Part shown: one piece after another, positions 1-64,000 of the stretch | How positions within the stretch are numbered: position 1 is the stretch's first letter | Layout of the letters: each line of letters starts with the position of its first letter | NCBI GenBank assembly: GCA_965217625.1 | Contig: OZ244557.1 | Coordinates: forward strand, 208,082 to 272,081 | Length of the DNA: 64,000 nt | Direction of reading: 5' to 3' | Source: Dehalococcoidia bacterium | GTDB taxonomy: Bacteria; Chloroflexota; Dehalococcoidia; Bin125 | The notes under the pieces: generated by a model | What the model saw: the letters and a program-made list of their open reading frames with translations, nothing else | The model's database searches: none | What the model was told of the DNA's origin: nothing | Position numbers and translations under genes: made by a program

Positions 1-522
1 CAGCTCGACGGCGCGATCCCGGCCGAGTTGGGCGCGCTGGGCGCCCTGGAGTCGCTGTCGCTGAGCGACAACCAACTCACGGGCCCGATCCCGGCGTCGC
101 TGGGCGAGTTGCGCGCGCTGACGCTCCTGGCGTTGAGCGACAACCAACTGAGCGGCGCGATCCCGGCGTCGCTGGGCGGGCTGGTCGAGCTGACGCTGCT
201 GTCGCTGCGGGACAACCAGCTGACCGGCGCCATCCCGGCGGCCTTGGGCGGGCTGCCCAACGTGATCGGCCTCTACCTGAACGGCAACGAGTTGACCGGC
301 CCCATCCCGCCGGCGCTCGGCGACATGGGCGGCCTGCAGTACCTCTCCCTCAACGACAACCAACTCAGCGGCCCCATCCCCGCCGAACTGGCGATGCTGG
401 CCGGGCTGCAGTCCCTGCGACTGAGCGGCAACCCCGGCCTCAGCGGCTGCGTCCCCGCGTCGCTCCGGGCCGTCGCGACGAACGACCTCGCCGAGATCCC
501 CCTACCCGACTGTTCGCCGTAG
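1..522 (+). CDS. C-terminal fragment of a leucine-rich-repeat protein, 5' end cut by the window edge. It has 24-residue plant-specific-type repeats (LxxLxLxxNxLTGxIPxxLGxLxx) and ends in a Cys-containing cap (SGNPGLSGCVPASLRAV..LPDCSP).
   Basis: The ORF-track translation shows perfect 24-aa periodicity (72-bp DNA periodicity). The C-terminal cap is shared with the two LRR genes at 5834-9835. The reading frame is open from base 1. Confidence 0.7.
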   Translation, partial: QLDGAIPAELGALGALESLSLSDNQLTGPIPASLGELRALTLLALSDNQLSGAIPASLGGLVELTLLSLRDNQLTGAIPAALGGLPNVIGLYLNGNELTGPIPPALGDMGGLQYLSLNDNQLSGPIPAELAMLAGLQSLRLSGNPGLSGCVPASLRAVATNDLAEIPLPDCSP

Positions 523-628
523 CCCGGGCAGCGGGACGTCCGGGATCGCCCGCGTGTAGGATGACCGCGACGGTGTGTGCTATTTTCGCACACACGGACT
601 TGAGGGGCTGGAACCCAAGGACACTGCC

Positions 629-1750
629 ATGACTCCCGGAACCCTTTCGGACTGGCCCGCCGTCGGCGCTCGTGTGACGCAAGCACGCCGCGCGCTGAGT
701 CTGACGCAGGAGCAGCTGGGGGCCACGGTCGGGCTGGGCCGCACCGTGATCGCCAAGATCGAAGGCGGGAATCGGACGTTGAGCGCGCTGGAACTCGCGC
801 AGTTGGCGCAGGCGACCGACCTCCCGATCGATTGGTTCGTGACCGAGTCCCCACCCGTCGTCGCCAGTCATCGCTCCGCCGACCCGTCGATGACGCACCT
901 GGTCGATCTGCGAGTCGAAGCGCTCACTCGCGAAGTCATGCAACTGCTTGAAGCGGACCTGTTGAAGCCGGCGGAGGGCGGGATCCGCCTCGCGCTGCCC
1001 CGGGACGTCGCGGAGGCGGAACGGGCGGCGATGGCGGTGCGGGAACATCTCGGCCTCGACGAGGAGGCCGTCATCGATCTCGGCGCCGCGGCCGAGAAGC
1101 TGAGTCTCTTCGCCTACTCGCTCGCGCTGCCCGGAAGTCAGGCCGACGGGGCCTACGTCGCCGCCGGCGAACGGGCCGGCGTGGCCCTGATCAACGGTGT
1201 GCATCCATCGGGACGGCGTCGCTTCACGCTGGCGCACGAGATCGGGCATCACGTCTTCCAGGACGAATACGCGATCGACCAGGACTTGGACACCGACACC
1301 GAGCGCCTGATCAACGCCTTCGCGATCCACCTGCTGCTGCCTCGGGCCGGGCTGCTGCGGCGGTGGGACGCGCTCAGCGGGCCGGACGACCACCGGCACG
1401 CGGCCATCGTCATCGCGGCGGAGAGTCGCGTGAGTTGGACCGCCCTGTGCGGGCACCTGGTCAATTTCGGCCTGCTGGGCCAACACGCGGGTGAGGTTCT
1501 GGGGGAGGCGCCGCCGAGCGCGCGGGAATACGCCGCGCTCGGCATCTCCATCGCCGAGGAGTTGGTCGCCCCCGCGATCCCTCAATCGATCCGGCGAGCC
1601 GTGTTTCGCGGCTACCGGCGGCATCGGCTCGGAACGGGCAGGGCACTGGAGCTTCTGCACGGCGCCGTGACGGAAGACGATCTGCCCGAACAAGACCAGA
1701 TCCCGCTTGAAGCCTTGGCGGGTGAGTTGCGGAGCCGGTCGCCAGCGTGA
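629..1750 (+). CDS. Fusion of an XRE-family HTH regulator with an ImmA/IrrE-type (M78, COG2856-like) zinc metallopeptidase
   Basis: The N-terminus has an HTH_XRE signature (LSLTQEQLGATVGLGRTVIAKIEGGNRTLSALELAQLAQATDLPIDWF). The centre has the HEXXH motif in RFTLAHEIGHHVFQDEY. The ATG at 629 is the first Met after upstream low-complexity sequence. Confidence 0.75.
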   Translation: MTPGTLSDWPAVGARVTQARRALSLTQEQLGATVGLGRTVIAKIEGGNRTLSALELAQLAQATDLPIDWFVTESPPVVASHRSADPSMTHLVDLRVEALTREVMQLLEADLLKPAEGGIRLALPRDVAEAERAAMAVREHLGLDEEAVIDLGAAAEKLSLFAYSLALPGSQADGAYVAAGERAGVALINGVHPSGRRRFTLAHEIGHHVFQDEYAIDQDLDTDTERLINAFAIHLLLPRAGLLRRWDALSGPDDHRHAAIVIAAESRVSWTALCGHLVNFGLLGQHAGEVLGEAPPSAREYAALGISIAEELVAPAIPQSIRRAVFRGYRRHRLGTGRALELLHGAVTEDDLPEQDQIPLEALAGELRSRSPA

Positions 1751-2292
1751 CGCCGGCCGCCGTCTTTGTCTTCGATGCGGGACCGCTGAGCTACTTCGCT
1801 CGCGCCGGCCGGATGGATGTGCTCCACGACGTCTGCGGCGATGCCCGCTGCGTCGTCACCGATGAGGTGGCCCGGGAGCTGGAACAGGGCGCCTCTGCCT
1901 ATCCGGCATTGCGCGCCGCTCTCGATGCAGAGTGGCTCAAGCGCGTCCGCCTCGCGAGCCTCGACGAACTCGGAGTCTTCGCGGAGTACGCCCGGGTTCT
2001 CGGTTCATCCAGGGAACGGGATCGCGGCGAAGCGGCGACGCTGGCGTGGGCCGAACTCCACGCAGCAACGGCCATCGTGGACGATCGGGCCGGCGTGAAC
2101 ACCGGGCGGGCCAGGGGAGTTCCGGTCCATGGGACGCTGTGGCTCGTGATCCAGGGGTTGCGGCGTGGACGGCTGACGGAGCCGGATGCAACGGCCCTCG
2201 TTGCAGCGTTCCTGGAAGCAGGCCAATGGCTCCCGTTCGAGGGTGCTGAGGAGTTCATACCCTGGGCACGCCGAGAGTTCCTGCTCGACTAG
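1747..2292 (+). CDS. PIN-like nucleic-acid-binding protein (DUF3368/COG2405-like). Its GTG start overlaps the stop of the ImmA-like gene.
   Basis: The N-terminus VFVFDAGPLSYFARAGRMDVLHDV...VVTDEVARELEQG resembles PIN-like DUF3368 proteins. There is a 4-nt GTGA start/stop overlap with the upstream gene, which suggests translational coupling. Confidence 0.5.
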   Translation: MTPAAVFVFDAGPLSYFARAGRMDVLHDVCGDARCVVTDEVARELEQGASAYPALRAALDAEWLKRVRLASLDELGVFAEYARVLGSSRERDRGEAATLAWAELHAATAIVDDRAGVNTGRARGVPVHGTLWLVIQGLRRGRLTEPDATALVAAFLEAGQWLPFEGAEEFIPWARREFLLD

Positions 2293-2327
2293 CGGAGGAG
2301 CCCAGTCGCGCCGCAAATCTCGCAGTC

Positions 2328-2540
2328 TTACGTGTGCGGCGCGGGGGAGAGGCGGATCACCGCGGGGCGAGGCATACCCTCGTCGAAGTAGCAATCGACG
2401 GCCTCGCGGACGTTGGCGCGCACCTCGTCGATGGTCTCGCCCTGGGTGTGGATGCCGTAGCCCAAGGCGCTGGCGGAGTAGCCGCCATCGACCTCGTCCT
2501 CGCTGACCTCGAAGATGATCTCGGTGATGGGGGATGTCAC
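2328..2540 (-). CDS. HicB-like/UPF0150-family antitoxin-fold small protein (no HicA partner seen)
   Basis: Core sequence ITEIIFEVSEDEVDGGYSASALGYGIHTQGETIDEVRANVREAVDCYF matches the HicB/UPF0150 fold family. The likely start is the GTG at 2540. The upstream part of the 101-aa ORF is Arg-rich low-complexity. Confidence 0.55.
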   Translation of the reverse strand: MTSPITEIIFEVSEDEVDGGYSASALGYGIHTQGETIDEVRANVREAVDCYFDEGMPRPAVIRLSPAPHT

Positions 2541-2636
2541 GGCGTCTCCTCTCGCAGGGGGGCGCGCGGCGCGTGCTCGCCGTTCGCCGCGCCCAGGGTA
2601 TCGCCCCGGGAGGGAGTGCGTCCGCGACGCCACCCA

Positions 2637-4433
<1,797 letters not shown>

Positions 4434-4600
4434 GCCCTCACCTCATCTATTGCTCGGCCGTGTGGCCGGCCGATTGGGCGTCGCGACTGACCCGCGACGC
4501 CGGCTCACTGTGCCACGGCGCCCGATCGCGATCAACGCGCGGCGCGGCGGACGCGAGCGCGGGCGGCGTCGCGGATACACTGGCGACCTACACTGGGCGT

Positions 4601-5827
4601 GTGAGCACCCGCATCGATCCGACGACCGCGTCCGCTGCGACCGCCCCGCCCGCGCCGGTCAGCGTGTACGTGCACGTGCCGTTCTGCACGGTCAAGTGCG
4701 CCTACTGCGACTTTAACTCGTACGCCGGCATGGAGGACGCGATCCCGGCCTGGGAGTCGGCGCTGCTGACGGAGCTGCGCGCCTGGGCGCCGGTCGTGGC
4801 GGGCCGGCCCGTGCCGACGGTGTTCATCGGCGGGGGCACGCCCAGTCTGCTGGAGGGCGCGTCGATCGCGCGCATCCTCGACGCCATCCGCGCGGGCTGC
4901 GCGCTCGACGACGGCGCCGAGATCACGCTGGAGGCGAACCCGGAGTCGGTGCAGCCGGAGCGGCTGGCGGCGTACCGGGCGGCGGGCGTGAACCGCCTGT
5001 CGATGGGGGTGCAATCGCTCGACCCGGGCGAACTGGCGTTCCTCGACCGCCTGCACGACGCCGAGCGCGCGCGCTGGGCCTTCGACACGGCGCGCGCGGC
5101 GGGCTTCGACAACATCAACTGCGACCTCATCTTCGGGCTGCCGGGGCAGTCGCCCGCGGCGTGGCGGCGCAGCCTCGACGGGGTCGTGTCGTGGGGCCCC
5201 GACCACCTGTCGTGCTACGGGCTGACGGTCGAGGACGGGACGCCGCTGGCGCAGCGCGTCGCGGAGGGGCGGGTGACCGAGGCGGACCCCGACGTGGTGG
5301 CGGAGATGTCGGAGTGGACCGAGGCGCGGCTGGCGACGCTGGGCTATCGCCAGTACGAGATCAGCAACTGGGCGCGGCCGGCGGCCGGCGGGGCGAGCCG
5401 GGCCTGCCGGCACAATCTCGTCTACTGGCGGCAGGGCGAGTACGTGGGTGTGGGGCCGGGCGCGCACGGCTTCGTCGACGGCGTGCGCTACGCCGTCGAG
5501 CGCAGCCCGGCGCGCTACGTCGCGGCGCTCACCGGGCCAGGCGGCGAGGACGCCCGCTGGGCGGCGGTCGTCTCGCAGGAGGCGGTCGACCCGGCCACGG
5601 CGGCCGTCGATGCGGCCGTGCTGGGCCTGCGCCTCAACGCCGGCATCGACGAGCCAGCCCTGCGCTCCCGTTACGGCGACGCCTGGACCGTCGTCGAGCC
5701 GGGCCTCCGCTGGGGCCTGGAGTCGGGCCTGCTGGAGCGGTCGGAGGGCTCGCTGCGTCTGACGCACCGCGGCCGTCGCCTGGCCAACGAGGTCTTCGTG
5801 CGCGTCGTCGCGCCGGAGGTCGTGTGA
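4601..5827 (+). CDS. hemW: Radical-SAM heme chaperone HemW (HemN-like, oxygen-independent coproporphyrinogen oxidase family)
   Basis: Radical-SAM CxxxCxxC motif (VPFCTVKCAYCDFNSY) and a HemN C-terminal domain. The GTG at 4601 gives about 408 aa. The longer 4460 start adds Arg-rich junk. Confidence 0.85.
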   Translation: MSTRIDPTTASAATAPPAPVSVYVHVPFCTVKCAYCDFNSYAGMEDAIPAWESALLTELRAWAPVVAGRPVPTVFIGGGTPSLLEGASIARILDAIRAGCALDDGAEITLEANPESVQPERLAAYRAAGVNRLSMGVQSLDPGELAFLDRLHDAERARWAFDTARAAGFDNINCDLIFGLPGQSPAAWRRSLDGVVSWGPDHLSCYGLTVEDGTPLAQRVAEGRVTEADPDVVAEMSEWTEARLATLGYRQYEISNWARPAAGGASRACRHNLVYWRQGEYVGVGPGAHGFVDGVRYAVERSPARYVAALTGPGGEDARWAAVVSQEAVDPATAAVDAAVLGLRLNAGIDEPALRSRYGDAWTVVEPGLRWGLESGLLERSEGSLRLTHRGRRLANEVFVRVVAPEVV

Positions 5828-5833
5828 GGGGGG

Positions 5834-8740
5834 TTAGGGGTCGCAGTCGGGGAGGGGGAGTTGGTCGAGGTCGTGGCTGTGGAGGTCGCGGAGGGCGGGG
5901 GGGATGCAGCCGGTCAGACCAGGGTTGCCGCTCAGATGGAGATGCAATAGGTCGTCCAACTCCGCGAACGCCAGGGGGATTGGTCCACTCAGTTGGTTGT
6001 TGTGGAGCAAGAGGGATTCCAGGTGGCGCAGCGACCCCAGTTCCGCCGGAATCGGGCCCGTCAGTTGATTGTCGTTCATAATCAGAATTCCCAACTCCGG
6101 CATTGAGCCCAGCGTCGCCGGGATCGGACCGCTGAGTTGGTTATCGGGCAGATCCAGCCGGTATAGACGCGGCAGGGATCCAAGCTGTGCGGGGATTGGT
6201 CCCGTGAGTTGGTTGCCGCCCAAGTTCAAGTACTCGAGATGCCGCAGCGCCGCTAGTTCGACGGGAATCGGCCCACTCAGTTGGTTGTGAGCAAGATCCA
6301 ACTGCCGCAAGTTGGGCAAGGATCCCAACTCCGAGGGGATCCCGCCCGTCAACTGGTTGCCGGCCAAACGCAGGGTCTTCAGGGTACCCAGGGAGCCGAG
6401 CGCCGCCGGGATCGCACCGCTGAGCAGGTTGTTCTGCAGACGCAGGAACTCCAGGGTGCCCAGGGATCCGAGCGCCGCCGGGATCGCGCCGCTGAGCAGG
6501 TTATCGTTGAGCGACAAGATCTGCAGCCTGGGTAGGGACGCGAGTTCGGCGGGGATCGCTCCGCTCAACTGGTTGTCGCTTAGGTCCAGAACCGAGAGTT
6601 TGGGCAGCGATCCGAGTTGGGCGGGAATCACCCCGGTCAGTCGATTGCGGCCTAGGTACAAGATTTCCAGTGAGTCAAGCGAACTCAACTCTGCCGGGAT
6701 CCCGCCCGTTAACTGGTTGCCGCTCAGGCTGAGGTGCGAAAGTTGGCTAAGGGATCCGAGCCATGCTGGGATCGCGCCGCTCAGCTGATTGCCGTTGAGC
6801 CCCAGGAGTCGCAGATCGCGCAGTGAGCGCAGCGCTGCCGGAATCGGGCCGCGCAGTTGGTTGTGGCTCAGACGCAGGTACTCCAACTCGTGCAGGGATC
6901 CCAGCGCTGCGGGGATCGGGCCAGTCAGCCGGTTGATCCCAAGCGACAGTGTCGTGAGATTGTGCAGGGTGCCCAGCGCCGCCGGGATGGGGCCGCCCAG
7001 TTGGTTGTCACTAAGGCCTAGGGAGGTGAGGTTGCGCAGAAATCCCAACTCCGCCGGGATTCCGCCTGTCAACCGGTTGTGCCCTAGGTACAGGGTCTCC
7101 AGGTCGCGCAGCGATGCCAGTTGCACGGGGATCGGCCCGGTCAGTTCGTTCGCGTCTAACTTCAGTGACCGCAGGGTTCTCATGGACCCCAGCCAGTCCG
7201 GGATCGGGCCCCTGAGATGGTTCCTGCGTAGGCTCAGATTCTCTAGCTTGCGCAGAGAGGCGAGTTCCGCCGGGATGGCGCCACTCAACTGGTTGAAGCC
7301 CAGCGACAGCTGGGTCAGATTGCGCAGAGCCCCCAGCGCCGCCGGGATCGGGCCGCTGAGGTCGTTGCTGTCCAGATCCAGATACCGCAGCTTGCGCAGA
7401 GAGGCGAGCTCCGCCGGAATGGTCCCACTCAACTGGTTGTAGTCCAGCGACAGTTCGGTCAGGTTGCGCAGCGCGCCAAGTGCTACGGGGATCGTCCCCG
7501 TCAGCTGGTTGCCGCGGAGCGACAGGGATTCGAGGTCGTGCAGCGCTCCGAGGTCCGGCGGGAGCAATCCCGTCAGTTCGTTGCGGCTGAGCCGCAAGAC
7601 CCTCAGGCCCGTCAGGCCAGCCAGTTGCGGTGGAATTCGGCCCGTGAGACCACGCAAGTGCAAGTCCAGTCCGGAGACGCGTAGCGGCGTGCCCCCGACG
7701 ATGAGCCCACCCCACTCCGCGATGGGAATGGCGGGATCCCAATTGAGGGGGGCGTCCCCTCGGAGCGTGTCCCGCGCGGCGAGCAGGGCGGCGCAATCCG
7801 AGACGAGGCCGGGGTTGTCGGCGGGGCTGGGCACGGCGACGCCGTTCTCGCAGGGCGGCGGGGGCGGCGGCGGCGGGCAGTCGGGCAGGGGCAGGTCGTC
7901 GAGGTCGTTGGAGGGGACGTCACGTAGCGCAAGCGGGACGCAGCCGCTAAGGCCGGGGTTGCGACTCAACTCCAGGTAGACCAAGTCTCCCAACTCCGCC
8001 AGCGCGGGCGGGATCGGACCGCTGAGGTCGTTGCTGCGCAGATAGAGCGTGGTCAGGAAGCGCAGGGATGCGAGTTCGGCCGGAATCGGGCCGCTGAGTT
8101 GGTTGTGGGACAGGGCCAGATTCCGGAGCGCGGACAGCGCCCCCAGTTCGGACGGGATCGAGCCGCTCAACTCGTTGCTCTGCAGCCACAGCGATTGCAG
8201 TTCCGGCAGGGAGCCCAGGGACGCGGGGATCGCGCCGCTGAGGCCGTTGTTGCTCAGCGCCAGGGACCGCAGCTTGCCCAGCGATCCCAGCGTCGCGGGG
8301 ATCGGACCGCCCAGTTGGTTGTGGTGCAGCCAGAGGTACCACAGGCCGCGCATGTCCCCCAGCGCCGCGGGGATCGGGCCCGACAGTTGGTTGAAGGACA
8401 GATCGAGGCGCCAGAGCGCGTCCAGGCCCGCCAGTCGGGCTGGGATCTGACCCGTGAGACCGTGGCGTGCCAGATCGAGCGTTCGCACGCGCGGCGGCTC
8501 GCCGGAGACGCCGACGCCGTCCCATTCGCGAATCGGCACGGACGCGTCCCAGTTGAGAACAGCGTCGCCGGCGAGGGCGTCCTTCGCGGCCAGCAGGATG
8601 TTGCAGTCGGCTACGAGAGCGGGGTTGAGGACGGCCGTACCGTCCTCGCAGGTGGGGGGCGCGGCCTGGGCCGGGCCGGACGCGAGGCCGGCCAGCAGCA
8701 GCGCGGCGAACAAGAAGAAGGAGAGGGCGCACTTCCGCAC
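5834..8740 (-). CDS. Secreted leucine-rich-repeat protein (968 aa) with two tandem modules. Each module has an N-terminal Cys-cap domain (PTCEDGTAV..DC..LLAAKDAL..LNW), many 24-aa plant-specific-type LRRs, and a C-terminal cap (SGNPGL[ST]GC[IV]P..LPDC). A poly-Pro linker joins the modules.
   Basis: Signal peptide MRKCALSFFLFAALLLAGLASGPAQA. Repeats LxxLxxLxLxxNxLSGxIPxxLGx are visible along the whole protein. The internal duplication is separated by PPPPPPPP. Confidence 0.8.
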   Translation of the reverse strand: MRKCALSFFLFAALLLAGLASGPAQAAPPTCEDGTAVLNPALVADCNILLAAKDALAGDAVLNWDASVPIREWDGVGVSGEPPRVRTLDLARHGLTGQIPARLAGLDALWRLDLSFNQLSGPIPAALGDMRGLWYLWLHHNQLGGPIPATLGSLGKLRSLALSNNGLSGAIPASLGSLPELQSLWLQSNELSGSIPSELGALSALRNLALSHNQLSGPIPAELASLRFLTTLYLRSNDLSGPIPPALAELGDLVYLELSRNPGLSGCVPLALRDVPSNDLDDLPLPDCPPPPPPPPCENGVAVPSPADNPGLVSDCAALLAARDTLRGDAPLNWDPAIPIAEWGGLIVGGTPLRVSGLDLHLRGLTGRIPPQLAGLTGLRVLRLSRNELTGLLPPDLGALHDLESLSLRGNQLTGTIPVALGALRNLTELSLDYNQLSGTIPAELASLRKLRYLDLDSNDLSGPIPAALGALRNLTQLSLGFNQLSGAIPAELASLRKLENLSLRRNHLRGPIPDWLGSMRTLRSLKLDANELTGPIPVQLASLRDLETLYLGHNRLTGGIPAELGFLRNLTSLGLSDNQLGGPIPAALGTLHNLTTLSLGINRLTGPIPAALGSLHELEYLRLSHNQLRGPIPAALRSLRDLRLLGLNGNQLSGAIPAWLGSLSQLSHLSLSGNQLTGGIPAELSSLDSLEILYLGRNRLTGVIPAQLGSLPKLSVLDLSDNQLSGAIPAELASLPRLQILSLNDNLLSGAIPAALGSLGTLEFLRLQNNLLSGAIPAALGSLGTLKTLRLAGNQLTGGIPSELGSLPNLRQLDLAHNQLSGPIPVELAALRHLEYLNLGGNQLTGPIPAQLGSLPRLYRLDLPDNQLSGPIPATLGSMPELGILIMNDNQLTGPIPAELGSLRHLESLLLHNNQLSGPIPLAFAELDDLLHLHLSGNPGLTGCIPPALRDLHSHDLDQLPLPDCDP

Positions 8741-8810
8741 GGATCACCTCGGTCCGTACACGTCGCCCCTGCCCAGGGACACCGTACCGCATCGGGGGCA
8801 GGATGGCACG

Positions 8811-9835
8811 CTAGGGCGGACAGTCCGGCAGACCGACCTCCCCCAGGTCATGGCGACGGACGTCGCGGAGCGACGGGGGGATGCAGCCGGTCAGGCCGGC
8901 GTTGCCGCTCAGCCGCAGCGACGTCAGGTCGGCGAGGGAGGCCAGCCCCGCGGGGATCGGGCCCGTGAGTTGGTTGCCGTCGAGGTGCAGGCGCTTGAGG
9001 CTGTGCAGGCCCGCGAACGAGGCGGGGATCGCGCCGCGCAGCTGGTTCCGCTCGAGCAACAGGTCGAGCACCTCGCTCAGCGACCCGAGCGCTGCCGGGA
9101 TGAGCCCGCTCAGCTGGTTGTCGTGCAGCGAGAGGAGTCGCAGGACGTCCAGCGACCCCAACTCGGCCGGGATGCGGCCCGTCAGCTGGTTCTCGTGCAG
9201 CAGCAGGGAAACCAAGCCGGAGAGCGATCCCAGCGCCGGCGGGATCGCGCCCGTCAGTTGGTTGTCGAAGAGCCACAGGCGCTTGAGGGCGGGCAACGCC
9301 CCCAGTTCCGCCGGGATGCGGCCCGTGAGTTGGTTGTCGTGCAGCCAGATCTCGCGCAGGCTGCGCAGCGACCCCAGCGCGGGCGGGATCGACCCGCTGA
9401 GCTGGTTGGCGTCGAGCCACAGCCGCTCCAGATGGCGCAGCGAGCCCAGCTCGGGCGGGATCGGCCCGGTGAGCCGGTTGTGGTGGAGGCCCAGCTCGCG
9501 AAACTCCCGGACGTTGCGAAGTGCGGCGCGATGCGGCCCGTGAGGCCGCGCGACCGCAGGTGCAGCTTCCACACGCGGGGCGGGTCGCCGCCCAGGCTGA
9601 CGCCGTCCCACTCGGCGATGGGCGTGTCGCCGCCCCAGTTGAGCGGCGTGCGGGCGCTGAACTGCGTCTTGGCGGCGAGCAGGTTGGCGCAGTCGATGAC
9701 GAGGCCGCGGTTGGCATCGGGGTCGGCGACGACGATGCCGTTCTCGCAGGTGGGGGGTGCGGCGTGGGTCGGGCCGGCCGCCAGGCCGGCGAACAGCAGC
9801 GTGGCGAACAAGAAGGAGAAGGCGCACTTGCGCAT
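8811..9835 (-). pseudogene. Third LRR paralog, disrupted by a single-base deletion (-1 frameshift) near 9527-9531, which splits it into ORFs 9254..9835 and 8811..9959
   Basis: The N-terminal ORF encodes the signal peptide MRKCAFSFLFATLLFAGLAAGPTHA and the same N-cap domain. It then runs out of frame after ...GLTGRI. The LRR and C-cap (SGNAGLTGCIPPSLRDV...LPDCPP) continue in another frame. Reconstructing GRIPAALRNV needs one inserted base. Confidence 0.6.
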
Positions 9836-10021
9836 GGATCACCTCGGTCCCGACGCCTCGCCCCTGCCCCGACAGCCTACCCCCAATCCGACGCCGCGCC
9901 GGGCGCGTACTCTCCTCATGAGTGCCCGCCCCCACGGCGACCACTTCCCCCACCGGCACGAGATGCGGTGATAACCTGCCCCCGACGACGGCGGACGGGG
10001 CCTACGAACGAGTGAGGATCG

Positions 10022-11854
10022 ATGCGCGCCTTGTTGACCCACCCGACCACCCGAACTACCCGGACCACCGTGGCCGTCGCCCGCTGGGGCGCCGTCCCGC
10101 TGCTGATCCTGCTGCTGACCCTCACCGCGGCGCTTGCGGCGGCGGCCTGCGGCGGCGGCGATGACGACGCCGACAGCACCGCCCGCGCGACCTCGGCCAC
10201 GCGCGAAGATCGCGACGCCGACGCCGCGGCGGGCGCCCAGGCGGACGACGGCGATGCCGACGCCCAGAGTCAGAGCGAGGACCAGGACCAGAGCCAGCCC
10301 CAGGCCCAGGCCGAGCCGCAGGAGCGCGCGACTCCGGCCAGCGCCGGCCCCGCCGGCAACGACCTGCGCCTCGCCTTCTCCTCGCCGCTCACCCTCGACC
10401 CGGCGCTCACCACCAGCGTCTCCTCGGCCCGCTTCGTGGTCGAGATCTTCGGCGGCCTGCTCAGCCTCAGCCCGGACTTGCAGCTGATCCCCGACCTCGC
10501 CGAGGCGCTGCCCGAGTTCACGCAGAACGACGACGGCACCGTCACCTACACCTTCAACCTGCGCCGCGACGCCCTCTTCCACAACGGCCGCCGCGTCCAG
10601 GCCGACGACGTCAAGTGGAGCATCGAGCGCCACGCCGCGCCCGAGACCTTCTCCCCCGTCGCGCCCGACTTCCTCAACGACATCATCGGCGCCGTCGACT
10701 ACATGCGCGGCCGCGCCGACGAGATCAGCGGCATCGAGGTGATCGACGACACCACCATCCAGATCACGATCGACTCGCCCAAGCCGTACTTCCTCTTCAA
10801 GCTCACCTACCCCACCGCCTTCGTCGTCGACCGCCAGCAGGTCGAGAACGACCCCCGCAACTGGGCCTCCAGCCCCAACGGCACCGGCCCCTTCGAGCTG
10901 GCCGAGTGGAACCTGGGCGAGGGGCTGATCCTCGAGCGCTGGGACCGCTACCACCTCGAGCCCGCGCTGGTCGACCGCGTGATCGTGCGCTTCGCCGGCG
11001 GCGGCCTCACCCAGTACGAGAACAACGAGGTCGATATCGCCGACATCGGCACCAACGACATCGAGCGCGCCCGCGACCCCAGCTCGGACCTCAACGCCGA
11101 GTTCGTCAGCCGCAACGAGCTGTCCGTCTTCTACATCGGCTTCAACACCCAGCAGCCGCCGTTCGACGACCGCGACGTGCGCCGCGCCCTGGCCATGGCG
11201 ATCGACAAGCAGACCATCGCCGAGGTCGTGCTGCAGTCCATCGCGCCCGTCGCGCACGGCATCATCCCGCCCGGGCTGGCCGCCTTCGACGAGAACTTCG
11301 GCGGCCTGCCCTTCGACCCCGAACGCGCCAAGGAGCTGCTCGACGCCTCCTCGTACGCCGGCACGCCCTTCCTCGACAACATCCGCATCACCGTCCCCGG
11401 CGCCGGCGCGACGCCCGGCAACGTCATCGTCGCCATCCAGGACATGTGGAGCACGAACCTGGGCCTGCAGGTCGAGATCCAGCAGGTCGAGGCGGCCAAC
11501 TTCTTCTCCGAACTCGACCAGGGGCTCTACCAGGCCTTCAGCCTGGGCTGGATCCTCGACTACCCGGACCCGGAGAACATCGTCGACCTGCTCTTCCACT
11601 CCGCCTCGCTGCAGAACAACCCCGCCTACCAGAGCGATGAACTGGACGCCCTCGTCGAGGAGGCGCGCGGCGAACTCGACGCCGACCGCCGCATCGAGCT
11701 CTACCGCGAGGCCGAGCGCGTGATCATCGAGGACGCGCCCTGGGCGCCGCTGTTCTTCGGCACCGCCAACCAGGTCATCAAGCCCTATGTGACCGGCTAC
11801 GTGCCGCCGCGCTCGATCATTCCGCACCTGCGCTACATCGGTCTCGAGCAGTAG
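10022..11854 (+). CDS. ABC transporter substrate-binding lipoprotein, family 5 (peptide/nickel/opine type)
   Basis: Lipoprotein signal with Cys (LLTLTAALAAAACGGG), followed by an acidic low-complexity linker and an SBP_bac_5-like body. Confidence 0.85.
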   Translation: MRALLTHPTTRTTRTTVAVARWGAVPLLILLLTLTAALAAAACGGGDDDADSTARATSATREDRDADAAAGAQADDGDADAQSQSEDQDQSQPQAQAEPQERATPASAGPAGNDLRLAFSSPLTLDPALTTSVSSARFVVEIFGGLLSLSPDLQLIPDLAEALPEFTQNDDGTVTYTFNLRRDALFHNGRRVQADDVKWSIERHAAPETFSPVAPDFLNDIIGAVDYMRGRADEISGIEVIDDTTIQITIDSPKPYFLFKLTYPTAFVVDRQQVENDPRNWASSPNGTGPFELAEWNLGEGLILERWDRYHLEPALVDRVIVRFAGGGLTQYENNEVDIADIGTNDIERARDPSSDLNAEFVSRNELSVFYIGFNTQQPPFDDRDVRRALAMAIDKQTIAEVVLQSIAPVAHGIIPPGLAAFDENFGGLPFDPERAKELLDASSYAGTPFLDNIRITVPGAGATPGNVIVAIQDMWSTNLGLQVEIQQVEAANFFSELDQGLYQAFSLGWILDYPDPENIVDLLFHSASLQNNPAYQSDELDALVEEARGELDADRRIELYREAERVIIEDAPWAPLFFGTANQVIKPYVTGYVPPRSIIPHLRYIGLEQ

Positions 11855-11922
11855 CGCCGCCGTCCGGCGGGCGCCCCGCGCGCCCGCCGGGCCCACCACG
11901 CGGCCGGGGGAGGGGACGGCGC

Positions 11923-12906
11923 ATGAGTTCCAGCCTCTGGGTCTTCATCGCCCGCCGCATCGCCATCGCCCCCATCACGCTCTTCGCAGTGCTGCTCGTC
12001 ACCTTCGCGCTGACGCAGGTCGCCCCCGGCGACCCCGTCCGCATCATCACCGGCCAGCGCACCCCCGACCCCGAGCGCGCCGAGCTGATCCGCGAGGAGT
12101 TCGGGCTCAACGGCTCCTTCGCGGAGCGCTTCGGCAACTACGTGGTGGGCTTCGTGCAGGGCGACCTGGGCCTCTCGTACTTCAACCGCAGCCCCCAGCG
12201 CACCGTCCAGGAGCTGCTGGGTGAGCGCATCTGGGTCTCCGCCCAGCTCGGCCTGATCTCCCTGGCGCTCACCTATCTCTTGGGCATCCCCATGGGCGTC
12301 TTCGCCGCCCTGCACCGCGGCGACTGGAAGGACCCCGGCCTGATCGGCGGGCTGATGGTGTTCAGCGCCATCCCCTCGCTCGTCTTCCTGCCGCTCTTCG
12401 CCTGGCTGCTGGTCTTCCAGCTCGACGCCGTCTTCCTCCTATTCGGCTTCGACATCCCCGCCGTCTGGGTGCCCGGCGACCCCGCCTCCTACCTGATCCC
12501 GGTGGTCGTGCTCACCCTGCCCGGCCTGGCGGGCATGGCCCGCTTCGTGCGCGTCAGCGTGCTCACCGTGATCGATGAGGACTACGTGCGCACCGCCCGC
12601 GCCAAGGGGCTGGGCCAGCGCGCCGTCGTCTACGGGCACGTGCTGCGCAACGCCCTGCTGCCGCTCTCGACCGTGATGGGGCTCAGCATCGTCGGCGTCG
12701 TCGGCGGCGCGATCATCGTCGAGACGCTCTACGGCGTGCCCGGCATCGGCGCCTTCATCTTCCAGTCGGTGCTGCAGCGCGATTTCAACGTCCTGCTCGG
12801 CTTCACGATGCTCGTCGCCACGCTGCTGATCGCCTCCAACCTCATCGTCGACATCTGCTACGTCTTCATCGACCCCCGCATCCGCTACACCCGGCGATCC
12901 GCATGA
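11923..12906 (+). CDS. ABC transporter permease (DppB/OppB-like)
   Basis: Six-TM BPD_transp_1 permease. It begins MSSSLWVFIARRIAIAPITLFAVLLVTFALTQVAPGDP, typical of DppB. Confidence 0.85.
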   Translation: MSSSLWVFIARRIAIAPITLFAVLLVTFALTQVAPGDPVRIITGQRTPDPERAELIREEFGLNGSFAERFGNYVVGFVQGDLGLSYFNRSPQRTVQELLGERIWVSAQLGLISLALTYLLGIPMGVFAALHRGDWKDPGLIGGLMVFSAIPSLVFLPLFAWLLVFQLDAVFLLFGFDIPAVWVPGDPASYLIPVVVLTLPGLAGMARFVRVSVLTVIDEDYVRTARAKGLGQRAVVYGHVLRNALLPLSTVMGLSIVGVVGGAIIVETLYGVPGIGAFIFQSVLQRDFNVLLGFTMLVATLLIASNLIVDICYVFIDPRIRYTRRSA

Positions 12907-14078
12907 GCGCCCGCGAGACGACCTCCCGCTCGCGCCGCAGCGGCGCCCAGGCCGGCCTCGACCGCGTCCGCTCCGAGTCGCCCTGGCGTCGCGCCCTGCG
13001 CTCGCTGTTCAAGAAGCGCGTCGCCGTCGTCGCGCTGCTGGCCATCGTCGTCATCTATGGCGCCGGCACCTACACCTTCCTCGACGCCTTCGGCGCCCCC
13101 ACCGGGCTCCAGGATCCCACCAAGACCAACCTCACCCTGCGACGCCCCATCCGCGAGGGCGAACTGCTGGGCGACTTCGTCGCCCGCTACGGCGTCTCCG
13201 TCGAGACCGCCGCCCGGCTCAACCCCGAGCTCGCCGACGAGGCCGGCCCCTTCACCGAGGCCACGCTCCTGCCCGACGGCACCCAGATCGTCCTCCAGCT
13301 CGACGCCGCCCTCCAGCCCCCCTCCGCCGAGCATTGGTTCGGCACCGATCGCACCGGCCGCGACCTGTTCAGTCAGGCCCTCTTCTCGGCCCGCACCACG
13401 ATCGTCATGACGATCATCGTCTTCCTGCTCGGCAGCCTCTTCATGGGCCTCGGCCTGGGCCTGCTGGCCGGCTACGCCGGCGGCTGGATCGACCAGCTGA
13501 TCATGCGCATCGGCGACGTCATCCTGGGCATCCCCGGCCTGCTCGTGCTGATCGTCGTCAGCTCCGCCTTCCGCGAGCGCTGGACGGAGGCCTTCACCGA
13601 CATCGACACCTTCTTCGGCGGCAGCTTCTTCATCGAGCAGGGCGTCGACCACATCACCTTGCTCGTCGTCGCGCTTACCTTCTTCGGCTGGGTCGACACC
13701 GCCCGCTTCGTCCGCGCCCAGACGCTCTCCCTGCGTGAGGCCGACTTCATCCTCGCCGCCGAGTCCATCGGCGCGCGCACGCCGCGCATCCTCGTGCGTC
13801 ACCTCTTCCCGGGCATCCTGCCCTGGATCATCGTGGGGCTCTCCGCGACCTTCGCCGGCGTGGCCGGCGCCGAGGTCGTGCTGACCTTCCTCGGCATCGG
13901 CATCCAGCCGCCGACGGCCTCCTTCGGTGCGATGATCGCCGACGCCGGCGGCATCCGCACCTTCAGCCTGCACCCCCACCTCTTGCTCGTGCCCGGCGTC
14001 ACCGTCGCCGTGATCATCTTCTCCTTCAACCTGCTCGGCGACGCCGTCAACGACGTCGTCAACCCCCGCGGCCGCTGA
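12903..14078 (+). CDS. ABC transporter permease (DppC/OppC-like) with a LysM-like segment in its N-terminal periplasmic region
   Basis: OppC-like membrane core. Residues near 75-125 (REGELLGDFVARYGVSVETAARLNPEL...LLPDGTQIVL) resemble a LysM motif. Start overlaps the previous permease's stop. Confidence 0.8.
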   Translation: MSARETTSRSRRSGAQAGLDRVRSESPWRRALRSLFKKRVAVVALLAIVVIYGAGTYTFLDAFGAPTGLQDPTKTNLTLRRPIREGELLGDFVARYGVSVETAARLNPELADEAGPFTEATLLPDGTQIVLQLDAALQPPSAEHWFGTDRTGRDLFSQALFSARTTIVMTIIVFLLGSLFMGLGLGLLAGYAGGWIDQLIMRIGDVILGIPGLLVLIVVSSAFRERWTEAFTDIDTFFGGSFFIEQGVDHITLLVVALTFFGWVDTARFVRAQTLSLREADFILAAESIGARTPRILVRHLFPGILPWIIVGLSATFAGVAGAEVVLTFLGIGIQPPTASFGAMIADAGGIRTFSLHPHLLLVPGVTVAVIIFSFNLLGDAVNDVVNPRGR

Positions 14079-14238
14079 GGCACCCGTGGTCTCTGACGTT
14101 CGGCCTACGCACGCCGCCCTGGGCCGGGCCCGAGCCCTTGATATACTGACCCGCACTGCTCGCCACTGAAGCTCGAACAACGCCAGCCGAACAACGCCCG
14201 CCGAACGAAGCAAGCCAACAACACATGTCTCACGCCGC

Positions 14239-15681
14239 ATGAAAGTCACCAGCGAACGCATCCCCGAGTCCCAGATCGTCCTCGAGATCGAGCTCGACGA
14301 TGAGCGCGTGACCAAGTCGCTCAATCAGGCCGCGCGGCGGCTGGCGCAGCGCTACCGCATCCCCGGCTTCCGCAAGGGCAAGGCCCCCCGCGTCGTCATC
14401 GAGCAGACGCTCGGCGCCGACGCCGTCTTCGAAGAGGCCATCGACCGCATGATCCCCGAGGCCTACGAGTGGGCCGTCAAGGACCAGGGCATCGCGCCCA
14501 TCGGCCCGCCCGAGGTCGAATCCATCGACCGCGACCCCGTCCGCATCCGCGCGCGGGTGCCCATGCCCCCCGAGATCGACCTCGGCCCCTACCGGGAGAT
14601 CGCGCTGGTCGAGGAGCCCGTCAGCGTCACCGAGGAGGACGTCGAGAACGCCATCCTCGAAGTGCGCCGCCAGCACGCCATCATCGAGCCCGTCGACCGC
14701 CCCGCCGAACTCAACGACCGCATCAAGGCCGACATTCACGCCACGATCGACGGGCAGCAGGTCCTCGACCAGAGCGACGCCGAGTTCCACCTGCGCGAGG
14801 GCATGGTGATCGGCATCCCCGGCGTCGTCGATGAGATGGTCGGCCTGCCCGTCGGCGAGCACCGCTTTAGCGTGGACGCCGCCGACGACTGGGACGACGA
14901 GGACGTCGCCGGCCGCACCACCGTCTTCACCGTCAATATCAAGGAGATCAAGCAGGAGATCCTGCCCGACGCCGACGACGCCCTCGCCAGCGAGGCGGGC
15001 GACTTCGAGACCTTCGCCGGCCTGCGCTACCGCCTGGAGGAAGATCTGCGCAACGGCGCGGAAAAGCGCACGCGCGCGGCGCACCACGCCGCGCTGATGG
15101 AGGCCGTCATCGGCGGCGCCTCCATCGAGTTCCCACCCCTGCTCGTCCAGCACCAGATGAATCTCATGCTGCAGGAGATCGCCCAGAGCACCGGCCAGGA
15201 TCCGCAGGAGTTTCTGCGCGCCCAGGACGAGCGCGCCCAGCAGATGCGCGAGCACCTGCGCGACGAGGCCGGCGATCGCGTGCGCAGCAGCCTCGTCCTG
15301 GAGCACCTTGCCGAGGCCGAGTCGATCGAGGTCACCGACGCCGACGTCGACGCCGAGATCGCCCGCGTCGCCGGCGACGGCCCCCAGGCCGAGCAGGTCC
15401 GCGAGATGCTCGACACCCCCGACGGCCGCGCCGTGATGCGCCGCAATCTGACCAACACCCGCCTCATGGACCGCCTCAGCGAGATCGCGCGCGACAACGT
15501 CGTCGCCCCGGAGGCGGACGCCGAAGACGCCGAAGCCACCGAGGACGTTGCAGCCGCCGACGAGGTTGAAGCCGCGGAATCGGCCGAAGCCACCGAAGAG
15601 GCCGACGCCGCCGAATCCACCGAAGACCCCGCCTCTGCGACGCAGGCCGCAGAAGCGCCCACTAGCGCCAGCGCCGAGTAA
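14239..15681 (+). CDS. tig: Trigger factor, with an acidic Ala/Glu-rich C-terminal tail
   Basis: MKVTSERIPESQIVLEIELDDERV...GFRKGKAP is a canonical trigger factor N-terminus. Length is 480 aa. Confidence 0.95.
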   Translation: MKVTSERIPESQIVLEIELDDERVTKSLNQAARRLAQRYRIPGFRKGKAPRVVIEQTLGADAVFEEAIDRMIPEAYEWAVKDQGIAPIGPPEVESIDRDPVRIRARVPMPPEIDLGPYREIALVEEPVSVTEEDVENAILEVRRQHAIIEPVDRPAELNDRIKADIHATIDGQQVLDQSDAEFHLREGMVIGIPGVVDEMVGLPVGEHRFSVDAADDWDDEDVAGRTTVFTVNIKEIKQEILPDADDALASEAGDFETFAGLRYRLEEDLRNGAEKRTRAAHHAALMEAVIGGASIEFPPLLVQHQMNLMLQEIAQSTGQDPQEFLRAQDERAQQMREHLRDEAGDRVRSSLVLEHLAEAESIEVTDADVDAEIARVAGDGPQAEQVREMLDTPDGRAVMRRNLTNTRLMDRLSEIARDNVVAPEADAEDAEATEDVAAADEVEAAESAEATEEADAAESTEDPASATQAAEAPTSASAE

Positions 15682-15698
15682 GCTGACCGGTGCGCGTT

Positions 15699-15720
15699 GC
15701 CCGGGCGTTTCCGCCCGGCT
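15699..15720 (+). terminator. GC hairpin downstream of tig (CCGGGCG-tttc-CGCCCGG), a possible intrinsic terminator or attenuator
   Basis: Perfect 7-bp inverted repeat 15701-15718. No strong T tract. Confidence 0.3.
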
Positions 15721-15799
15721 GGCGCCGCCCGGTAGGCTCTGTCCGATAAGCTGAAGACACCCCGCCGCCCCGCAGCGTGGCCGGCGGCAAGGAGGCCCG

Positions 15800-16435
15800 A
15801 TGTCCCTGGTTAACCCCGCCGCGATCGTCCCCATGGTCGTCGAGACCACCAACCGCGGCGAACGCGCCTACGACATCTACTCGCTGCTGCTGCGCGAGCG
15901 GATCATCTTCCTCGGCACCCCCATCGACGACCAGGTCGCCAACGTCATCGTCGCGCAACTGCTCTACCTCGACCGCGAGGACGCCGATCGCGACATCCAG
16001 CTGTACATCCACTCCCCCGGCGGCTCGATCACCGCCGGCCTCGCCATTTACGACACCATTCAGATCATCTCCGCCAACGTGTCCACCATCTGCGTGGGCA
16101 TGGCGGCCTCGTTCGGCACGGTCGTGCTGTCGTCCGGGGCGCCCGGCAAGCGCTACGCCCTGCCCAACGCCACGGTGCACATGCACCAGGCCCTGGGCGG
16201 CGCCCGCGGGCAGGCCTCCGACATCGAGATCGCGGCCCGCGAGATCCTGCGCGAGAACGAGATCATCCGCAACATCCTGGCCAAGCACACCGGCCAGCCG
16301 CTCGACATCATCAAGCGGGACACCGACCGCGACTTCTATCTGGATGCCGAGCAGGCCAAGGAGTACGGCCTGATCGACGAGATCCTCGGCGGGCCCGCGG
16401 CCGAAGCGGCCGCCGCCGCCGCCGCCGCCTCCTGA
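15800..16435 (+). CDS. clpP: ATP-dependent Clp protease proteolytic subunit
   Basis: Ser-His-Asp protease family sequence ([14 protein letters not shown]...HMHQALGG). It has a poly-Ala C-terminal tail. Confidence 0.95.
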
Positions 16436-16520
16436 GCGGCCGCAATCCACGCGGCGGGCCCCCGCCCCCGCCGCCCCCGCCGGCCGAGACAGGCCGGCGG
16501 CGACACGGGAGGAGCGCGCA

Positions 16521-17879
<1,359 letters not shown>

Positions 17880-17914
17880 CCCCCCGCCGCTCGCGCACCC
17901 GCTAGCCTGTTCCC

Positions 17915-18664
17915 GTGCCGCCCGGGCAACAACCGCTCGACCAACTGCTCGTCGCGCGCGGCCTCGCCGCCGACCGCGTGCAGGCCCGCGCCCTGATCAT
18001 GGCCGGCCGCGTCAGCGGTCGCGACCGCCGCTACACCAAGCCCGGCCTGCGCCTCCCGCCCGCCACCGACCTGCGCGTGCGCGCCGCCGCCCCCTACGTC
18101 TCGCGCGGCGGGGAGAAGCTCGCCGCCGCCCTCGACGCTTGGCCGATCGATGTCGCCGGCCGCGTCTGCCTCGACGTCGGGGCGAGCGCCGGCGGCTTCA
18201 GCGACTGCCTGCGCCGGCGCGGCGCGGCCCGCGTCTACGCCGTCGACGTCGGATACGGCCAACTCGCCGCCCCTCTCCGCGGCGACCCCGGCATCGTCGT
18301 CATGGAGCGCACCCACGTCCGCGACCTCCCGCCCCTCGACCCGGCCCCCAGCCTGATCGCCGTCGACGTCTCCTTTATCTCCGCCCGCGCCGCGCTGGCA
18401 GCCGCCGCCGATCGCGCCGCGCCCGGCGCCCACGCCGTCGTGCTCGTCAAGCCGCAGTTCGAGCTGCCCCGCGACGACGTCGACGAGCGCGGCGTCGTCG
18501 GCGACCCCGCCCGGCACGCCGCCGCCGTCGGCCTGCTGCTGGCCTGGGCCCGCGAGCGCGGCTGGCGTCGCGGCGGCGTCGTCGCATCGCCGCTGCGCGG
18601 CCCGGCCGGCAATCGCGAGTTTCTCTGCTGGCTGCGCGCGCCCCGTCGGGAGGGCGCGCCATGA
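17915..18664 (+). CDS. tlyA: TlyA-family rRNA (cytidine-2'-O)-methyltransferase/hemolysin-like protein
   Basis: S4-like N-terminus plus an FtsJ-like methyltransferase ([14 protein letters not shown]). Confidence 0.85.
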
Positions 18665-19593
18665 CCGACGCCAAACCCCCGGCCGGGTCGGGCCCCGAAC
18701 TGCGCAAGGTGGGCATCTACCACCACCCCCAGCTCGACGCCGCGCGCGACTTCGCCGTCGAGTTGCGCGACCGCTTCCGCCCCCACGTCGCCGACGTCTG
18801 GCTCTCCTCCGCCTGGGACCCCGAGGGCTCCACCCGCGACCTGCCCGGCACCGACCTGCTGATCAGCGTCGGCGGCGACGGCACGGTGCTGCGCGCCGCC
18901 CGCGCCGTCGTGCCCAACCCCACGCGCATCCTCGGCGTCGATATGGGCCGCCTCGCCTTCCTCACCGAGGTCACGCCCCAGGGCCTGCGCGACCGCTTCG
19001 ACGCCCTGCTCGCCGGCGCCTACCGCGTCGAGGAGCGCACCATGCTCGACGTCACGTTCCACAACGCCCCCGAGGCCGAGGCCAACGCCCCGCGCCACGC
19101 CCTCAACGACGTCATCCTGGGGCGCACCGGGCTGGGCCGGCCCGTCTACCTCAACGTCGAGGTGAACGGCGCGCTGATCGGCGTCATCCGCGCCGACGCC
19201 GTCGTCGTCGCCACCGCCACGGGCAGCACCGGCTACTCGCTCTCCGCCGGCGGCCCCATCCTCGACCCTGCGGCCACCAGCATCGTCGTCACGCCCGTCG
19301 CGCCCCACCTCGCCGCCGCCGCGCCGCTCGTCGTGCCGCACGACTCCGTCGTCGTGCTCAGCCCCGGCGCGGGCGGGGGCGTCGCGTTCAGCGTCGATGG
19401 CCAGGGCCAGTTCGACGCCCAGCCCGGCAGCCGCGTGGAGGTCCGCCGCAGCCGCCACGTCGCCCGCCTCATCCGCTTCGACGAGCAGCCCTTCTTCGCC
19501 CAGCTGGGCCGTCGCCTGACCTGGCTCGACGAGCGGCGGCTCGCCGGCGTCGCCGACCCGGGGTCCGGCGGCGGCGCCCCGTCGCAGCGATAA
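18661..19593 (+). CDS. nadK: NAD kinase
   Basis: GGDGT motif ([16 protein letters not shown]) and NAD-kinase C-terminal domain. The ATG at 18661 overlaps the tlyA stop (ATGA). Confidence 0.85.
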
Positions 19594-19723
19594 CCCAGTC
19601 ATCATCGCGATTTCACGGTCGACCGCTACGACTGAGCCCCCCGCTGCGGTACGATAGAGGTTCCCTCCCGCCCGGCGTCCCGGAGCCAAGTTGGCGCCGG
19701 CGTCGTATTCTGATCGAGGGAGC

Positions 19724-20299
19724 ATGACGACGACGCAGCCGCCACCCCTGCCCCGCGGCCCCGACGCCCCGCCCCCGCCCGCCCTCCGGGTCGAGCCCGC
19801 GCGCCTCGCAGACGCCCCCGCCATCCAGCGCCTCATCCAGTACTGGGCCGACGAGACCGGCGACGTGCTGCCCCGCAGCGAGGGCGAGATCTACGGCACC
19901 CTGCGCGACTTCGTCGTCGTCCGCGACGGCGACCGCGTCGTGGCGGCCGGCGCGCTGCACATCGAGTGGAAGGACCTGGCCGAGGTCAAGTCGCTCGTCG
20001 TCGGCCCGGGGCAGCAGGGCCGCGGCCTCGGCCGCATCGTCGTCGAGGCGCTGCTGCAGGAGGCGCGCGGCCTGGGCCTGCGCACGGTCTTCGCCCTCAC
20101 CACCACGCCCGCCTTCTTCGAGCGCGTCGGCTTCCGGCAGGCCGCCGTCACGTCGTTCCCGCGCAAGGTCTGGAACGAGTGCTTCCGCTGCCCCAAGTAC
20201 GCCAACTGCGACGAGGTCGCGCTCTCCATCGACCTGGGCCCGCTGGCCACCGCGCCGGTCACCGCGCCGGCCACCACGACGGAGCGGGCCCCCGCGTGA
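19724..20299 (+). CDS. GNAT-family N-acetyltransferase (ArgA C-terminal-like / amino-acid N-acetyltransferase-like)
   Basis: Acetyl-CoA binding motif VGPGQQGRGLGRIVVEAL. Overall similarity to the N-acetylglutamate synthase GNAT domain. Confidence 0.7.
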   Translation: MTTTQPPPLPRGPDAPPPPALRVEPARLADAPAIQRLIQYWADETGDVLPRSEGEIYGTLRDFVVVRDGDRVVAAGALHIEWKDLAEVKSLVVGPGQQGRGLGRIVVEALLQEARGLGLRTVFALTTTPAFFERVGFRQAAVTSFPRKVWNECFRCPKYANCDEVALSIDLGPLATAPVTAPATTTERAPA

Positions 20300-20898
20300 G
20301 CGACCCGCTCCCGTCCGGCTTCGCCCCTCTCCACGAGGAGACCATCGCCAGCGAGCGCCTCTACGAGGGCCGCATCCTCAGCGTGCGCCGCGACACCCAG
20401 CGCCTCGCCGACGGCCGCCACGCCACCCGCGAGGTCGTCGAGCACGCCGCGGCCGTGGTCATCCTGGCCTTCGACGACGAGGGCCGCATCGCCTTCGTGC
20501 GGCAGTGGCGCTCCCCCGCCGGGGGGCCGCTGCTGGAGTTGCCCGCCGGCGGCGTCGAGCCGGGCGAGGCCCCCGAGGTCTGCGCCGCCCGCGAACTCCA
20601 GGAGGAGGCCGGGCTCAAGCCGGGCTCGCTCGAGCCGCTGCCGCGCTTCTACGTCGCGCCCGGCTGGGCCACCGAGTACCTGCACGGCTTCCTCGCCCGC
20701 GACTGCACGCCGTCGCGCCTGCCCGCCGACGCCGACGAACGCCTGCTCGTCGAGTACTACACCCTGGGCGAGGCCATGGACCTCGTCGCCGCCGGCGAGA
20801 TCGAGGACGCCAAGAGCATCGTCTGCCTGCAGGCCGTCGCGCTGCGGGCCGTCGGCGCCCTGGGCGTGAAGGTCATCCGCTTCTACGCGGGGGAGTAG
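20296..20898 (+). CDS. NUDIX hydrolase (ADP-ribose pyrophosphatase-like)
   Basis: Nudix box GGVEPGEAPEVCAARELQEEAGL. The GTG start overlaps the GNAT stop (GTGA). Confidence 0.8.
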   Translation: MSDPLPSGFAPLHEETIASERLYEGRILSVRRDTQRLADGRHATREVVEHAAAVVILAFDDEGRIAFVRQWRSPAGGPLLELPAGGVEPGEAPEVCAARELQEEAGLKPGSLEPLPRFYVAPGWATEYLHGFLARDCTPSRLPADADERLLVEYYTLGEAMDLVAAGEIEDAKSIVCLQAVALRAVGALGVKVIRFYAGE

Positions 20899-20935
20899 CG
20901 GTCGGCGGTCGCCGACCGCAAGGTATGATCGACGC

Positions 20936-21295
20936 ATGACCACACGCGCGAACTCCCACACGGATACTGCGAGCGAGTTCCTAACCAAGGCCCGCGCCCA
21001 CCTCGCCGAGGGAGATCTGCTGCAGGCCTCGGAGAAGGGATGGGGCGCAGCCTCGCAACTGGTCAAGGCCGTTGCTGAAACGCGCGGCTGGCGGCACTCC
21101 ACCCACGGCGACCTGTACCGCACGGTCGACCGCTTGGCGGACGAATTGCCCGGCCAGCGGCTGCGGCTTCTCTTCCGCTCGGCCAGCGCGTTGCACCAGA
21201 ACTTCTACGAGGGCGACATGCCCGAGAAGACCGTCGCCGACGGACTCGACGATATGGACGAGATCGTCGGCCGGCTGCAGGCGGTCATCGACTGA
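20936..21295 (+). CDS. HEPN-like / PaREP1-family small helical protein
   Basis: AEGDLLQASEKGWGAASQLVKAVAETRGWRHSTHG resembles the PaREP1 (HEPN-superfamily) signature. It sits inside a 29-bp direct-repeat-flanked cassette. Confidence 0.4.
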   Translation: MTTRANSHTDTASEFLTKARAHLAEGDLLQASEKGWGAASQLVKAVAETRGWRHSTHGDLYRTVDRLADELPGQRLRLLFRSASALHQNFYEGDMPEKTVADGLDDMDEIVGRLQAVID

Positions 21296-21437
21296 GCCGT
21301 CTTCGGGGCTCCGGTCCGCGTTCGGCCGTCGCGCTGCGGGCCGTCGGCGCCCCGCGCCACCACACCGTCTTGCTTGGCGCGGCTCGGCAGATCGTGAGTA
21401 TCGCCGGGTGGCGATAGGCGAGAGTGAGTGTCGGCTG

Positions 21438-21752
21438 ATGAAGTATCCGGCAATCATCGATGGTGAGAGGGGCGCCTACGGCGTCGTCATCCCCGACATG
21501 CCCGGAGCTTGCTGCGCGATGGGCAGCACAGTGGATGAGGCCCTGGCCGACGCAGAAGCGATGTTCCCCGAGTATGTCGCGGTGCTGGAGGAGAAGGGAG
21601 TGGCGATCCCTCCGCCCAGCGCCATGGCGGACATCGAGCTGGCAGCCGGCGAAATGCTGGCCTACGTGACACTGAAGATCCCCGCCCCCACGGCAGCTCC
21701 CTTCCGGTCCCCCCTCTCCATCGCTTCAGATGGAGAGGGGGTTAGGGGGTGA
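21438..21752 (+). CDS. HicB-family antitoxin-like protein (UPF0150/HicB_lk_antitox)
   Basis: MKYPAIIDGERGAYGVVIPDMPGACCAMGSTVDEALADAEAMFPEYV matches the HicB N-terminal signature (KYPAxIxxxxxGYxVxFPDLPGCxTxGxTxEEAL). Confidence 0.6.
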   Translation: MKYPAIIDGERGAYGVVIPDMPGACCAMGSTVDEALADAEAMFPEYVAVLEEKGVAIPPPSAMADIELAAGEMLAYVTLKIPAPTAAPFRSPLSIASDGEGVRG

Positions 21753-21874
21753 GGTTCCCCCCACGATCGCCCCCAGATAGCCAGCAAATTGAACGCCCCA
21801 GAGCCCCGGTGTACGATCGCCCCTGCCCACGCCCGGCCCGCCGCGGTCGGGCCCTTGCGACGGGAGAGGTCTGA

Positions 21875-23605
21875 GTGCTCCAACACGACGTCTTGATCGT
21901 CGGCTCCGGCCTCGCCGGCATGCGCGCCGCGCTCGCAGTCTCCGAGGACCCCGGCATCGACGTCGCCATCCTCACCAAGGTGCACCCGCTGCGATCCCAC
22001 TCCGGCGCGGCCCAGGGCGGCATCGCCGCCTCGCTCGGCAACTCCTCCGACGACGACTCGTGGGAGCTGCATATGTACGACACCGTCAAGGGCGGTGACT
22101 TCCTCGTCGACCAGAACGCCGCCGAGATCCTCGGCCGCGAGGCGCCCGAGAACATCTTCGAACTCGAGCACATGGGCTGCGCCTTCTCCCGCATGGACGA
22201 TGGCCGCATCGCGCAGCGCCGCTTCGGCGGCCACACCGCCCCGCGCGCCGTCTACGCCGCCGACCGCACCGGCCACGCCCTGCTCACCGTCCTCTTCGAG
22301 CAGCTGCTCAAGCGCGGCGTCAAGGTCTACAGCGAGTGGTACGTCCTCGACCTCGTCATCCGCGACAACACCTGCCAGGGCCTCGTCGCCTACGACATCC
22401 TCAGCGGGCAGATCGAGGCCATCCAGGCCAAGGCCGTCATGTTCGCCACCGGCGGCTACGGCCGCACCTTCCGCATCACGACCAACGCCTTCGCGTCCAC
22501 CGGCGACGGCGTCGTCATGGCCTACCGCGCCGGCATCCCCTTGCAGGACATGGAGTTCGTCCAGTTCCACCCCACCGGCCTGCAGGGTTCCGGCATCCTG
22601 CTCAGCGAGGCCGCCCGCGGCGAGGGCGCGCACCTCGTCAACGCCGAGGGCAAGCGCTTCATGGAGGACTACGCCCCCGGCCGCATGGAGCTCGCCCCGC
22701 GCGACATCGTCGCCCGCGCCGAGCAGTCCGAGATCGACGCCGGCCGCGGCGTCACCGACAAGGGCGACTCCGTCTTCATGGACCTGCGCCCCATCGGCGA
22801 GGAGCGCATCCGCTACGCCCTGCCCTCGGTGATGCACCTGGCCCGCGACTTCGTCGGCCTCGACCCCATCCAGGCCCCCATCCCCATCCAGCCCACCGCC
22901 CACTACTCGATGGGCGGCATCCCCTGCGACATCGGCGGCCAAGTGCGCCTCAAGGACCAGGACGACACGCCCATCACCGGCTTCTACGCCGCCGGCGAGT
23001 GCTCCTGCGTCTCCGTCCACGGGGCGAACCGGCTGGGCACCAACTCGCTGCTCGAGGCCGTCGTCTTCGGCCGCCGCACGGGCCGCGCCATCCGCGACCA
23101 GGTCCGCGACATCGCCCCCACGCGCATCACGGAGGGCGAGATGCAGCCCGCCATCGCCGAGGTCGCCCGCTTCATCCAGGGCGACGGCACCGAGAACGTC
23201 GGCGCCATCCGCGCCGAGCTGCGCGACGTGATGATGGACAAGTGCGGCGTCTTCCGCGAGGCCGGCCAGCTCGGGGAGTGCCTCAGCGACGTCAAGGATC
23301 TCCAGGCCCGCTTCGCCGCCGCCCGCATCGACGACCGCAACAGCACGTTCAACACCGACCTGCTCGACGCCATCGAGGTCGGCCACATGCTCGAATACTC
23401 CGAAGTGATCATCAGCGGCGCGATCAACCGCACCGAGAGCCGCGGCGGCCACGCCCGTCGCGACTTCCCCGCCCGCGACGACGAGCACTGGTTCAAGCAC
23501 ACGCTCGCCTATCGCACCGGCGACGGCCCCCGGCTCACCTACAGCGACGTCAACATGGCCCCGCGTCATCGCGAGGCCTACCCACCCGAGGAGCGCAAGT
23601 ACTGA
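21875..23605 (+). CDS. sdhA: Succinate dehydrogenase / fumarate reductase flavoprotein subunit
   Basis: FAD-binding [11 protein letters not shown]. Active-site HPTGL. 576 aa. Confidence 0.95.
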
Positions 23606-23640
23606 CCGCCGCGGCCGCGCCGGCGCACAGGAGGACGACG

Positions 23641-24675
23641 ATGCCCACTCAGCGCTTCCTCATCGACCGCTACGACCCGGTCGAGGATCGCGCCTACCAG
23701 CAGGAATTCAGCGTCGACTACGAGCCCGGCCAGACCGTGCTCGACTGCCTCAACATCATCCGCTGGGACCAGGACGGCACGCTCTCCCTGCGCATGTCCT
23801 GCCGCCACGCCATCTGCGGCTCCTGCGCCGTCAAGATCAACGGCCGCTCCGGCCTCGCCTGCCAGACGCAGGTGCCCGCCGCCGTCACCCGCGGCGACCC
23901 CATCCGCATCGGCCCGCAGGGCAACCAGACCGTCATCAAGGACCTGGTCGTCGACGGCGACAAGTTCATGCAGCAGTTCCAGCGCGCCGAGACCTGGCTC
24001 CAGCCCCACGAGGATCAGGAGCCGCCCGACCGCGAGTACCGCCAGGAGAAGGACGAGTTCGACCACTGGCAGCACGCCTCGACCTGCATCCACTGCGGCG
24101 CCTGCTACTCCGACTGCACCGTCGCCGCCGTCGACCCGAAGTTCCTCGGCCCCGCCGCGCTCGCCAAGGCCTACCGCTTCGTCATGGACAGCCGCGACTC
24201 GCAGAAGCAGGAGCGGCTCGAGAAGCTCTCGCGCATGCACGGCGGCATCTGGGACTGCACCCGCTGCTTCATGTGCGTCGAGGCCTGCCCGAAGGACGTG
24301 CTGCCCATGGACGCGATCATGGAGCTGCGCACCGAGGCGATTAAGGCCGGCGTGACCAACAACCACGGCAGCCGCCACTCCAAGGCCTTCGCCGGCGGCG
24401 TCGCCAAGCGCGGCCGCCTCGACGAGGCCACGCTGCCCATCCTCTCGGCGGGCTTCGGCCCCAGCGCCATCCCCGAGATGCTCGGCTACACCCCCGGCGC
24501 GATCCGGCTGCTCAAGTCGCGCAAGCTCATCGCCGCCGCCCGCCGCCACGGCGCCAGCAAGGACGGCCGCCGTGAGATCAAGCGCCTCTTCGACGAGGTC
24601 GCCGACGAGAAGCACCACCACGACGTCAACCGCGAGGCGTTCAGCACCCAGTACGCCGAAGCGCTGCGCACCTAG
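23641..24675 (+). CDS. sdhB: Succinate dehydrogenase iron-sulfur subunit, type-E-like. The second cluster motif carries an extra Cys (CTRCFMCVEACP) and there is a C-terminal extension of about 100 aa.
   Basis: 2Fe-2S motif CRHAICGSCAVKINGRSGLAC. 4Fe-4S motif CIHCGACYSDC. The second motif is CxxCxxCxxxCP rather than the classical 3Fe-4S motif. Confidence 0.9.
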   Translation: MPTQRFLIDRYDPVEDRAYQQEFSVDYEPGQTVLDCLNIIRWDQDGTLSLRMSCRHAICGSCAVKINGRSGLACQTQVPAAVTRGDPIRIGPQGNQTVIKDLVVDGDKFMQQFQRAETWLQPHEDQEPPDREYRQEKDEFDHWQHASTCIHCGACYSDCTVAAVDPKFLGPAALAKAYRFVMDSRDSQKQERLEKLSRMHGGIWDCTRCFMCVEACPKDVLPMDAIMELRTEAIKAGVTNNHGSRHSKAFAGGVAKRGRLDEATLPILSAGFGPSAIPEMLGYTPGAIRLLKSRKLIAAARRHGASKDGRREIKRLFDEVADEKHHHDVNREAFSTQYAEALRT

Positions 24676-24707
24676 CCCACGACCACAAACGACGAGGAAC
24701 ACACCCC

Positions 24708-25583
24708 GTGAAGTACGCCTTCTGGCCCGGCTGCGTCTCCCGCGGCGCCGCCCCCGAGCTCTACAAGTCCACCCTCGCCGTCGCCGAGCACATCGGCATC
24801 GAGCTGGTCGAGCTGGAAGCCGCCGCCTGCACCGGCGCCGGCATCATCTCCGACGGCGACCCCTACCTGCAGGACACGCTCAACGCCCGCACCCTCGCCA
24901 TGGCCGAGCAGCTCGACCTCCCCCTGATGGACATCTGCTCGACCTGCATCGGCGTCCACAGCCTGGCCCGCGAGAAGCTCGGCAACGACGACTACCGCGC
25001 CCGCATCAACGAGCGCCTCGCCCCCGAGGGCCTCTCCTACAGCGGCGCCGTCGAGCCCCGCCACCTGCTCTGGATCCTGCTCGAGGACCTGGAGCGCGGC
25101 GCGCTCAACCACCTCATCACCACCCCGCTCACCGAGCTCAACCTCGGCCCCTTCTACGGCTGCTACATCCTGCGCCCCGAGCGCGTCCTCGGCTTCGACG
25201 AGAACCCCCACCGCCGCAACAGCCTCGAAGCCGCCATCGAACTCGTCGGCGCGACCAGCGTCACCTACGACGGCATGACCAAGTGCTGCGGCTTCCCCAT
25301 CCTCACCACCAACAAGACCAACTCCCTCACGATGGCCGGCACGCACCTCGGCGAGGCGCAGGACAAGGGCGCCGACGCCCTCGTCACGCCGTGTCCCCTC
25401 TGCCACCTCAACCTCGACGCCCAGCAGGCCGACGCCGCCCGCGTCATCCGCCGCAAGCTCGACCTGCCCATCCTGCACATCCCCCAGCTTATCGGCCTCG
25501 CCATGGGCCTCGCGCCCGAGAAGCTCGGCCTCAACCGCCACGTCGTCGATACGAAGCCGTTGCTCGCCAAGGCGGGGCTCTGA
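24708..25583 (+). CDS. sdhE: HdrB-like (Cys-rich CCG domain) subunit of a type-E succinate:quinone oxidoreductase (SdhE/SdhC-type)
   Basis: Two CCG-type Cys clusters (CTGAG...CSTC; CCGFP...CPLCHLNLD). Good RBS gaggaa before the GTG at 24708. Confidence 0.8.
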   Translation: MKYAFWPGCVSRGAAPELYKSTLAVAEHIGIELVELEAAACTGAGIISDGDPYLQDTLNARTLAMAEQLDLPLMDICSTCIGVHSLAREKLGNDDYRARINERLAPEGLSYSGAVEPRHLLWILLEDLERGALNHLITTPLTELNLGPFYGCYILRPERVLGFDENPHRRNSLEAAIELVGATSVTYDGMTKCCGFPILTTNKTNSLTMAGTHLGEAQDKGADALVTPCPLCHLNLDAQQADAARVIRRKLDLPILHIPQLIGLAMGLAPEKLGLNRHVVDTKPLLAKAGL

Positions 25584-25590
25584 TCGCTCT

Positions 25591-25640
25591 CCCTATTATC
25601 GGTTCAGGCATGAATCGATAATAAGGGTCTCTCTTATTTT
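25591..25640 (+). terminator. AT-rich hairpin plus T tract after sdhE, a probable intrinsic terminator of the sdhABE operon
   Basis: CCCTATTATCG-(14 nt)-CGATAATAAGGG inverted repeat, followed by TCTCTCTTATTTTCG. Confidence 0.45.
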
Positions 25641-25707
25641 CGCTTCGGAGAAGAAGAGCCGCGCCCGCGACGGATCTATCACGTCATCCCCGGTGGTCTG
25701 TGACCGA

Positions 25708-25736
25708 TTGACGCCCCCACTAGTTTTCGATAGACT
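25708..25736 (+). promoter_or_regulatory. Sigma70-like promoter candidate (TTGACG-N17-TAGACT) inside an AT-rich palindrome-rich control region upstream of fic
   Basis: Hexamers read directly. The surrounding 25700-25770 holds the direct repeat CTAGTTTTCG twice and a TCGCTAATAGCGA palindrome. Confidence 0.3.
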
Positions 25737-25771
25737 GACTTATCGCTAATAGCGACCGCGCTAGTTTTCGT

Positions 25772-26947
25772 TTGCGCGAATGGGGAAGTCCCGTGATCGC
25801 CACGACCGCCCTGGAGCGACGCCCCCATGGCCGCCGGGTCGCGTGCCCGGAGGGGTACCGCGCCTACGTCCCCGCCCCGCTCCCCCCGCCCCTCGCCTGG
25901 GACGGGGGGCTCATCGCCGCGCTGTCCGACGCCGACCGCACGGTCGGCGCCCTCGCCGGCGAGGGCCGCCGCCTGCCCAACCCCCACCTCCTGATCCGTC
26001 CCTTCGTGCGCCAGGAGGCGGTCCTGTCGAGTCGGATCGAGGGGACGCAGGCGACGCTCGGGGAGTTGCTGATCGCCGAGGCGGCCGCGCCGTATCACGC
26101 CGGGCCCGACGACGTCCATGAAGTCGCCAACTACGTGACCGCCCTGGAGTACGGCCTCCACCGCCTCGAGGCGCTGCCCCTGTCGCTGCGCCTCGTGCGC
26201 GAGCTGCACGACCGCCTCATGCGCGGCGTCCGTGGCGATGTCGCCGCGCCCGGGGAGTTCCGTCGCAGCCAGAACTGGATCGGGCGTCCCGGCTGCACGC
26301 TGAACGATGCGTCCTTCGTCCCGCCGCCGCCGGTGGAGCTGATGCCCTGCCTCGGCGCCTGGGAGCGCTACCTGCACGACGACGCGCTGCCGCCGCTGGT
26401 GCACGCGGGGCTGACCCACGCCCAGTTCGAGGCCATCCACCCTTTCCTCGACGGCAACGGCCGCGTGGGGCGTCTGCTGATCACGCTGCTGCTCGTCGAG
26501 CGGGACGTTCTCCCGTCGCCGCTGCTCTACCTCAGCGCCTACTTCGAGGCCACGCGCGACGAGTACTACGCGCGCCTCCTTGGCGTCACCGAGCGCGGCG
26601 AGTGGGAGGAGTGGCTGACCTACTTCCTGCGCGGCGTCGCGCTGCAGGCGCAGGACGCGCTGGACCGCATCCGCCGCATCGACGACCTGCTCGCCGGATG
26701 GAAGCAAGAGCTGCCCCCCGGCCGCTCCCGCGTCCCCCACCGCGCCCTCGACCTCTTCGCCGAGAACCCCTTCTGGACCGTGGCCGGCCTGGCCGGGCGT
26801 CTCGGCGTCGCTTTCACCACCGCCCAGCGCGCCATCGACCGCCTGGAGGCGGCGGGCGTCGTCGCCCGCGTCGGCGAGGCGCGTCGCAACCGTCTCTACT
26901 GCGCCGGCACCCTCCTCCGCGCGCTGGAGGAGCCGGTCGCCGGGTGA
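25772..26947 (+). CDS. fic: Fic-family protein, class II. It has an N-terminal Fic_N with the inhibitory motif SxxxEG, the HPFxDGNGRxGR active site and a C-terminal winged helix.
   Basis: HPFLDGNGRVGRLL is the Fic motif. VLSSRIEGT is the cis inhibitory helix. The annotated start is TTG at 25772; a GTG at 25793 is an alternative. Confidence 0.85.
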   Translation: MREWGSPVIATTALERRPHGRRVACPEGYRAYVPAPLPPPLAWDGGLIAALSDADRTVGALAGEGRRLPNPHLLIRPFVRQEAVLSSRIEGTQATLGELLIAEAAAPYHAGPDDVHEVANYVTALEYGLHRLEALPLSLRLVRELHDRLMRGVRGDVAAPGEFRRSQNWIGRPGCTLNDASFVPPPPVELMPCLGAWERYLHDDALPPLVHAGLTHAQFEAIHPFLDGNGRVGRLLITLLLVERDVLPSPLLYLSAYFEATRDEYYARLLGVTERGEWEEWLTYFLRGVALQAQDALDRIRRIDDLLAGWKQELPPGRSRVPHRALDLFAENPFWTVAGLAGRLGVAFTTAQRAIDRLEAAGVVARVGEARRNRLYCAGTLLRALEEPVAG

Positions 26948-26966
26948 GCGCCCCCCTCAAACCAAA

Positions 26967-26997
26967 ACGAGCCGCTCTCGACGGGAGAGCGGCTCGT
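26967..26997 (+). terminator. Perfect 13-bp hairpin (ACGAGCCGCTCTC-gacgg-GAGAGCGGCTCGT) 20 nt after the fic stop
   Basis: Inverted repeat read directly. No T tract, so it may be a factor-dependent or bidirectional terminator, or a protein-binding site. Confidence 0.4.
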
Positions 26998-27177
26998 AAT
27001 GGTCAGGAGGGCGGCGGGACCGGTCGGCGTTCCCGCGGCGCGGGGCCGCGGGGTGGCGGGCGGGGTGACGGTACTGCCCGGTCCCGTCTGCGATGGCCCT
27101 CCTGCGAGGCGAAACGCCATCCCCCGGCGCGCGGTTCCCCTCGCCCCGACGCCCCAGGTACAAAGCGACATAACATG

Positions 27178-27585
27178 TCACACAGGCGTGGCCGGCGGCG
27201 TGATCACCTCGCAGGCCGGGCCGTTGGAGCGGCTGAGCCGTCGGTCCAGCGTCAGCAGCGGGCAATCGAGCGCCTCGGCCAGCGCCACGTACCAGGCGTC
27301 GTAGATCGTCAGGGCGCCACGCAGGGCCCATACCCGCTCGGCGTAGGGGGTGAACGGAAACAGCGTCAGCGGCAGTTGCATCAGCTCGCGCTGCGCGCGC
27401 GTGGCCTCGCTGGGCGTGATCTGCCGGGCCAACTCCATGCGGCGCAGGGTGTTGCTCGCCTCGGCCAGCGCCAACTCCGGGCCCGCGATCCTGTCCATGG
27501 CGATCCGTGATCGCGCCCACCGGCCATCGCGCCCGGAATCGACCAGGGTGGCGATCAGCAGCGACGCGTCGGCCACCACTCTCAC
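27178..27585 (-). CDS. vapC: VapC-family PIN-domain toxin
   Basis: MRVVADASLLIATLVD... matches the PIN acidic-residue pattern. It overlaps the upstream antitoxin gene by 4 nt. Confidence 0.8.
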   Translation of the reverse strand: MRVVADASLLIATLVDSGRDGRWARSRIAMDRIAGPELALAEASNTLRRMELARQITPSEATRAQRELMQLPLTLFPFTPYAERVWALRGALTIYDAWYVALAEALDCPLLTLDRRLSRSNGPACEVITPPATPV

Positions 27586-27818
27586 ATGCGGTCCGCCTCA
27601 ATCGCGCGCAGGATCACCGACGCTGGCACCTCCCGCGGCGCCTCCGCCAAGCGCGCCCGGACTGTCTCAATCCACTCCTCGATGGAGGGCTGGTTGGCGG
27701 TCCGCTCCAATTCAGCGCGCAGGTACGCCTGCCTCGACAGACGCTGCAGCTCGGCGCGCTCGGCCTCCCGTTCGCTCACCTCTTCGGGCACGCCCCGGGT
27801 CGTGATCTGCTCTGCCAT
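27582..27818 (-). CDS. vapB: VapB-like antitoxin (small, helical)
   Basis: 78-aa protein MAEQITTRGVPEEVSEREAERAELQRL... It sits immediately upstream of vapC and overlaps it. The ORF-track version was over-extended at its 5' end. Confidence 0.6.
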   Translation of the reverse strand: MAEQITTRGVPEEVSEREAERAELQRLSRQAYLRAELERTANQPSIEEWIETVRARLAEAPREVPASVILRAIEADRM

Positions 27819-28018
27819 GCATGCAGAATCGCAGCAATGACATCGATCCGCAAGCGCGACCCCCCTCGCCGGCCGAGGCGGTCGGGACGGCGGCCGCCCG
27901 AACGTGCCATAATCACCGCACGCGTCGGCGGCGTACGACTCCCCGGCATCCGCGACCGACTGGCCGCGGGCCCCCACCCGGGGGCGCAGCGACCGCCGCC
28001 CGGAGAGGTGGGCGACAG

Positions 28019-29539
28019 ATGTCCTCCGTACTGCGTGGCCTGACTGGATCGACACTCCTGCTGCTCCTCATCGCCGGCGCGATGCTCCTGACCACCGCCC
28101 AGGGCGCCGCGCAGGACCTCGACGAAGACGACGAGCCCGCCCCGCCGCCGATCCCCATCACCGGCGACGAACTCCGCAACCTCAGCTACCCCAACGAGTG
28201 GCCGGCCGACGGCGTCGCCCCCCTGACCGATGGCGTCTACACCGAGCCCATCCCCGATTCCGTCGCCCAGGTGCGCGTCGAGTTCCGGCGCGCCGCCTTC
28301 GGCGAGATCGACGGGCGGGCCGCGGCCGCCGTCGTCCTCGCGAGCAGCGGCGGCGGCACCGGGACCTTCTACGAGCTGCACGCCGTCACCCGCGATGAGG
28401 ACGGCGACCCCCGGTCCGTCGCGCGCCACCTCCTCGGCGACCGCATCGGCCTGCAGGGCCTCACCTTCGACGGCGATGTGGTCCGTGTCGACTTCATCGG
28501 CTTCGCCCCCGGCGACGGGGCCTGCTGCCCCACCCTCGCCGTGACCCAAGACTTCGGCCTCCGCGACGGCGAGTTGGTGTTCCTGCACGGGGCCGAATCG
28601 CCGGTCTGGCTGCCCCTCGCCCAGGGCTCCAGCTTCGTCTCCTGGTTCCGCGGGCCCACGACCTCGCGCGCCATCCTGGCCTCGGCCGGGTTGCTCGACC
28701 GCGTCTGGGTGCTCGACTCCAGCGACGGCAGATGGGTCCTCGACGCCCGCCATCCCGCCCCTGGCGCGGGCGCCCCGATCCTGGTCGAGCAGGGCAGCCA
28801 CCTCGTCCTCGTGGCCCGCGCCGCGACGAACGTGCCCGTGCTGCTGCTCCGCGCGCCCGACGCCTGCCCGCTCAACCCCGGGCCCCCCAACCCCGTCGAC
28901 CCCTCGATGATCGTCTACGGCCCGGGCAACGGTGAGACCTTCGCCGGCTCGGTGGCCGTCTCGGGCCTGGCCCGCGCCTTCGAGGCCAACGTCCGCCTGC
29001 GCGTCCTCGACGCCGGCGGCGCCGTCCTCGCCGACACCCACACCACCGCCGAGGTCGGCGGGCCCTACTTCGGCGCGTTCTCCGCCGACATCCCCGTCGA
29101 CGTCGCCGAGGAGACCGAGGCCTGCGTCCAGATCTTCGAGCAGTCCGCCCGCGACGGCCTCGACGTCAACGTCGTCCAGATCGGCGTCACCCTGCTGCCC
29201 GCCCTGCCCGCCGACTTCCCCGCCGCGCTGCTCTACCCCGGCGCCACGGTCGTCTCCGACAGCCGCTCCAGCAACGACGAGGGCGAGACCTTCGTCACCG
29301 CCCACCTGGCCGTCGACGCCGGCGCCGCCGACATCCTCGCGTTCTACGAGAGCGCCTTCGCCGCCCTCGACGCCCCCGGCCAGGTTTTCGATGGCTATAC
29401 GGGGCCCAACGACACCCCCGTCGTCTACCTCGCCCTGCAGGATGTCTCCTACGCCGCCCAAGCCATCATCCGCGAAGGCGCCGCCCCCGGCGGCGCCACC
29501 CTCGTCGAGGTGACGATCAACCTGGATCCGCCGGGCTAG
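28019..29539 (+). CDS. Secreted hypothetical protein with a C-terminal Gmad2-like Ig-like domain
   Basis: Signal peptide MSSVLRGLTGSTLLLLLIAGAMLLTTAQGAAQD. The C-terminal segment IVYGPGNGETFAGSVAVSGLARAFEANVRLRVLDAGGAVLADTHTTAEVGGPYFGAFSADIPV resembles the Gmad2 immunoglobulin-like domain. Confidence 0.5.
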   Translation: MSSVLRGLTGSTLLLLLIAGAMLLTTAQGAAQDLDEDDEPAPPPIPITGDELRNLSYPNEWPADGVAPLTDGVYTEPIPDSVAQVRVEFRRAAFGEIDGRAAAAVVLASSGGGTGTFYELHAVTRDEDGDPRSVARHLLGDRIGLQGLTFDGDVVRVDFIGFAPGDGACCPTLAVTQDFGLRDGELVFLHGAESPVWLPLAQGSSFVSWFRGPTTSRAILASAGLLDRVWVLDSSDGRWVLDARHPAPGAGAPILVEQGSHLVLVARAATNVPVLLLRAPDACPLNPGPPNPVDPSMIVYGPGNGETFAGSVAVSGLARAFEANVRLRVLDAGGAVLADTHTTAEVGGPYFGAFSADIPVDVAEETEACVQIFEQSARDGLDVNVVQIGVTLLPALPADFPAALLYPGATVVSDSRSSNDEGETFVTAHLAVDAGAADILAFYESAFAALDAPGQVFDGYTGPNDTPVVYLALQDVSYAAQAIIREGAAPGGATLVEVTINLDPPG

Positions 29540-29553
29540 CCCCGGCGTCGGTG

Positions 29554-29643
29554 TGGCGGAGGGGGAGGGATTCGAACCCCCGAGACGCTTGCGCGCCTAG
29601 CGGTTTTCAAGACCGCCGCCTTCAACCACTCGGCCACCCCTCC
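29554..29643 (-). tRNA. tRNA-Ser (anticodon TGA), 90 nt with a long variable arm
   Basis: The reverse complement gives GGAGGGGTGGCCGAGTGGTTGAAGGCGGCGGTCTTGAAAACCGC...GGGGGTTCGAATCCCTCCCCCTCCGCCA. The anticodon loop is CT-TGA-AA, the acceptor stem is 7 bp with a G discriminator, the T-loop is TTCGAAT and a CCA end is encoded. Confidence 0.9.
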
Positions 29644-29682
29644 GCGACCGTCGTTGCCGGCCCCCTCAGCCTACCCCGGCCG
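29624..29682. repeat. Left copy of a 59-bp imperfect direct repeat (54/59 identical to 33273-33331). It covers the first 20 nt of the tRNA-Ser 5' end plus upstream flank.
   Basis: AACCACTCGGCCACCCCTCCGCGACCGTCG(T/C)TG(CC/TT)GGCCCC(CT/AC)CAGCCTACCCCGGCCG read at both sites. Confidence 0.8.
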
Positions 29683-32600
29683 CGCCAAGATTCCCTGCCA
29701 ATCGGCGCTCTTATGAACGACCTCCTGTCTACGGAGGTCGATATGCTGGTCTTCGTGGGCGACCAAATCGAATGACGCCCGTTCCCACCGAATCACTGCG
29801 GGGGATGTGGGCAGGACACGGCGCTGCGACGGAGGCAAGCCATCTTCGACCGGCTTCATGGGGCCATCGAGCGAGCCATTCAAGAACCGCTGAACGGGCG
29901 GCTGTTCGAGCGGTGCGCGGTGGATCTCTTGCGCCAGAACTACTACCCGAAGCTGCGTCCCACCCCGGACGGATACGACACCGGCATAGATGGGATCGCT
30001 GGCCCGGATGCGGATCCGGAGTTCGTCCTGGTGGCCACGGTCGCGCAGGATCCCGCGCGCAATCTGAGGGGGAGCGTCAAGCGCCACGTAGATGCCGGTG
30101 GCCCGGGCCGGACCGTCGTATTCGCCACGTCGCAAGCGATCACCGTCGCGCGGCGGCGGCGGCTGGAAGAGGAGTTGAAGGACAAATTCGGGGCTCGGCT
30201 CCTCGCAGTGCATGACTGCGGTGACTTCGTCTGGATGCTCTACGACCACCCCCAGTGGCGGAAGGATCTGCTCGGTGTCGCGGGCGCAGCAAAGGCGCTT
30301 AGTCGATTCCCCGCCAACTCGCGGCCGACGCCTGCGGTCCCCTTGATCGGGCGCGATGCAGATCTCGAGCGACTGCAAGCCGTGACCGGCGATCTCCTAG
30401 TGGTGGGTAAGCCCGGCGTCGGCAAGACGTTCCTGCTGGAACAACTGGCGTCCGAGGGCTGGGGTCTCTTCGATGCGGGATGGGCCATCGACAAGCTTGA
30501 GGACGCCGTCCGGGAGATGAAGCCGCGGCGGGTCGTGGTCGACGACGCACATTTGAAGGGGGAGGACCGCATCCCCCAAGTCGTGAGGCTGCGTCGGGAG
30601 ATGAACGTCGACTTCGACATCGTGGGCGTCTCGTGGCCGGGCCAAGCTGACACCGTGTCGGGGCAGTTGCCCGAGGCGACGCGCTTCGACGTTGAAGAGC
30701 TGGAGCGTGACCAGATCGTCGAAGTGATTGAGCAAGCGGGCATTGGGGGCCCGCCGGAATTGCAGCGCACCATCGTCGATCAGGCCCGCGGCTGCGTGGG
30801 GCTGGCGGTCACACTCGCCCGCGCCTGCGTCGCGGGCAGGGTCCATGAAGTTGCGACGGGCGAAGCGCTCGTCGACGATCTCGTCCGATGGTATGAGCGA
30901 AGGCTGGGTTCAGAGAGTCGTCACATGCTCGGAGTGCTGGCGCTCGCGGGTGACGGCGGCGTGACCCTTGGGCAGGCTCGCGAGATCCTGGGCCTCACCG
31001 TACCTCAGAGCAGCAGCCTCATCCGCGGTCTGGCTTCGGGCGGCACCATTGATGAGGTTCCGTACCGCGCGCCGCGGATGCGGGTGCAGCCCGAAGCACT
31101 GCGCTATGCGCTGGTGCGAGACGTGTTCTTCGGCGGGCTCGGATCGCTGGATGCTGCCAGTGCCATCGATGGCCTCGACCCTCCTTCGGTTGCTGCGATC
31201 CCGCTCATCGGGGCGTCGCATCGTGGCGCGGATGTTGACCGCGGGCTGTTGCAGTCGATTGTTGATTGGAGCGATAAGAGAACTGCCGTGGAATACGCAT
31301 GTCTCGGCCCGGGTGAGTTCCAGACGGCGCTTGAGCAAGCGCCGACGCACCGCACGCCAGTCGCCGAGGCCGCGCTCAAGTTTGGAATCGATACCCGACG
31401 CGCGCTCCAGGTTCTCATGGGACAGGCTGTGGGTGATGATCGCTCCGAGCACAACACGCCCGAACACCCTCTCCGCATCGTCGGTGACCACCTCGCACGG
31501 AGAGAGACGCCATTCGAGGCGAGAAGGCTCGCCGTGGAGGTTGCGGACTCGTGGTTCAAGGAGGGAGGCGACGGCGAGGTCGGGGTCCGCGTGCTGATGC
31601 ACGCCGTGCGGTTGGAGCTGCACGGTGCGGTGCAGGATCCGGGGGTCGGGGACACACTCCGGATATACCGGGGGATGGTGCCCAAGCCGTGGATCGACGA
31701 GCTCTCGCGCCTCTGGGATTCGATCCTCGACATCTTCGATCGCGAGCCCAACCTGCTTCCCGCCCCTCTCCTGGACGCATTGCATCCTTGGGTTCAACCA
31801 AACACGGTTGTCCTCGGACGGGGGCTGGACGACGAGGCTTTCGTTGAGATCCGAAGAATCGCCGCCCGCGTAGTAGCGCGGCTGGCGGAGATATTCGGAG
31901 ATCGCCCAGGTGTGCTGCGCTCCCTGAATGAGCATGTGGAGCGTGGGAATATCCCGGTCCCGATCGAGTTGCCGGACTACTTCACAGTGCTTTTCCCGAA
32001 ACGCTGGGACGGTTCTGACGACGACGACGGGCTAGACGGGTGGCAGCGTCGGGCCGACGCGGGGGTGCGGCGCTTAGCGGAACAACTGCGCAAAGAGTCT
32101 ACCGACGACATCGCGGCGTTCATCGTAGGCGCAGACTCTCAGGCCGCCACGGCCGGAATCACGTACCCGCGTCACACGCCTCATCTCGCCAGAAGGCTCG
32201 CCGCAGACTCGGACTCGCCCGAAGCGTTGCTCGCCGCCCTGGAAGCGAGCACGGCGGCCCCTGACATCCTCCTGCCGCTCCTCGACCGCGTTGCTGAACT
32301 CCAGCGTCCGGGTTGGGAAGCAACCCTCGAACGTCTGCTCGCTGAGGATCGGGCGGCTTGGGTGCCTATCCAGGTCGCACTGACCCGCCCCTGCGACAAC
32401 CGGCTCAAACAGCTGGCGATCAAGCAGACTGGACCCTGGCTCAGTCTCATTGACAACCTCGTGATCATGGACCAGATCGAGCACGCGACGCTCGCGCTCC
32501 TCTTCGACGCGCCTGACGCCAGCGTTCGGAAACAAGCAGCGACGACGATAGGAAGCGTGGATTCTGGGTGCCGGCTCGAGAGCCTGTCTCCCTCCATGCT

Positions 32601-33272
32601 CTCGCGCTGGCGACAGATCATCGTGGACAGTCCCGCAGGCGACTACTGGTTCTCCGAAATCCTCAAGCACGACGATGAACTCTGCGCCGACTGGCTCCGG
32701 GCCTGGTTCAAGCGGTACGCCCAGGGCGAGTACGCATTCCTCCCGCGAGAAGTCAGCGCGGTGATCGCCAGCTTGCCCGCGGACGTCCGGGTCACGCTCA
32801 TCGGAGACGTGCCCGCCGACGCGCCACTGTCGCTGCTGCAGGACGCAGTCCGGAGTCTCGTGTCCCATGACCTTGACGTGATGATGGCTCTCTTTGACCG
32901 ACCCGAACTTGAGTGGCTGCATAGCGTCGCATTGCGGGGTGGGCCCAGCGAGGTCTGGATGGACCGCGCGCTAGCAGCTCTGGATCGCGGGTGGGAACCA
33001 GAGCGGATCGTCTCGGCAACGGAGTTCTCCGAAGCAGCATGGTTCGGTGAGGAGAGCCAGCATTGGCAGGGAAAGATTGACTCCTTCGCAGGTTTTCGTC
33101 AGAAGATGGGGGAGCCCCTCGATGCGCGGCAGGAGCGGATCATCGCGGCGGGAGTCGCCTACTTCGAGCGACACCGCGACGAAGCCGCTAAGCGTGAACA
33201 CCGCGAGCGTGTGTTCGGTCGGGGATCGTAGCAAGCAACGATGTCGAGGCCGGACTACTACCTAGCGTCCCC
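29644..33272. mobile_element. Roughly 3.6-kb low-GC genomic island inserted next to tRNA-Ser. It is bounded by att-like direct repeats and carries one giant ORF. No integrase is present.
   Basis: GC falls to about 60% against about 72% around it. The direct repeats duplicate the tRNA 5' end and the 3' end of the neighbouring phosphohexomutase gene. Confidence 0.5.
29920..33231 (+). CDS. Large island-encoded protein (at least 1103 aa) with an N-terminal Mrr-like (PD-(D/E)xK) restriction-endonuclease-like domain, a P-loop NTPase and a helical C-terminal region of about 800 aa. It is a candidate Avs/STAND-like defence protein. The true start is probably upstream, since the frame is open from 29776.
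   Basis: Mrr_cat-like FERCAVDLLRQNYYPKL...DTGIDGI. Walker A LLVVGKPGVGKTFLLEQLA. Walker B RRVVVDDAHL. The open frame continues upstream through ...AIFDRLHGAIERAIQEPLNGRL before reaching a TGA at 29773-29775. Confidence 0.6.
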   Translation: MDLLRQNYYPKLRPTPDGYDTGIDGIAGPDADPEFVLVATVAQDPARNLRGSVKRHVDAGGPGRTVVFATSQAITVARRRRLEEELKDKFGARLLAVHDCGDFVWMLYDHPQWRKDLLGVAGAAKALSRFPANSRPTPAVPLIGRDADLERLQAVTGDLLVVGKPGVGKTFLLEQLASEGWGLFDAGWAIDKLEDAVREMKPRRVVVDDAHLKGEDRIPQVVRLRREMNVDFDIVGVSWPGQADTVSGQLPEATRFDVEELERDQIVEVIEQAGIGGPPELQRTIVDQARGCVGLAVTLARACVAGRVHEVATGEALVDDLVRWYERRLGSESRHMLGVLALAGDGGVTLGQAREILGLTVPQSSSLIRGLASGGTIDEVPYRAPRMRVQPEALRYALVRDVFFGGLGSLDAASAIDGLDPPSVAAIPLIGASHRGADVDRGLLQSIVDWSDKRTAVEYACLGPGEFQTALEQAPTHRTPVAEAALKFGIDTRRALQVLMGQAVGDDRSEHNTPEHPLRIVGDHLARRETPFEARRLAVEVADSWFKEGGDGEVGVRVLMHAVRLELHGAVQDPGVGDTLRIYRGMVPKPWIDELSRLWDSILDIFDREPNLLPAPLLDALHPWVQPNTVVLGRGLDDEAFVEIRRIAARVVARLAEIFGDRPGVLRSLNEHVERGNIPVPIELPDYFTVLFPKRWDGSDDDDGLDGWQRRADAGVRRLAEQLRKESTDDIAAFIVGADSQAATAGITYPRHTPHLARRLAADSDSPEALLAALEASTAAPDILLPLLDRVAELQRPGWEATLERLLAEDRAAWVPIQVALTRPCDNRLKQLAIKQTGPWLSLIDNLVIMDQIEHATLALLFDAPDASVRKQAATTIGSVDSGCRLESLSPSMLSRWRQIIVDSPAGDYWFSEILKHDDELCADWLRAWFKRYAQGEYAFLPREVSAVIASLPADVRVTLIGDVPADAPLSLLQDAVRSLVSHDLDVMMALFDRPELEWLHSVALRGGPSEVWMDRALAALDRGWEPERIVSATEFSEAAWFGEESQHWQGKIDSFAGFRQKMGEPLDARQERIIAAGVAYFERHRDEAAKREHRERVFGRGS

Positions 33273-33331
33273 AACCACTCGGCCACCCCTCCGCGACCGT
33301 CGCTGTTGGCCCCACCAGCCTACCCCGGCCG
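33273..33331. repeat. Right copy of the 59-bp direct repeat (attR-like). It overlaps the last 4 codons and the stop of the phosphohexomutase gene (33320-33331).
   Basis: See 29624-29682. Confidence 0.8.
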
Positions 33332-34732
33332 ACGCAGATCCGGCGGCAGCGACGCCACGCCCGACGCTCGCAGGGCCTCCGAGACCCGTTCGGCGATGAC
33401 CTTGTACGCCTCGCGGCTCTCGGCCTCCAGGCGGAGGCTGAGCACGGGCTCGGTGTTCGATGCGCGCACCAGCGCCCAGCCGCCGTCGAACTCGATGCGC
33501 GCCCCGTCGATCTCCAGCACCGGCTGCGACGCCCGGAAGCGCGCCGCGCACTCCTCGGCGATGCGGAACTTCGCGGCGTCGTCGCAGGGGATGCGCAGCT
33601 CCGGCGACGTCACGAGCGCCGGCCCCGGCCCCCCCGCCCCGGCCATCAGCGCCGACAGCGGTCGCCCCCGCGCCGACACCAGCTGCGCGATGAGGCAGGC
33701 CCCGAAGATCGCATCGTCGAAGCCGAAGTAGTCCTCGCGGAAGTAGAAGTGCGACGAGGCCTCGCCGCCCAGCAGGATGCCGGCCTCGCGCATCAGCCGC
33801 TTCGCCGGCGAGTGCCCCGTGGGGCCGAACACCGGCCGCCCGCCGTGCGCCTCAATGGCCCGGATGGTCGCCAGCGACACCTTCACGTCGACCAGCACGC
33901 GCGCCCCCGGATGGCGCGACAGCAGGTCCCAGGCCAGCAGCGACAGGATGGCGTCGGGGTCGTGGCGGCGGCCCGTTTCATCGACGACCCCCAGGCGGTC
34001 GCCGTCGCCGTCCCACGCGACGCCCATGTCGGCCCTCTGCGCGACCACCGCCGCGCGCATCCCCTCCATCGACGCCGGCAGTTGCGGGTCGGCGGGCGCG
34101 TCCGACCCCCCGGCGTCCGGCTCCAGGCGGAGCCCCACGACGTCGCAGCCCGCCCGCTCGAGCGCGGCCGGGCCGGCGATCGCCGTCACGCCGTGGCCCG
34201 CGTCGGCCACGACCCGCAGCGGCCGTCGCAGCGCGAAGCGCTCGCCCAGATAAGCGACGTACTCGGGCAGCGCGTCCCGCTCCTCGAACGCCCCCGCCCC
34301 CTGCTCGAAGTCGTCCGCCTCGATCAGTGCCCGCAGCCCCTGGATCGCCGACGCCGACAGCGGGATGCCCTCCGACTCGAGCAGCTTCAGCCCGTTGACC
34401 TCGGGCCCGCCGTGGCTGCCGGTCACGTTGCAGCCCCCGGCCATCCCCCAGCGCGCCGCCGCGAAGTACAGCAGCGGCGACGGCGACAGCCCGATCCCCA
34501 CCACGTCCACGCCCGACGCGCGCGCCCCCTCGACGAACCCCCGCAGCAGCTCCTCCGACGACGGCCGGTTGTCGCGCCCCACGACGATCGTCGCCGCCCC
34601 GCCGGCGCGCCGCAGGTGCGTCGCGTACGCCCGGCCGATCAGCCGCGCCGCGTCGGGCGTCAGCTCCGTGTCCGCGCGGCCGCGGATGTCGTAGGCGCGG
34701 AAGATGCGGGGCTCCACGGTCGTGCCGCTCAT
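33320..34732 (-). CDS. Phosphomannomutase/phosphoglucomutase (alpha-D-phosphohexomutase family)
   Basis: Active-site TGSHGGPEVNGLKL and a four-domain PGM/PMM architecture. 470 aa. Confidence 0.9.
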   Translation of the reverse strand: MSGTTVEPRIFRAYDIRGRADTELTPDAARLIGRAYATHLRRAGGAATIVVGRDNRPSSEELLRGFVEGARASGVDVVGIGLSPSPLLYFAAARWGMAGGCNVTGSHGGPEVNGLKLLESEGIPLSASAIQGLRALIEADDFEQGAGAFEERDALPEYVAYLGERFALRRPLRVVADAGHGVTAIAGPAALERAGCDVVGLRLEPDAGGSDAPADPQLPASMEGMRAAVVAQRADMGVAWDGDGDRLGVVDETGRRHDPDAILSLLAWDLLSRHPGARVLVDVKVSLATIRAIEAHGGRPVFGPTGHSPAKRLMREAGILLGGEASSHFYFREDYFGFDDAIFGACLIAQLVSARGRPLSALMAGAGGPGPALVTSPELRIPCDDAAKFRIAEECAARFRASQPVLEIDGARIEFDGGWALVRASNTEPVLSLRLEAESREAYKVIAERVSEALRASGVASLPPDLRRPG

Positions 34733-34791
34733 CTCGCCGGGCCCTCTCTAGTACACTGGGGCGGGCCAACCGATACGAAGGAGGCGTCGCC

Positions 34792-34989
34792 ATGGTGCAA
34801 GACCCGAGCGCTGCGCAGACCGAGCACGACGCCACTCCCGATCCGGTCACCCGCCGCCTCATGGCTGACGATAGCGTCCGGCGCGCTCTGGAGACCGCCA
34901 CCGCCGATGTGCTTGCGGGAGTCCGCGGCATCTCGTGGGAGGAGTTCCGGCGGCAGCACCCGGAGATGCCCGACCCGTATGCGGGCTAG
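34792..34989 (+). CDS. Small hypothetical protein (65 aa)
   Basis: The ORF lies in a genuine intergenic gap and its composition looks coding. No recognisable family. Confidence 0.25.
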   Translation: MVQDPSAAQTEHDATPDPVTRRLMADDSVRRALETATADVLAGVRGISWEEFRRQHPEMPDPYAG

Positions 34990-35211
34990 TGTCACCCTGC
35001 TCCCGACTGTCCCTCCCACGCCCATCACCTTCTACCGTAAGTACGCGCAGGGCATGCACATCCTCTATCGCATTCCGGACATGAACAGCGTCCCGGTCGA
35101 GGTCCAGATTGCCTGGTTCGTCGACGCCTAGCCGGAGAGAACTCCCTCCCGGGCGAGGCGATTCTGCGTATTGGGCTACTCGACGACGGCGAGACTGTGG
35201 TAGTCGTGGGC

Positions 35212-35463
35212 CTAGGTGAGCTTCGCGACTGCGACGGCGACGGCGGCGACGGCGACGGCGAAGCCGGCGAGCCGGAACAGGGCCGCGTAGATGTCGGCTC
35301 GCAGCGCCGCGATGTCCTCCCGCAGCGCTGCGACGTCGTCGCGCCCGGGCGCGACCGCTTCCCCGATCACTGCCGCGATCGTCTCGGCCGCGGCCGGCGG
35401 CTGATCCGCCTCGTCGCGGAGACGTTGGGCCGCCCTGAGGGTGTCGAACGCCATCGTACGCAC
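35212..35463 (-). CDS. DUF1640-family small coiled-coil protein with a C-terminal transmembrane helix
   Basis: MRTMAFDTLRAAQRLRDEADQPPAAAETIAAV... follows the DUF1640 pattern (xFDTLxxxxxLxxAG). C-terminal hydrophobic tail AGFAVAVAAVAVAVAKLT. Paralog of 50796-51287. Confidence 0.6.
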   Translation of the reverse strand: MRTMAFDTLRAAQRLRDEADQPPAAAETIAAVIGEAVAPGRDDVAALREDIAALRADIYAALFRLAGFAVAVAAVAVAVAKLT

Positions 35464-35498
35464 AGCCTACGCCACGCGCCTGACGCCCGCCTCCGCGA

Positions 35499-36929
35499 CT
35501 ACGCGCCGGCGCGGAACAGCGCGTTGGCCGACTCGGCCAGGGCCATGCGGTCGGTGACGGGCGGGCCCGCGACGGGCGGGTCCGCGTCGGGCCAGTAGCC
35601 CTCGGGCACGGTCCAGAAGCGCAGGACGCGCAGCCGTGGGTCGCCGGTCTCCGTGAGCCGCCGCCCGGCCTCGATGATCGCCTCGCCGAGCACCGTCTGC
35701 TTGAAGATCCAGTCGTTCAGCGCCCGGTGCGACGGCGCCTGCCCCGTCGCCAGCGCGCCCGGCTGCGCGACCACCGCCTCCTGGTAGTACGAGCGCAGGT
35801 CCTGCGCGACGTGGCGCAGCAGGTACGGCATCGGGTGGCCCCAGGCGACGCCGGCGCCCGCGTCGGGCACGCGGTCCAGCGCCGCGCCCTCGGCGACGGC
35901 GGCCAGCACCGCGGCCAGGGTCTCGGCGTGCGCCGGCACGTCGTCGCCGGCGACCGGGCCGCTGCCGCCCACGACGCTGCGGCCGCGGGCGCGGTGCGTC
36001 TCGCGCCACCAGGGCGCCAGGCCCTGGACCTCGGCCCGCAGCCGGCCGGCCAGCGTGTCGCTCTCGGGCGGCGCGAACGCGACGGGGCAGGCCCACGTAT
36101 CGGAGAACGACGCCGCCGGCGCGTCGATGGGGTAGTCGACGATGCCGTGCTCGCTCAGCGTCGGCAGCAGGTCGAGCGCCGCCCGCAGCACGTCGCGCTG
36201 GAAGCCGGGGTCGTCCGGCACGCCGAACGGGCGGCCCAGGTAGAACGACACCCACAGCGCCCGCGGCGGGTTCATCACCTCGCTGTGCTCGCGGATAAGC
36301 GAGATGCTGGTCGTCGCGACGCCCTCCCGCTCGATGAAGTGCGCCAGCGCACCCACGGTGCGCGTGCAGGCCGGTCAAACGGGCGCCAGCACCACGGCGT
36401 CGACGCCGTCCCGCTTGAGCAGCCGGCCCACCTCGCGCGCCGCCGGCTCGAGCCGCTCGGGCCGTGGCACGCCGCCCATGAACGAGTAGTGCCAGCGCGC
36501 CACCGCGCCGATCTCGCCCGCCGCGGCCAGCTCGCGCAGCCGCTCCAGCGGCAGCACGACGTTGGCGTCCTGCTCGAGCGCCGAGCGGTCCCAGTTCACG
36601 CTCACGTGCGAGCTGACCAGGTCGGCGAGGTCGACATCGCCGGGGATCAGGCGGTAGTCGATCGCGCCGGCGGCGAAGCGCGCGTCGTCGCGGCGGTGCA
36701 GCCCCGCCGTCGTGATCAGCGCGATGGTCGACTCGGCCAGCGGCTTGGGCGTGATCCAGTCGCCGGGCGCAATGCGGGTGGGCGGCATATCGCGCATGTG
36801 CTCGGCCTCTTCGGGGTGCAGATCGGACAGGCGGACCATGTGTGCTCCTCGCTGCCGCGGGCGCTCGGCCCGCGGCCGGTCCAGCATCGCACGCCCGGGC
36901 GGCCGGTTGTCAACCCGACCGCGTACCAT
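35499..36929 (-). CDS. Selenoprotein B homolog (glycine/sarcosine/betaine/D-proline reductase GrdB/PrdB family) with an in-frame TGA codon at 36375-36377. Predicted selenocysteine in the motif VVLAPV-U-PACTRT.
   Basis: Track ORFs 36375..36929 and 35499..36356 are in the same frame, separated only by TGA plus 6 codons. The joined sequence ...RLRELAAAGEIGAVARWHYSFMGG...GVDAVVLAPV[U]PACTRTVGALAHFIEREG aligns to the PrdB/GrdB Sec region (..GVDAVILTAG-U-GTCHR/CTRC..). A hairpin GCGCAC-cgugg-GUGCGC begins 12 nt after the UGA. Confidence 0.65.
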
Positions 36930-37088
36930 GCGTCCTCATGGGGATGAACGCCAGGCTCACTTCCGCCGCCGAGGCCTACTTCGAGGAACTTCGCCGCGTG
37001 CGCGCGTCGGGCGGCGCGACGGCGGAACGCTCCCGCTACCACAGTCGTGGAGTTCCTCACAGCCACAGTTCCGGCGGGCGAGAGAGCG

Positions 37089-37304
37089 CTAGTCCTCCTC
37101 GATCTCCCATGCGCCGAATGCAGCCACCTCGACCGAGCCCGTAGCGTCGAGACGGAAGACGTCGTCTTCGTCGGAGGAGAGGGCCCGGGCAGCCTCAATG
37201 CGCTCCTCGTCTGTGGCGTAGGGGCCGTGCAGTTCGGGCTCGACGCTTCCCCAGACATACAGTAGGTAGCGTTGCGTAACCTCGCCGTTCGCCTCTGTGG
37301 CCAT
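37089..37304 (-). CDS. Small acidic hypothetical protein (71 aa)
   Basis: Strong RBS (AAGGAG) 10 nt upstream of the ATG at 37304. Sits in a low-GC region immediately downstream of the 37322-38209 gene. The upstream extension of the track ORF is junk. Confidence 0.4.
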   Translation of the reverse strand: MATEANGEVTQRYLLYVWGSVEPELHGPYATDEERIEAARALSSDEDDVFRLDATGSVEVAAFGAWEIEED

Positions 37305-37321
37305 CCTGCTCTCCTTCCTCT

Positions 37322-38209
37322 TTACGCCGGAATCCGCTGATGCCAGCGGAACACGTCTGCGTTGGTCATGAAGCCGCACAGCTTGTCGAGGCCGCTCGCC
37401 TGGAACGTCGGACGACGGAGATTCCTCGCGAACACGCTGCGCCTCATCTCGTCGGCCACGATGGTGAACCTTGGCGGCTCTGTGAGGGACAGATGGACGT
37501 CGTTCATCCGCAACAGCCCAGAGTAGATTGGCGTCGAGTGTTCGACCTCGTACAGGCTGACTGGAGTGTTGGCGCCCCGCGCCATCCACACTACGTCGAT
37601 CTCACGCACCACGGAGTCGAGGCCCGGCGGCATCGTTGTCCGGAACGGAAACCGTGGCACAAGACTCCAGTCCATCTTCTGGCGATCGTTCGGTGGAACC
37701 CACACGTCGAGGCCCCGGGCATCGCCGATCGCACCCAGTAGCGTCTGCACTTGTGAGTGATCGAGAGCCGGCGCCTCGTCTCGGGCGTCTGCCAGTGCGC
37801 CGAGCAGCGCCTCCCAGCCGAAGTACGCCTCGACATTGTGACGTCCGGCTCGCGCGATGTAGAACTCGGTGGGTTGGCTGTCGTGGATGTAGACCTGCGC
37901 CTTGACTTGGCCGTCGGCAGCCGGTCCAGCTTCGTCGAAGAGCTCGCCGAAGTGAGCCAGCGGGAGCAGCAACGGCTCAACCTGTCCGTCCCACAGCAGC
38001 GCGATAAACGCCGTCCGCCCATCGAGTTCTCGCAAGTCCTGCTCGCGGAGACCATAGAAGGTGTTGCCCTTTTCGTAGACGCGTGAGTAGCGCACGTACA
38101 CGAGCGTCTGCCCGTCGCCGAGTTCGAACAGCGATCGACTGTTACCCAGTCGCTTCAGCTGCCCCGCTCGTTCGGAGAGCTCCCGCAGAAACGCTTCGCG
38201 TGGCTTCAT
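37322..38209 (-). CDS. Hypothetical protein (295 aa), a possible PD-(D/E)xK-type nuclease (motifs LDVWVP / EIDVVW...YEVEHS)
   Basis: Low-GC (about 60%) gene. The start is placed at MKPREAF. No confident family assignment; the nuclease-like motif is weak. Confidence 0.4.
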   Translation of the reverse strand: MKPREAFLRELSERAGQLKRLGNSRSLFELGDGQTLVYVRYSRVYEKGNTFYGLREQDLRELDGRTAFIALLWDGQVEPLLLPLAHFGELFDEAGPAADGQVKAQVYIHDSQPTEFYIARAGRHNVEAYFGWEALLGALADARDEAPALDHSQVQTLLGAIGDARGLDVWVPPNDRQKMDWSLVPRFPFRTTMPPGLDSVVREIDVVWMARGANTPVSLYEVEHSTPIYSGLLRMNDVHLSLTEPPRFTIVADEMRRSVFARNLRRPTFQASGLDKLCGFMTNADVFRWHQRIPA

Positions 38210-38536
38210 GCTCCTGACGATACCGCGAACCTGCTGCCCAGCGCACGGTCGGCAGCGCGCCGAGATTCTTGTCGACGCGGGTATCGTCAAGATTGCTGAT
38301 CAGTGCAGGCCATGCTCGAAGTGCGAGACGATTCGGTTGCGCATCTTCGGCCCCCGCTCACGGAACACCGGAAAGAGGCTCGACCGCCCCCGACCCCGCC
38401 CCGCTCCCGCGCCACCGCCCGACGCCCGTCGCATCGCGGCGATCGTCGGGCTGGTGGCGTCGGGCTGACCCCCGCCCCGGCTCCGTCGTCGCTCCCACCC
38501 CCGGGCGCGCGATAGACTTGACGAGCGGAGGACGGA

Positions 38537-38842
38537 ATGGCCGAGCAGGCTCTCAGCAGCAGCGACACGCTGGCCCTCCTACGGGCGCACAAGCCGGTGC
38601 TGGCCGAGCGTTTCGGCGTGTCCGGCCTCGCGCTGTTCGGCTCCACCGTCCGCGACGAGGCGGGGCCGGACAGCGACATCGACATCCTCGTGAGCTTCAC
38701 GCGGCCTCTCGGGTCGAAGCGGTACTTCGGCGCCTGGCACTACATCGAGGACCTGCTCGGCCGCCCGATCGACTTCGTCACGGACAGGGAATTGCGCCCG
38801 GAGCTACGGCCCTACGTTGAAGCTGAGGCGGTGCATGTCTGA
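38537..38842 (+). CDS. Minimal nucleotidyltransferase (MNT-type, antitoxin half of HEPN/MNT pairs), apparently orphaned
   Basis: GSTVRDEAGPDSDIDILV is the nucleotidyltransferase GS...D.D motif. Only a 38-codon ORF (38835-38951) overlaps its stop, and it is not convincingly HEPN. Confidence 0.75.
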   Translation: MAEQALSSSDTLALLRAHKPVLAERFGVSGLALFGSTVRDEAGPDSDIDILVSFTRPLGSKRYFGAWHYIEDLLGRPIDFVTDRELRPELRPYVEAEAVHV

Positions 38843-38928
38843 GCCGCGCTGGGATCTGTACGTGCGCGACGCCACCCTGAGCTCCGAAGGAGTGATAGAC
38901 TTAGCAACCAGCGAACGGGAAGGGTGCG

Positions 38929-39204
38929 ATGGTAGCCATGACGACGACTGACCTCAGCGCTCGCGTGACAGTCCTCAGCGATCACGTGACAGTCCTCAGC
39001 GATCACCTGACAGTCCTCAGTGATCGCGTGACAGGCCTCAGCGATCGCGTAACGCACGTTGAAGCATCGATCAGGCATCTCGCGACCAAGACCGACCTCG
39101 CCCAGGCGGAAACGCGGCTCACCCGCTGGACGGTCGCGACCATGCTTGCCGGCATGGCCGCCGCCGCGGCGATCGCCGCGGCCGTCGCCGCCCTCGCCGG
39201 CTAG
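38929..39204 (+). CDS. Small heptad-repeat protein (VTVLSDH x5) with a C-terminal TM helix. DUF1640-like C-terminus (LATKTDLAQAETRLTRW...).
   Basis: It is encoded across a 21-bp tandem DNA repeat. The C-terminus resembles the DUF1640 paralogs in this window. Confidence 0.35.
   Translation: MVAMTTTDLSARVTVLSDHVTVLSDHLTVLSDRVTGLSDRVTHVEASIRHLATKTDLAQAETRLTRWTVATMLAGMAAAAAIAAAVAALAG
38952..39060. repeat. About five tandem copies of a 21-bp unit (GTGACAGTCCTCAGCGATCAC and variants)
   Basis: Read directly. The copies differ by 1-2 nt each. Confidence 0.8.
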
Positions 39205-39239
39205 GACGCCGACACGCCCCAGCGCGCCCGGCCCCGCCC

Positions 39240-40958
39240 CTACGAATCCGCGGCGACCCCCGGCACGACCTCCACTTCGATGTCGTCCAGGAACGCCTCC
39301 GCCGGGTCGTCGCCGCCGTCCGACTCCGCCTCCGTCGGCACCCCGAACGCCTCCCCGAACTGCCGAAGCAACACGAACTGGTCGCCGTACTTGATGGCCC
39401 CCGCCGTGTTCTGCGCCGAGGCCAGCAGCAGCGTGTCCCGCATCGGCGAACTCGTGCGCCGGTAGTCCTGCAGGATGCACAGCCCGATCTCCTGGTTGTG
39501 CGGGTCGTTGCCGTGCTTCGCCGCCGCCACGGCCAGCGTCTGCACGAGCCGGTCGCGGTCGTGGTCCCCGTCCAGGTAGGCCTGCGTCCAGTCGATGCTC
39601 TCGTCGAGCTCCGTGGCCAGCAGCGCCGCCTCGAGCCGGCGCAGGATCTGCGGCCCCGAGAGCCGGTCCGACCCCTTCGGCGGCATCGCCTGCCGCGGGC
39701 CGTTCGGCACCCCGTCCATGACGACCATGGCGTCCGTCGAGCGGATGTGCCGCGCCGCCTGATTGATGAAGTTGGCCGCCACGAAGAGCAGCTTCGTGCG
39801 GTGCGGATGGTCGAAGCGGTCGTAGAACCAGTTGACCATGTTGCAGTATTCCATCGTGTGATGCGGCATCGAGAAGGCGTGCGGCGCCCGGGTCTCCAGC
39901 AGCACCCGCGCCGACGCGATCTGGATCGCGTCCATGATCGTGCGCGGCGACCGCCCGGCTCGCAGCAGCCCCACCAGCGGCTCGATGAAGTGCGCCTCGT
40001 CGCCGCGCAGGATCGCGTGGATCAGCGCCTCCGCCTCCGGCTGCGAGACCGGCGTCGTGTTGGCGAACAGGCGGCGGTCGGTGCCGGTCGCCACCGTGGC
40101 GGCCAGCGTCGACTCCGGCGCCTCCTCCTCCAGCTCGTTCAGCATGATCTGGCAGGCCGCCTCGAAGCTCGAATACCAGCGCGGGCCCACCGCCAGGTCG
40201 GGCACCGCCGCGTAGATCACGTGGTGCGCGTGCTCCCAGCCGATCGCCCGCCCCAGCTCGATCAACGACCGCTGGCGGTACGCCTTGTGCCCCGTCGTGT
40301 ACGACCGGTTCCAGATCATCCGGTCCTGCACGTCCATCAGCCCGGTGAACATCGTGTGCGCCAGCAACTCCTCGCGCCGGCCCCACAACTCCCACAGCCC
40401 CAGCCACAGCCGGTACGCCTCGTCCACCCGGCCCCACTCGACCAGCCGCTGCCAGCGCTCCACTTCCTCCTCGAAGCTGCCCTCCAGCGCCGCCGGCTCC
40501 TGGTCCTCCCAATGCACGACCGGCATCGCCGGGCCGTCGGGGTGCGCCGATGGGTCGTACGTGCGGCGCGCGTAGTGCCCCGGCATCTTGCCCAGCAGCT
40601 GGTTCCAGATGTCGAGCGAGCTGGGCACGTACCACGCGGTCTGCGCCAGCGGCAGGTGCCGCAGCGACTCCGGCATGAAGTCCTGCAACGACAGCGTCGC
40701 CCGCGCACTCAGCAGCGCGTGGTCGTTGTTGACGAAGCGCACGAAGCCGCCATCCATGCGCTGGTGGTAGGGCACATGCGTGTAGGGCGCGTGGATGCGC
40801 ACTGTCTCGCTGAGGATCTCCGTCGTCGGCCGGCCGTCCTGGATGAGGTCGAACGTGACCGCGCTCGCCCCCGCCGAGTCGCGCTCCAGCACGTGCTCCC
40901 GCAACTGCTCGTACTTGCCCGCGGTCTCACGGTCGGTGATCGATGGGGAGAGCGCCAT
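39240..40958 (-). CDS. Conserved-looking hypothetical protein (572 aa), His-rich with a possible metal-binding role. No family recognised.
   Basis: Long clean ORF with genome-typical codon usage. Contains HAPYTHVPYH, WEHAHHV, MPHHTMEY and FDHPHRTK motifs. Lies directly upstream, same strand, of the alcohol dehydrogenase gene. Confidence 0.5.
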   Translation of the reverse strand: MALSPSITDRETAGKYEQLREHVLERDSAGASAVTFDLIQDGRPTTEILSETVRIHAPYTHVPYHQRMDGGFVRFVNNDHALLSARATLSLQDFMPESLRHLPLAQTAWYVPSSLDIWNQLLGKMPGHYARRTYDPSAHPDGPAMPVVHWEDQEPAALEGSFEEEVERWQRLVEWGRVDEAYRLWLGLWELWGRREELLAHTMFTGLMDVQDRMIWNRSYTTGHKAYRQRSLIELGRAIGWEHAHHVIYAAVPDLAVGPRWYSSFEAACQIMLNELEEEAPESTLAATVATGTDRRLFANTTPVSQPEAEALIHAILRGDEAHFIEPLVGLLRAGRSPRTIMDAIQIASARVLLETRAPHAFSMPHHTMEYCNMVNWFYDRFDHPHRTKLLFVAANFINQAARHIRSTDAMVVMDGVPNGPRQAMPPKGSDRLSGPQILRRLEAALLATELDESIDWTQAYLDGDHDRDRLVQTLAVAAAKHGNDPHNQEIGLCILQDYRRTSSPMRDTLLLASAQNTAGAIKYGDQFVLLRQFGEAFGVPTEAESDGGDDPAEAFLDDIEVEVVPGVAADS

Positions 40959-41005
40959 GGTCGATGTCCTTCCCGCCCGCCTGGGGCGCCGGGGCGGCGC
41001 CGGGC

Positions 41006-42097
41006 TCAGAACTCCAGGATCGCGCGCCCGCTGATCCGGCCCGCCGCGAGCGCCTGCGTCGCCTCGCTGATCTCGTCGATACCGTAGCGAGCGGTCACCA
41101 GGGTATCAAGGTCCAGCTTGCCCTCCCGGTGCCAGGCCAGGAAGCGGGGGAAGTCCCGCTCCGGCACGCCCGACCCGCCCAGGCTGCCGATGAACCGCTT
41201 CTCGCCCCCCAGCAGCGGGAGCGGGCTGAGCGTCATGTCCGTCATCGGCACGCCCACCAGCACCGCCGTGCCGCCCCGCGTCACCCCGAAGTGCCCGCCC
41301 CGCACGGCCGGCACGATCTGCTCCATCGTCTGCCGCACGCCGATGCAGTCGAAGGCGAAGTCCGCCCCGCTCACCGGCTGCCCGGACACCCCGAACTCGC
41401 CCGGGCGCGGCGTCAGCGCGTGGACGGCCGCCACCGCGTCCTCCCGCGAGGCGTTGATGGTGTGTGTGGCCCCGAAGCGCCGCGCGAAGTCCAGCTTCGC
41501 GTCGTCGAGATCGACCGCGATGATCGGATCCGCGCCCACCACCGCCGCCCCAGCCACGGCCGACAGCCCCACGCCCCCCACGCCGAAGATCGCCACGCTC
41601 TGGCCCGCCTGCACGTCCGCAGAGGTCACGACCGCGCCCGCGCCCGTGATCACCGCGCAACCGATGATCGCCGTCACGTCGCGCGGCGTGTCCGGATCCA
41701 CCTTCACGACGTAACGGCCGTCGCAGATCGTGTGGTCGCCCCACGTGCTGGGCTGCATCAACCTCGCCGCGCCTTCGCCGACCGGGACGCGCGGCCGGGA
41801 GGGGGGCTCGGCCGCCGCCGCGGTGGTGCGCGGGACCCACGTCAGCAGCACCATGTCCCCCTCCGCCACGTGGCTCACCTCCGCGCCCGCCTGGAGCACC
41901 ACCCCCGTGCCCTCGTGCCCCAGCACCCGCGGTACCGGCTCCGGCATGTGCAGCTCGTGCAACTGCGAATGGCAGATGCCCGAGGCGAACTGCTTCACCA
42001 CCACCTGCGTGGGACCGGGGTCCGGCAGCGTGACGTCCTCCACCTGCAGTGTGTTCGTCCCGCCCGGCACCACCACTACTCGTGCGCGCGTTCCCAT
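41006..42097 (-). CDS. Zinc-dependent alcohol dehydrogenase (MDR superfamily)
   Basis: GHEGTGVV catalytic zinc motif and GxGxxG Rossmann motif (AIFGVGGVGLSAV). Start at MGTRARVVVV with RBS GGAAGGAG. Confidence 0.85.
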   Translation of the reverse strand: MGTRARVVVVPGGTNTLQVEDVTLPDPGPTQVVVKQFASGICHSQLHELHMPEPVPRVLGHEGTGVVLQAGAEVSHVAEGDMVLLTWVPRTTAAAAEPPSRPRVPVGEGAARLMQPSTWGDHTICDGRYVVKVDPDTPRDVTAIIGCAVITGAGAVVTSADVQAGQSVAIFGVGGVGLSAVAGAAVVGADPIIAVDLDDAKLDFARRFGATHTINASREDAVAAVHALTPRPGEFGVSGQPVSGADFAFDCIGVRQTMEQIVPAVRGGHFGVTRGGTAVLVGVPMTDMTLSPLPLLGGEKRFIGSLGGSGVPERDFPRFLAWHREGKLDLDTLVTARYGIDEISEATQALAAGRISGRAILEF

Positions 42098-42234
42098 GTC
42101 GGCTCCTTCCGTCGCGTGCGTCCGTGTTTCGCGGATGTTAGCGCCCCGTCCCCCCGTCGCGCGATACTGGGGTCGGGGCTTCCACCGGTCCCGGGTCGAG
42201 GCGGAGCGCGAATCTCCCGGAAGGGTGCGATGAG

Positions 42235-42582
42235 ATGGTGGTCCCGGTTTACGAACTTCTGCAGGGCGGAGCGCTCGTGACCCGCGAGGGCGCGACAAGG
42301 CTCGCGCCCCATCTGGCGGACGCCGTCGAGTCCTGCGACGGGACGCCCTGCTTGACCCTCGATCTTGCCGGCACCGTCGCGCTCGCCCCCGGCTTCTTCG
42401 ACGAACTCCTCGGCATCCTCACCGAACTCTCGGAGGGCCGCGTCCGCATCATCACGATCACCAACCCGCCCCGGCCTCTCGCCAAGAAGGACAGGACTGT
42501 CGCCCGACGTCGCGGCGCCGAGATCACGGAGGTCGGCGAGGCCGAGTGGGAGATCCGTCTCCCCGCCCCCGCGCCCGCCTAA
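42235..42582 (+). CDS. STAS-like small protein (DUF4325-like)
   Basis: LTLDLAGTVALAPGFFDELLGILTEL matches the DUF4325 pattern (..vvlDFegV..issSFldEl.g.l..). Confidence 0.4.
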   Translation: MVVPVYELLQGGALVTREGATRLAPHLADAVESCDGTPCLTLDLAGTVALAPGFFDELLGILTELSEGRVRIITITNPPRPLAKKDRTVARRRGAEITEVGEAEWEIRLPAPAPA

Positions 42583-42615
42583 CTCCCTCGCCCTACGGGC
42601 CCGGCCCCTTCGGGC

Positions 42616-43608
42616 TCAAGCGTCCCCCGTGCGACCGTAGTGCTCGCGGTCCGTGTCGGTCACTCCGTATCCGACACCCAACTCGATCCTCGATGCCACC
42701 GACAACTGCCGAACAGCATCGAGATCCTCGGTGGGAGTGTCACGTGTTTCCCCATACCAGCCCTCGTATAAGTCGCCGATCTCTGCGTTGAGCACCCGAC
42801 TAAGCGCCAGAAAGACCGTAGGGGCGTCATTCGCTATTTCCCGCACCCGGGTGCCCACGGCGCTCGACAGTTCGCCCAACTCGGGCTCCTGGTCAACACG
42901 ACTGACGAACGAATCGAACGTGCGCCAGCCCTCGTTCTGATCCGTTACGGCATGGCGCGCGAGTGCGCCCTGCAAGGAGCCGGTGACTCCGAGACCCCAG
43001 GGCTGCGGCAACAGCTTCCACACTTGGTCTTCGCGTTCGTGCGAGGAGAGCACGATGCCCGGTACGAGTTCGCTTGATCGGAGCGGGTTAGAGCGGCTCC
43101 GCACGGAGTCGAACAACACAGTGTAGCGACAGATATCGTAGAACGCCTCGACTTCACGTTCGGCGAGGAATGAGATCAACTCCTGGGTCGGTTCCACTTG
43201 CGCAATGACGTCGCCGATCGTGCGCAACGTCGCTCCGAGGTCTCCGCAGACGGCGGCCAGTGGAGCGAGGTATGCCGGCACGTATCGGTCAAGGCGGTCT
43301 CTGAACGCCATTGTGATCTTGAACGCTTGCTCTCTTCTCAGCCGCTCAGCCTTGTATGCGTGGTGGAGGCTCGTTCCGACGATCGAGAGCAGCGGCGTGA
43401 GCACACCCGTGACGACCACTGCCTTTGCCGTTTCATGACCCTGGTCTGGGAACAAGAGATCCCATGTGGCGAGGAAGAGAATCGCTACCACGAGCGATGC
43501 CAGCACCGAAAGCGTGATCGGTGCTGCATACGCACTCAGAGTGGAGCGGATTCTCCTCACCGTGTCTCCGGAAGTCCTGCCACTGTTGGGTTGGTGGCCC
43601 CCGACCAA
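42616..43608 (-). CDS. Hypothetical membrane protein (two N-terminal TM helices plus a cytoplasmic domain), low-GC
   Basis: Hydrophobic segments ITLSVLASLVVAILFLATW and AVVVTGVLTPLLSIVGTSL. No family recognised. GC is about 58%. Confidence 0.4.
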   Translation of the reverse strand: MVGGHQPNSGRTSGDTVRRIRSTLSAYAAPITLSVLASLVVAILFLATWDLLFPDQGHETAKAVVVTGVLTPLLSIVGTSLHHAYKAERLRREQAFKITMAFRDRLDRYVPAYLAPLAAVCGDLGATLRTIGDVIAQVEPTQELISFLAEREVEAFYDICRYTVLFDSVRSRSNPLRSSELVPGIVLSSHEREDQVWKLLPQPWGLGVTGSLQGALARHAVTDQNEGWRTFDSFVSRVDQEPELGELSSAVGTRVREIANDAPTVFLALSRVLNAEIGDLYEGWYGETRDTPTEDLDAVRQLSVASRIELGVGYGVTDTDREHYGRTGDA

Positions 43609-44130
43609 GTTCTGGCGCGAGAAGCGCTCGCCAGCTCTGAAGTGTCGGGCCTTACTGACGTGGTTGCCGGAGCGATGGTTGGGGAGGCGGCGTTCGGCGC
43701 GGTGGCGGAGCGGCTGGCGTCCGGGGTACAGGCCGCGGGGCCGGTGGCGGTACCCCTCGTGTGTAGGGGATGGGCCTCGGGGCCGGCGGAGGCGGCGGAT
43801 TCTCGGCCGATGGTGCTTGCACTGTCACTCCGACCCCCTTCTCTTTCCAGCGTCCTTGCCACTCGGACTGCCCGATTTCGGGACCGGGCGGGGCGGCGGC
43901 GGTGGCGCGCTGTCCCCGAGCCGTGTGGGCTTGGCGTCCCCGCCTTTGTTCGCCATCATCCCACTTTACTTCTTCGGAGGAGGCGGAGGAGGTTCTTGCG
44001 GTTTCGGGATCGGTCGCGGACTAGAGGGGTGAAGGGACCTCTCTTCGATCTCCAGCTCGGGTCTTGGATTCGGCATGATCGCAGGGTAGACCAGAGCGAC
44101 GCGACGGCGGCCTCGTTCTGTCACGACCCC

Positions 44131-45519
44131 CTACGGGCCCGTCATCTGCTCCGGCTGCACCCAGGCGTCGAACTGCTCTGGGGTGAGCAGGCCCAACTCG
44201 ACGCCCGTCTCCTTGAGCGTGGCGCCCCGCTCGTGCGCGGTCTTCGCGATCTTCGCGGCGTTGTCGTAGCCGATGTGCGGGTTGAGCGCCGTGACCAGCA
44301 TCAGCGACCGGCGCATCAGCTCGTCGATCCGCTCCCGGTTCGGCTCGATGCCGCGCACGCAGTTCTCCGTGAACGACGTCGCCGCGTCGCCCAGCAGGCG
44401 GATGCTCTGCAGGTTGTTGTAGGCCATCACCGGCTTGAACACGTTCAACTCGAAGTGGCCCGTCGCGCCGCCCACCGCGACCGTCTGGCCGTTGCCGATG
44501 ACCTGCGCGCAGACCATCGTCAGCGCCTCCGACTGCGTGGGGTTGACCTTGCCCGGCATGATGCTCGACCCCGGCTCGTTGGCCGGCAGCATCAGCTCCC
44601 CGATGCCCGCCCGCGGCCCCGAGCCCAGCAGCCGCACGTCGTTGGCGATCTTCATCAGCGACGCCGCCACCGTCGTCAGCTGGCCGGCCAGCTCGACCTG
44701 CGCGTCGTGCGCCGCCAGCGCCTCGAACTTGTTCGGCGCGGTCACGAACGGCAGCCCCGTCAGCGCCGCGATCTCCGCCGCCACCCGCTGGCCGTACTCG
44801 GGGTGCGAGTTGAGGCCCGTGCCCACCGCCGTGCCGCCCAGCGCCAGCTCGTAGAGCCGCGGCAGCGTGCCCTCGACCCGCGCGATGCCGTACGTCACCT
44901 GCTGCACGTAGCCCGAGAACTCCTGTCCCAGCGTCAGCGGCACGGCGTCCATCAGGTGCGTCCGCCCGATCTTCACGATCTCATCGAACGCCGACGCCTT
45001 CTCCTGCAGCGCGTCGCGCAGCGTGGTCAGCGACGGCGCCAGGTGGTTCACGACCTGCTCCGCCGTCGCCACAGACATCGCCCCGGGGAAGACGTCGTTC
45101 GACGACTGCGACATGTTGACGTGGTCGTTGGGGTGCACCGGCGTCTTCGAGCCGCGCTCGCCGCCCAGCAGCTCGATCGCCCGGTTCGAGATCGCCTCGT
45201 TGCCGTTCATGTTGCTCTGCGTGCCCGAGCCGGTCTGCCAGACGACCAGCGGGAAGTGGTCGTCGAGCGTGCCCGCGATCACCTCCTCGGCCGCCTGCCG
45301 GATGGCCGCCGCGCGCTCGGCGTCGAGCTTGCCCAGCGACTCGTTGGCGCTGGCCGAGGCGTGCTTGACGATGCCCAGCCCGCGGATGATCGGCCGCGGC
45401 ATGCGCTCGCCGCCGATCTTGAAGTTCTCCAGCGAGCGCTGCGTCTGCGCCCCCCAGTAGCGGTCGGCCGGCACCGCGATCTCGCCCATCGTGTCCGATT
45501 CGATTCGCACGTCGCTCAT
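44131..45519 (-). CDS. fumC: Fumarate hydratase class II
   Basis: GSSxMPxKxN signature ([11 protein letters not shown]). 462 aa. Confidence 0.95.
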
Positions 45520-45598
45520 CTCGGCTCCTGACTGCGACGCCCCGGGGAGACCGGGGCGCCGTGCTCGTTCCTGCTTCGGGGCCCGGCGCCCGGCCGCC

Positions 45599-48887
<3,289 letters not shown>

Positions 48888-49072
48888 CGCTGCTCCTCGC
48901 CGCACGCCGCCGCGCCTGCGACCCGGCGGGACGCCCTCCGGCGGGGCCCTTCAGCTACGAAGGCAGCGACCGGGCGTCATTCTATCAACCGTGCGCCTGC
49001 GCGATGCATCGCGGCACACAGCGGTCGCGTCGCCCCGTCGATGGGAGGCCGGCCGATCAGAGCGCTGGCCTA

Positions 49073-50656
<1,584 letters not shown>

Positions 50657-50795
50657 CCCGGCCGCCGGCCCTCGCCGGGTGGCGTGCCGGACCGTCGGGC
50701 ATCCCCGCCCTCGGGGAAACCGGGCGGACCTTACTATAGCCGCTGCGCGCTGGTGCGCCGTCGCGGCGGCGTGGGCGCACTACACGGGTGCGGGC

Positions 50796-51287
50796 CTAGG
50801 TGAGCTTCACGATGGCGACGGCGACGGTGGCGACCGCGACGGCGACGGCGACGACGAAGCCGGCGAACCGCAACTGGAGCGCGTACATCTCCGCGCGCAG
50901 GGCCTGCAGGCCCTCCCGCAGTTCGCCGCGCAGCGCCGCCGCGTCTTCGCGCAGTTCCCCCCGCAGCGCCGCCGACTCTGCGCGCAGTTCCCCCCGCAGC
51001 GCGGACATGTCCTCGCGCAGCGCTGCCGTCTCTGCGCGCAACTCCCCCCGCAGCGCGGACATGTCCTCGCGCAGGCCCGCGATGTCTGCGCGGAGCGCCC
51101 CCGTCTCTTCGCGCAGTTCGCCGCGCAACTCTCCCACGTCGTTGCGCAGCGCGTCCACGTCGTCACGGCCCGGCGCGAACGCGTCCCCGATCACGGCCGC
51201 GATCGTCTCGGCCGCGGCCGGCGGCTGGTCCGCCTCGTCGCGGAGCCGTTGGGCTGCCCGGAGGGTGTCGAACGTCACGATGTGCAC
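50796..51287 (-). CDS. DUF1640-family coiled-coil/TM protein with an internal tandem expansion of ALRGELR(A/E)xxAALRED repeats
   Basis: The N-terminal 45 aa are near-identical to 35212-35463. The middle holds ALRGELRAETAALREDMS-type 11-aa repeats. It ends in the same hydrophobic tail. The DNA-level tandem repeat is at about 50927-51107. Confidence 0.6.
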   Translation of the reverse strand: MHIVTFDTLRAAQRLRDEADQPPAAAETIAAVIGDAFAPGRDDVDALRNDVGELRGELREETGALRADIAGLREDMSALRGELRAETAALREDMSALRGELRAESAALRGELREDAAALRGELREGLQALRAEMYALQLRFAGFVVAVAVAVATVAVAIVKLT

Positions 51288-51338
51288 AGCCTACACGACC
51301 CCGTCCGCCGCGGTCGCCGCCGAGGAGGCCGGGGGCGT

Positions 51339-51971
51339 CTAGCCGGGCGGCTCCGTGCGCCCCTCCTCCTCCTCCTCCTCCTCCTCCTCCGGCGGCGGCG
51401 GGATGATGATGATCTGCCCCACCTGCAGGTGGCCGGCCTCGAACTCGGTCAGGCCGTTGTACGACTGTAGGTCGAGGTAGTTGAGCCCCCGCGCCGCCGC
51501 GATGTCGCTCAGCGTGTCGCCCGACTGCACGATGTACTCCTCGCCCGGCGGCCGGCGGGGCCCCGCCGGCTCGGCGTCGCCGCCGTTCGTGGTCACCTGG
51601 ATGCGCTCGCCCCGCACGGGGATGCGCAGTTCGTCCCCCACCGACAGCACGCTGGGATCCGCGATCCCGTTCAGCCGTTGCAACTCCTCCGTCGTCACCC
51701 CCGCCGACTCCGCGATCAGCGCCAGCGTGTCGCCGGGCTGCACGATGTAGATCTCCTCCTGCAGCTCCTCCTGCTGCTCCTCGCCGAACAGTTCGTCGCC
51801 GCGGAAGATGTACGGCTCCGGCAGGACATCGGGGACCGCCTCGATCGGGATCGTCTCCGGGTCGGGGTTGGCCGTCACCGCCTCGGGCGGCGTCGTCGGC
51901 TCCTCGTCGCCCGAGCAGGCGACGCCCAGCAGCGCGACGATCGCCAGCGACCAGATCAGCGCAACCCGCAC
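51339..51971 (-). CDS. Secreted/lipoprotein with two LysM domains and a poly-Glu C-terminal tail
   Basis: LysM motifs IYIVQPGDTLALIAESAGVTTEELQRLNGI and YIVQSGDTLSDIAAARGLNYLDLQSYNGL. The signal with lipobox LLGVACSG favours a GTG start at 51971. The upstream GTG at 52076 is an alternative. Confidence 0.65.
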   Translation of the reverse strand: MRVALIWSLAIVALLGVACSGDEEPTTPPEAVTANPDPETIPIEAVPDVLPEPYIFRGDELFGEEQQEELQEEIYIVQPGDTLALIAESAGVTTEELQRLNGIADPSVLSVGDELRIPVRGERIQVTTNGGDAEPAGPRRPPGEEYIVQSGDTLSDIAAARGLNYLDLQSYNGLTEFEAGHLQVGQIIIIPPPPEEEEEEEEEGRTEPPG

Positions 51972-52072
51972 AGCCCCGGCTCCCGTCTTCTGCTGCCGCC
52001 TGCCCGGCGCGATCACCCCACCCCGCCCGGCCCCCGGCCCGGGATCCAGTCTACTCCCGATGGCCCCGGCCC

Positions 52073-53686
52073 TCACTCCGTCCCCACGACACAGGCCTCG
52101 GCGAGGGCCGGCTCGAGCGACGCGATCAGGCAGCCCAGCAGCCCGTGCGCCAGCCGCCCCACCGACGCCAGCCGCTCGGGCTCCACCGCCTCGAAGCGAT
52201 CCGCCGGCACGTGAATGGGGCCGCCCAGCACCGTGGGGAAGATGACCGGCACGCCGGCCTGCGCGAAGTTGAGGTGGTCCGATCCGATGCCCGGCGGCAG
52301 CGCCCCGGCGGCCAAGTCGATCTCCAGCGCCGCGCCCACCTCCTCCGCCAGCCCCACCAGCGGCTCGACGCCCACCAGCAGCAGCGCCGACCCCACGCCG
52401 GCCACGTCGAGGTTCAGCATCGCCGTCACGTCCTCGATCGCGCCCGAGTCGACCAGGCGCTGCACGAAGACCTTGGAGCCCAGGATGCCCGGGCTGCCGC
52501 CCACCGACTCCTCGGCCCCGAACGCCACGAAGCAGATCAGCCGGCCGCCGGCACTGTCCGCGTAGGCCCGCGCCATCTCCACGACCAGCGCCGTGCCGCT
52601 GGCGTTGTCGTTCGCCCCCATCACGCCGGGCACGGAGTCGTAGTGGCCGCCCACCCAGATCCGGCAGGCCCCGTCGGTGCGCCGGGCCACCACGTTCTGC
52701 GACTCCCCCGACAGCGGGTCGTAGCGGATCAGGACCTCCACCGTCACCTCCGTATCGGTCGCATCCGTCGTCTCCCCCGCCTGCGCGGCCTGCGCCGCCC
52801 GCTCCGCCCGGGTCACCAGCGTCTTCAGCGCCCCTGCCTGCGCCTGGCTGATCGACACCGCCGGAATCGCCGACGTCTCCCCCAGCGTGCCCGAGAACGG
52901 CCCCGGCTCGTTGTTGTAGATCATCACGCCGATCGCCCCCGCCGCGGCGGCGTTCGCGACCTTTTGCCGGAAGAACACCTGCCCCCGCTCGACCAGCGCG
53001 ACCGCCCCCTCGACGTCGACCGCGGCGAAGTCCTCGGCCGCGCCCATGCCCGGCACGACGACCAGCGGCGCGCTGAGGTCGCCCCCCGCCGAGCCGTGCA
53101 GCACCTCCGCGACGACCGGCCGCCCGTTCACCAGCACGCGGAACTCGTCGACGCGCAGGCTCTCGAGCGGCACCGACTGCAGCTCGACCGCGTACCCGAG
53201 CGACTCGAACTCCGCCGCCAGGAACGCCGCCGCAGCGCGCTCGCCGTCGGTCGCCTGCACCCGCCCGCCGATCGTCACTGACAGCATTTCCAGCACCCGC
53301 AGCGCGTTGTCGTTGTCGTAGGGCAGCGGCGCGACCGACAGTGCGACGGCCGCCGGTTCCTCCTCCGTGGGCGTGTCCTCTGGGTCGCCCGCGCCGGCCT
53401 CGTCGGTCTCCGCCTCGGCTGGCTCGGCGCGGGCCGGTTCCTCGTCCGCGGCGTCCTCGTCGCGCGCCTGCGCGGCGTCGTCGGCGTCGTCATCGGCATC
53501 GGCGTCGTCGGCCGCCTCCGCGTCGTCGCCCGCCTCGACCTCCGACGCGGCCCCGCCGGTCGCGTCCGCGTCGGGCCCTGCCCCGTCAGATGATGTGCCG
53601 GCGTCGCCCGGCGCGTCCGACCCCGAGCAGGCCGCGACCAGCCCGGCCGCCACGATGAGCGCCATCGCGGCCAGCAGCAGCCGCAT
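52073..53686 (-). CDS. M28-family aminopeptidase lipoprotein with a PA domain and an acidic N-terminal linker
   Basis: Lipoprotein signal MRLLLAAMALIVAAGLVAACSG. M28 zinc-ligand region HYDSV...NDNASG...EE. The remainder of the 1148-aa track ORF above 53686 is an artefact. Confidence 0.8.
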   Translation of the reverse strand: MRLLLAAMALIVAAGLVAACSGSDAPGDAGTSSDGAGPDADATGGAASEVEAGDDAEAADDADADDDADDAAQARDEDAADEEPARAEPAEAETDEAGAGDPEDTPTEEEPAAVALSVAPLPYDNDNALRVLEMLSVTIGGRVQATDGERAAAAFLAAEFESLGYAVELQSVPLESLRVDEFRVLVNGRPVVAEVLHGSAGGDLSAPLVVVPGMGAAEDFAAVDVEGAVALVERGQVFFRQKVANAAAAGAIGVMIYNNEPGPFSGTLGETSAIPAVSISQAQAGALKTLVTRAERAAQAAQAGETTDATDTEVTVEVLIRYDPLSGESQNVVARRTDGACRIWVGGHYDSVPGVMGANDNASGTALVVEMARAYADSAGGRLICFVAFGAEESVGGSPGILGSKVFVQRLVDSGAIEDVTAMLNLDVAGVGSALLLVGVEPLVGLAEEVGAALEIDLAAGALPPGIGSDHLNFAQAGVPVIFPTVLGGPIHVPADRFEAVEPERLASVGRLAHGLLGCLIASLEPALAEACVVGTE

Positions 53687-53742
53687 CCGCGCCGTGCGCG
53701 ACGCGCGACGGCCAGCGCCAAGAACGCGATAGCGGTGGGGGA

Positions 53743-54159
53743 TTAGTGTCGCCAACGCCGGAACCAGCCGCGCACCCCGCCCGGCCGTGGTTCGTCGTAC
53801 TCGATATAGCGGTCGCGCCAGAAGCCGCCGCGACCTTCGTGCGGCGCGCGCGACCTCGGCCCGCGCATGCTCCAGCCCAGCCCCAGCAGGAACAGGACGA
53901 GGCCCGCCAGCACCAGCCAGGCACCCGGGCCGCGCGCGCGCAAGACCAGTCCGGCGGCCAGCAGCAGGAAGCCCACCAGCATCAGATGCCCCGACGTGAA
54001 TCGCACGAACATGGATCCCAGCCCGTCGCTCACTTGGCGCATCAGCGCGTCCCAGCCGCGCCGCGCCCGGCTCGGCCCCCGCCGCTGACGGCGGTGCCAC
54101 TCGAAGTCCTCGATGTTTTCGAGGACGTCCTCGATGTCGCGTTCCAGTCGGTCTGCCAT
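53743..54159 (-). CDS. Small membrane protein (PspC-like topology), hypothetical
   Basis: Central hydrophobic helices LMLVGFLLLAAGLVL and WLVLAGLVLFLLGLGW. Confidence 0.4.
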   Translation of the reverse strand: MADRLERDIEDVLENIEDFEWHRRQRRGPSRARRGWDALMRQVSDGLGSMFVRFTSGHLMLVGFLLLAAGLVLRARGPGAWLVLAGLVLFLLGLGWSMRGPRSRAPHEGRGGFWRDRYIEYDEPRPGGVRGWFRRWRH

Positions 54160-54180
54160 GGCAGCGCTCCTGCTCCCAGT

Positions 54181-55776
54181 CTAACCCCAGCCGCCGCCTC
54201 CTGGCGTCTCCATGCAGATGATATCCCCCGCTTCGACGGTGAACGTCGTTTTGCCCGGCAGCGCCCGATCGGGCCGGCCCGCCCGCTCGAGCCGATTCCG
54301 GCCCGGCGTCCCGTCGGCCCCGCCCGCCGCGCCCCACGGTCCCCGCCGCCGCCGCTCGCCGATCAGCGTCACAGTTGCCGGCCCGAGGAACTGCGTCCGT
54401 CGCACCAGCCCGTCGCCGCCGCGATGCCGGCCCGCGCCGCCGCTGCCCCGTCGCACGCTGTTCTCCAGCACCCGCAGCGGGTAGGCGATCTCCAGCGCCT
54501 CCGCCGGCGTGTTGAGCGTGTTCGTCATGTGGCTCTGCACGGCCTCGATCCCCGGCCCGAGCGGACCCCCGCCCAGCCCGCCGCCGCTCGTCTCGTAGTA
54601 CGCCCAGGACTCGCCCGAGCGCGGGTCGATGCCGCCCGCCGCGACGTTGTTCATCGTCCCCGCCGACGCGGCCGGCATCCGATCGGGCAGCGCCTGCGCG
54701 ATCGCCCCCCAGACCACGTCGACGATGCGCTGGCTCGTCTCGACGTTGCCCGCCGCGACCGCCGCCGGCGGCGCCGCGTTGACCACCGAGCGCGCCGGCA
54801 GCGTGAAGCGCAGCGGCCGGAACAGCCCCGCGTTGGTCGGCGCCTGCGGCGGCAGCAGGCAGCGCAGCACGTAGTAGCTCGCCGACCGCGTGACCGCCGC
54901 CACCGCGTTGATCGACCCCGGCCGCTGCCCCGCCGAGCCCGTGAAGTCGAGATCCCAGCCCGCCGCCGAGGTCGTCAGGCGCAGCCGGATGGGCACCGGC
55001 TCGTCGCTGGCGCCGTCGTCGTCCAGCGCGTCCTCGAAGGCGTACGTGCCGGGCGGGATCGCGGCCATCCCGGCCAGCGCCGCCCGCTCGCCCGCGTCGA
55101 GCAGCGCCGCCGACGCCCGCCGGAACCCCGCCGCGCCGAAGCGCTCCGCCAGCGCCGCCAGCCGTCGCTCGCCCACTCGCTGCGCCGCCACCTGCGCGTC
55201 GACGTCGCCCTGCCGCTCGACGGGCGTGCGCACGTTGCGCAGGAACAGCGCCAGCGTCTCGGGGACGAGCGCCCCCGCCCGGTAGAGCCGCACCGGCGGG
55301 ATGATGAAGCCCTCCTGCACCAGCTCCTGCGCGACCGGCATCGACCCCGGCGCCATGCCGCCGATGTCGGCCTGGTGTGCCCGGCTCGCGACGTACCCCA
55401 CCAGCGACCCCCGCCCCTCGCGCCCCGGCCGGAAGACCGGCGAGACCATCGTCACGTCGGGCAGGTGCGTGCCGCCGCGGAACGGGTCGTTGAGGATCGC
55501 GATGTCGCCCGGCGACCACGGCGCGAGCTCGCGCACCGCCCCCACCGACTCCGGCATCGCGCCCAGGTGCACCGGGATGTGCGCCGCCTGCGCCAGCAGC
55601 CGCCCCCCGGCGTCGAACACGGCGCAGCTGTAGTCGGCGCGCTCCTTGATATTGGGCGACAGCGCGGTGTGCCGCAGCGTCGCCCCCATCTCCTCCGCGA
55701 TCGACGTCGCCAGCGACTCGAACACCGCCAGCCGCGCCGGGTCGATCGCGCCACTCGTGTTCGAGCGCTTAGCCAT
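54181..55776 (-). CDS. hyuB: Hydantoinase B / oxoprolinase-family protein
   Basis: Strong HyuB family similarity (ILNDPFRGGTHLPD...). The start is taken at MAKRSNTSG (ATG at 55776). Confidence 0.85.
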   Translation of the reverse strand: MAKRSNTSGAIDPARLAVFESLATSIAEEMGATLRHTALSPNIKERADYSCAVFDAGGRLLAQAAHIPVHLGAMPESVGAVRELAPWSPGDIAILNDPFRGGTHLPDVTMVSPVFRPGREGRGSLVGYVASRAHQADIGGMAPGSMPVAQELVQEGFIIPPVRLYRAGALVPETLALFLRNVRTPVERQGDVDAQVAAQRVGERRLAALAERFGAAGFRRASAALLDAGERAALAGMAAIPPGTYAFEDALDDDGASDEPVPIRLRLTTSAAGWDLDFTGSAGQRPGSINAVAAVTRSASYYVLRCLLPPQAPTNAGLFRPLRFTLPARSVVNAAPPAAVAAGNVETSQRIVDVVWGAIAQALPDRMPAASAGTMNNVAAGGIDPRSGESWAYYETSGGGLGGGPLGPGIEAVQSHMTNTLNTPAEALEIAYPLRVLENSVRRGSGGAGRHRGGDGLVRRTQFLGPATVTLIGERRRRGPWGAAGGADGTPGRNRLERAGRPDRALPGKTTFTVEAGDIICMETPGGGGWG

Positions 55777-56209
55777 CGGACGGCCGCCCTTCCGGCAGCG
55801 CCGCCCAGACCGCCGCCGCGACCGACTCCGGCGTCGCGCCCGCCGGCAGCGCAACGTCGACGTCGCCTCCCGCATCGACCCCCACCCCCACCGACAGCGC
55901 GCTGACGCCCGGGATCATGCGCACCAGCCGCAGCAGGTCGTCGCCGGCGCCGCCGTCGCGCAGCGCCTCCCCGTACACGACGACGTGGTAGCCCGCCTTG
56001 ACGTAGCCCGACGTCAGCAGCTTCAGCTGTCGCGACGCCACGACGGCGTCCTCCTCGCCGCCCCGCGGCGTCGCGATCCACTCCCCCGACAGCGCCCCGA
56101 AGGGCACGACGACGCTGGGCCCCGGCAGCCGCGCCGCGATCGCCCTGCCGATCGTTCCGGCGCCGGCCGCTCCCCCGTCCGCTGCGTGCAGCGTGATCAC
56201 CGCGCTCAT
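55769..56209 (-). CDS. Small hypothetical protein (146 aa) between hyuA and hyuB. Both junctions overlap, so it may be a third subunit or an accessory protein.
   Basis: The ORF fills the gap exactly with 4- to 8-nt overlaps on both sides. No family recognised. Confidence 0.35.
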   Translation of the reverse strand: MSAVITLHAADGGAAGAGTIGRAIAARLPGPSVVVPFGALSGEWIATPRGGEEDAVVASRQLKLLTSGYVKAGYHVVVYGEALRDGGAGDDLLRLVRMIPGVSALSVGVGVDAGGDVDVALPAGATPESVAAAVWAALPEGRPSDG

Positions 56210-58236
56210 CGCCGGCCCTCCCGTCGCCGGCCCTCGCGCGCGATGCGCAGGCTGCCCGAGGCGAGCGGATGCGCCCGCCAGCCCGGCGGCACGAGGATCG
56301 TCGTGTCGGGCTGTGTGAGGATGGCGGGCCCCGATATCGGCCGTCGCAGCGCGGCCCGCTCGATGATGCGCGTGCGTCGCGGGCGCTCCCAGACAACCGT
56401 CGCAGTCTCTGGCGGCCGATGCACCGCGTCCGCCCCGGACGGCGCGGGCGGTCCCGCGTCGGGCGGCGCGGCGCTGCGGGCGATCGCCTTGACGCGCGCC
56501 ACGACCACCTCCAGCGGCCGCCGCCGGTCGGCGTGGCCGAAGCGCGACATGTGGGCCTCCGCCAGCGCCGAGCGGATCGCCGCCCGTGTCGTCGAGCGCA
56601 GCGGCACGGCGATCTCGTGCGACTGCCCGGCGTAGCGCAGGTCGGCCGACCGCTCGACCCGGCAGCGCCCGTAGCCGTCCGCTCGCAGCGCCGCCCGCGA
56701 CTGCGCCTCCAGGCGCTCGAAGGTCGCCTCCAGCGTGGCCTCGCGCCCCGTCGCGCCGGGCTCGATGCGCAGCACCAGCCCCTGCTCGGCGTCCTTCACG
56801 ACCGGCGCCTGCAGCATCCCCGCCGCCGACAGCACGCCCGGCGCCAGCGGGATCAGCACCTGCGGGATGCCCAGCTCCGCCGCCAGGTCGCAGGCGTGCA
56901 GCGGCCCCGCCCCGCCGAACGCGACCAGCGCGAAGTCCGCCGGGTCAAAGCCGCGCTCCACCGAGATCACGCGCAGGGCCCGCGCCATGTTCGCGTTCGC
57001 CACCTCGACGATCGCCTGTGCCGTGCGCCGCGCCGATCCCCCGAAGCCCGCCGACAGTGTCGCCACGGCCCGCTCGGCCGCCGCCGCGTCGAGCGTCATC
57101 GCGCCGCCCAGGAAGCGATCCGGCCGCAGCCGCCCCAGCACGACGTGGGCGTCGGTCAGCGTCGGCGCGTCGCCGCGCCCGTAGGCGGCCGGCCCCGGCT
57201 CCGCGCCGGCGCTCTGCGGCCCCACCCGCAGCGCGCCGCCCGCGTCCAGCGACGCGATCGAGCCGCCGCCCGCGCCCACCGTGTGCACGTCGACCGCCGG
57301 CGTCCGGATCGGCAGCCCGCCCACGGCGAAGTCGGTGCGCTCCAGCACCCGCCCCGGCAGCAGGCTGACGTCGGTCGACGTGCCCCCCATGTCGAAGCTG
57401 ATCAGCCGCTCGACGTCGGCTGCCGCCGCCGCCGCCCGCGCCCCCACCACCCCGCCCGCCGGCCCCGAGAGCACCGTGCGCACGGCGTCCCGCGACGCCT
57501 CCGCGACGCTCATGCTGCCGCCGTTTGAGCGCATCACCCGCAGCCGCGCCGCGCCCCCGCCCGTCCGCAGCCCCGCCTCCAGCCGCGACAGATAGCGCTC
57601 CATCGCCGGCGCGACGTAGGCGTTCGCCACGGTCGTGCTCATGCGCTCGAACTCCCGGTGCTCGGGCAGCACCTCGCACGACGCCGACACCGCCATGCCC
57701 CGCGCCCGCGCCATCGCCGCGATGCGCCCCTCGTGCGCCGGGTTCACGAACGAGAACAGCAGGCAGACCGCCAGCGCCTCCGCGCCGCTCTCCTCGACCC
57801 GGTCCAGCACGGCCGAGACCTCGTCGTCGTCCAGCGCCCGCAGCACGCCGCCGTCGGCCGCGACCCGCTCGTCGACCTCGAAGCGGCGCTCGTCGGGGAT
57901 CGGCGGCGCCGGTCGCGTGGGGTGCAGCGCGTACAACTCCGGCCGCGCCTGCCGCCCGATGACCAGCGTGTCGCGAAAGCCCCGCGTCGTGATCAGCGCG
58001 CAGCGGGCCCCGCTCCGCGTCAGCAGCGTGTTCGTCGACACCGTCGATCCGTGCACCACCTCATCAGGCCGCCAGCCCAGCGCCGACAGCCCCTCCAGGA
58101 CCGCCCGGCCCGGGTCGTCCGGCGTCGAGGGGCGCTTGTGCAGCCGCAGCGCCGCCCCGTCCCAGTAGAGGAAGTCGGTGAACGTGCCGCCCACGTCGAC
58201 GCCCAGCAGTCGCCGGCTGCCGCGCTGTCCGGCCAC
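56206..58236 (-). CDS. hyuA: Hydantoinase A / oxoprolinase-family protein
   Basis: LGVDVGGTFTDF N-terminus. 676 aa. Confidence 0.9.
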   Translation of the reverse strand: MAGQRGSRRLLGVDVGGTFTDFLYWDGAALRLHKRPSTPDDPGRAVLEGLSALGWRPDEVVHGSTVSTNTLLTRSGARCALITTRGFRDTLVIGRQARPELYALHPTRPAPPIPDERRFEVDERVAADGGVLRALDDDEVSAVLDRVEESGAEALAVCLLFSFVNPAHEGRIAAMARARGMAVSASCEVLPEHREFERMSTTVANAYVAPAMERYLSRLEAGLRTGGGAARLRVMRSNGGSMSVAEASRDAVRTVLSGPAGGVVGARAAAAAADVERLISFDMGGTSTDVSLLPGRVLERTDFAVGGLPIRTPAVDVHTVGAGGGSIASLDAGGALRVGPQSAGAEPGPAAYGRGDAPTLTDAHVVLGRLRPDRFLGGAMTLDAAAAERAVATLSAGFGGSARRTAQAIVEVANANMARALRVISVERGFDPADFALVAFGGAGPLHACDLAAELGIPQVLIPLAPGVLSAAGMLQAPVVKDAEQGLVLRIEPGATGREATLEATFERLEAQSRAALRADGYGRCRVERSADLRYAGQSHEIAVPLRSTTRAAIRSALAEAHMSRFGHADRRRPLEVVVARVKAIARSAAPPDAGPPAPSGADAVHRPPETATVVWERPRRTRIIERAALRRPISGPAILTQPDTTILVPPGWRAHPLASGSLRIAREGRRREGRR

Positions 58237-58239
58237 GGC

Positions 58240-59061
58240 TTACGGCGCGGCTTCCCGCGGTCGCGGCAGGTAGCCGCCGCCGTCGAGTGTGAAGCTGGCC
58301 CCCGTCACGTAGTCCGACGCCTCGCTCGCCAGGAACACGGCCAGCGGCGCGACGTCCTCCTCCTCGCCCACCCGCCCGATCGCGATCGAATCTCCCACCG
58401 ACGCCCGCCGCGCCGCCGTCCAGTACGACCCGTGCGCCTGCTCGCGCGTCACGATCCGCCCCGGCGCGATGCAGTTCACGCAGATCCCGTGGTGCCCCAG
58501 TTCGTGCGCCAGCGTCCGCGTCAACTGCTCCAGCGCCGAGTTGCTGGCGCCGTAGGCCGAGAAGCCGTCCGTCGCGTGGCGCCCCGCCGCTCCCGTCACG
58601 TTGATGATCTTGCCGCCGCTCAGCGCGATCATCTGGTGCGCCACCAGCCCGATCATCGCCGCCGCCGCGTCGAGATTCACCGCCGTCACCTGCGACCACT
58701 CGTCCGGCGACAGGCTCAGGAAGTCGCGGCCCGACGGCGCCGCGGCGGGATCCTCGCCGGGCCAGCCCACCCCGGCCGCGTTGACCAGGATGTCGACCTG
58801 ATTGCAGCGGTCGAGCGCCGTGCGCAGCACCTCCTCACGGTCGGCGGCGCGCGTGATGTCGGCCGGCACCGGAATGCAGCGATGGCCGTGCCGCTCGACG
58901 TGCCGCGCCGTCGCCCGCAGTTGCGACTCCGTCCGCCCCACGATCACCGTCTCCGCCCCCACCTCGGCCAGCGCGTCGGTGATCGCCCGCCCCAGCCCGC
59001 GACCGCCGCCCGTGATCAGCGCCACCTTGCCCGACAGCCGGAAGCGGTCGAGCAGCGTCAC
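58240..59061 (-). CDS. Short-chain dehydrogenase/reductase (SDR)
   Basis: TGGGRGLG cofactor motif and YxxxK active site (SAYGASNSA). The GTG start at 59061 overlaps the upstream gene's stop (GTGA). Confidence 0.85.
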   Translation of the reverse strand: MTLLDRFRLSGKVALITGGGRGLGRAITDALAEVGAETVIVGRTESQLRATARHVERHGHRCIPVPADITRAADREEVLRTALDRCNQVDILVNAAGVGWPGEDPAAAPSGRDFLSLSPDEWSQVTAVNLDAAAAMIGLVAHQMIALSGGKIINVTGAAGRHATDGFSAYGASNSALEQLTRTLAHELGHHGICVNCIAPGRIVTREQAHGSYWTAARRASVGDSIAIGRVGEEEDVAPLAVFLASEASDYVTGASFTLDGGGYLPRPREAAP

Positions 59062-59918
59062 GACGCCGCCCCGCCGCGCCCCAGCGGGTTCAGCGACCCC
59101 GTGCGGTACCCGCCCAGGTCCAGCGTCACGAAGCGGAAGCCCAGCCCGCGCAGCCGCCGCTCGATCGTTTCCCGCTCGCGCGCCACGATGTCCATCCCGG
59201 CCGCGTCCGTCTCGATCCGCGCGATCTCTCCGTGGTGCCGCACGCGCACCTGTCGCAGGCCCAGCCCGCGCAGCACCGCCTCCGCTGCCTCGATCTCGCC
59301 CAGCACCGGCGCCGACACCGGCGTCCCCACGGGTACCCGGCTGGCCAGGCAGGCCGCCGCCGGCTTGTCCCACGCCGCCAGCCCCAGGCAGCGCGCCAGC
59401 GCCCGCACGTCGGCCTTGCCGCAACCCGCCTCGACCAGCGGGCTGCGCACGCCGCCCTCCGACGCCGCCCGCAGCCCCGGCCGGTAGTCGCCCAGGTCGT
59501 CGCGGTTTGTCCCGTTGCAGACCACCGCGCCGGTCTCCGCCGCGATCGGCGTCAGGTGGCTGTAGAGCTCGCTCTTGCAGTGGAAGCAGCGGTCGCCCGC
59601 GTTCGCGACGTACGCCGGCCGCGCCAGCTCGTCGGTCCGCACCACCCGATGCCGGATGCCGATCGCCGCCGCCATCTCGACGGCCGCCGCCAGCTCCGTC
59701 CCCGGCAGCGACGGCGACTGCGCCGTCACCGCCAGCGCGTCGTCGCCCAACTGCTCCGCCGCGATCGCCGCCACCAGCGCGCTATCGACCCCGCCGCTGA
59801 ACGCCACCACGGCTCGCTCGTACCCCCGCACGATCGCGCGCAGGGCCGTCAGTCGCTGCGCCTGCGCGCGCGGCAGATCGGTGCCGGAAGCACCGTCGGA
59901 GGTCCACTCATCATTCAT
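59058..59918 (-). CDS. PP-loop ATP pyrophosphatase of the LarE-like (TIGR00268) family
   Basis: SGGVDS PP-loop motif and a conserved Cys (RCFHCK). Confidence 0.75.
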   Translation of the reverse strand: MNDEWTSDGASGTDLPRAQAQRLTALRAIVRGYERAVVAFSGGVDSALVAAIAAEQLGDDALAVTAQSPSLPGTELAAAVEMAAAIGIRHRVVRTDELARPAYVANAGDRCFHCKSELYSHLTPIAAETGAVVCNGTNRDDLGDYRPGLRAASEGGVRSPLVEAGCGKADVRALARCLGLAAWDKPAAACLASRVPVGTPVSAPVLGEIEAAEAVLRGLGLRQVRVRHHGEIARIETDAAGMDIVARERETIERRLRGLGFRFVTLDLGGYRTGSLNPLGRGGAAS

Positions 59919-60012
59919 TGCGTCGATGATACGACAGGGCGCCGGTCGGGCGACGGTCTCGTCTGCGATCGTGAGCGTTCAGCGCCCCGCGCCGCCGGGC
60001 CGAGGGGACGCC

Positions 60013-60480
60013 TCAGACGGAGCCTTCGTCGTCGGGGAGATACTCCAGATACACGGCCGGGGCAGACCTGGGCTCCAGGACCAGGCGGAACAGTTGCAGC
60101 AGATCGCGCCCGAGCAGGGACGGCATGTCCCAGTTCTCCTCGCTGGGTTCGGCGAGGTAGACCGCGCCGTCCACCCAGACGTGTCGGGGATACTGATCGG
60201 TTTCCGTACGAAAGATGGCCCGCGCCGTGAGAGGTGTGATGCGCATGCTGCCGCCGACGCCACTGATCGGCGCACCGCCGCTGAAGTCGATCTCTCGCAC
60301 GGCGATCCCAAGTCGCGACGCATCGAATGGGTGCAGGATCGATCGATCCGCGCCCGTGTCGACCAAGAACGGGATGGTGTCCGGCTTCAAGCCTTGCCCA
60401 GCCAGCGTGACCTCGATAAAGGGGAGTGGTGGTACCCCAGCCAGCGCCGCGGGCACCATGTGGCCCGGGATACGGATCAT
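60013..60480 (-). CDS. Retropepsin-like (clan AA) aspartic protease, small cytosolic type
   Basis: FLVDTGADRSIL carries the DTGA catalytic motif. Confidence 0.7.
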   Translation of the reverse strand: MIRIPGHMVPAALAGVPPLPFIEVTLAGQGLKPDTIPFLVDTGADRSILHPFDASRLGIAVREIDFSGGAPISGVGGSMRITPLTARAIFRTETDQYPRHVWVDGAVYLAEPSEENWDMPSLLGRDLLQLFRLVLEPRSAPAVYLEYLPDDEGSV

Positions 60481-60743
60481 AGGATCAGTGCGCGATCACG
60501 CCTGCTCACGCGCGCAAGAGCCGCCGTCGGAACCTCCTCTTGGGGGATCCGATCCAGCAAGTCCTGGGGGTCCGCACCAAACTCCAACCGTCGGCCATGG
60601 TCATAGCAGACGACGAACTTCCCGAGATGCGTCCCCACGAAGTCCGGCCAGCGTTCGTAAAGGACTACGTGGTTCCGCTCGGCCTTCTCGAAGTCGGGGA
60701 CTTCAACCCCGTCGGGGAGTCCATAATGCAGCTTCGGTTCCAT
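60477..60743 (-). CDS. Small hypothetical protein (88 aa), translationally coupled upstream of the aspartic protease. Paralog of 60971-61231.
   Basis: YGLPDGVEVPDFEKAERNH...RDRALIL matches YGLPEGIEFPDPDKFHRNH...RDQILIL on the opposite strand. Confidence 0.4.
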   Translation of the reverse strand: MEPKLHYGLPDGVEVPDFEKAERNHVVLYERWPDFVGTHLGKFVVCYDHGRRLEFGADPQDLLDRIPQEEVPTAALARVSRRDRALIL

Positions 60744-60970
60744 TGCGCCCTCCCTGCCCCGAAGTCTAGCAGTCGCGACAGGCTCCTTGCCCCCGCTCCC
60801 GGCCGCCGCCGCTGCGATCGTCTTATCGCGCTAGCACGAGCGGAGGGGGTACCGACGCCACGTCTCCGCGGGATGCCTCCCGTGGTCGCCAGCCTGGCCG
60901 TCGTCGCTCGATGGTCAGACAGGGCATCGGTCGCCCCCGCCGCGCTACACTGAGGCGCAAGGAGCGCGCG

Positions 60971-61231
60971 ATGGAGTTGTACTACGGTCTCCCCGAGGGC
61001 ATCGAGTTCCCGGATCCGGACAAGTTCCACAGGAACCACATGGCCGTCAGTGCCCGCATGGCGGAGCTCATCGACACGCATGTAGGTCAGTTCGTCGCCT
61101 GCTTCGGCGACGACCAGCAGTTCGTGTTCGGCGATGATCCCTGGGAGCTGATCGCACGGATCCCCGAGGAAGAAGTCTCCACGGCGCATGTCCAGCGCGT
61201 GCCCCCGCGAGATCAGATATTGATTCTGTGA
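60971..61231 (+). CDS. Small hypothetical protein (86 aa), divergent paralog of 60477-60743
   Basis: See the paralog. The start is taken at MELYYGLPEG. Confidence 0.4.
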   Translation: MELYYGLPEGIEFPDPDKFHRNHMAVSARMAELIDTHVGQFVACFGDDQQFVFGDDPWELIARIPEEEVSTAHVQRVPPRDQILIL

Positions 61232-61357
61232 CCCGCATCCCCGGCTATCTGGCGCCGGTCCCCATCCCCGTCGCCCCGCCCGGCCCGATGGCCGCCGCGC
61301 CCCCCGGCCCCTTGCTCCGACCCCAGACCCCCGATACCGTCGCCACCGGAGATCTCC

Positions 61358-62026
61358 ATGCCCGACGACATCACCCTGCAGCTCGACCAACGCAGCGTCA
61401 CCGGCAAGCAGGTGCGCTACCTGCGACGCGACGGCATCATCCCCGGCAACGTCTACGGACGCGGCCTCGCCTCCGTCGCCGTCCAGGCCCCGCTGCGGGA
61501 GCTGCGGCGCGTCTTCCGCGGCCACGACCGCAACCAGGTCGTGAACGCGCAGATCGCCGGCGAGCCCGGCATCCGCCCCGTCGTTCTGCGCGACGTGCAG
61601 CGCCACCCGGTCACGCAGGACGTCGAGCACGTGGATCTCTACCACATCGACATCACGCGGCCCATCCACTCCAGCGCGACAGTGCACATCGTCGGCGAGG
61701 AGATCTGCCCGGCGATCATCCTCGGCGGCGTGCTCGTGCTCGGCCTCGGCTCGGTGATGCTCGAGGCCCTGCCCATGGACATGCCCTCCGACTTCACCAT
61801 CGACATCTCCCACCTCGAACACTTCGGCCAGAGCGTGCACGTCTCCGACCTCGACCTGCCCGCCGGAGTCCGCGCCCTTGCCGAGCCCACCGCGCAGCTC
61901 GCGACGATCATCGCGCCGCGCGTCGCGGAGGAGGACGAAGTCGAAGAGGAAGGCCTCGAGGAGGGCGTCGAGGGCGAGGAGGCCCCCGCCGATGCAGACG
62001 CCGCCGAGTCCGAAGCGAGCGCCTAA
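61358..62026 (+). CDS. rplY: Ribosomal protein L25 / general stress protein Ctc
   Basis: LQLDQRSVTGKQVRYLRRDGIIPGNVYGRG is the L25 N-terminus. The acidic C-terminal tail is typical of the Ctc form. Confidence 0.85.
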   Translation: MPDDITLQLDQRSVTGKQVRYLRRDGIIPGNVYGRGLASVAVQAPLRELRRVFRGHDRNQVVNAQIAGEPGIRPVVLRDVQRHPVTQDVEHVDLYHIDITRPIHSSATVHIVGEEICPAIILGGVLVLGLGSVMLEALPMDMPSDFTIDISHLEHFGQSVHVSDLDLPAGVRALAEPTAQLATIIAPRVAEEDEVEEEGLEEGVEGEEAPADADAAESEASA

Positions 62027-62250
62027 GGCACGGCCACGGGGCGCTCACCCGGCGCGAGCGCGCTCGGCACGGGGATCGGCTCGCCGTCGTCGATGCGCCC
62101 GGCGATCGCTTCCTCGAGGGCGTCGCGCGCTTCCGTGAGCGCCTCCGTTTCGTCGGCGCCGGACGTCAGGCACTCCGGCAGGTCGCGGAACGACACGACG
62201 ACCTCGGTGGGTCCCGTCTGATCCAGCCTGGCGGGGTAGACAAATCGCAT
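62023..62250 (-). CDS. HicB-family antitoxin-like protein (N-domain only)
   Basis: MRFVYPARLDQTGPTEVVVSFRDLPECLTSGADETEALTEARDALEEAI matches the HicB signature. Confidence 0.65.
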   Translation of the reverse strand: MRFVYPARLDQTGPTEVVVSFRDLPECLTSGADETEALTEARDALEEAIAGRIDDGEPIPVPSALAPGERPVAVP

Positions 62251-62352
62251 TTGGCGGTCCCCTTGGTTCGGCGCATGGGCTACCGGGTCACAGCGAGCCG
62301 AATGTCTCGTTGCCGGCTCGACTTGTCGCAGCCAGCGGCTGCCGCGCGCCGT

Positions 62353-62727
62353 TCAGGGACGACTCGTCGCGACGTCGTCTACCGCCACATCGAGCAGCCT
62401 GGCAAGCGTGCTGAGCGTGTTCATCGATCCTGTCCGCTGGCCCCGCTCGATCTGGGAGAGGTAGACCGGGTTGATTCCGGCCGCGGCCGCCAGCTCCCGC
62501 TGCGTCATCCCGCGATACCTGCGATACACCCGGATGGGGGATTCCCCGGCCAGGATCCGGTCGGCCACGTCGATGGGGAAGGATTCGCCTCCCTCGCGGG
62601 CGGCGCGATCGTAGAGCTCCTCGTCGCTCAGCGCTGCGTCCCCGACCAAGTGCTCGTAGTCCCGCCAGGGGAGCACGGCGTACGCCGGGTTGCCGGCAGC
62701 GTCGACGATCACCTGCGGTCCGTTCAC
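62353..62727 (-). CDS. higA: HigA-like antitoxin with an XRE-type HTH
   Basis: HTH RGMTQRELAAAAGINPVYLSQIERGQRTGS. Located downstream of, and overlapping, a RelE/ParE-type toxin gene. Confidence 0.65.
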   Translation of the reverse strand: MNGPQVIVDAAGNPAYAVLPWRDYEHLVGDAALSDEELYDRAAREGGESFPIDVADRILAGESPIRVYRRYRGMTQRELAAAAGINPVYLSQIERGQRTGSMNTLSTLARLLDVAVDDVATSRP

Positions 62728-63038
62728 GGCGCCCTCCCGTACGCTTGCCCGCGTGGGGCGATACGCATGATGTCGATGGTACGAGCGTCGTCGTCGCGCT
62801 CGTAGATGATCCGCATCGCGCCAACGCGAAGGCGATAGCCGGACCGCCCCTGCAGGGCGGTGATATCGACATCGCGCCGGTCAGGATTCTCCACCAGCTT
62901 GTCCAACTCGTGGCGGATGCGGGTCGCTTGGTTGCGGGGCATCCGCTGCAAGGCCCTGACGGCTTGCCGCTTGATCGTCAGTCGGTAGCGAGCATCCGTC
63001 ACGGGCGCACTATAGCGTTGTGCTTCAATCGAGGTCAA
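62724..63038 (-). CDS. higB: RelE/ParE-superfamily toxin (HigB-like, toxin-first arrangement)
   Basis: YRLRVGAMRIIYERDDDARTIDIMRIAPRGQAY is the RelE/ParE C-terminal signature. Confidence 0.7.
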   Translation of the reverse strand: MTSIEAQRYSAPVTDARYRLTIKRQAVRALQRMPRNQATRIRHELDKLVENPDRRDVDITALQGRSGYRLRVGAMRIIYERDDDARTIDIMRIAPRGQAYGRAP

Positions 63039-63086
63039 TCTCTTGGCTGTAGTGCGCGCGGATCCCGCCGCCGCCGCACCGACCGC

Positions 63087-64000
63087 CTAGCCCGCCCGGT
63101 CGCCGCGCAGCTGACCGCAGGCGGCGGCGATGTCGCGGCCCTTCTCGGCGCGCACGGTCGCCGCGACGCCCGCCGACGTGAGCCGCGCCTCGAAGCGCAG
63201 CACCGCCGATTGGCTGGGCCGCTCCCCGATCACGCCCGGCGACGGGTTGATCGGGATCAGGTTGACGTGACAGTTGAGCCCCCGCAGCAGCCGCGCCAGC
63301 TGCGCCGCCTGCGCCGCCGAGTCGTTGACCCCCGCCAGCAGCACGTACTCGACCGACACGCGGCGCCCTGTCGTAGCGACGTGCGCCCGCGCCGCCTCGA
63401 CGATCGCCCCCAGCGACGCCGACGGCACCGGCACGAGCTCCCGCCGCAGCGCCTCGTCGGGCGCGTGCAGGCTGACGGCCAGGTTGACGCGCGGATGGTC
63501 GGCCGCGAGCCGCCGGATGCCCGGCGTCAGCCCCACCGTCGAGACGGTGATCCGGCGCGGACTCATGCCAAAGCCGTCGGCGTCCGTCAGCCGCGACAGC
63601 GCCGCGTGCGTCGCGGCGTAGTTCGCCAGCGGCTCGCCCATGCCCATGAAGACGACGTTGGTCAGGCCCGCACCCGCCTCGCCCCCGGCGTCCGCCGCCG
63701 CGATGCGCCCGATGGTCAGCACCTGCGCCAGGATCTCCCCCGCCGACAGCTGACGCCGGAAGCCCTGCGCGCCCGTCGCGCAGAAGGTGCAGCCCATCGC
63801 GCAGCCGGCCTGCGTCGAGACGCAGACCGTCCGTCGCGCCCGCCGCTTCCCGAACGGGTCGTAGCGCATCAGCACGGTCTCGATCAGCTCGCCGTCGTCC
63901 ATGCGCAGCAGCAGCTTCGTCGTGCTGCCGTCGGCGCTCGTCTGCTCCCCCACCGACGTCGCCGCGCCCACCCGCAGCTGCTGCGACAGCCGCGACCGCA
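63087..64000 (-). CDS. rlmN: 23S rRNA (adenine2503-C2)-methyltransferase RlmN (radical SAM). The 5' end lies beyond the window.
   Basis: CAMGCTFCATG radical-SAM motif and the C-terminal conserved Cys region. The frame is open to the window end. Confidence 0.85.
   Translation of the reverse strand, partial: RSRLSQQLRVGAATSVGEQTSADGSTTKLLLRMDDGELIETVLMRYDPFGKRRARRTVCVSTQAGCAMGCTFCATGAQGFRRQLSAGEILAQVLTIGRIAAADAGGEAGAGLTNVVFMGMGEPLANYAATHAALSRLTDADGFGMSPRRITVSTVGLTPGIRRLAADHPRVNLAVSLHAPDEALRRELVPVPSASLGAIVEAARAHVATTGRRVSVEYVLLAGVNDSAAQAAQLARLLRGLNCHVNLIPINPSPGVIGERPSQSAVLRFEARLTSAGVAATVRAEKGRDIAAACGQLRGDRAG

Follow-up and report, generated by a model that had tools for sequence, protein, structure and literature searches.

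A predicted Avs-type antiviral STAND NTPase, encoded alone in a variable defence slot next to tRNA-Ser in a Dehalococcoidia-type Chloroflexota genome

What function is served by a large protein whose gene, together with a 20-codon ORF, makes up the entire content of a 3.6-kb genomic islet? We addressed this question for one locus within a 64,000-nucleotide stretch of a Dehalococcoidia bacterium genome (GCA_965217625.1 OZ244557.1:208082-272081), referred to here as the window. An initial annotation had read the gene as a candidate single-gene antiviral system that combines an Mrr-like nuclease, a P-loop NTPase and a long helical C-terminus. Translation of 29650-33231 confirmed the annotated frame, 29776-33231 on the plus strand, which is open between a TGA at 29773-29775 and the stop codon at 33229-33231 and contains every motif that had been quoted. 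Taking an ATC at 29842 as residue 1, the numbering used throughout, the protein (CDS 29842-33231, plus strand) has 1,129 residues, in keeping with the annotated minimum of 1,100. In this plus-strand frame, FERCAVDLL falls at residues 22-30 (nt 29905-29931), DTGIDG at 46-51 (29977-29994), VLVATV at 62-67 (30025-30042), the Walker A motif GKPGVGKT at 189-196 (30406-30429) and the Walker B motif VVVDDAH at 231-237 (30532-30552).

The protein belongs to a large family. Searches returned 193 homologues at E <= 1e-3 (best E = 0), and at E <= 1e-30 the family comprises at least 1,035 representatives of 50% identity clusters, nearly all of them full length at 1,100-1,130 aa. Members come mostly from Chloroflexota, with a patchy distribution over several other phyla and two gene copies in several genomes; IMG/VR viral contigs and PLSDB plasmids yielded no relatives. 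The dN/dS ratio was about 0.3 against orthologues and 0.26-0.32 in every domain, indicating that the gene is under purifying selection. Judged from these sequence comparisons, the frame is a real gene, a chance ORF being excluded by the homologues, the clusters and the dN/dS. When the full protein was searched against named families, no Pfam, NCBIfam or PADLOC threshold was passed, and the only matches were sub-threshold P-loop and Mrr hits. The PADLOC run that the initial annotation had suggested gave no Avs or AVAST model at E <= 1 in PADLOC 2.0, a search that does not extend to the newer Avs6-21 families; it matched a REase module (8e-5), mad8 (5e-4) and, on the P-loop, two PDC models.

The central part of the protein has the organization of a STAND NTPase. 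The P-loop nucleotide-binding domain (residues 166-300; 30337-30741, plus strand) carries Walker A and B motifs of the forms GxxxxGK[ST] and hhhhD[DE], as annotated, and G189, G194, K195, D234 and D235 are invariant or near-invariant in 131 distant members. It is followed by a helical lid (residues 301-357, with conserved G303-P304) and a winged-helix domain (358-430, with conserved P417 and R421), which together span 30742-31131 on the plus strand, so that P-loop, lid and winged helix form a complete NBD-HD-WHD module with a large repeat domain behind it. That C-terminal domain (31132-33228, plus strand), the presumed sensor, is an alpha-solenoid with one beta-hairpin at 592-612, and it is conserved throughout its length across the family. 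The helical repeats of the initial annotation were thus recovered as an importin/CAND1-like solenoid, with an extent of about 700 residues rather than 800. The full-length AF2 model had a pLDDT of 88.9 and a pTM of 0.72, with pLDDT mostly above 90 over the solenoid. A Foldseek search of this model against the PDB returned Avs3 as the best match (E 5.4e-10), then CED-4, Apaf-1 and the AVAST5 filament; the solenoid itself matched CAND1, importin-beta, CRM1 and the Avs3 repeat region. Curated STAND profiles all scored below threshold (AAA_16, 23 vs 32.6 bits; nSTAND3, 15.9 vs 27.2; NACHT, 11.4 vs 26.7); AAA_16 was the best Pfam match, and a few relatives carry a precomputed AAA_16 assignment. We also considered a LuxR/AfsR-type regulator, the housekeeping identity that the initial annotation had named as fatal to its reading if the N-terminus lacked a nuclease fold, and rejected it: an output domain of that type is absent and the N-terminus is nuclease-folded. 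Together, the structural matches of the NTPase, the N-terminal fold and the solenoid support an Avs-like order of nuclease, STAND core and repeats.

Residues 1-150 (29842-30291, plus strand) form an Mrr-like PD-(D/E)xK-fold domain with a non-canonical active site. As annotated, the N-terminal fold matches the Mrr type, with the alpha-beta-beta-beta-alpha-beta core of restriction endonucleases, and on the strength of this modelled fold the protein appears to carry an N-terminal effector of a defence-associated type; Mrr is a listed STAND/Avs effector (PMC13581612). The domain has its fold in common with Mrr/MspJI/AspBHI/AF1548-type domains (Pfam Mrr_cat), and its FE helix, D-x-G-x-D-G strand motif and (A/T)T(S/T) strand agree with the Mrr_cat pattern, although the Pfam score was below threshold (14.5 bits vs a gathering score of 21). 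PDB sequence profile searches recovered the P-loop alone with a whole-family query and nothing with an N-domain query. The site consists of E23, D46-x-G-x-D50-G, L-V-A-T66-V in place of (E/Q)xK, N74 and A-T96-S. The catalytic D...(D/E/Q)xK triad is therefore incomplete, with D50 (and D46) kept and the lysine gone. The initial annotation had noted that the canonical QxK appeared altered, and this alteration proved to be family-wide: in both the close members (60) and the distant ones (130), strand 3 carries L-[V/I]-x-T66-T and no lysine, an equivalence with the Mrr motif drawn by pattern and secondary structure rather than from superposed coordinates. Mrr_cat domains thus have Q/E-x-K where all members of this family have [V/I]-x-T-T. 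Since the lysine is missing in every member examined, nuclease activity should not be assumed. E23, D46, D50, T66, N74 and T96 are near-invariant among members with 26-38% identity.

The N-terminal module is exchangeable. In one member (P0117), homology to the window protein begins at residue 161, and a Schlafen AlbA_2 domain (51 bits, over threshold) stands where the window protein has its Mrr-like domain. About 10 of the best 150 representatives have an extra N-terminal Xre-type HTH. In 7-9 of the 37 genome loci (about a quarter), the gene is followed by an overlapping, translationally coupled gene of about 275 aa, which has no counterpart in the window. The C-terminal 130 or so residues of its product match the PADLOC candidate PDC-S05 (1e-10 to 4e-13), and a PLD-type HxRxxxxD motif was recognized by eye. 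Protection against T7, T5 and T4 has been reported for PDC-S05 (bioRxiv 10.1101/2024.09.26.614923). The downstream gene may be the real effector in the systems that have it.

Among characterized systems, Avs4 (EcAvs4, PDB 8dgf; portal-sensing) shares the domain order of the window protein, a single polypeptide running from an Mrr-like PD-(D/E)xK domain through a STAND NTPase to a large sensor of helical repeats. At the sequence level, however, no similarity between the two is detectable (PADLOC Avs models, none at E <= 1; PDB profile search, P-loop only), and the window protein is about 400 residues shorter, lacks the (E/Q)xK lysine and has a sensor with no specific match. Avs3 (SeAvs3, PDB 8dgc; terminase-sensing, with a Cap4-like nuclease) follows the same logic of an N-terminal nuclease-fold effector, a STAND core and a repeat sensor, but its effector belongs to another subfamily, it is about 2,000 aa long, and a TM-score of just 0.21 indicates that the likeness is architectural rather than close. 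By description, Avs2 is also alike: an Mrr-like effector is fused to a STAND NTPase with a TPR-like sensor, and activation is by tetramerisation. Mrr-like dsDNA nucleases are the effectors of most Avs2 homologues (PMC13601566). The window protein matches no PADLOC AVAST model. The AP-ATPase/NB-ARC and archaeal Arch_ATPase cores (CED-4, Apaf-1, plant NLRs, PAB2304/SSO1545) are joined to other N- and C-terminal domains. With at least 90 Avs families and 589 STAND clades catalogued (PMC13581612), the architecture and logic of an Mrr-STAND-repeat sensor are already well described, and the general picture of bacterial immunity is unchanged.

The genomic setting is that of a repeat-bounded islet. 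On the Gmad2 side, its boundary is an intact tRNA-Ser(UGA) on the minus strand (29554-29643; ARAGORN; Rfam RF00005, 60.2 bits), and the same tRNA adjoins the homologous gene in four relatives (loci L038, L039, L040 and L056). A repeat search found two direct copies of 60 nt, 92% identical and identical over their first 31 nt, at a spacing of 3,649 nt. The left copy (29623-29682) joins 21 nt from the 5' end of the tRNA to 39 nt from upstream of it, the latter with the final PGM codons in duplicate; the right copy (33272-33331) begins with a decayed tRNA-Ser, of which the 5' 21 nt alone are left, and continues through native tRNA-upstream sequence until it enters the PGM/PMM gene (33320-34732, minus strand) at its 3' end. 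A 17-nt core of the repeat occurs twice in the window against 0.07 occurrences expected by chance. The repeat is 49 nt long in L038 and lacking in L039 and L040, and in L054 both flanking tRNA copies are complete. Such tRNA-copy flanks, here one full copy and a 21-nt remnant, are shared with tRNA-linked hotspots and integration islets, and so is the alternation of defence cargo between close relatives described below. Unlike tRNA-targeting islands, this islet has no integrase or recombinase, either within it or among the flanking genes, and in genomes whose slot carries the STAND gene, what is left of the decayed tRNA on the PGM side is a 5' fragment instead of the usual 3' one.

These features confirm the annotated islet and strengthen the case for it: it is bounded by repeats, carries a single gene of low GC3 (0.76 vs 0.90-0.97 in the neighbours) and occupies a variable hotspot. 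A recent horizontal arrival in the window genome was rejected. Synteny of the gene extends to L038, L039 and L056, and its identity to the L038 and L039 copies (88% and 74%) tracks that of PGM (94% and 83%), which places the insertion before the divergence of these species. A general association of the family with tRNA genes was likewise rejected. No tRNA lies within 10 kb in 30 of the 37 genome loci, and as the tRNA-Ser link is confined to the window's own clade, the gene itself is not a tRNA-targeting element. A metagenome scan for an empty site with the tRNA 5' end and upstream bases retrieved unrelated tRNA loci only, and every sister genome looked up carries cargo in the slot.

That cargo varies among genomes whose PGM is 91-93% identical. 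The slot between PGM, tRNA-Ser and Gmad2 holds a Type IIG R-M enzyme in L054 (PADLOC 2e-67), another Type IIG enzyme, distinct from the first, in L055 (3e-47) and an HSDR_N/REase_I-like gene in L057. The STAND gene occupies it in L056, L038 and L039. Since such one-gene cargoes alternate among genomes about 92% identical in the flanking genes, the slot, a compact defence hotspot of an uncultured lineage, should be useful for mining unknown cargo. Elsewhere, the family is qualitatively associated with defence genes and mobile islands: neighbours include RES/HEPN, SIR2_2 and an SNF2 helicase (L040), DUF87 and DruA (L041), an integrative conjugative element with SIR2_2 (L042), an integrase, insertion sequences and Dcm with EcoRII-C (L043), a caspase-helicase and insertion sequences (L044), and, at further loci, Type III R-M (two) and Cap15 (one). 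Some loci have no defence neighbours, such as L045 within a leu/ilv operon.

Given its Avs-like build and its place in a slot occupied by restriction enzymes in sister genomes, the gene is most likely an architecturally ordinary anti-phage gene, and we consider it probable that it encodes a single-protein Avs-type antiviral STAND NTPase. Alongside the established three-part architecture, folds, conservation, purifying selection, N-module swapping and location in a restriction-enzyme slot, the antiviral function, nuclease activity and trigger are predictions. We propose that the solenoid would bind a phage-derived protein; that binding would free the NBD-HD-WHD module for ATP binding and oligomerisation, as the architecture and the literature on Avs2, Avs3, Avs4 and Avs7 suggest; and that oligomerisation would gather and activate the Mrr-like domains, whose attack on DNA would abort the infection. 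The N-terminal nucleases of Avs3, Avs4 and Avs7 are activated by tetramerisation (PMC13601566). If this reading is right, the Avs repertoire gains another sensor, and PADLOC 2.0 profiles have missed a large family of innate immune sensors, each encoded by a single gene, that has no name as yet.

The family-wide [V/I]-x-T-T motif invites a different reading of the N-terminal domain, in which a defence STAND sensor uses it as an adaptor, DNA-binding or oligomerisation module and kills by another activity or partner, for example the PLD-like downstream gene with its match to the protective PDC-S05; the window copy would then be a sensor without its partner or reliant on a host factor. We regard this as unlikely: the near-invariant residues resemble an active site rather than a scaffold, the swap for AlbA_2 is the behaviour of an effector module, and the partner gene is absent from most family loci, including the window and its orthologues. 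The missing lysine, the AAA_16 match (a family that includes many regulators) and the N-terminal HTH_3/HTH_31 domains of several members might also suggest a MalT/AfsR-like signalling ATPase, regulatory rather than immune, whose nuclease-fold domain binds DNA, and the published phylogeny does intersperse defence and non-defence STAND clades (PMC13581612). This is the least probable of the readings, as neither the window protein nor the bulk of the family has an HTH, no operon partner or target gene is conserved, and the gene alternates with restriction enzymes in a strain-variable slot, lies in mobile-element and defence neighbourhoods elsewhere, is patchy across phyla and occurs twice in several genomes. 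For the favoured immune sensor, the family provides a natural test of whether a lysine-less restriction-endonuclease fold can still be a death effector.

How the window copy is translated bears on whether this allele works. No ATG, GTG or TTG occurs in frame from 29776 until a GTG at 29920, and that codon was rejected as the start, as beginning there would cut away the FE motif along with the first two helices, which are conserved. The homologue N-termini MPDxLYxAI align with IFDRLHGAI in the window, pointing to a start (29824-29844, plus strand) at ATC 29842, the family Met position, behind a GGAGG Shine-Dalgarno-like site (29831-29835), or at CTG 29824. Six codons upstream of the start, four relatives (L038, L039, L040 and L056) have an in-frame TTG where the window has this CTG. 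These four also keep the ATG of a short upstream ORF, which spans 45-49 codons there and stops about 15 nt beyond the start position of the main gene; in the window, it is truncated to 20 codons by a 1-nt deletion (MNDLLSTEVDMLVFVGDQIE*, 29713-29775, plus strand). A promoter and terminator scan of the islet gave nothing exceeding chance. With no canonical start before the conserved N-terminus and a frameshifted upstream ORF, expression of the window copy may be low or lost. That the allele, as distinct from the family, is a recently disabled and functionally silent gene nevertheless seems very unlikely, given an undamaged frame of 1,129 codons, retention of all family-invariant residues and a dN/dS of 0.32 against L038. 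Moreover, the codon at the family Met position, behind a conserved GGAGG, is ATT in L039 and L040 and ATC in the other three (L038, L056 and the window), and a feature common to five related genomes looks like a maintained near-cognate start, not a lesion. A bolder combination, which we consider unlikely, is that the lysine-less domain is a restriction-endonuclease fold with a new kind of catalysis, or else an effector/adaptor that is non-nucleolytic and has a PLD-like partner in some systems, and that dosage in this clade is held down by the overlapping upstream ORF and the conserved non-AUG (AUC/AUU) start; if true, this would be an Avs-type sensor with effector chemistry and expression control new to the class. 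The allele is also a mosaic, its N-terminal domain being nearer to L039 and the remainder nearer to L038, which shows allele exchange.

The reading frame put forward in the initial annotation is open on the forward strand from 29776, just past a TGA at 29773-29775, to the stop codon at 33229-33231, and its translation contains every peptide quoted there. Numbered from an ATC codon at 29842, the 1,129-residue protein carries FERCAVDLL (residues 22-30), DTGIDG (46-51), VLVATV (62-67), a Walker A motif, GKPGVGKT (residues 189-196, nt 30406-30429, forward strand), and a Walker B motif, VVVDDAH (residues 231-237, nt 30532-30552, forward strand). An AlphaFold2 model built with 60 homologues as input was confident (pLDDT 88.9, pTM 0.72). 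The N-terminal domain (residues 1-150) agreed weakly with the Mrr_cat profile, below threshold (E 0.04), and matched the PADLOC REase module at 8e-5. In the NTPase module (residues 166-430), a P-loop domain is followed by a helical lid, which has a conserved G-P motif, and by a winged helix; the proposed STAND assignment held up in Foldseek, where Avs3 was the top hit (E 5.4e-10), followed by CED-4, Apaf-1, the AVAST5 filament and RuvB. The long helical C-terminus described earlier corresponds to a solenoid (residues 431-1129) resembling CAND1, importins and CRM1, for which Foldseek returned no specific relative. The order of domains, effector to STAND core to sensor, is that of Avs proteins, as the comparison to Avs/NLR-like logic had anticipated.

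The effector position itself is variable. In a homologous protein, P0117, the alignment to the window protein begins at residue 161, and a Schlafen AlbA_2 domain (51 bits, above threshold) takes the place of the Mrr-like one; in about 10 of the top 150 representatives an Xre-type HTH precedes the Mrr-like domain. Exchange of the N-terminal module is usual where STAND immune proteins carry their effector.

The elements of the N-domain come in the Mrr_cat pattern, with an FE helix first, then D-x-G-x-D-G, a hydrophobic strand and an A-T-S strand. At the position of the Mrr (Q/E)-x-K motif, the family has L-[V/I]-x-T-T, a correspondence drawn from motif and secondary-structure register rather than coordinates. 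The canonical QxK had been suspected of being altered, and this was correct: the lysine-less motif was seen in 60 close homologues, in a 31-sequence alignment of the N-domain and in 130 distant representatives (26-38% identity). Because the change is present in close and distant members alike, it is a trait of the family and not a lesion of the window copy. Across all three sequence sets E23, D46, G48, D50, T66, N74 and T96 are invariant or nearly so, and this conserved polar set argues for an enzyme; since the lysine is missing, nuclease activity is not to be assumed.

A database search retrieved 193 homologues, all annotated as 'hypothetical', with full-length members of 1,100-1,145 aa at 96-98% query coverage. 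When the profile search was made exhaustive, 1,934 cluster representatives reached E <= 1e-3 and 1,035 of these E <= 1e-30; in nearly all of the top 150 the alignment ran from about residue 3 to about residue 1128. The genome hits came mainly from Chloroflexota/Dehalococcoidia MAGs, with others in Binatia, Bryobacterales, Thermoanaerobaculia, Acidimicrobiia, Saccharibacteria, Hyphomicrobiales and one Bdellovibrio isolate; the names of the closest fumarase homologues suggest that the window's own host is Chloroflexota-like. Several genomes hold two copies (loci L009/L019 and L014/L028). The window protein passed no model threshold in Pfam, NCBIfam or PADLOC, sequence profile searches of the PDB matched the P-loop only, and IMG/VR and PLSDB yielded no relatives. 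Compared with orthologues at loci L038 and L039, dN/dS was 0.26-0.32 in each domain, similar to the flanking housekeeping genes; the STAND gene thus evolves under purifying selection. Several of the MAGs assembled from long reads (L002, L018, L021, L025, L030, L037, L040) have the homologous gene broken into 2-4 ORFs, and L040 has a 1-nt insertion in the N-terminal helix; real pseudogenes and homopolymer errors in the assembly are both compatible with these sequences.

The decisive context for the STAND gene is the alternative cargo found in sister genomes. Where the PGM is 91-93% identical, the same slot between the PGM/PMM gene, tRNA-Ser and the Gmad2 gene holds other genes: a 1,068-aa Type IIG R-M enzyme (PADLOC 2e-67) between two complete tRNA-Ser copies in L054; a different 1,047-aa Type IIG enzyme (3e-47) and a 224-aa gene in L055, where the tRNA copy towards PGM is full and the one towards Gmad2 is a 3' remnant; and a 319-aa HSDR_N/REase_I-like gene with a 263-aa gene in L057. 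With restriction-type cargo alternating in this way, the slot is a defence hotspot whose content varies between strains; tRNA-Ser copies bound it, and one of them decays. There is no integrase at the slot, and the simplest inference is that cargo is exchanged by homologous recombination over the conserved flanks or over element-borne tRNA copies. The same block of tRNA-Ser, spacer and gene recurs at locus L040, where the surroundings are unrelated and RES/HEPN, SIR2_2 and an SNF2/NOV_C helicase come next; this suggests that the tRNA travels with the STAND gene.

In the window, the reverse strand carries an intact tRNA-Ser(UGA) at 29554-29643. A 60-nt direct repeat (29623-29682 and 33272-33331; 92% identity, first 31 nt identical) comprises the first 21 nt of the tRNA and 39 nt of upstream sequence, and reaches into the terminal part of the PGM/PMM gene. 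By chance, 0.07 occurrences of the repeat's 17-nt core would be expected in the window; there are two. Nothing but the STAND gene lies between the repeats, in agreement with its description as sole cargo of an islet, and its GC3 is 0.76 versus 0.90-0.97 in neighbouring genes. The gene is also found between Gmad2 and PGM in L038 (88% identical protein), L039 (74%) and L056 (88%); as its divergence tracks that of the flanking genes, the insertion predates these species. The N-terminal domain (29842-30291) is closer to L039 (dS 0.27) than to L038 (0.70), whereas the other 980 codons are much closer to L038 (dS 0.07-0.20) than to L039 (0.53-0.77). The allele is thus a mosaic, which indicates that alleles have recombined close to the effector/NTPase junction.

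The start of the gene calls for one correction. The window frame has no ATG, GTG or TTG upstream of GTG 29920, and we rejected that codon as the start: its use would remove the conserved first two helices. Where the family has its initiator Met, the aligned codon reads ATC (window, L038, L056) or ATT (L039, L040), never ATG in these five, and a conserved GGAGG always stands 6 nt ahead of it. Six codons further upstream the four relatives have an in-frame TTG, and the window has CTG (29824-29844 region). The ATC/ATT codon may be a maintained near-cognate start that holds down the level of a toxic protein. A conserved upstream ORF (MDD...ILVFVTD...) of 45-49 codons is found in L038 (from 5811), L039 (from 5793), L040 (from 5792) and L056 (reverse strand); in these relatives it ends about 15 nt past the ATC/ATT position, which suggests that the two genes are translationally coupled. 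In the window (29713-29775), a 1-nt deletion cuts this ORF to 20 codons, with its stop at TGA 29773.

When the repeat sensor of Avs2, Avs3, Avs4 or Avs7 binds its target, ATP-dependent tetramerisation follows, by which the N-terminal nuclease domains are gathered and activated (PMC13601566). With architecture, folds, conservation, selection and hotspot context established for our family, the analogy with these proteins would have the C-terminal solenoid sense a phage protein and the STAND core oligomerise; the Mrr-like domains, brought together, would then abort infection by damaging DNA. In the main rival reading the protein would still serve immunity, with the lysine-less N-domain as a non-catalytic adaptor; the lost lysine fits this reading, and the conserved polar residues favour the enzyme. 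That the window protein is instead a regulator is a minor alternative, to be set beside the occasional HTH on one side and the restriction-type slot on the other. Also minor is a silenced window allele, for which the shortened upstream ORF and the lack of a canonical start codon have to be weighed against selection in every domain.

Proteins of the Mrr-STAND-repeat type form an established class: a survey from 2026 defined 589 STAND clades, 198 of them defence-associated, with at least 90 sensor families and Mrr among its seed effectors (PMC13581612). Our family agrees with the Avs class in architecture and genomic context but belongs by sequence to none of the Avs models searched, and it differs from canonical Mrr-type nucleases in lacking the catalytic lysine. 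It is thus uncharacterised and missed by PADLOC 2.0, yet unsurprising in design.

Elsewhere, family genes were seen with DUF87 and DruA downstream (L041), in an integrative conjugative element with a 1,192-aa SIR2_2 protein (L042), with an integrase, insertion sequences and Dcm plus EcoRII-C (L043), with IS21 copies and a caspase-helicase (L044), and as a solo insertion within a leu/ilv operon (L045). When 115 flanking proteins were scanned together, Type III R-M turned up at 2 loci, UvrD/GajB-like helicases at 2, integrases at 2 and Cap15 at 1. Linkage to a tRNA is not general in the family: at 30 of the 37 genome loci none lies within 10 kb. Roughly one genome locus in four has an additional gene, of about 275 aa, overlapping the STAND stop codon (L003, 13387-14259; L005, 13368-14189; L006, L009, L016 and L017; fragments in L008, L010 and L028); it is absent from the window. 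Its C-terminal 130 aa or so match the PADLOC candidate PDC-S05 (4e-13), it has no Pfam match, and an HxRxxxxD PLD-like motif was spotted by eye.

Further features were observed elsewhere in the window and in its relatives. A second variable slot, between a GRDB-like gene and an NTP_transf_2 (MNT-type) gene, holds a Type IIG/Type ISP R-M enzyme of about 1,105 aa in L056 (419-3736) and L057 (1439-4759); the window has low-GC DNA there instead (about 36930-38540, GC 0.65-0.66), including an ORF (37322-38290, reverse strand) with only a weak PADLOC REase_II match (1.5e-6). A 968-aa protein at 5834-8740 (reverse strand), in a stretch of lower G+C (0.63-0.67), consists almost entirely of leucine-rich repeats (LRR_8, E 7e-89) and has no PADLOC match. 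Just upstream of the Gmad2 gene are a Fic/DOC-family protein (25772-26947, forward strand) and a PIN-domain (VapC-like) toxin gene (27178-27585, reverse strand), the latter paired with a FitA-like RHH antitoxin in L038 and L039.

Follow-up and report, generated by a model that had tools for sequence, protein, structure and literature searches.

A gene split at an in-frame UGA in a Dehalococcoidia chromosome very probably encodes a single long-form selenoprotein of the marine "PrdB (UxxC)" family

Two adjacent open reading frames on the minus strand of a Dehalococcoidia bacterium chromosome are best explained as a single gene whose product is a selenoprotein of 446 residues in the GrdB/PrdB superfamily, belonging to the marine "PrdB (UxxC)" family and read here as a stand-alone reductase; in this overall account we have high confidence. 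The gene lies in the stretch of 64,000 nucleotides that was analyzed, which is referred to below as the window and in which all positions are counted. Judged by its sequence, it is a further member of a selenoprotein family that has already been catalogued. The subfamily was published in 2005 and again in 2008 as a Sec-containing "Proline reductase PrdB, UxxC", and annotation pipelines already give its shortened N-terminal halves the name PrdB or assign them to the selenoprotein B family, so the words "hidden" and "orphan" that were applied to the gene in a preliminary description of this DNA overstated its novelty.

The two open reading frames, 36375-36929(-) and 35499-36356(-), share a single frame and are separated only by the TGA at 36377-36375, as the preliminary description had recognized. 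Translation across this codon gives ...GVDAVVLAPV, then the stop, then PACTRTVGALAHF... (also rendered as ...GVDAVVLAPV, the stop and PACTRTVGALAHFIEREG...), which places the presumed Sec in the context VVLAPV-U-PACTRT. The complete gene runs over 35499..36839 of the minus strand and has 446 codons including Sec155, with a TAG stop at 35499-35501; its full-length product would have a mass of roughly 48 kDa. Its start is the ATG at 36839 (MVRLSDL...) and not 36929: homologous N-terminal fragments are 154–156 aa long, the region from 36839 onward is covered at 100%, DNA similarity to the nearest relative (locus L001) ends at 36858, and a putative Shine-Dalgarno-like GAGGAG, read off the sequence at 36845..36850 (minus strand), lies 5 nt upstream of the ATG. 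The part that precedes Sec is thus 154 aa long, and not the 184 aa first proposed; Sec155 and 291 further residues follow, the latter agreeing with the C-terminal region of about 290 aa that had been expected. In a tblastn search the joined protein gave one unbroken match from 36839 to 35514. GC3 is 0.92 upstream of the TGA and 0.99 downstream, such that both halves look coding, as expected in a genome of roughly 70% GC. Among all of the TGAs scanned in the window, this is the only one with a strong coding signal on both flanks, and the apparent in-frame stops at 2637 and 54181 are ordinary gene boundaries. Because UGA ends other genes of the window in the normal way, the AspRS gene being an example, an altered genetic code is not the explanation.

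The case for reading through this codon comes from its relatives. A scan of one genome per GTDB species produced 587 relatives, and the Sec column was located in the best 79 loci of these. A first motif search found TGA in 74/74 matches, and a looser motif enlarged the set to 90 genes, orthologues and paralogues together (84 distinct sequences), every one of which has TGA. Their hosts belong to three phyla, with members in the Dehalococcoidia/Chloroflexota, the Acidimicrobiales and the Gammaproteobacteria (Pseudomonadales/Azotimanducaceae MAGs), and protein identity over the related loci ranges from 35 to 93%; close orthologues occur on the complete chromosomes CAXXCV010000001.1 (88% identical), OZ250140.1, OZ244584.1 and OY760135.1. 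Rare full-length homologues carry Cys at the UGA column, in the form of VCLLCT in P0017, VCPACT in P0055 and VCPFCH in P0077 and P0103. The preliminary description had named a frameshift or a pseudogene at this site in close homologues as a finding that would speak against a selenoprotein; when the homologues were compared for Cys versus Sec, they showed TGA or Cys instead.

The short stretch that follows the UGA is equally informative. Pro156 and Cys158 are invariant across the 84 distinct sequences, and in the six bridge codons between the UGA and the next Val the entropy by codon position is 0.66 / 0.32 / 1.06, with variation mostly at the third position, a pattern that together with the invariant residues indicates constraint at the protein level. 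That next in-frame Val codon is GTG, and hence usable as a start, in 25 of the 84 sequences, and GTC, GTT or GTA in the remaining 59. A search with the joined protein returned more than 110 C-terminal clusters of 245–300 aa, nearly all of which begin at query residue 162, the first usable start after the TGA, or slightly later, while an N-terminal search returned 973 proteins, the best 120 of which are almost all 154–156 aa long, consistent with a stop at the TGA position. These fragment lengths on the two sides of the TGA imply that gene callers split the gene everywhere. With both flanks and the six following codons conserved as protein in 90 relatives, the comparison establishes that the ribosome reads through UGA155 (36375..36377, minus strand). 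That UGA155 is read as selenocysteine is supported by TGA in 90/90 genes over three phyla, by the Cys homologues, by the constraint on the bridge and by a downstream hairpin kept at synonymous sites, and the selenoprotein reading first offered for this gene has accordingly held up.

The SECIS-like hairpin occupies 36347..36363 (minus strand), exactly where it had been placed before. Counted from the U of UGA, nt 15–21 pair with nt 25–31, and the stem begins 11 nt after the UGA, one less than the 12 nt originally given. The earlier picture of a perfect 6-bp GC stem with a 5-nt loop containing GU is correct as to the six base pairs and the GU, but one of the pairs is A-U, and the stem can be extended to 7 bp (C21-G25) with a GUG triloop. 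Loop residues G22 and U23 are invariant, giving a loop of the form G-U-N; its GUG (36354-36356) is also the "start codon" that ORF callers choose for the downstream fragment. Over the 84 distinct sequences, 86.6% of cells are paired as compared to 43–61% when the 3′ partners are slid, and 49 cells have changed on both sides versus 18 in shuffles, with 0/500 shuffles as high. Since the stem sits in coding sequence, a synonymous control was included in which codons were resampled from each gene's own usage, and here 6.0 of 7 pairs were observed against 4.18 expected (sd of mean 0.12); the hairpin of the window itself forms 7/7 pairs (P = 0.002). Five of the seven pairs link a third codon position to a first position, which points to selection on RNA structure beyond the protein sequence.

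It is important to stress that this support is comparative rather than thermodynamic, because the whole fold of the 71-nt stretch after the UGA is not unusually stable relative to shuffles (z = +0.8); a search of Rfam gave no match to a SECIS family. A stem-loop shortly downstream of the UGA with a G in its apical loop is what defines a SECIS for this purpose, and the window hairpin has both features. The distance from the UGA, 11 nt for the stem and 18 nt for the loop, and the G in the loop also fit the usual layout of bacterial SECIS elements. In position, then, the hairpin fits a bacterial SECIS, and the comparative tests demonstrate that its pairing is kept by selection at synonymous sites. 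Covariation and the synonymous-site control thus agree with the compatibility with a bacterial SECIS that had been suggested, with the proviso that the two Cys homologues examined keep 6/7 pairs, such that the hairpin does not discriminate between Sec and Cys forms.

The window is otherwise ordinary chromosome, encoding trigger factor, ClpP, ClpX, SdhA, aconitase, fumarase, malate dehydrogenase, AspRS and an ABC transporter, and the target gene is flanked by a phosphomannomutase-type gene downstream and by unannotated ORFs. When all ORFs within 6 kb of the target were clustered over 79 loci, the only universal neighbours were the gene's own two halves. The window's own neighbours recur only at L001, and the others amount to lineage-specific synteny or to SDR and enoyl-CoA hydratase genes without fixed distance or orientation; conserved neighbours were for this reason set aside as a clue to function. 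None of prdA, the other prd genes, grdA, grdE, grdC and grdD occurs in the 64-kb window or in the approximately 6 kb around the 79 loci, which bears out the earlier remark that grdA, grdE and prdA partners are missing nearby. A D-proline reductase would be recognized by linked prdA and other prd genes and a glycine reductase by linked grdA, grdE, grdC and grdD, and the locus has neither. In several Dehalococcoidia loci the gene forms a tandem array of two or three paralogues, every one of which contains a TGA, with up to three copies per locus in SAR202-type Dehalococcoidia, and additional copies are dispersed over some of the chromosomes. Aerobic TCA-cycle genes are present in the hosts, which belong to marine heterotroph lineages.

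The genes of the Sec machinery were sought in the same DNA. Searches of the 64-kb window and the 82 fetched loci turned up no selA, selB, selD or tRNA-Sec; ARAGORN reported no tRNA-Sec in either, and a tblastn search for selD, with an E. coli SelD sequence as query, gave no match there. The only tRNA of the window is Ser-UGA, as noted at the outset. The capacity of the source organism, Dehalococcoidia bacterium, to decode Sec is inferred.

Family models place the protein near PrdB and GrdB, above threshold in Pfam and below it in NCBIfam. The Pfam model PF07355 (GRDB) matches residues 32-152 with 42 bits, well over its gathering cutoff of 22, and on the profile the match runs over positions 221-345 of 347, a segment whose end coincides with Sec. 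The best NCBIfam model is PrdB (TIGR04483), in which residues 31-232 correspond to positions 24-225 of the 238-position profile and the alignment spans the UGA; homology to the GrdB/PrdB family, as originally proposed, is thereby upheld. For this equivalog the protein reaches 115 bits, where 300 are required. In the comparison with TIGR01917/01918 that had been recommended, TIGR01918, the selenoprotein B subfamily of glycine/betaine/sarcosine/D-proline reductases, yields a partial profile match (positions 211-370 of 431) at 55.7 bits against 65.45, and the protein remains below every NCBIfam cutoff.

The structure was modelled with AlphaFold on the Cys homologue P0017, which is 43% identical. 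The P0017 model (pLDDT 93.1, pTM 0.90) has a Rossmann-like alpha/beta core in which the CxxC, equivalent to the UxxC of the window protein, lies between a strand (114-118) and a helix (122-137), at the N-terminus of the latter. The core is followed by a helical domain with helices at 232-361. In the window gene, the U-P-A-C redox motif, for which the invariance of Pro156 and Cys158 and the P0017 model both speak, extends from Sec155 to Cys158 (36366..36377, minus strand). The PrdB-like alpha/beta core covers about residues 1-240 (36120..36839, minus strand) and the predicted helical C-terminal domain about residues 262-415 (35595..36056, minus strand), with a clade-specific tail after it that runs to 35502 on the same strand. 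The C-terminal domain (residues 262-446) has no Pfam or NCBIfam match, and a search of 1.84 billion representative proteins found it only inside this PrdB-like family. Conserved positions include Arg183, Arg193, Arg203, the block PPRALWVPFxLGRP, Cys251 (WACP), RGRT, EAxxAQPG and VPEG. By sequence and predicted fold, the protein is a PrdB-like core with UxxC at a strand-to-helix junction and a family-specific helical C-terminal domain.

Several other explanations for an interrupted gene of this kind can be envisioned. It could be a pseudogene in which a Cys codon (TGC/TGT) has mutated to TGA, leaving the gene dead or able to make only a 154-residue fragment, and it would be in keeping with this that the gene is broken at the TGA everywhere, in gene calls as in public annotation, and that Sec machinery is not seen in the window. 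Such decay is at odds with a TGA present in 90/90 relatives of three phyla at 35–93% protein identity, with purifying selection on both halves and on the bridge, where the downstream half has no relaxed constraint and a GC3 of 0.99, and it would require the same codon to have been hit by a nonsense mutation independently in each lineage, which is not credible. Alternatively, a short PrdB-like protein might end at a true UGA and a separate "hypothetical protein" re-initiate a few codons later, a possibility raised by the GTG that stands 18 nt after the TGA in the window and at which ORF callers begin the downstream protein. That arrangement fails in the 59/84 sequences where the Val codon is one of the non-start GTC, GTT or GTA; moreover, the six intervening codons vary mainly at third positions and encode the invariant Pro and Cys, homologues containing Cys are single continuous proteins, and the alignment to the PrdB profile crosses the site without a break, as does the predicted alpha/beta domain. 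Conservation of the TGA, the constrained bridge and the non-start Val codons together exclude these two accounts, the pseudogene being vanishingly improbable and the pair of genes scarcely less so. If the organism should prove to have no sel system, the UGA might instead be read without selenocysteine, by near-cognate Trp, Cys or Gly insertion or by a suppressor tRNA, and here one may cite the sel genes and tRNA-Sec that were not found in the 64-kb window or 82 loci as well as the hairpin common to Sec and Cys forms. We consider this very improbable, given that a UGA which alternates only with Cys, in a UxxC redox motif, is the classical mark of Sec, that two independent surveys scored the family as a selenoprotein with SECIS elements, that UGA serves other genes of the window as a normal stop, and that synonymous sites show selection for a hairpin placed at SECIS distance.

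A different kind of alternative accepts the selenoprotein and disputes its role, namely that it is a genuine B subunit of D-proline (or glycine/betaine/sarcosine) reductase whose PrdA or GrdA/E/C is encoded elsewhere in the genome. Almost the whole profile of the best family model, PrdB TIGR04483, is covered, and the sources name the family PrdB. Against this stand scores that fall far under the equivalog cutoff (115 bits versus 300) and short of the selenoprotein-B subfamily (55.7 versus 65.45), a conserved extra C-terminal domain of about 200 residues that is absent from PrdB, and the finding that the approximately 6 kb around the gene are free of prd and grd genes, both in the window and in 79 loci of three phyla, when prdA-prdB and grdA-grdB are normally operonic. 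The hosts, with their aerobic TCA-cycle genes and marine heterotroph lineages, are also not Stickland fermenters. A B subunit of this type is therefore unlikely, and the sequence comparisons make a stand-alone selenol/thiol reductase the most likely reading, on account of the private C-terminal domain and the lack of linked PrdA, GrdE or GrdA in three phyla; an unlinked partner gene may lie at a distant place on the genome.

For such a stand-alone reductase, a plausible course of events would begin with SelB, carrying Sec-tRNA(Sec), binding the hairpin and inserting selenocysteine at UGA155. Sec155 would then lie within the U-P-x-C motif, where a helix of the Rossmann-like alpha/beta domain has its N-terminus, and in this place, by analogy with PrdB and GrdB, it may act as the nucleophile on the substrate. 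Cys158 might resolve Sec155 as a selenenylsulfide, and a cellular dithiol such as thioredoxin could re-reduce it, as has been proposed for PrdB and GrdB. We extend this to the family only tentatively, as a view that falls a little short of probable: the long-form marine "PrdB" may be a self-contained selenoenzyme without a pyruvoyl partner, multiplied in aerobic SAR202-type Dehalococcoidia, and not a proline reductase subunit. If that is the true reading, the multiplication of paralogues would point to substrate diversification, with various small nitrogenous compounds or osmolytes of seawater being cleaved reductively, for example, and to a Sec-dependent chemistry not yet described in aerobes.

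One consequence concerns annotation. Like this gene, orthologues in public MAGs, which number in the hundreds, are recorded as two proteins, a truncated "PrdB" of some 154 aa and a "hypothetical protein" of roughly 250–290 aa, and the halves should be merged as one selenoprotein. The name "proline reductase" is probably misleading, considering that there is no linked PrdA, that the protein has an extra domain and that the hosts are aerobic. The family is among the most abundant selenoproteins of surface-ocean metagenomes, and the present copy, which lies on a high-GC Dehalococcoidia chromosome and comes with a confident structural model, offers a concrete construct for expression and substrate screening. 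A selenoprotein specialist will find nothing surprising here. Overall, the value lies in the correction of annotation and in a handle on an abundant selenoprotein.

The family itself has been on record for some time. The 2005 survey of the Sargasso Sea, in its passages on the family, lists "Proline reductase PrdB" with a UxxC motif and 42 genes as the third most abundant selenoprotein family there (PMC1088965), and the corresponding passages of the GOS survey of 2008 give 235 Sec and 110 Cys "PrdB" members under pfam07355 (PMC2398784). The 2005 supplement includes AACY01068648 (VPVuPICTGAVGALSNFIERSGVATASISLIRE...PPRALWVPF...WVCPVSF...EAVASQPG...IPEGY) as a Sec-containing PrdB (PMC1088965). 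Over window residues 153-415 (263 residues) this sequence is 48% identical to the window protein (E = 9e-81), a span that covers Sec, the UxxC and the C-terminal domain, and in AACY01791542 the DNA that surrounds the TGA is nearly identical (CCCGTC TGA CCTCGCTGCACGCGCGCCGTCGGCGCGCTG). The window protein accordingly has the three attributes of the marine family, namely pfam07355, a UxxC Sec motif and similarity to published members. "Proline reductase" selenoproteins have also been reported in the non-clostridial Anaeromyxobacter and Geobacter. The passages on this family in the two marine surveys mention neither the C-terminal domain nor the host taxa, nor that PrdA is missing. A partial search of the literature brought up no paper that deals with what the marine form does, with its extra domain and lack of PrdA, or with how it is distributed among SAR202-type Chloroflexota, and no solved structure or biochemical data for any family member.

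Set beside known systems, the gene stands closest to the marine "PrdB" UxxC proteins (Zhang, Fomenko and Gladyshev 2005; Zhang and Gladyshev 2008), with which it shares pfam07355, the UxxC and a marine source. Those surveys worked from short anonymous reads, whereas the window gene comes with 64 kb of chromosomal context in a high-GC Dehalococcoidia-like organism, and the "PrdB" of their family passages lumps at least two architectures, a short form of about 245 aa and the long form seen in the window. The short PrdB-like Cys/Sec proteins of about 245 aa (P0077, P0103, P0078; Sargasso AACY01424071, "LLVPSuGLCNQTVG") have the same core and the same U/CxxC position and are 39–42% identical to window residues 1-232, but they end after the core, without the helical C-terminal domain, and their motif is CPFCHQ or uGLCNQ in place of uPxCT(R/G). 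The GrdB/GrdF/GrdH proteins (PF07355, TIGR01917/01918) resemble the window protein in a GRDB domain that scores above the gathering threshold up to Sec; in contrast to GrdB, the window protein lacks the N-terminal roughly 200 residues and stays below every NCBIfam cutoff, its gene has no grdA, grdE, grdC or grdD near it, and its motif is UPxCT, without the third Cys at +6 of the UxxCxxC described for GrdB. With the PrdB of D-proline reductase (Clostridium sticklandii / C. difficile; TIGR04483) it has in common the alpha/beta core and a Sec in UxxC at the equivalent place. It differs from PrdB in scoring 115 bits where the cutoff is 300, in its extra helical domain of about 200 residues, in having no adjacent prdA, prdC, prdD, prdE or prdF, and in residing in aerobic marine hosts instead of Stickland fermenters.

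The SECIS-like hairpin that follows the UGA of the PrdB-like selenoprotein gene is largely present in Cys-containing homologues too. In two homologues that carry Cys in place of Sec (P0017, at 6030-7139 of L080, and P0055, at 36-941 of L082, both among the fetched loci with relatives of the gene), six of the seven hairpin base pairs are kept downstream of the TGC codon. This retained pairing could reflect a recent conversion of Sec to Cys, or it could be due in part to the protein sequence itself. The apical loop of the hairpin (G-U-G) is a GTG at window 36354-36356, which is also the start that ORF finders choose for a downstream “hypothetical protein”; because the loop GTG is used in this way, many database entries begin at exactly that residue.

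The window holds a single copy of the selenoprotein gene. In several of the fetched Dehalococcoidia/Chloroflexota loci the gene is present as a tandem set of two or three paralogues, and every copy has an in-frame TGA and a hairpin of its own, as in L046, where three such TGAs lie at 4892, 7082 and 8478; further tandem arrangements are found in L044, L047, L048, L056, L062, L065, L067, L069 and L071-L073. Some chromosomes also carry additional, distant copies, for example OZ242281.1 (L044 and L045), and a second instance of copies at separate loci of one chromosome is OZ244584.1 (L003 and L052).

The immediate surroundings of the gene differ from those of its nearest relative, L001. A segment of about 2.4 kb directly 5′ of the selenoprotein start (window 36859-39221) is missing in L001, where a gene for a 572-aa protein directly adjoins the selenoprotein gene on the upstream side and the same strand. 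The segment holds an ORF of 295-322 aa (37322-38290, minus strand) with a weak match to a type II restriction enzyme in PADLOC (E = 1.2e-6), together with a small ORF, and is probably a strain-specific insertion; the promoter of the selenoprotein gene in the window may therefore differ from that of L001. Beyond the segment lies the window's own 572-aa protein (39240-40958, minus strand), which has a high coding signal and is 92% conserved in L001, has no match in Pfam, NCBIfam or PADLOC, and finds its homologue among the 82 fetched loci in L001 only. Just 3′ of the selenoprotein gene is an 83-aa ORF (35212-35463, minus strand) without a family match, which was not found beside the selenoprotein gene in the other loci; a partial copy, 76% identical, lies about 16 kb away within the window (51114-51287, minus strand).

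Two other parts of the window set it apart from L001. One, of about 1.5 kb (42617-44124), is missing from L001 and contains a 330-aa ORF (42616-43608, minus strand) that matches no family. The other, 29554-33271, where the L001 DNA is different, looks like a tRNA-associated island: it starts with a tRNA-Ser(UGA) gene (29554-29643), followed by a stretch of reduced GC (0.655) that carries a 1103-aa ORF (29920-33231, plus strand) whose only matches are weak ones to AAA_16 and to PADLOC mad8. About 2.6 kb separates the tRNA gene from that of a Fic/DOC family protein (25739-26947, plus strand), which has a Fic_N domain and weakly matches a MarR-type HTH; a Gmad2-domain ORF (27821-29539) lies between the two genes.

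Finally, the window encodes three leucine-rich-repeat proteins (1-522, 5834-8743 and 8811-10001), one of which, with 969 residues, gives very strong LRR matches. Eukaryote-like repeat proteins of this kind are common in sponge-associated bacteria, and the MAG isolate names of several related loci (IRC, RHO and SB bins) resemble those of sponge-metagenome bins.

What the first reader, a model, noticed from the sequence alone, without database searches (positions are those of the whole stretch)
37089..39230. Low-GC accessory patch holding an acidic mini-protein, a possible nuclease, an orphan MNT nucleotidyltransferase and a 21-bp tandem-repeat gene
GC falls to about 60% over 37089-38300. The 295-aa protein has weak PD-(D/E)xK-like motifs (EIDVVW...YEVEHS). 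It is followed by a 71-aa highly acidic protein with a strong RBS, reminiscent of an anti-restriction or DNA-mimic protein. An MNT gene then has no intact HEPN partner; only a 38-codon overlapping ORF is present. After it, five tandem copies of a 21-bp unit encode VTVLSDH heptads in a small TM protein. Together this looks like the remains of a defence or TA island with ongoing decay and repeat instability.
Basis: partly seen in the sequence, partly recalled or inferred. Interest (0 to 1): 0.5.

Follow-up and report, generated by a model that had tools for sequence, protein, structure and literature searches.

The report
Eroded defence island with live nuclease pair
This stretch is a horizontally acquired, partly wrecked bacterial defence island. 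A restriction-type nuclease and a tiny partner gene are still kept intact by selection, although the methylase that once guarded the host against that nuclease has decayed to a 25-codon stump.

Summary
GC drops to 63.3% against 71.0% for the window.

The interpretation, a decaying defence/TA island, is largely right but it missed the main structure. The 295-aa protein has two PD-(D/E)xK-like folds in tandem, and the C-terminal half is the NmeDI_C catalytic domain. The 71-aa gene is its conserved downstream partner, found in 50 of 83 related loci across many phyla. Both genes are under purifying selection (dN/dS 0.1-0.2).

Upstream lies a 25-codon stump of a beta-class N6/N4 DNA methyltransferase. 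In relatives this methylase is intact in 2 loci and cut back from its 3' end in about 14. The pair sits between 31- and 14-codon remnants that match the two ends of a Type ISP-like R-M gene.

The MNT is an MntA-type antitoxin, and its HepT toxin keeps only 12 homologous codons. The 91-aa repeat protein belongs to a family of 50-69-aa tail-anchored coiled-coil proteins and carries a lineage-specific heptad expansion. Copy number is unchanged in the one near-identical strain.

How the nuclease is tolerated without a linked methylase is not resolved.

The parts
36947..37039 (+). 31-codon remnant of the N-terminus of a large R-M-type gene. Its counterpart in the related strain L004 is a 221-aa fragment at 12010-12675(-).
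   Evidence: tblastn gives 87% identity over 31 aa. Local alignment gives 27/31 identical. L002/L003 keep a different piece, residues 44-77, plus a DUF4145 gene that the window lacks.
37045..38251 (-). Conserved 1.2-kb cassette block: nuclease gene, small partner gene and about 40 nt on each side.
   Evidence: blastn homology to L004, L005, L006, L007 and L008 starts and stops at these same coordinates, whatever the flanking genes. GC is 63.6%.
37089..37304 (-). 71-aa acidic small partner. It starts 17 nt after the nuclease stop and has a GGAAGGAG ribosome-binding site.
   Evidence: Present directly downstream in all relatives of this clade. dN/dS is 0.10-0.18 at larger distances. It belongs to a 'GDVEPExxGPY' family of 484 cluster representatives. 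No Pfam, NCBIfam, PADLOC or PHROG hit.
37322..38209 (-). 295-aa two-domain nuclease. Residues 1-148 form a degenerate PD-(D/E)xK-like fold. Residues about 150-295 form the NmeDI_C catalytic domain (D205, E221-V-E223).
38303..38377 (-). 25-codon remnant of a beta-class (SPPY) N6/N4 DNA methyltransferase, at profile positions 105-129, ending in a stop codon.
   Evidence: tblastn gives 68% identity to the intact methyltransferase of L081. hmmsearch gives E = 8e-5, with the same remnant in L002 and L003. L081's methyltransferase is PF01555 at 1.2e-48.
38424..38468 (+). 14-codon remnant, plus stop, of the C-terminus of a Type ISP-like R-M gene.
   Evidence: ARRIAAIVGLVASG* against ARRIAAILGLVAAG* of the L004 115-aa fragment, which carries Pfam Type_ISP_C.
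38537..38842 (+). MNT / MntA-type nucleotidyltransferase antitoxin, 101 aa, with GS...DxD intact. It is now an orphan.
   Evidence: PF01909 at 1.3e-14. NCBIfam MntA_antitoxin at 2.7e-10, 40 bits, below the 60-bit cut-off. PADLOC PDC-S09 at 1.6e-23. L004 has the same gene followed by an intact 122-aa HepT.
38835..38951 (+). Stump of hepT. Only the first 12 codons (38835-38870) are homologous. The remaining 26 codons are unrelated read-through sequence.
   Evidence: MSEPRWDLYVRD against MSERRWDIYVRD of L004 HepT (PF01934). It is identical in L002.
38929..39204 (+). 91-aa tail-anchored coiled-coil membrane protein. The true start may be the ATG at 38938.
   Evidence: Homologues are Chloroflexota proteins of 50-69 aa that share the ...ATKxDLAxxETRLTRWTVATMLAGMAAAAAIAAAV... 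C-terminus. Pfam hits are only sub-threshold.
38952..39050 (+). 21-bp x 4.7 tandem repeat, an in-frame amplification of one (L)SDRVT heptad.
   Evidence: TRF score 156 with 89% matches. Homologues carry one unit. L002 has the same copy number, and 4 of the 6 substitutions in 461 nt fall inside the array.

Best explanation
The patch is a horizontally acquired defence island in a Tepidiformaceae-like Chloroflexota genome. Most of it is wreckage, but one unit is alive.

Shown:
1. A 1.2-kb cassette encodes a 295-aa protein with two PD-(D/E)xK-like folds in tandem. The N-terminal fold lacks an obvious D...(D/E)xK triad. The C-terminal fold is the NmeDI_C domain, with invariant D205 and E221-x-E223.
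2. A tightly coupled 71-aa partner gene follows it. Both genes are under purifying selection.
3. The cassette descends from a methylase -> nuclease -> small-gene operon. That operon survives intact in a few distant relatives. Here the beta-class N6/N4 methyltransferase is reduced to 25 codons.
4. Flanking stumps of 31 and 14 codons match the two ends of a Type ISP-like R-M gene.
5. Next door, an MntA/HepT toxin-antitoxin pair has lost the toxin. A small tail-anchored coiled-coil protein has gained about four extra heptads through a 21-bp tandem duplication.

Inferred mechanism:
- The nuclease is a DNA endonuclease. The C-terminal domain cuts, and the N-terminal nuclease-like domain provides target binding or dimerisation.
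- Its toxicity no longer depends on a linked methylase.
- My preferred reading (about 0.3 on its own) is that the small protein, made 1:1 with the nuclease, binds and restrains it. That would turn a former R-M operon into a methylase-independent nuclease/immunity pair.
- The orphan MntA persists because losing a toxin is harmless.
- The heptad expansion simply lengthens the coiled-coil stalk.
For: Nuclease identity:
- PADLOC REase_II at 1.2e-6.
- PF27126 NmeDI_C on 120 of 120 listed homologues.
- The catalytic residues are invariant.

Live cassette:
- dN/dS is 0.13-0.23 for the nuclease and 0.10-0.18 for the small gene.
- The homology block has the same ends, 37045-38251, in five genomes with different flanks.

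Partner:
- A 55-85-aa ORF starts within -20 to +26 nt of the nuclease stop in 50 of 83 assessable loci, plus 2 divergent ones, from Chloroflexota, Binatia, Planctomycetota, Verrucomicrobiota, Bacteroidota and others.

Methylase decay:
- Remnant at 38303-38377.
- The methylase is intact in L081 and L036. About 14 other loci show nested 3' truncations that keep the 5' end.
- No amino- or C5-methyltransferase motif ORF exists in the 64 kb.

Other evidence:
- Island wreckage and strain-specific indels.
- Foreign composition.
- HepT stump.
- Repeat expansion.
- Homologues of the small protein lie in phage-like runs of small ORFs and in a viral contig.
Against: - 31 of 83 loci have an intact nuclease gene with no detectable small partner and no adjacent methylase. 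Several sit in conserved housekeeping contexts, such as ribosomal protein L25 / purE-purK. The partner therefore cannot be a universal requirement for tolerating the nuclease.
- Homology between this clade's 71-aa protein and the downstream small proteins of other phyla is only borderline (hhalign P 1.5e-4 and 3.9e-4). They may be analogues rather than orthologues.
- Acidity is not conserved.
- D12-class methyltransferases sit next to the nuclease in four related genomes. An unlinked methylase could therefore protect this genome, and only 64 kb could be inspected.
- No binding, cleavage or toxicity was tested.
- That the two ISP-like stumps come from one former gene rests on position and orientation only.
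Confidence: 0.55

Rival explanations
1. Separated R-M system. The nuclease is an ordinary Type II restriction enzyme. The host is protected by an unlinked methyltransferase of matching specificity elsewhere in the 2.8-Mb genome. The small protein is an accessory, for example a regulator or subunit.
For: - Solitary RE genes with distant cognate methylases are documented: 57 of 272 in PMC3488263.
- D12-class methyltransferases lie directly upstream of the nuclease in L006-L008, convergent in L001/L009, and 6 kb away in L004.
- The intact methylase -> nuclease operon in L081 and L036 shows the nuclease is compatible with, and presumably blocked by, methylation.
- No 4- or 6-bp palindrome is purged from the window, so if the nuclease recognises a short palindromic site, those sites are not being avoided.
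Against: - About 14 independent lineages in different phyla lost the linked methylase while keeping the nuclease. Each would need a pre-existing unlinked methylase of the same specificity.
- L004's D12 enzyme is unrelated in sequence to that of L006-8.
- The lost methylase has SPPY, which from my own knowledge is typical of N4-cytosine enzymes. D12 enzymes methylate adenine.
- No methyltransferase lies within 64 kb.
Confidence: 0.25
2. Domesticated, non-restriction nuclease. The protein is a structure- or lesion-specific nickase or repair enzyme that works alongside DNA methylation, by analogy with MutH and Vsr. It is harmless on its own, so loss of the methylase has no consequence.
For: - Sequence conservation is unusually high for a restriction enzyme: about 50% identity across phyla and 64% mean column identity.
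- Solitary copies sit in conserved housekeeping neighbourhoods in several Chloroflexota species.
- It is found beside two different methyltransferase classes.
- The tandem nuclease folds carry only one obvious active site, which suits a monomeric nickase.
- The closest folds include Hjc resolvases and RecU.
- NmeDI_C-domain proteins on metal-resistance plasmids are also solitary.
Against: - GC3 is foreign, and the gene lies in a defence island between R-M and TA wrecks.
- Its distribution is patchy and looks horizontally transferred.
- The profile similarity is to a restriction-enzyme family.
- No link to mismatch-repair genes was seen.
Confidence: 0.15
3. Everything here, nuclease pair included, is dead cargo on its way to deletion.
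For: Neighbouring elements are clearly degraded: the methyltransferase, HepT and the ISP-like gene. Close strains differ by indels.
Against: Both ORFs are full length in 14 genomes of the clade. dN/dS is 0.10-0.23 out to dS about 0.8-1.2. The catalytic residues are invariant.
Confidence: 0.03

Closest known systems
R.NmeDI (Type II restriction endonuclease of Neisseria meningitidis; Pfam PF27126 NmeDI_C; PADLOC REase_II PDLC03534)
   Same: The C-terminal PD-(D/E)xK catalytic core is shared. Residues 202-261 match profile positions 239-300 of 351. All homologues carry PF27126. The ancestral operon contained a DNA methyltransferase.
   Different: R.NmeDI is 351 aa, pairs with a methyltransferase, recognises RCCGGY and cuts on both sides as a tetramer (PMC2095814). 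Here the N-terminal half shows no sequence match to that profile. It is itself a degenerate nuclease-like fold. The linked methylase is gone, and a small downstream partner is present.
Solitary restriction endonuclease genes (Ershova et al. 2012, PMC3488263)
   Same: An intact RE-type gene with no adjacent methyltransferase. That paper's explanations (distant methylase, fragments, other) map onto the rivals listed here.
   Different: Here the stump of the lost methylase is still visible. The same loss recurs as a nested series of 3' truncations in many phyla. In addition, the RE gene carries a conserved small partner.
MntA-HepT (MNT-HEPN) type VII toxin-antitoxin systems
   Same: An MNT gene with GS...DxD, whose stop overlaps the start of hepT (ATGTCTGA). 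The related strain L004 has the complete pair.
   Different: The toxin is reduced to 12 homologous codons and has no Rx4-6H motif. Only the antitoxin half survives. The 3' half of this MNT is only weakly similar to that of L004, so the gene is a mosaic.
Toxin-antitoxin and nuclease-immunity pairs (for example reverse-order type II TA such as HigBA or HicAB, from my own knowledge)
   Same: A nuclease gene is followed at -20 to +26 nt by a small gene, which implies co-translation at about 1:1. Homologues of the small gene occur in phage-like contigs.
   Different: There is no homology to any known toxin or antitoxin family. The pairing is not obligatory: 31 of 83 loci lack the small gene. Neutralisation is untested.
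Small tail-anchored coiled-coil proteins of Chloroflexota (CCDC90/DUF1640-like, DUF2730-like)
   Same: The 91-aa protein shares the coiled-coil plus C-terminal TM helix (...RWTVATMLAGMAAAAAIAAAV...) with 50-69-aa homologues. The window holds a similar 83-aa gene at 35212-35463.
   Different: It carries a lineage-specific in-frame amplification of one heptad (21 bp x 4.7). Pfam matches are below threshold.

Membership tests
Type II restriction-modification system | Endonuclease with a PD-(D/E)xK (or other nuclease) catalytic core | tested here: met
Type II restriction-modification system | Linked cognate DNA methyltransferase gene | tested here: not met
   Only a 25-codon stump remains, at 38303-38377. 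No ORF of 150 aa or more with (D/N/S)PP(Y/F/W) plus FxGxG motifs, or with C5-methyltransferase motifs, exists in the 64-kb window. The D12 methyltransferases of relatives have no match in the window.
Type II restriction-modification system | Sequence-specific cleavage blocked by the cognate methylation | not testable with these tools
   This needs purified enzyme and methylated or unmethylated substrates. The palindrome-avoidance scan was uninformative.
NmeDI family (PF27126 NmeDI_C) | C-terminal NmeDI-type nuclease domain | tested here: met
   PF27126 is precomputed on every listed homologue, including the 100%-identical P0001. The local Pfam copy lacks this model.
NmeDI family (PF27126 NmeDI_C) | Full-length similarity to R.NmeDI, including its N-terminal region | tested here: not met
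   The profile match is confined to residues 202-261. Plasmid-borne relatives annotated as type II RE align only with residues 136-273.
MntA-HepT type VII toxin-antitoxin | MNT nucleotidyltransferase with the GSx(n)DxD motif | tested here: met
   PF01909 at 1.3e-14 and PF18765 at 3.4e-10. The sequence reads GSTVRDEAGPDSDIDILV. The MntA equivalog scores 40 bits, below its 60-bit cut-off.
MntA-HepT type VII toxin-antitoxin | Intact HepT/HEPN toxin with the Rx4-6H motif | tested here: not met
   Only 12 N-terminal codons are homologous to L004 HepT. The rest of the 38-codon ORF is unrelated, and there is no other HepT match in the window.
DNA-mimic anti-restriction proteins (Ocr, ArdA type) | Strong negative charge conserved across the family | tested here: not met
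   The window protein has net charge -14 and pI 4.05. Positional counterparts in other phyla have a median pI of 7.9, ranging from 4.05 to 11.5.
DNA-mimic anti-restriction proteins (Ocr, ArdA type) | Homology or structural mimicry of B-DNA | tested here: inconclusive
   There is no Pfam, NCBIfam, PADLOC or PHROG hit.
Type II toxin-antitoxin / nuclease-immunity pair | Two adjacent co-oriented genes with translational coupling | tested here: met
   The spacer is 17 nt here, and ranges from -20 to +26 nt (often an ATGA overlap) in 50 loci.
Type II toxin-antitoxin / nuclease-immunity pair | Obligatory pairing of toxin with antitoxin | tested here: not met
   31 of 83 assessable loci have the nuclease gene without a detectable partner.
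Type II toxin-antitoxin / nuclease-immunity pair | Small protein binds and neutralises the nuclease | not testable with these tools
   This needs co-expression and toxicity assays, or a multimer structure prediction.
CCDC90/DUF1640-like tail-anchored coiled-coil proteins | Profile match above threshold | tested here: inconclusive
   Only sub-threshold hits were found: MbeD_MobD at 0.0029 and DUF2730 at 0.016. One homologue, P0144, carries PF10805. L004 has a neighbouring PF07798 CCDC90-like gene of similar architecture.

The most novel reading that the evidence does not exclude
The nuclease plus small-protein pair is a self-sufficient, methylase-independent two-gene system, either a new nuclease/immunity module or a defence module. 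It has arisen repeatedly from a Type II methylase -> nuclease -> small-gene operon by deletion of the methylase. The small protein acts as a stoichiometric anti-nuclease, and phages carry homologues of it as anti-restriction factors.
Probability: 0.2. Interest if true: 0.7.

Novelty: new variant of a known kind. Interest (0 to 1): 0.45.

Why it matters
Classical theory says a restriction enzyme cannot outlive its methylase. Here about 14 lineages from different phyla have deleted the methylase, always from its 3' end, while the nuclease stays intact. In the window's own clade, where only an internal stump of that methylase survives, the nuclease is measurably under purifying selection. It also often keeps a tightly coupled small partner.

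If the partner, or some intrinsic property of the nuclease, replaces methylation as self-protection, this would be a route by which R-M operons turn into TA-like or other defence modules. It would also give a function to a nuclease family with at least 1,800 sequence clusters and to a small-protein family of at least 484 clusters that have no annotation.

If an unlinked methylase does the job, the locus is simply a well-documented example of a separated R-M system inside an eroding defence island.

Tried and rejected
- Exact-sequence look-ups of the 295-aa protein and of P0001 found no contig.
- A PDB sequence-profile search gave no hit at E <= 1.
- Foldseek against PDB gave nothing below E = 1e-3, only weak nuclease hits such as SPARDA DREN, BstEII, DpnI and Hjc.
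- A palindrome-avoidance scan of the 64 kb was meant to guess the recognition site. No 4- or 6-mer is purged; CTCGAG is mildly low at 29 against 61 expected. The scan is uninformative.
- A search for terminal direct or inverted repeats bounding the cassette, or explaining the inversion of the nuclease gene in L001/L009, found only chance-level matches in 70%-GC DNA.
- The DNA-mimic idea is rejected as a family property, because charge is not conserved.
- Pfam and PHROG scans of ten longer proteins that carry the small-protein domain found no informative co-domain.
- The nuclease family was not found in GenBank phages or IMG/VR.
- Two metagenome scans for the repeat gene, one exact and one codon-degenerate, found nothing, so copy-number variation could be checked in one strain only.
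- The 21-bp repeat as a contingency locus is not supported. The copy number is the same in L002 and the repeat is in-frame.
Full report
**Observation.**
- GC over 37089-38300 is 63.3%, against 71.0% for the window and 75.7% for the adjacent core genes.
- Third-position GC of the two cassette genes is 0.78, against 0.89-0.99 for the neighbouring core genes. The DNA is compositionally foreign.
- TRF finds a 21-bp unit x 4.7 copies at 38952-39050.
- The ORFs of 295, 71, 101, 38 and 91 codons are as described.
- The 71-aa protein has 18 acidic and 4 basic residues and a GGAAGGAG ribosome-binding site.

**Source organism.** The closest relatives are metagenome-assembled genomes labelled Tepidiformaceae or Dehalococcoidia, in the phylum Chloroflexota.
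- One contig, L002, is 95-97% identical to the window over about 13 kb.
- A second, L004, carries a 92%-identical copy of the nuclease gene in a different chromosomal context.

**The 295-aa protein.**
- The local Pfam, NCBIfam and PHROG scans are blank.
- PADLOC's REase_II model matches residues 202-261 at E = 1.2e-6.
- All 120 listed homologues, out of 1,819 with E <= 1e-3, carry the newer Pfam model PF27126 NmeDI_C.
- The family is about 300 aa long and strongly conserved: about 50% identity between phyla and 64% mean column identity. E203, D205, E221 and E223 are invariant.
- An AlphaFold model built on 27 sequences has pLDDT 89.7.
- The protein is thus two nuclease-like folds in tandem.
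- The canonical strands of the N-terminal fold carry no obvious D...(D/E)xK triad. This is my reading, not a structural test.
- The C-terminal fold has D205...E221-V-E223. From my own knowledge this is a BamHI-like 'ExE' variant.
- The family was absent from GenBank phages and IMG/VR.
- Plasmid-borne proteins annotated 'type II restriction endonuclease' share only the C-terminal domain, and they too lack adjacent methylases.

**The 71-aa protein is a partner, not a stray.**
- In all 14 genomes of the Tepidiformaceae/Dehalococcoidia clade it lies 16-17 nt after the nuclease stop. The one exception is L001/L009, where the nuclease gene alone is inverted.
- In other phyla a 55-85-aa ORF starts within -20 to +26 nt of the nuclease stop, often as an ATGA overlap. 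It has the pattern hWhhhhVxxGhPhxVxxF...A...E...R..hNPDYDEtGhFxh.
- Profile searches place a small partner directly downstream in 50 of 83 assessable loci.
- Homology between the two groups is only borderline (hhalign P 1.5e-4 and 3.9e-4, with congruent alignments). They are certainly positional counterparts and possibly orthologues.
- A profile of the clade's own version finds 484 cluster representatives of a 'hYLLhhhGDVEPExxGPYxTxxER..AAR...dGhFRLD' domain.
- Many of these are stand-alone 60-90-aa proteins that sit in runs of small same-strand ORFs typical of phage early regions. One such contig carries a phage P22 domain, and one IMG/VR contig places the domain near an XRE/CopG-like regulatory region.
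- Others are domains inside longer actinobacterial-looking proteins with Cys-rich motifs. Pfam and PHROGs say nothing about any of them.
- Acidity is specific to this clade: median pI 4.2, against 7.9 for the counterparts elsewhere.

**Both genes are alive.** Nei-Gojobori dN/dS against six related genomes is 0.13-0.23 for the nuclease and 0.10-0.18 for the small gene at dS 0.3-1.2. The nucleotide homology block begins and ends at window 37045 and 38251 in five genomes whose flanks differ. It therefore behaves as a discrete 1.2-kb cassette.

**The missing methylase.**
- A full-length beta-class N6/N4 methyltransferase lies directly upstream of the nuclease gene, on the same strand, in L081 and L036. 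It has an SPPY motif and matches PF01555 at 1.2e-48.
- A profile of that methylase finds only N-terminal fragments in about 14 further loci from various phyla. They end at profile positions 184, 137, 129, 102, 93, 85, 78, 76, 62, 53, 50, 41, 37 and 29, and each runs up to the nuclease start.
- A DNA alignment of the related pair L081/L069 shows a clean deletion of about 210 nt. It ends 8 nt before the nuclease ATG.
- In the window, and identically in L002 and L003, a 25-codon internal piece survives at 38303-38377 on the nuclease strand (profile 105-129; LFPVFRERGPKMRNRIVSHFEHGLH*).
- No ORF in the 64 kb carries methyltransferase motifs.
- In four clade genomes a D12-class adenine methyltransferase sits next to the nuclease instead.
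- In most loci the neighbours are housekeeping genes: L25, purE/K, dnaE, fumarase.

**The surrounding wreckage.**
- In L004 the cassette is flanked on the opposite strand by two pieces. One is a 221-aa N-terminal fragment, which my reading suggests has a PD...EVK Mrr-like motif. The other is a 115-aa fragment carrying Pfam Type_ISP_C.
- The window keeps 31 codons of the first piece (36947-37039, 27/31 identical) and 14 codons of the second (38424-38468, 12/14 identical).
- I infer that the methylase-nuclease-small cassette replaced the interior of a Type ISP-like R-M gene.
- Closely related strains have eroded differently. L002/L003 keep residues 44-77 of the N-terminal piece and a 222-aa DUF4145 gene that the window lacks. 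L004 additionally has an M78-peptidase/DUF4411 pair.

**MNT and HepT.**
- The MNT matches PF01909 at 1.3e-14 and has an intact GS...DxD. It falls below the cut-off of the MntA equivalog model.
- Its stop overlaps the start of the 38-codon ORF.
- The first 12 residues of that ORF (MSEPRWDLYVRD) match the intact 122-aa HepT of L004 (MSERRWDIYVRD). Similarity then stops.
- No other HepT-like sequence is present in the window.
- This is therefore an orphan antitoxin beside a toxin stump. The breakpoint is at about 38871, and the sequence beyond it belongs to the next gene's upstream region.

**The repeat gene.**
- Its homologues are 50-69-aa Chloroflexota proteins of the form MTTQADxLSDRVTRIEAxLEHLATKADLAQxETRLTRWTVATMLAGMAAAAAIAAAV... 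They are a short coiled coil ending in a membrane anchor, and they contain one copy of the LSDRVT heptad.
- The window and L002 have 4.7 copies, which adds about 28 residues of helix.
- L002 has the same copy number. Four of the six substitutions in 461 aligned nt fall inside the 99-nt array (binomial p about 0.02 by my own arithmetic), which hints at exchange between units.
- Two metagenome scans found no further alleles.
- The expansion is therefore lineage-specific. Present-day instability is unproven.

**How it most likely works.** Shown: a restriction-type nuclease gene and a coupled small gene persist under selection after loss of the linked methylase. The loss recurs across phyla and always spares the 5' end of the methylase gene, which presumably holds the operon promoter.

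Because L081 and L036 hold an intact methylase and nuclease together, the nuclease is not dependent on that modification. The ancestral unit was an ordinary R-M operon. Three explanations remain for tolerance of the nuclease.
- The small protein restrains the nuclease. This is my preferred mechanistic reading, at about 0.3. It is supported by the coupling, the breadth of the association and the phage homologues. It is weakened by the 31 loci that lack a partner.
- An unlinked methylase protects the genome. This is a known situation (PMC3488263), and it is supported by the D12 neighbours. It is weakened by the number of independent losses and by the likely difference in target base.
- The nuclease is intrinsically harmless because it is a nickase or repair enzyme. 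This is supported by the high conservation, the housekeeping contexts and the single active site. It is weakened by the foreign composition and the defence-island setting.

A palindrome-avoidance scan could not discriminate between these.

**Verdict.** The finding is real. 'Remains of a defence/TA island' is right for the methylase, the HepT and the ISP-like gene, and wrong for the nuclease pair.

Most of this is ordinary defence-island turnover. The unusual parts are the tandem-nuclease architecture, the conserved small partner and the nested methylase deletions. To my knowledge these are not described. They make a compact, testable question about how a restriction enzyme outlives its methylase.

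Noticed in passing
L081, L036, L069, L028, L031, L064, L067, L037, L079, L034, L047, L030, L041, L060, L080, L038 (upstream of the nuclease gene at about locus position 10000): The N6/N4 methyltransferase upstream of the nuclease gene shows a nested series of 3' truncations. The fragments end at profile positions 29 to 184, always keep the 5' end and always abut the nuclease start. L060 has an internal deletion joining residues 1-42 to 249-280. L068 has only a C-terminal piece, downstream of a broken nuclease gene.
   Followed up: partly
L001 7700-9783 (same genome as L009) compared with L006-L008 8560-11121: Relative to the order methylase -> nuclease -> small gene in L006-8, the nuclease gene alone is inverted in L001/L009. 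It becomes divergent from the small gene and convergent with, and overlapping, the D12 methyltransferase. No convincing flanking inverted repeats were found.
   Followed up: partly
window 35021-35470: This segment is swapped between strains. The window has an 83-aa DUF1640-like coiled-coil/TM gene (35212-35463). The 95-97%-identical contig L002 has a DUF2283 gene plus an 84-aa gene in the same place.
   Followed up: no
window 42203-44129: This is a second low-GC (61-66%) variable segment, between the ADH-like gene and fumarase. It is largely replaced in L002, where only 263 nt align at 82%. It is probably another accessory island.
   Followed up: no
window 38500-38536 and 38893-38928: The 9-mer GATAGACTT occurs about 20-30 nt upstream of both the MNT start and the start of the 91-aa gene, just past the hepT breakpoint. 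It could be a shared promoter or operator element, or chance.
   Followed up: no
window 35499-36929: Two adjacent minus-strand genes of 184 and 285 aa. The first matches only the C-terminal part of glycine/D-proline reductase selenoprotein B (GRDB 4.3e-12; PrdB 3.1e-25 but far below the cut-off). This looks like a split or divergent GrdB/PrdB-like pair, conserved in L002.
   Followed up: no
L086 3269-4534 (Deinococcus aetherius plasmid); L087 3293-4588 (Sphingobium plasmid pSPHCH01 and at least 14 other sphingomonad plasmids): Proteins of about 420-430 aa share only the NmeDI_C domain. They sit alone, with no methylase listed, inside heavy-metal resistance regions of plasmids. The sequence is near-identical across many sphingomonad plasmids.
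   Followed up: partly
L011, L012, L013, L025 (8475-12900): In four Dehalococcoidia genomes the nuclease plus small-gene cassette sits between fumarase and malate dehydrogenase. Those two genes are adjacent to each other in the window (44134-46555), about 6 kb from the cassette. This suggests a regional insertion hot spot or an old rearrangement.
   Followed up: partly
window 29554-29643 and 30000-33200: A tRNA-Ser(TGA) gene lies next to a 3-kb stretch of lower GC (63-67%) where GC skew changes sign. It may be an integration site for another mobile element.
   Followed up: no
L084 949-1176: In the phage-like contig that carries a stand-alone homologue of the small protein, another small ORF (MLPTFEVTIIVEGAVDAIETFFDKEDAEHFADAE...) has the same strand-turn-strand-helix pattern as the small partners of other phyla. 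This is a possible link between the two small-protein groups.
   Followed up: no
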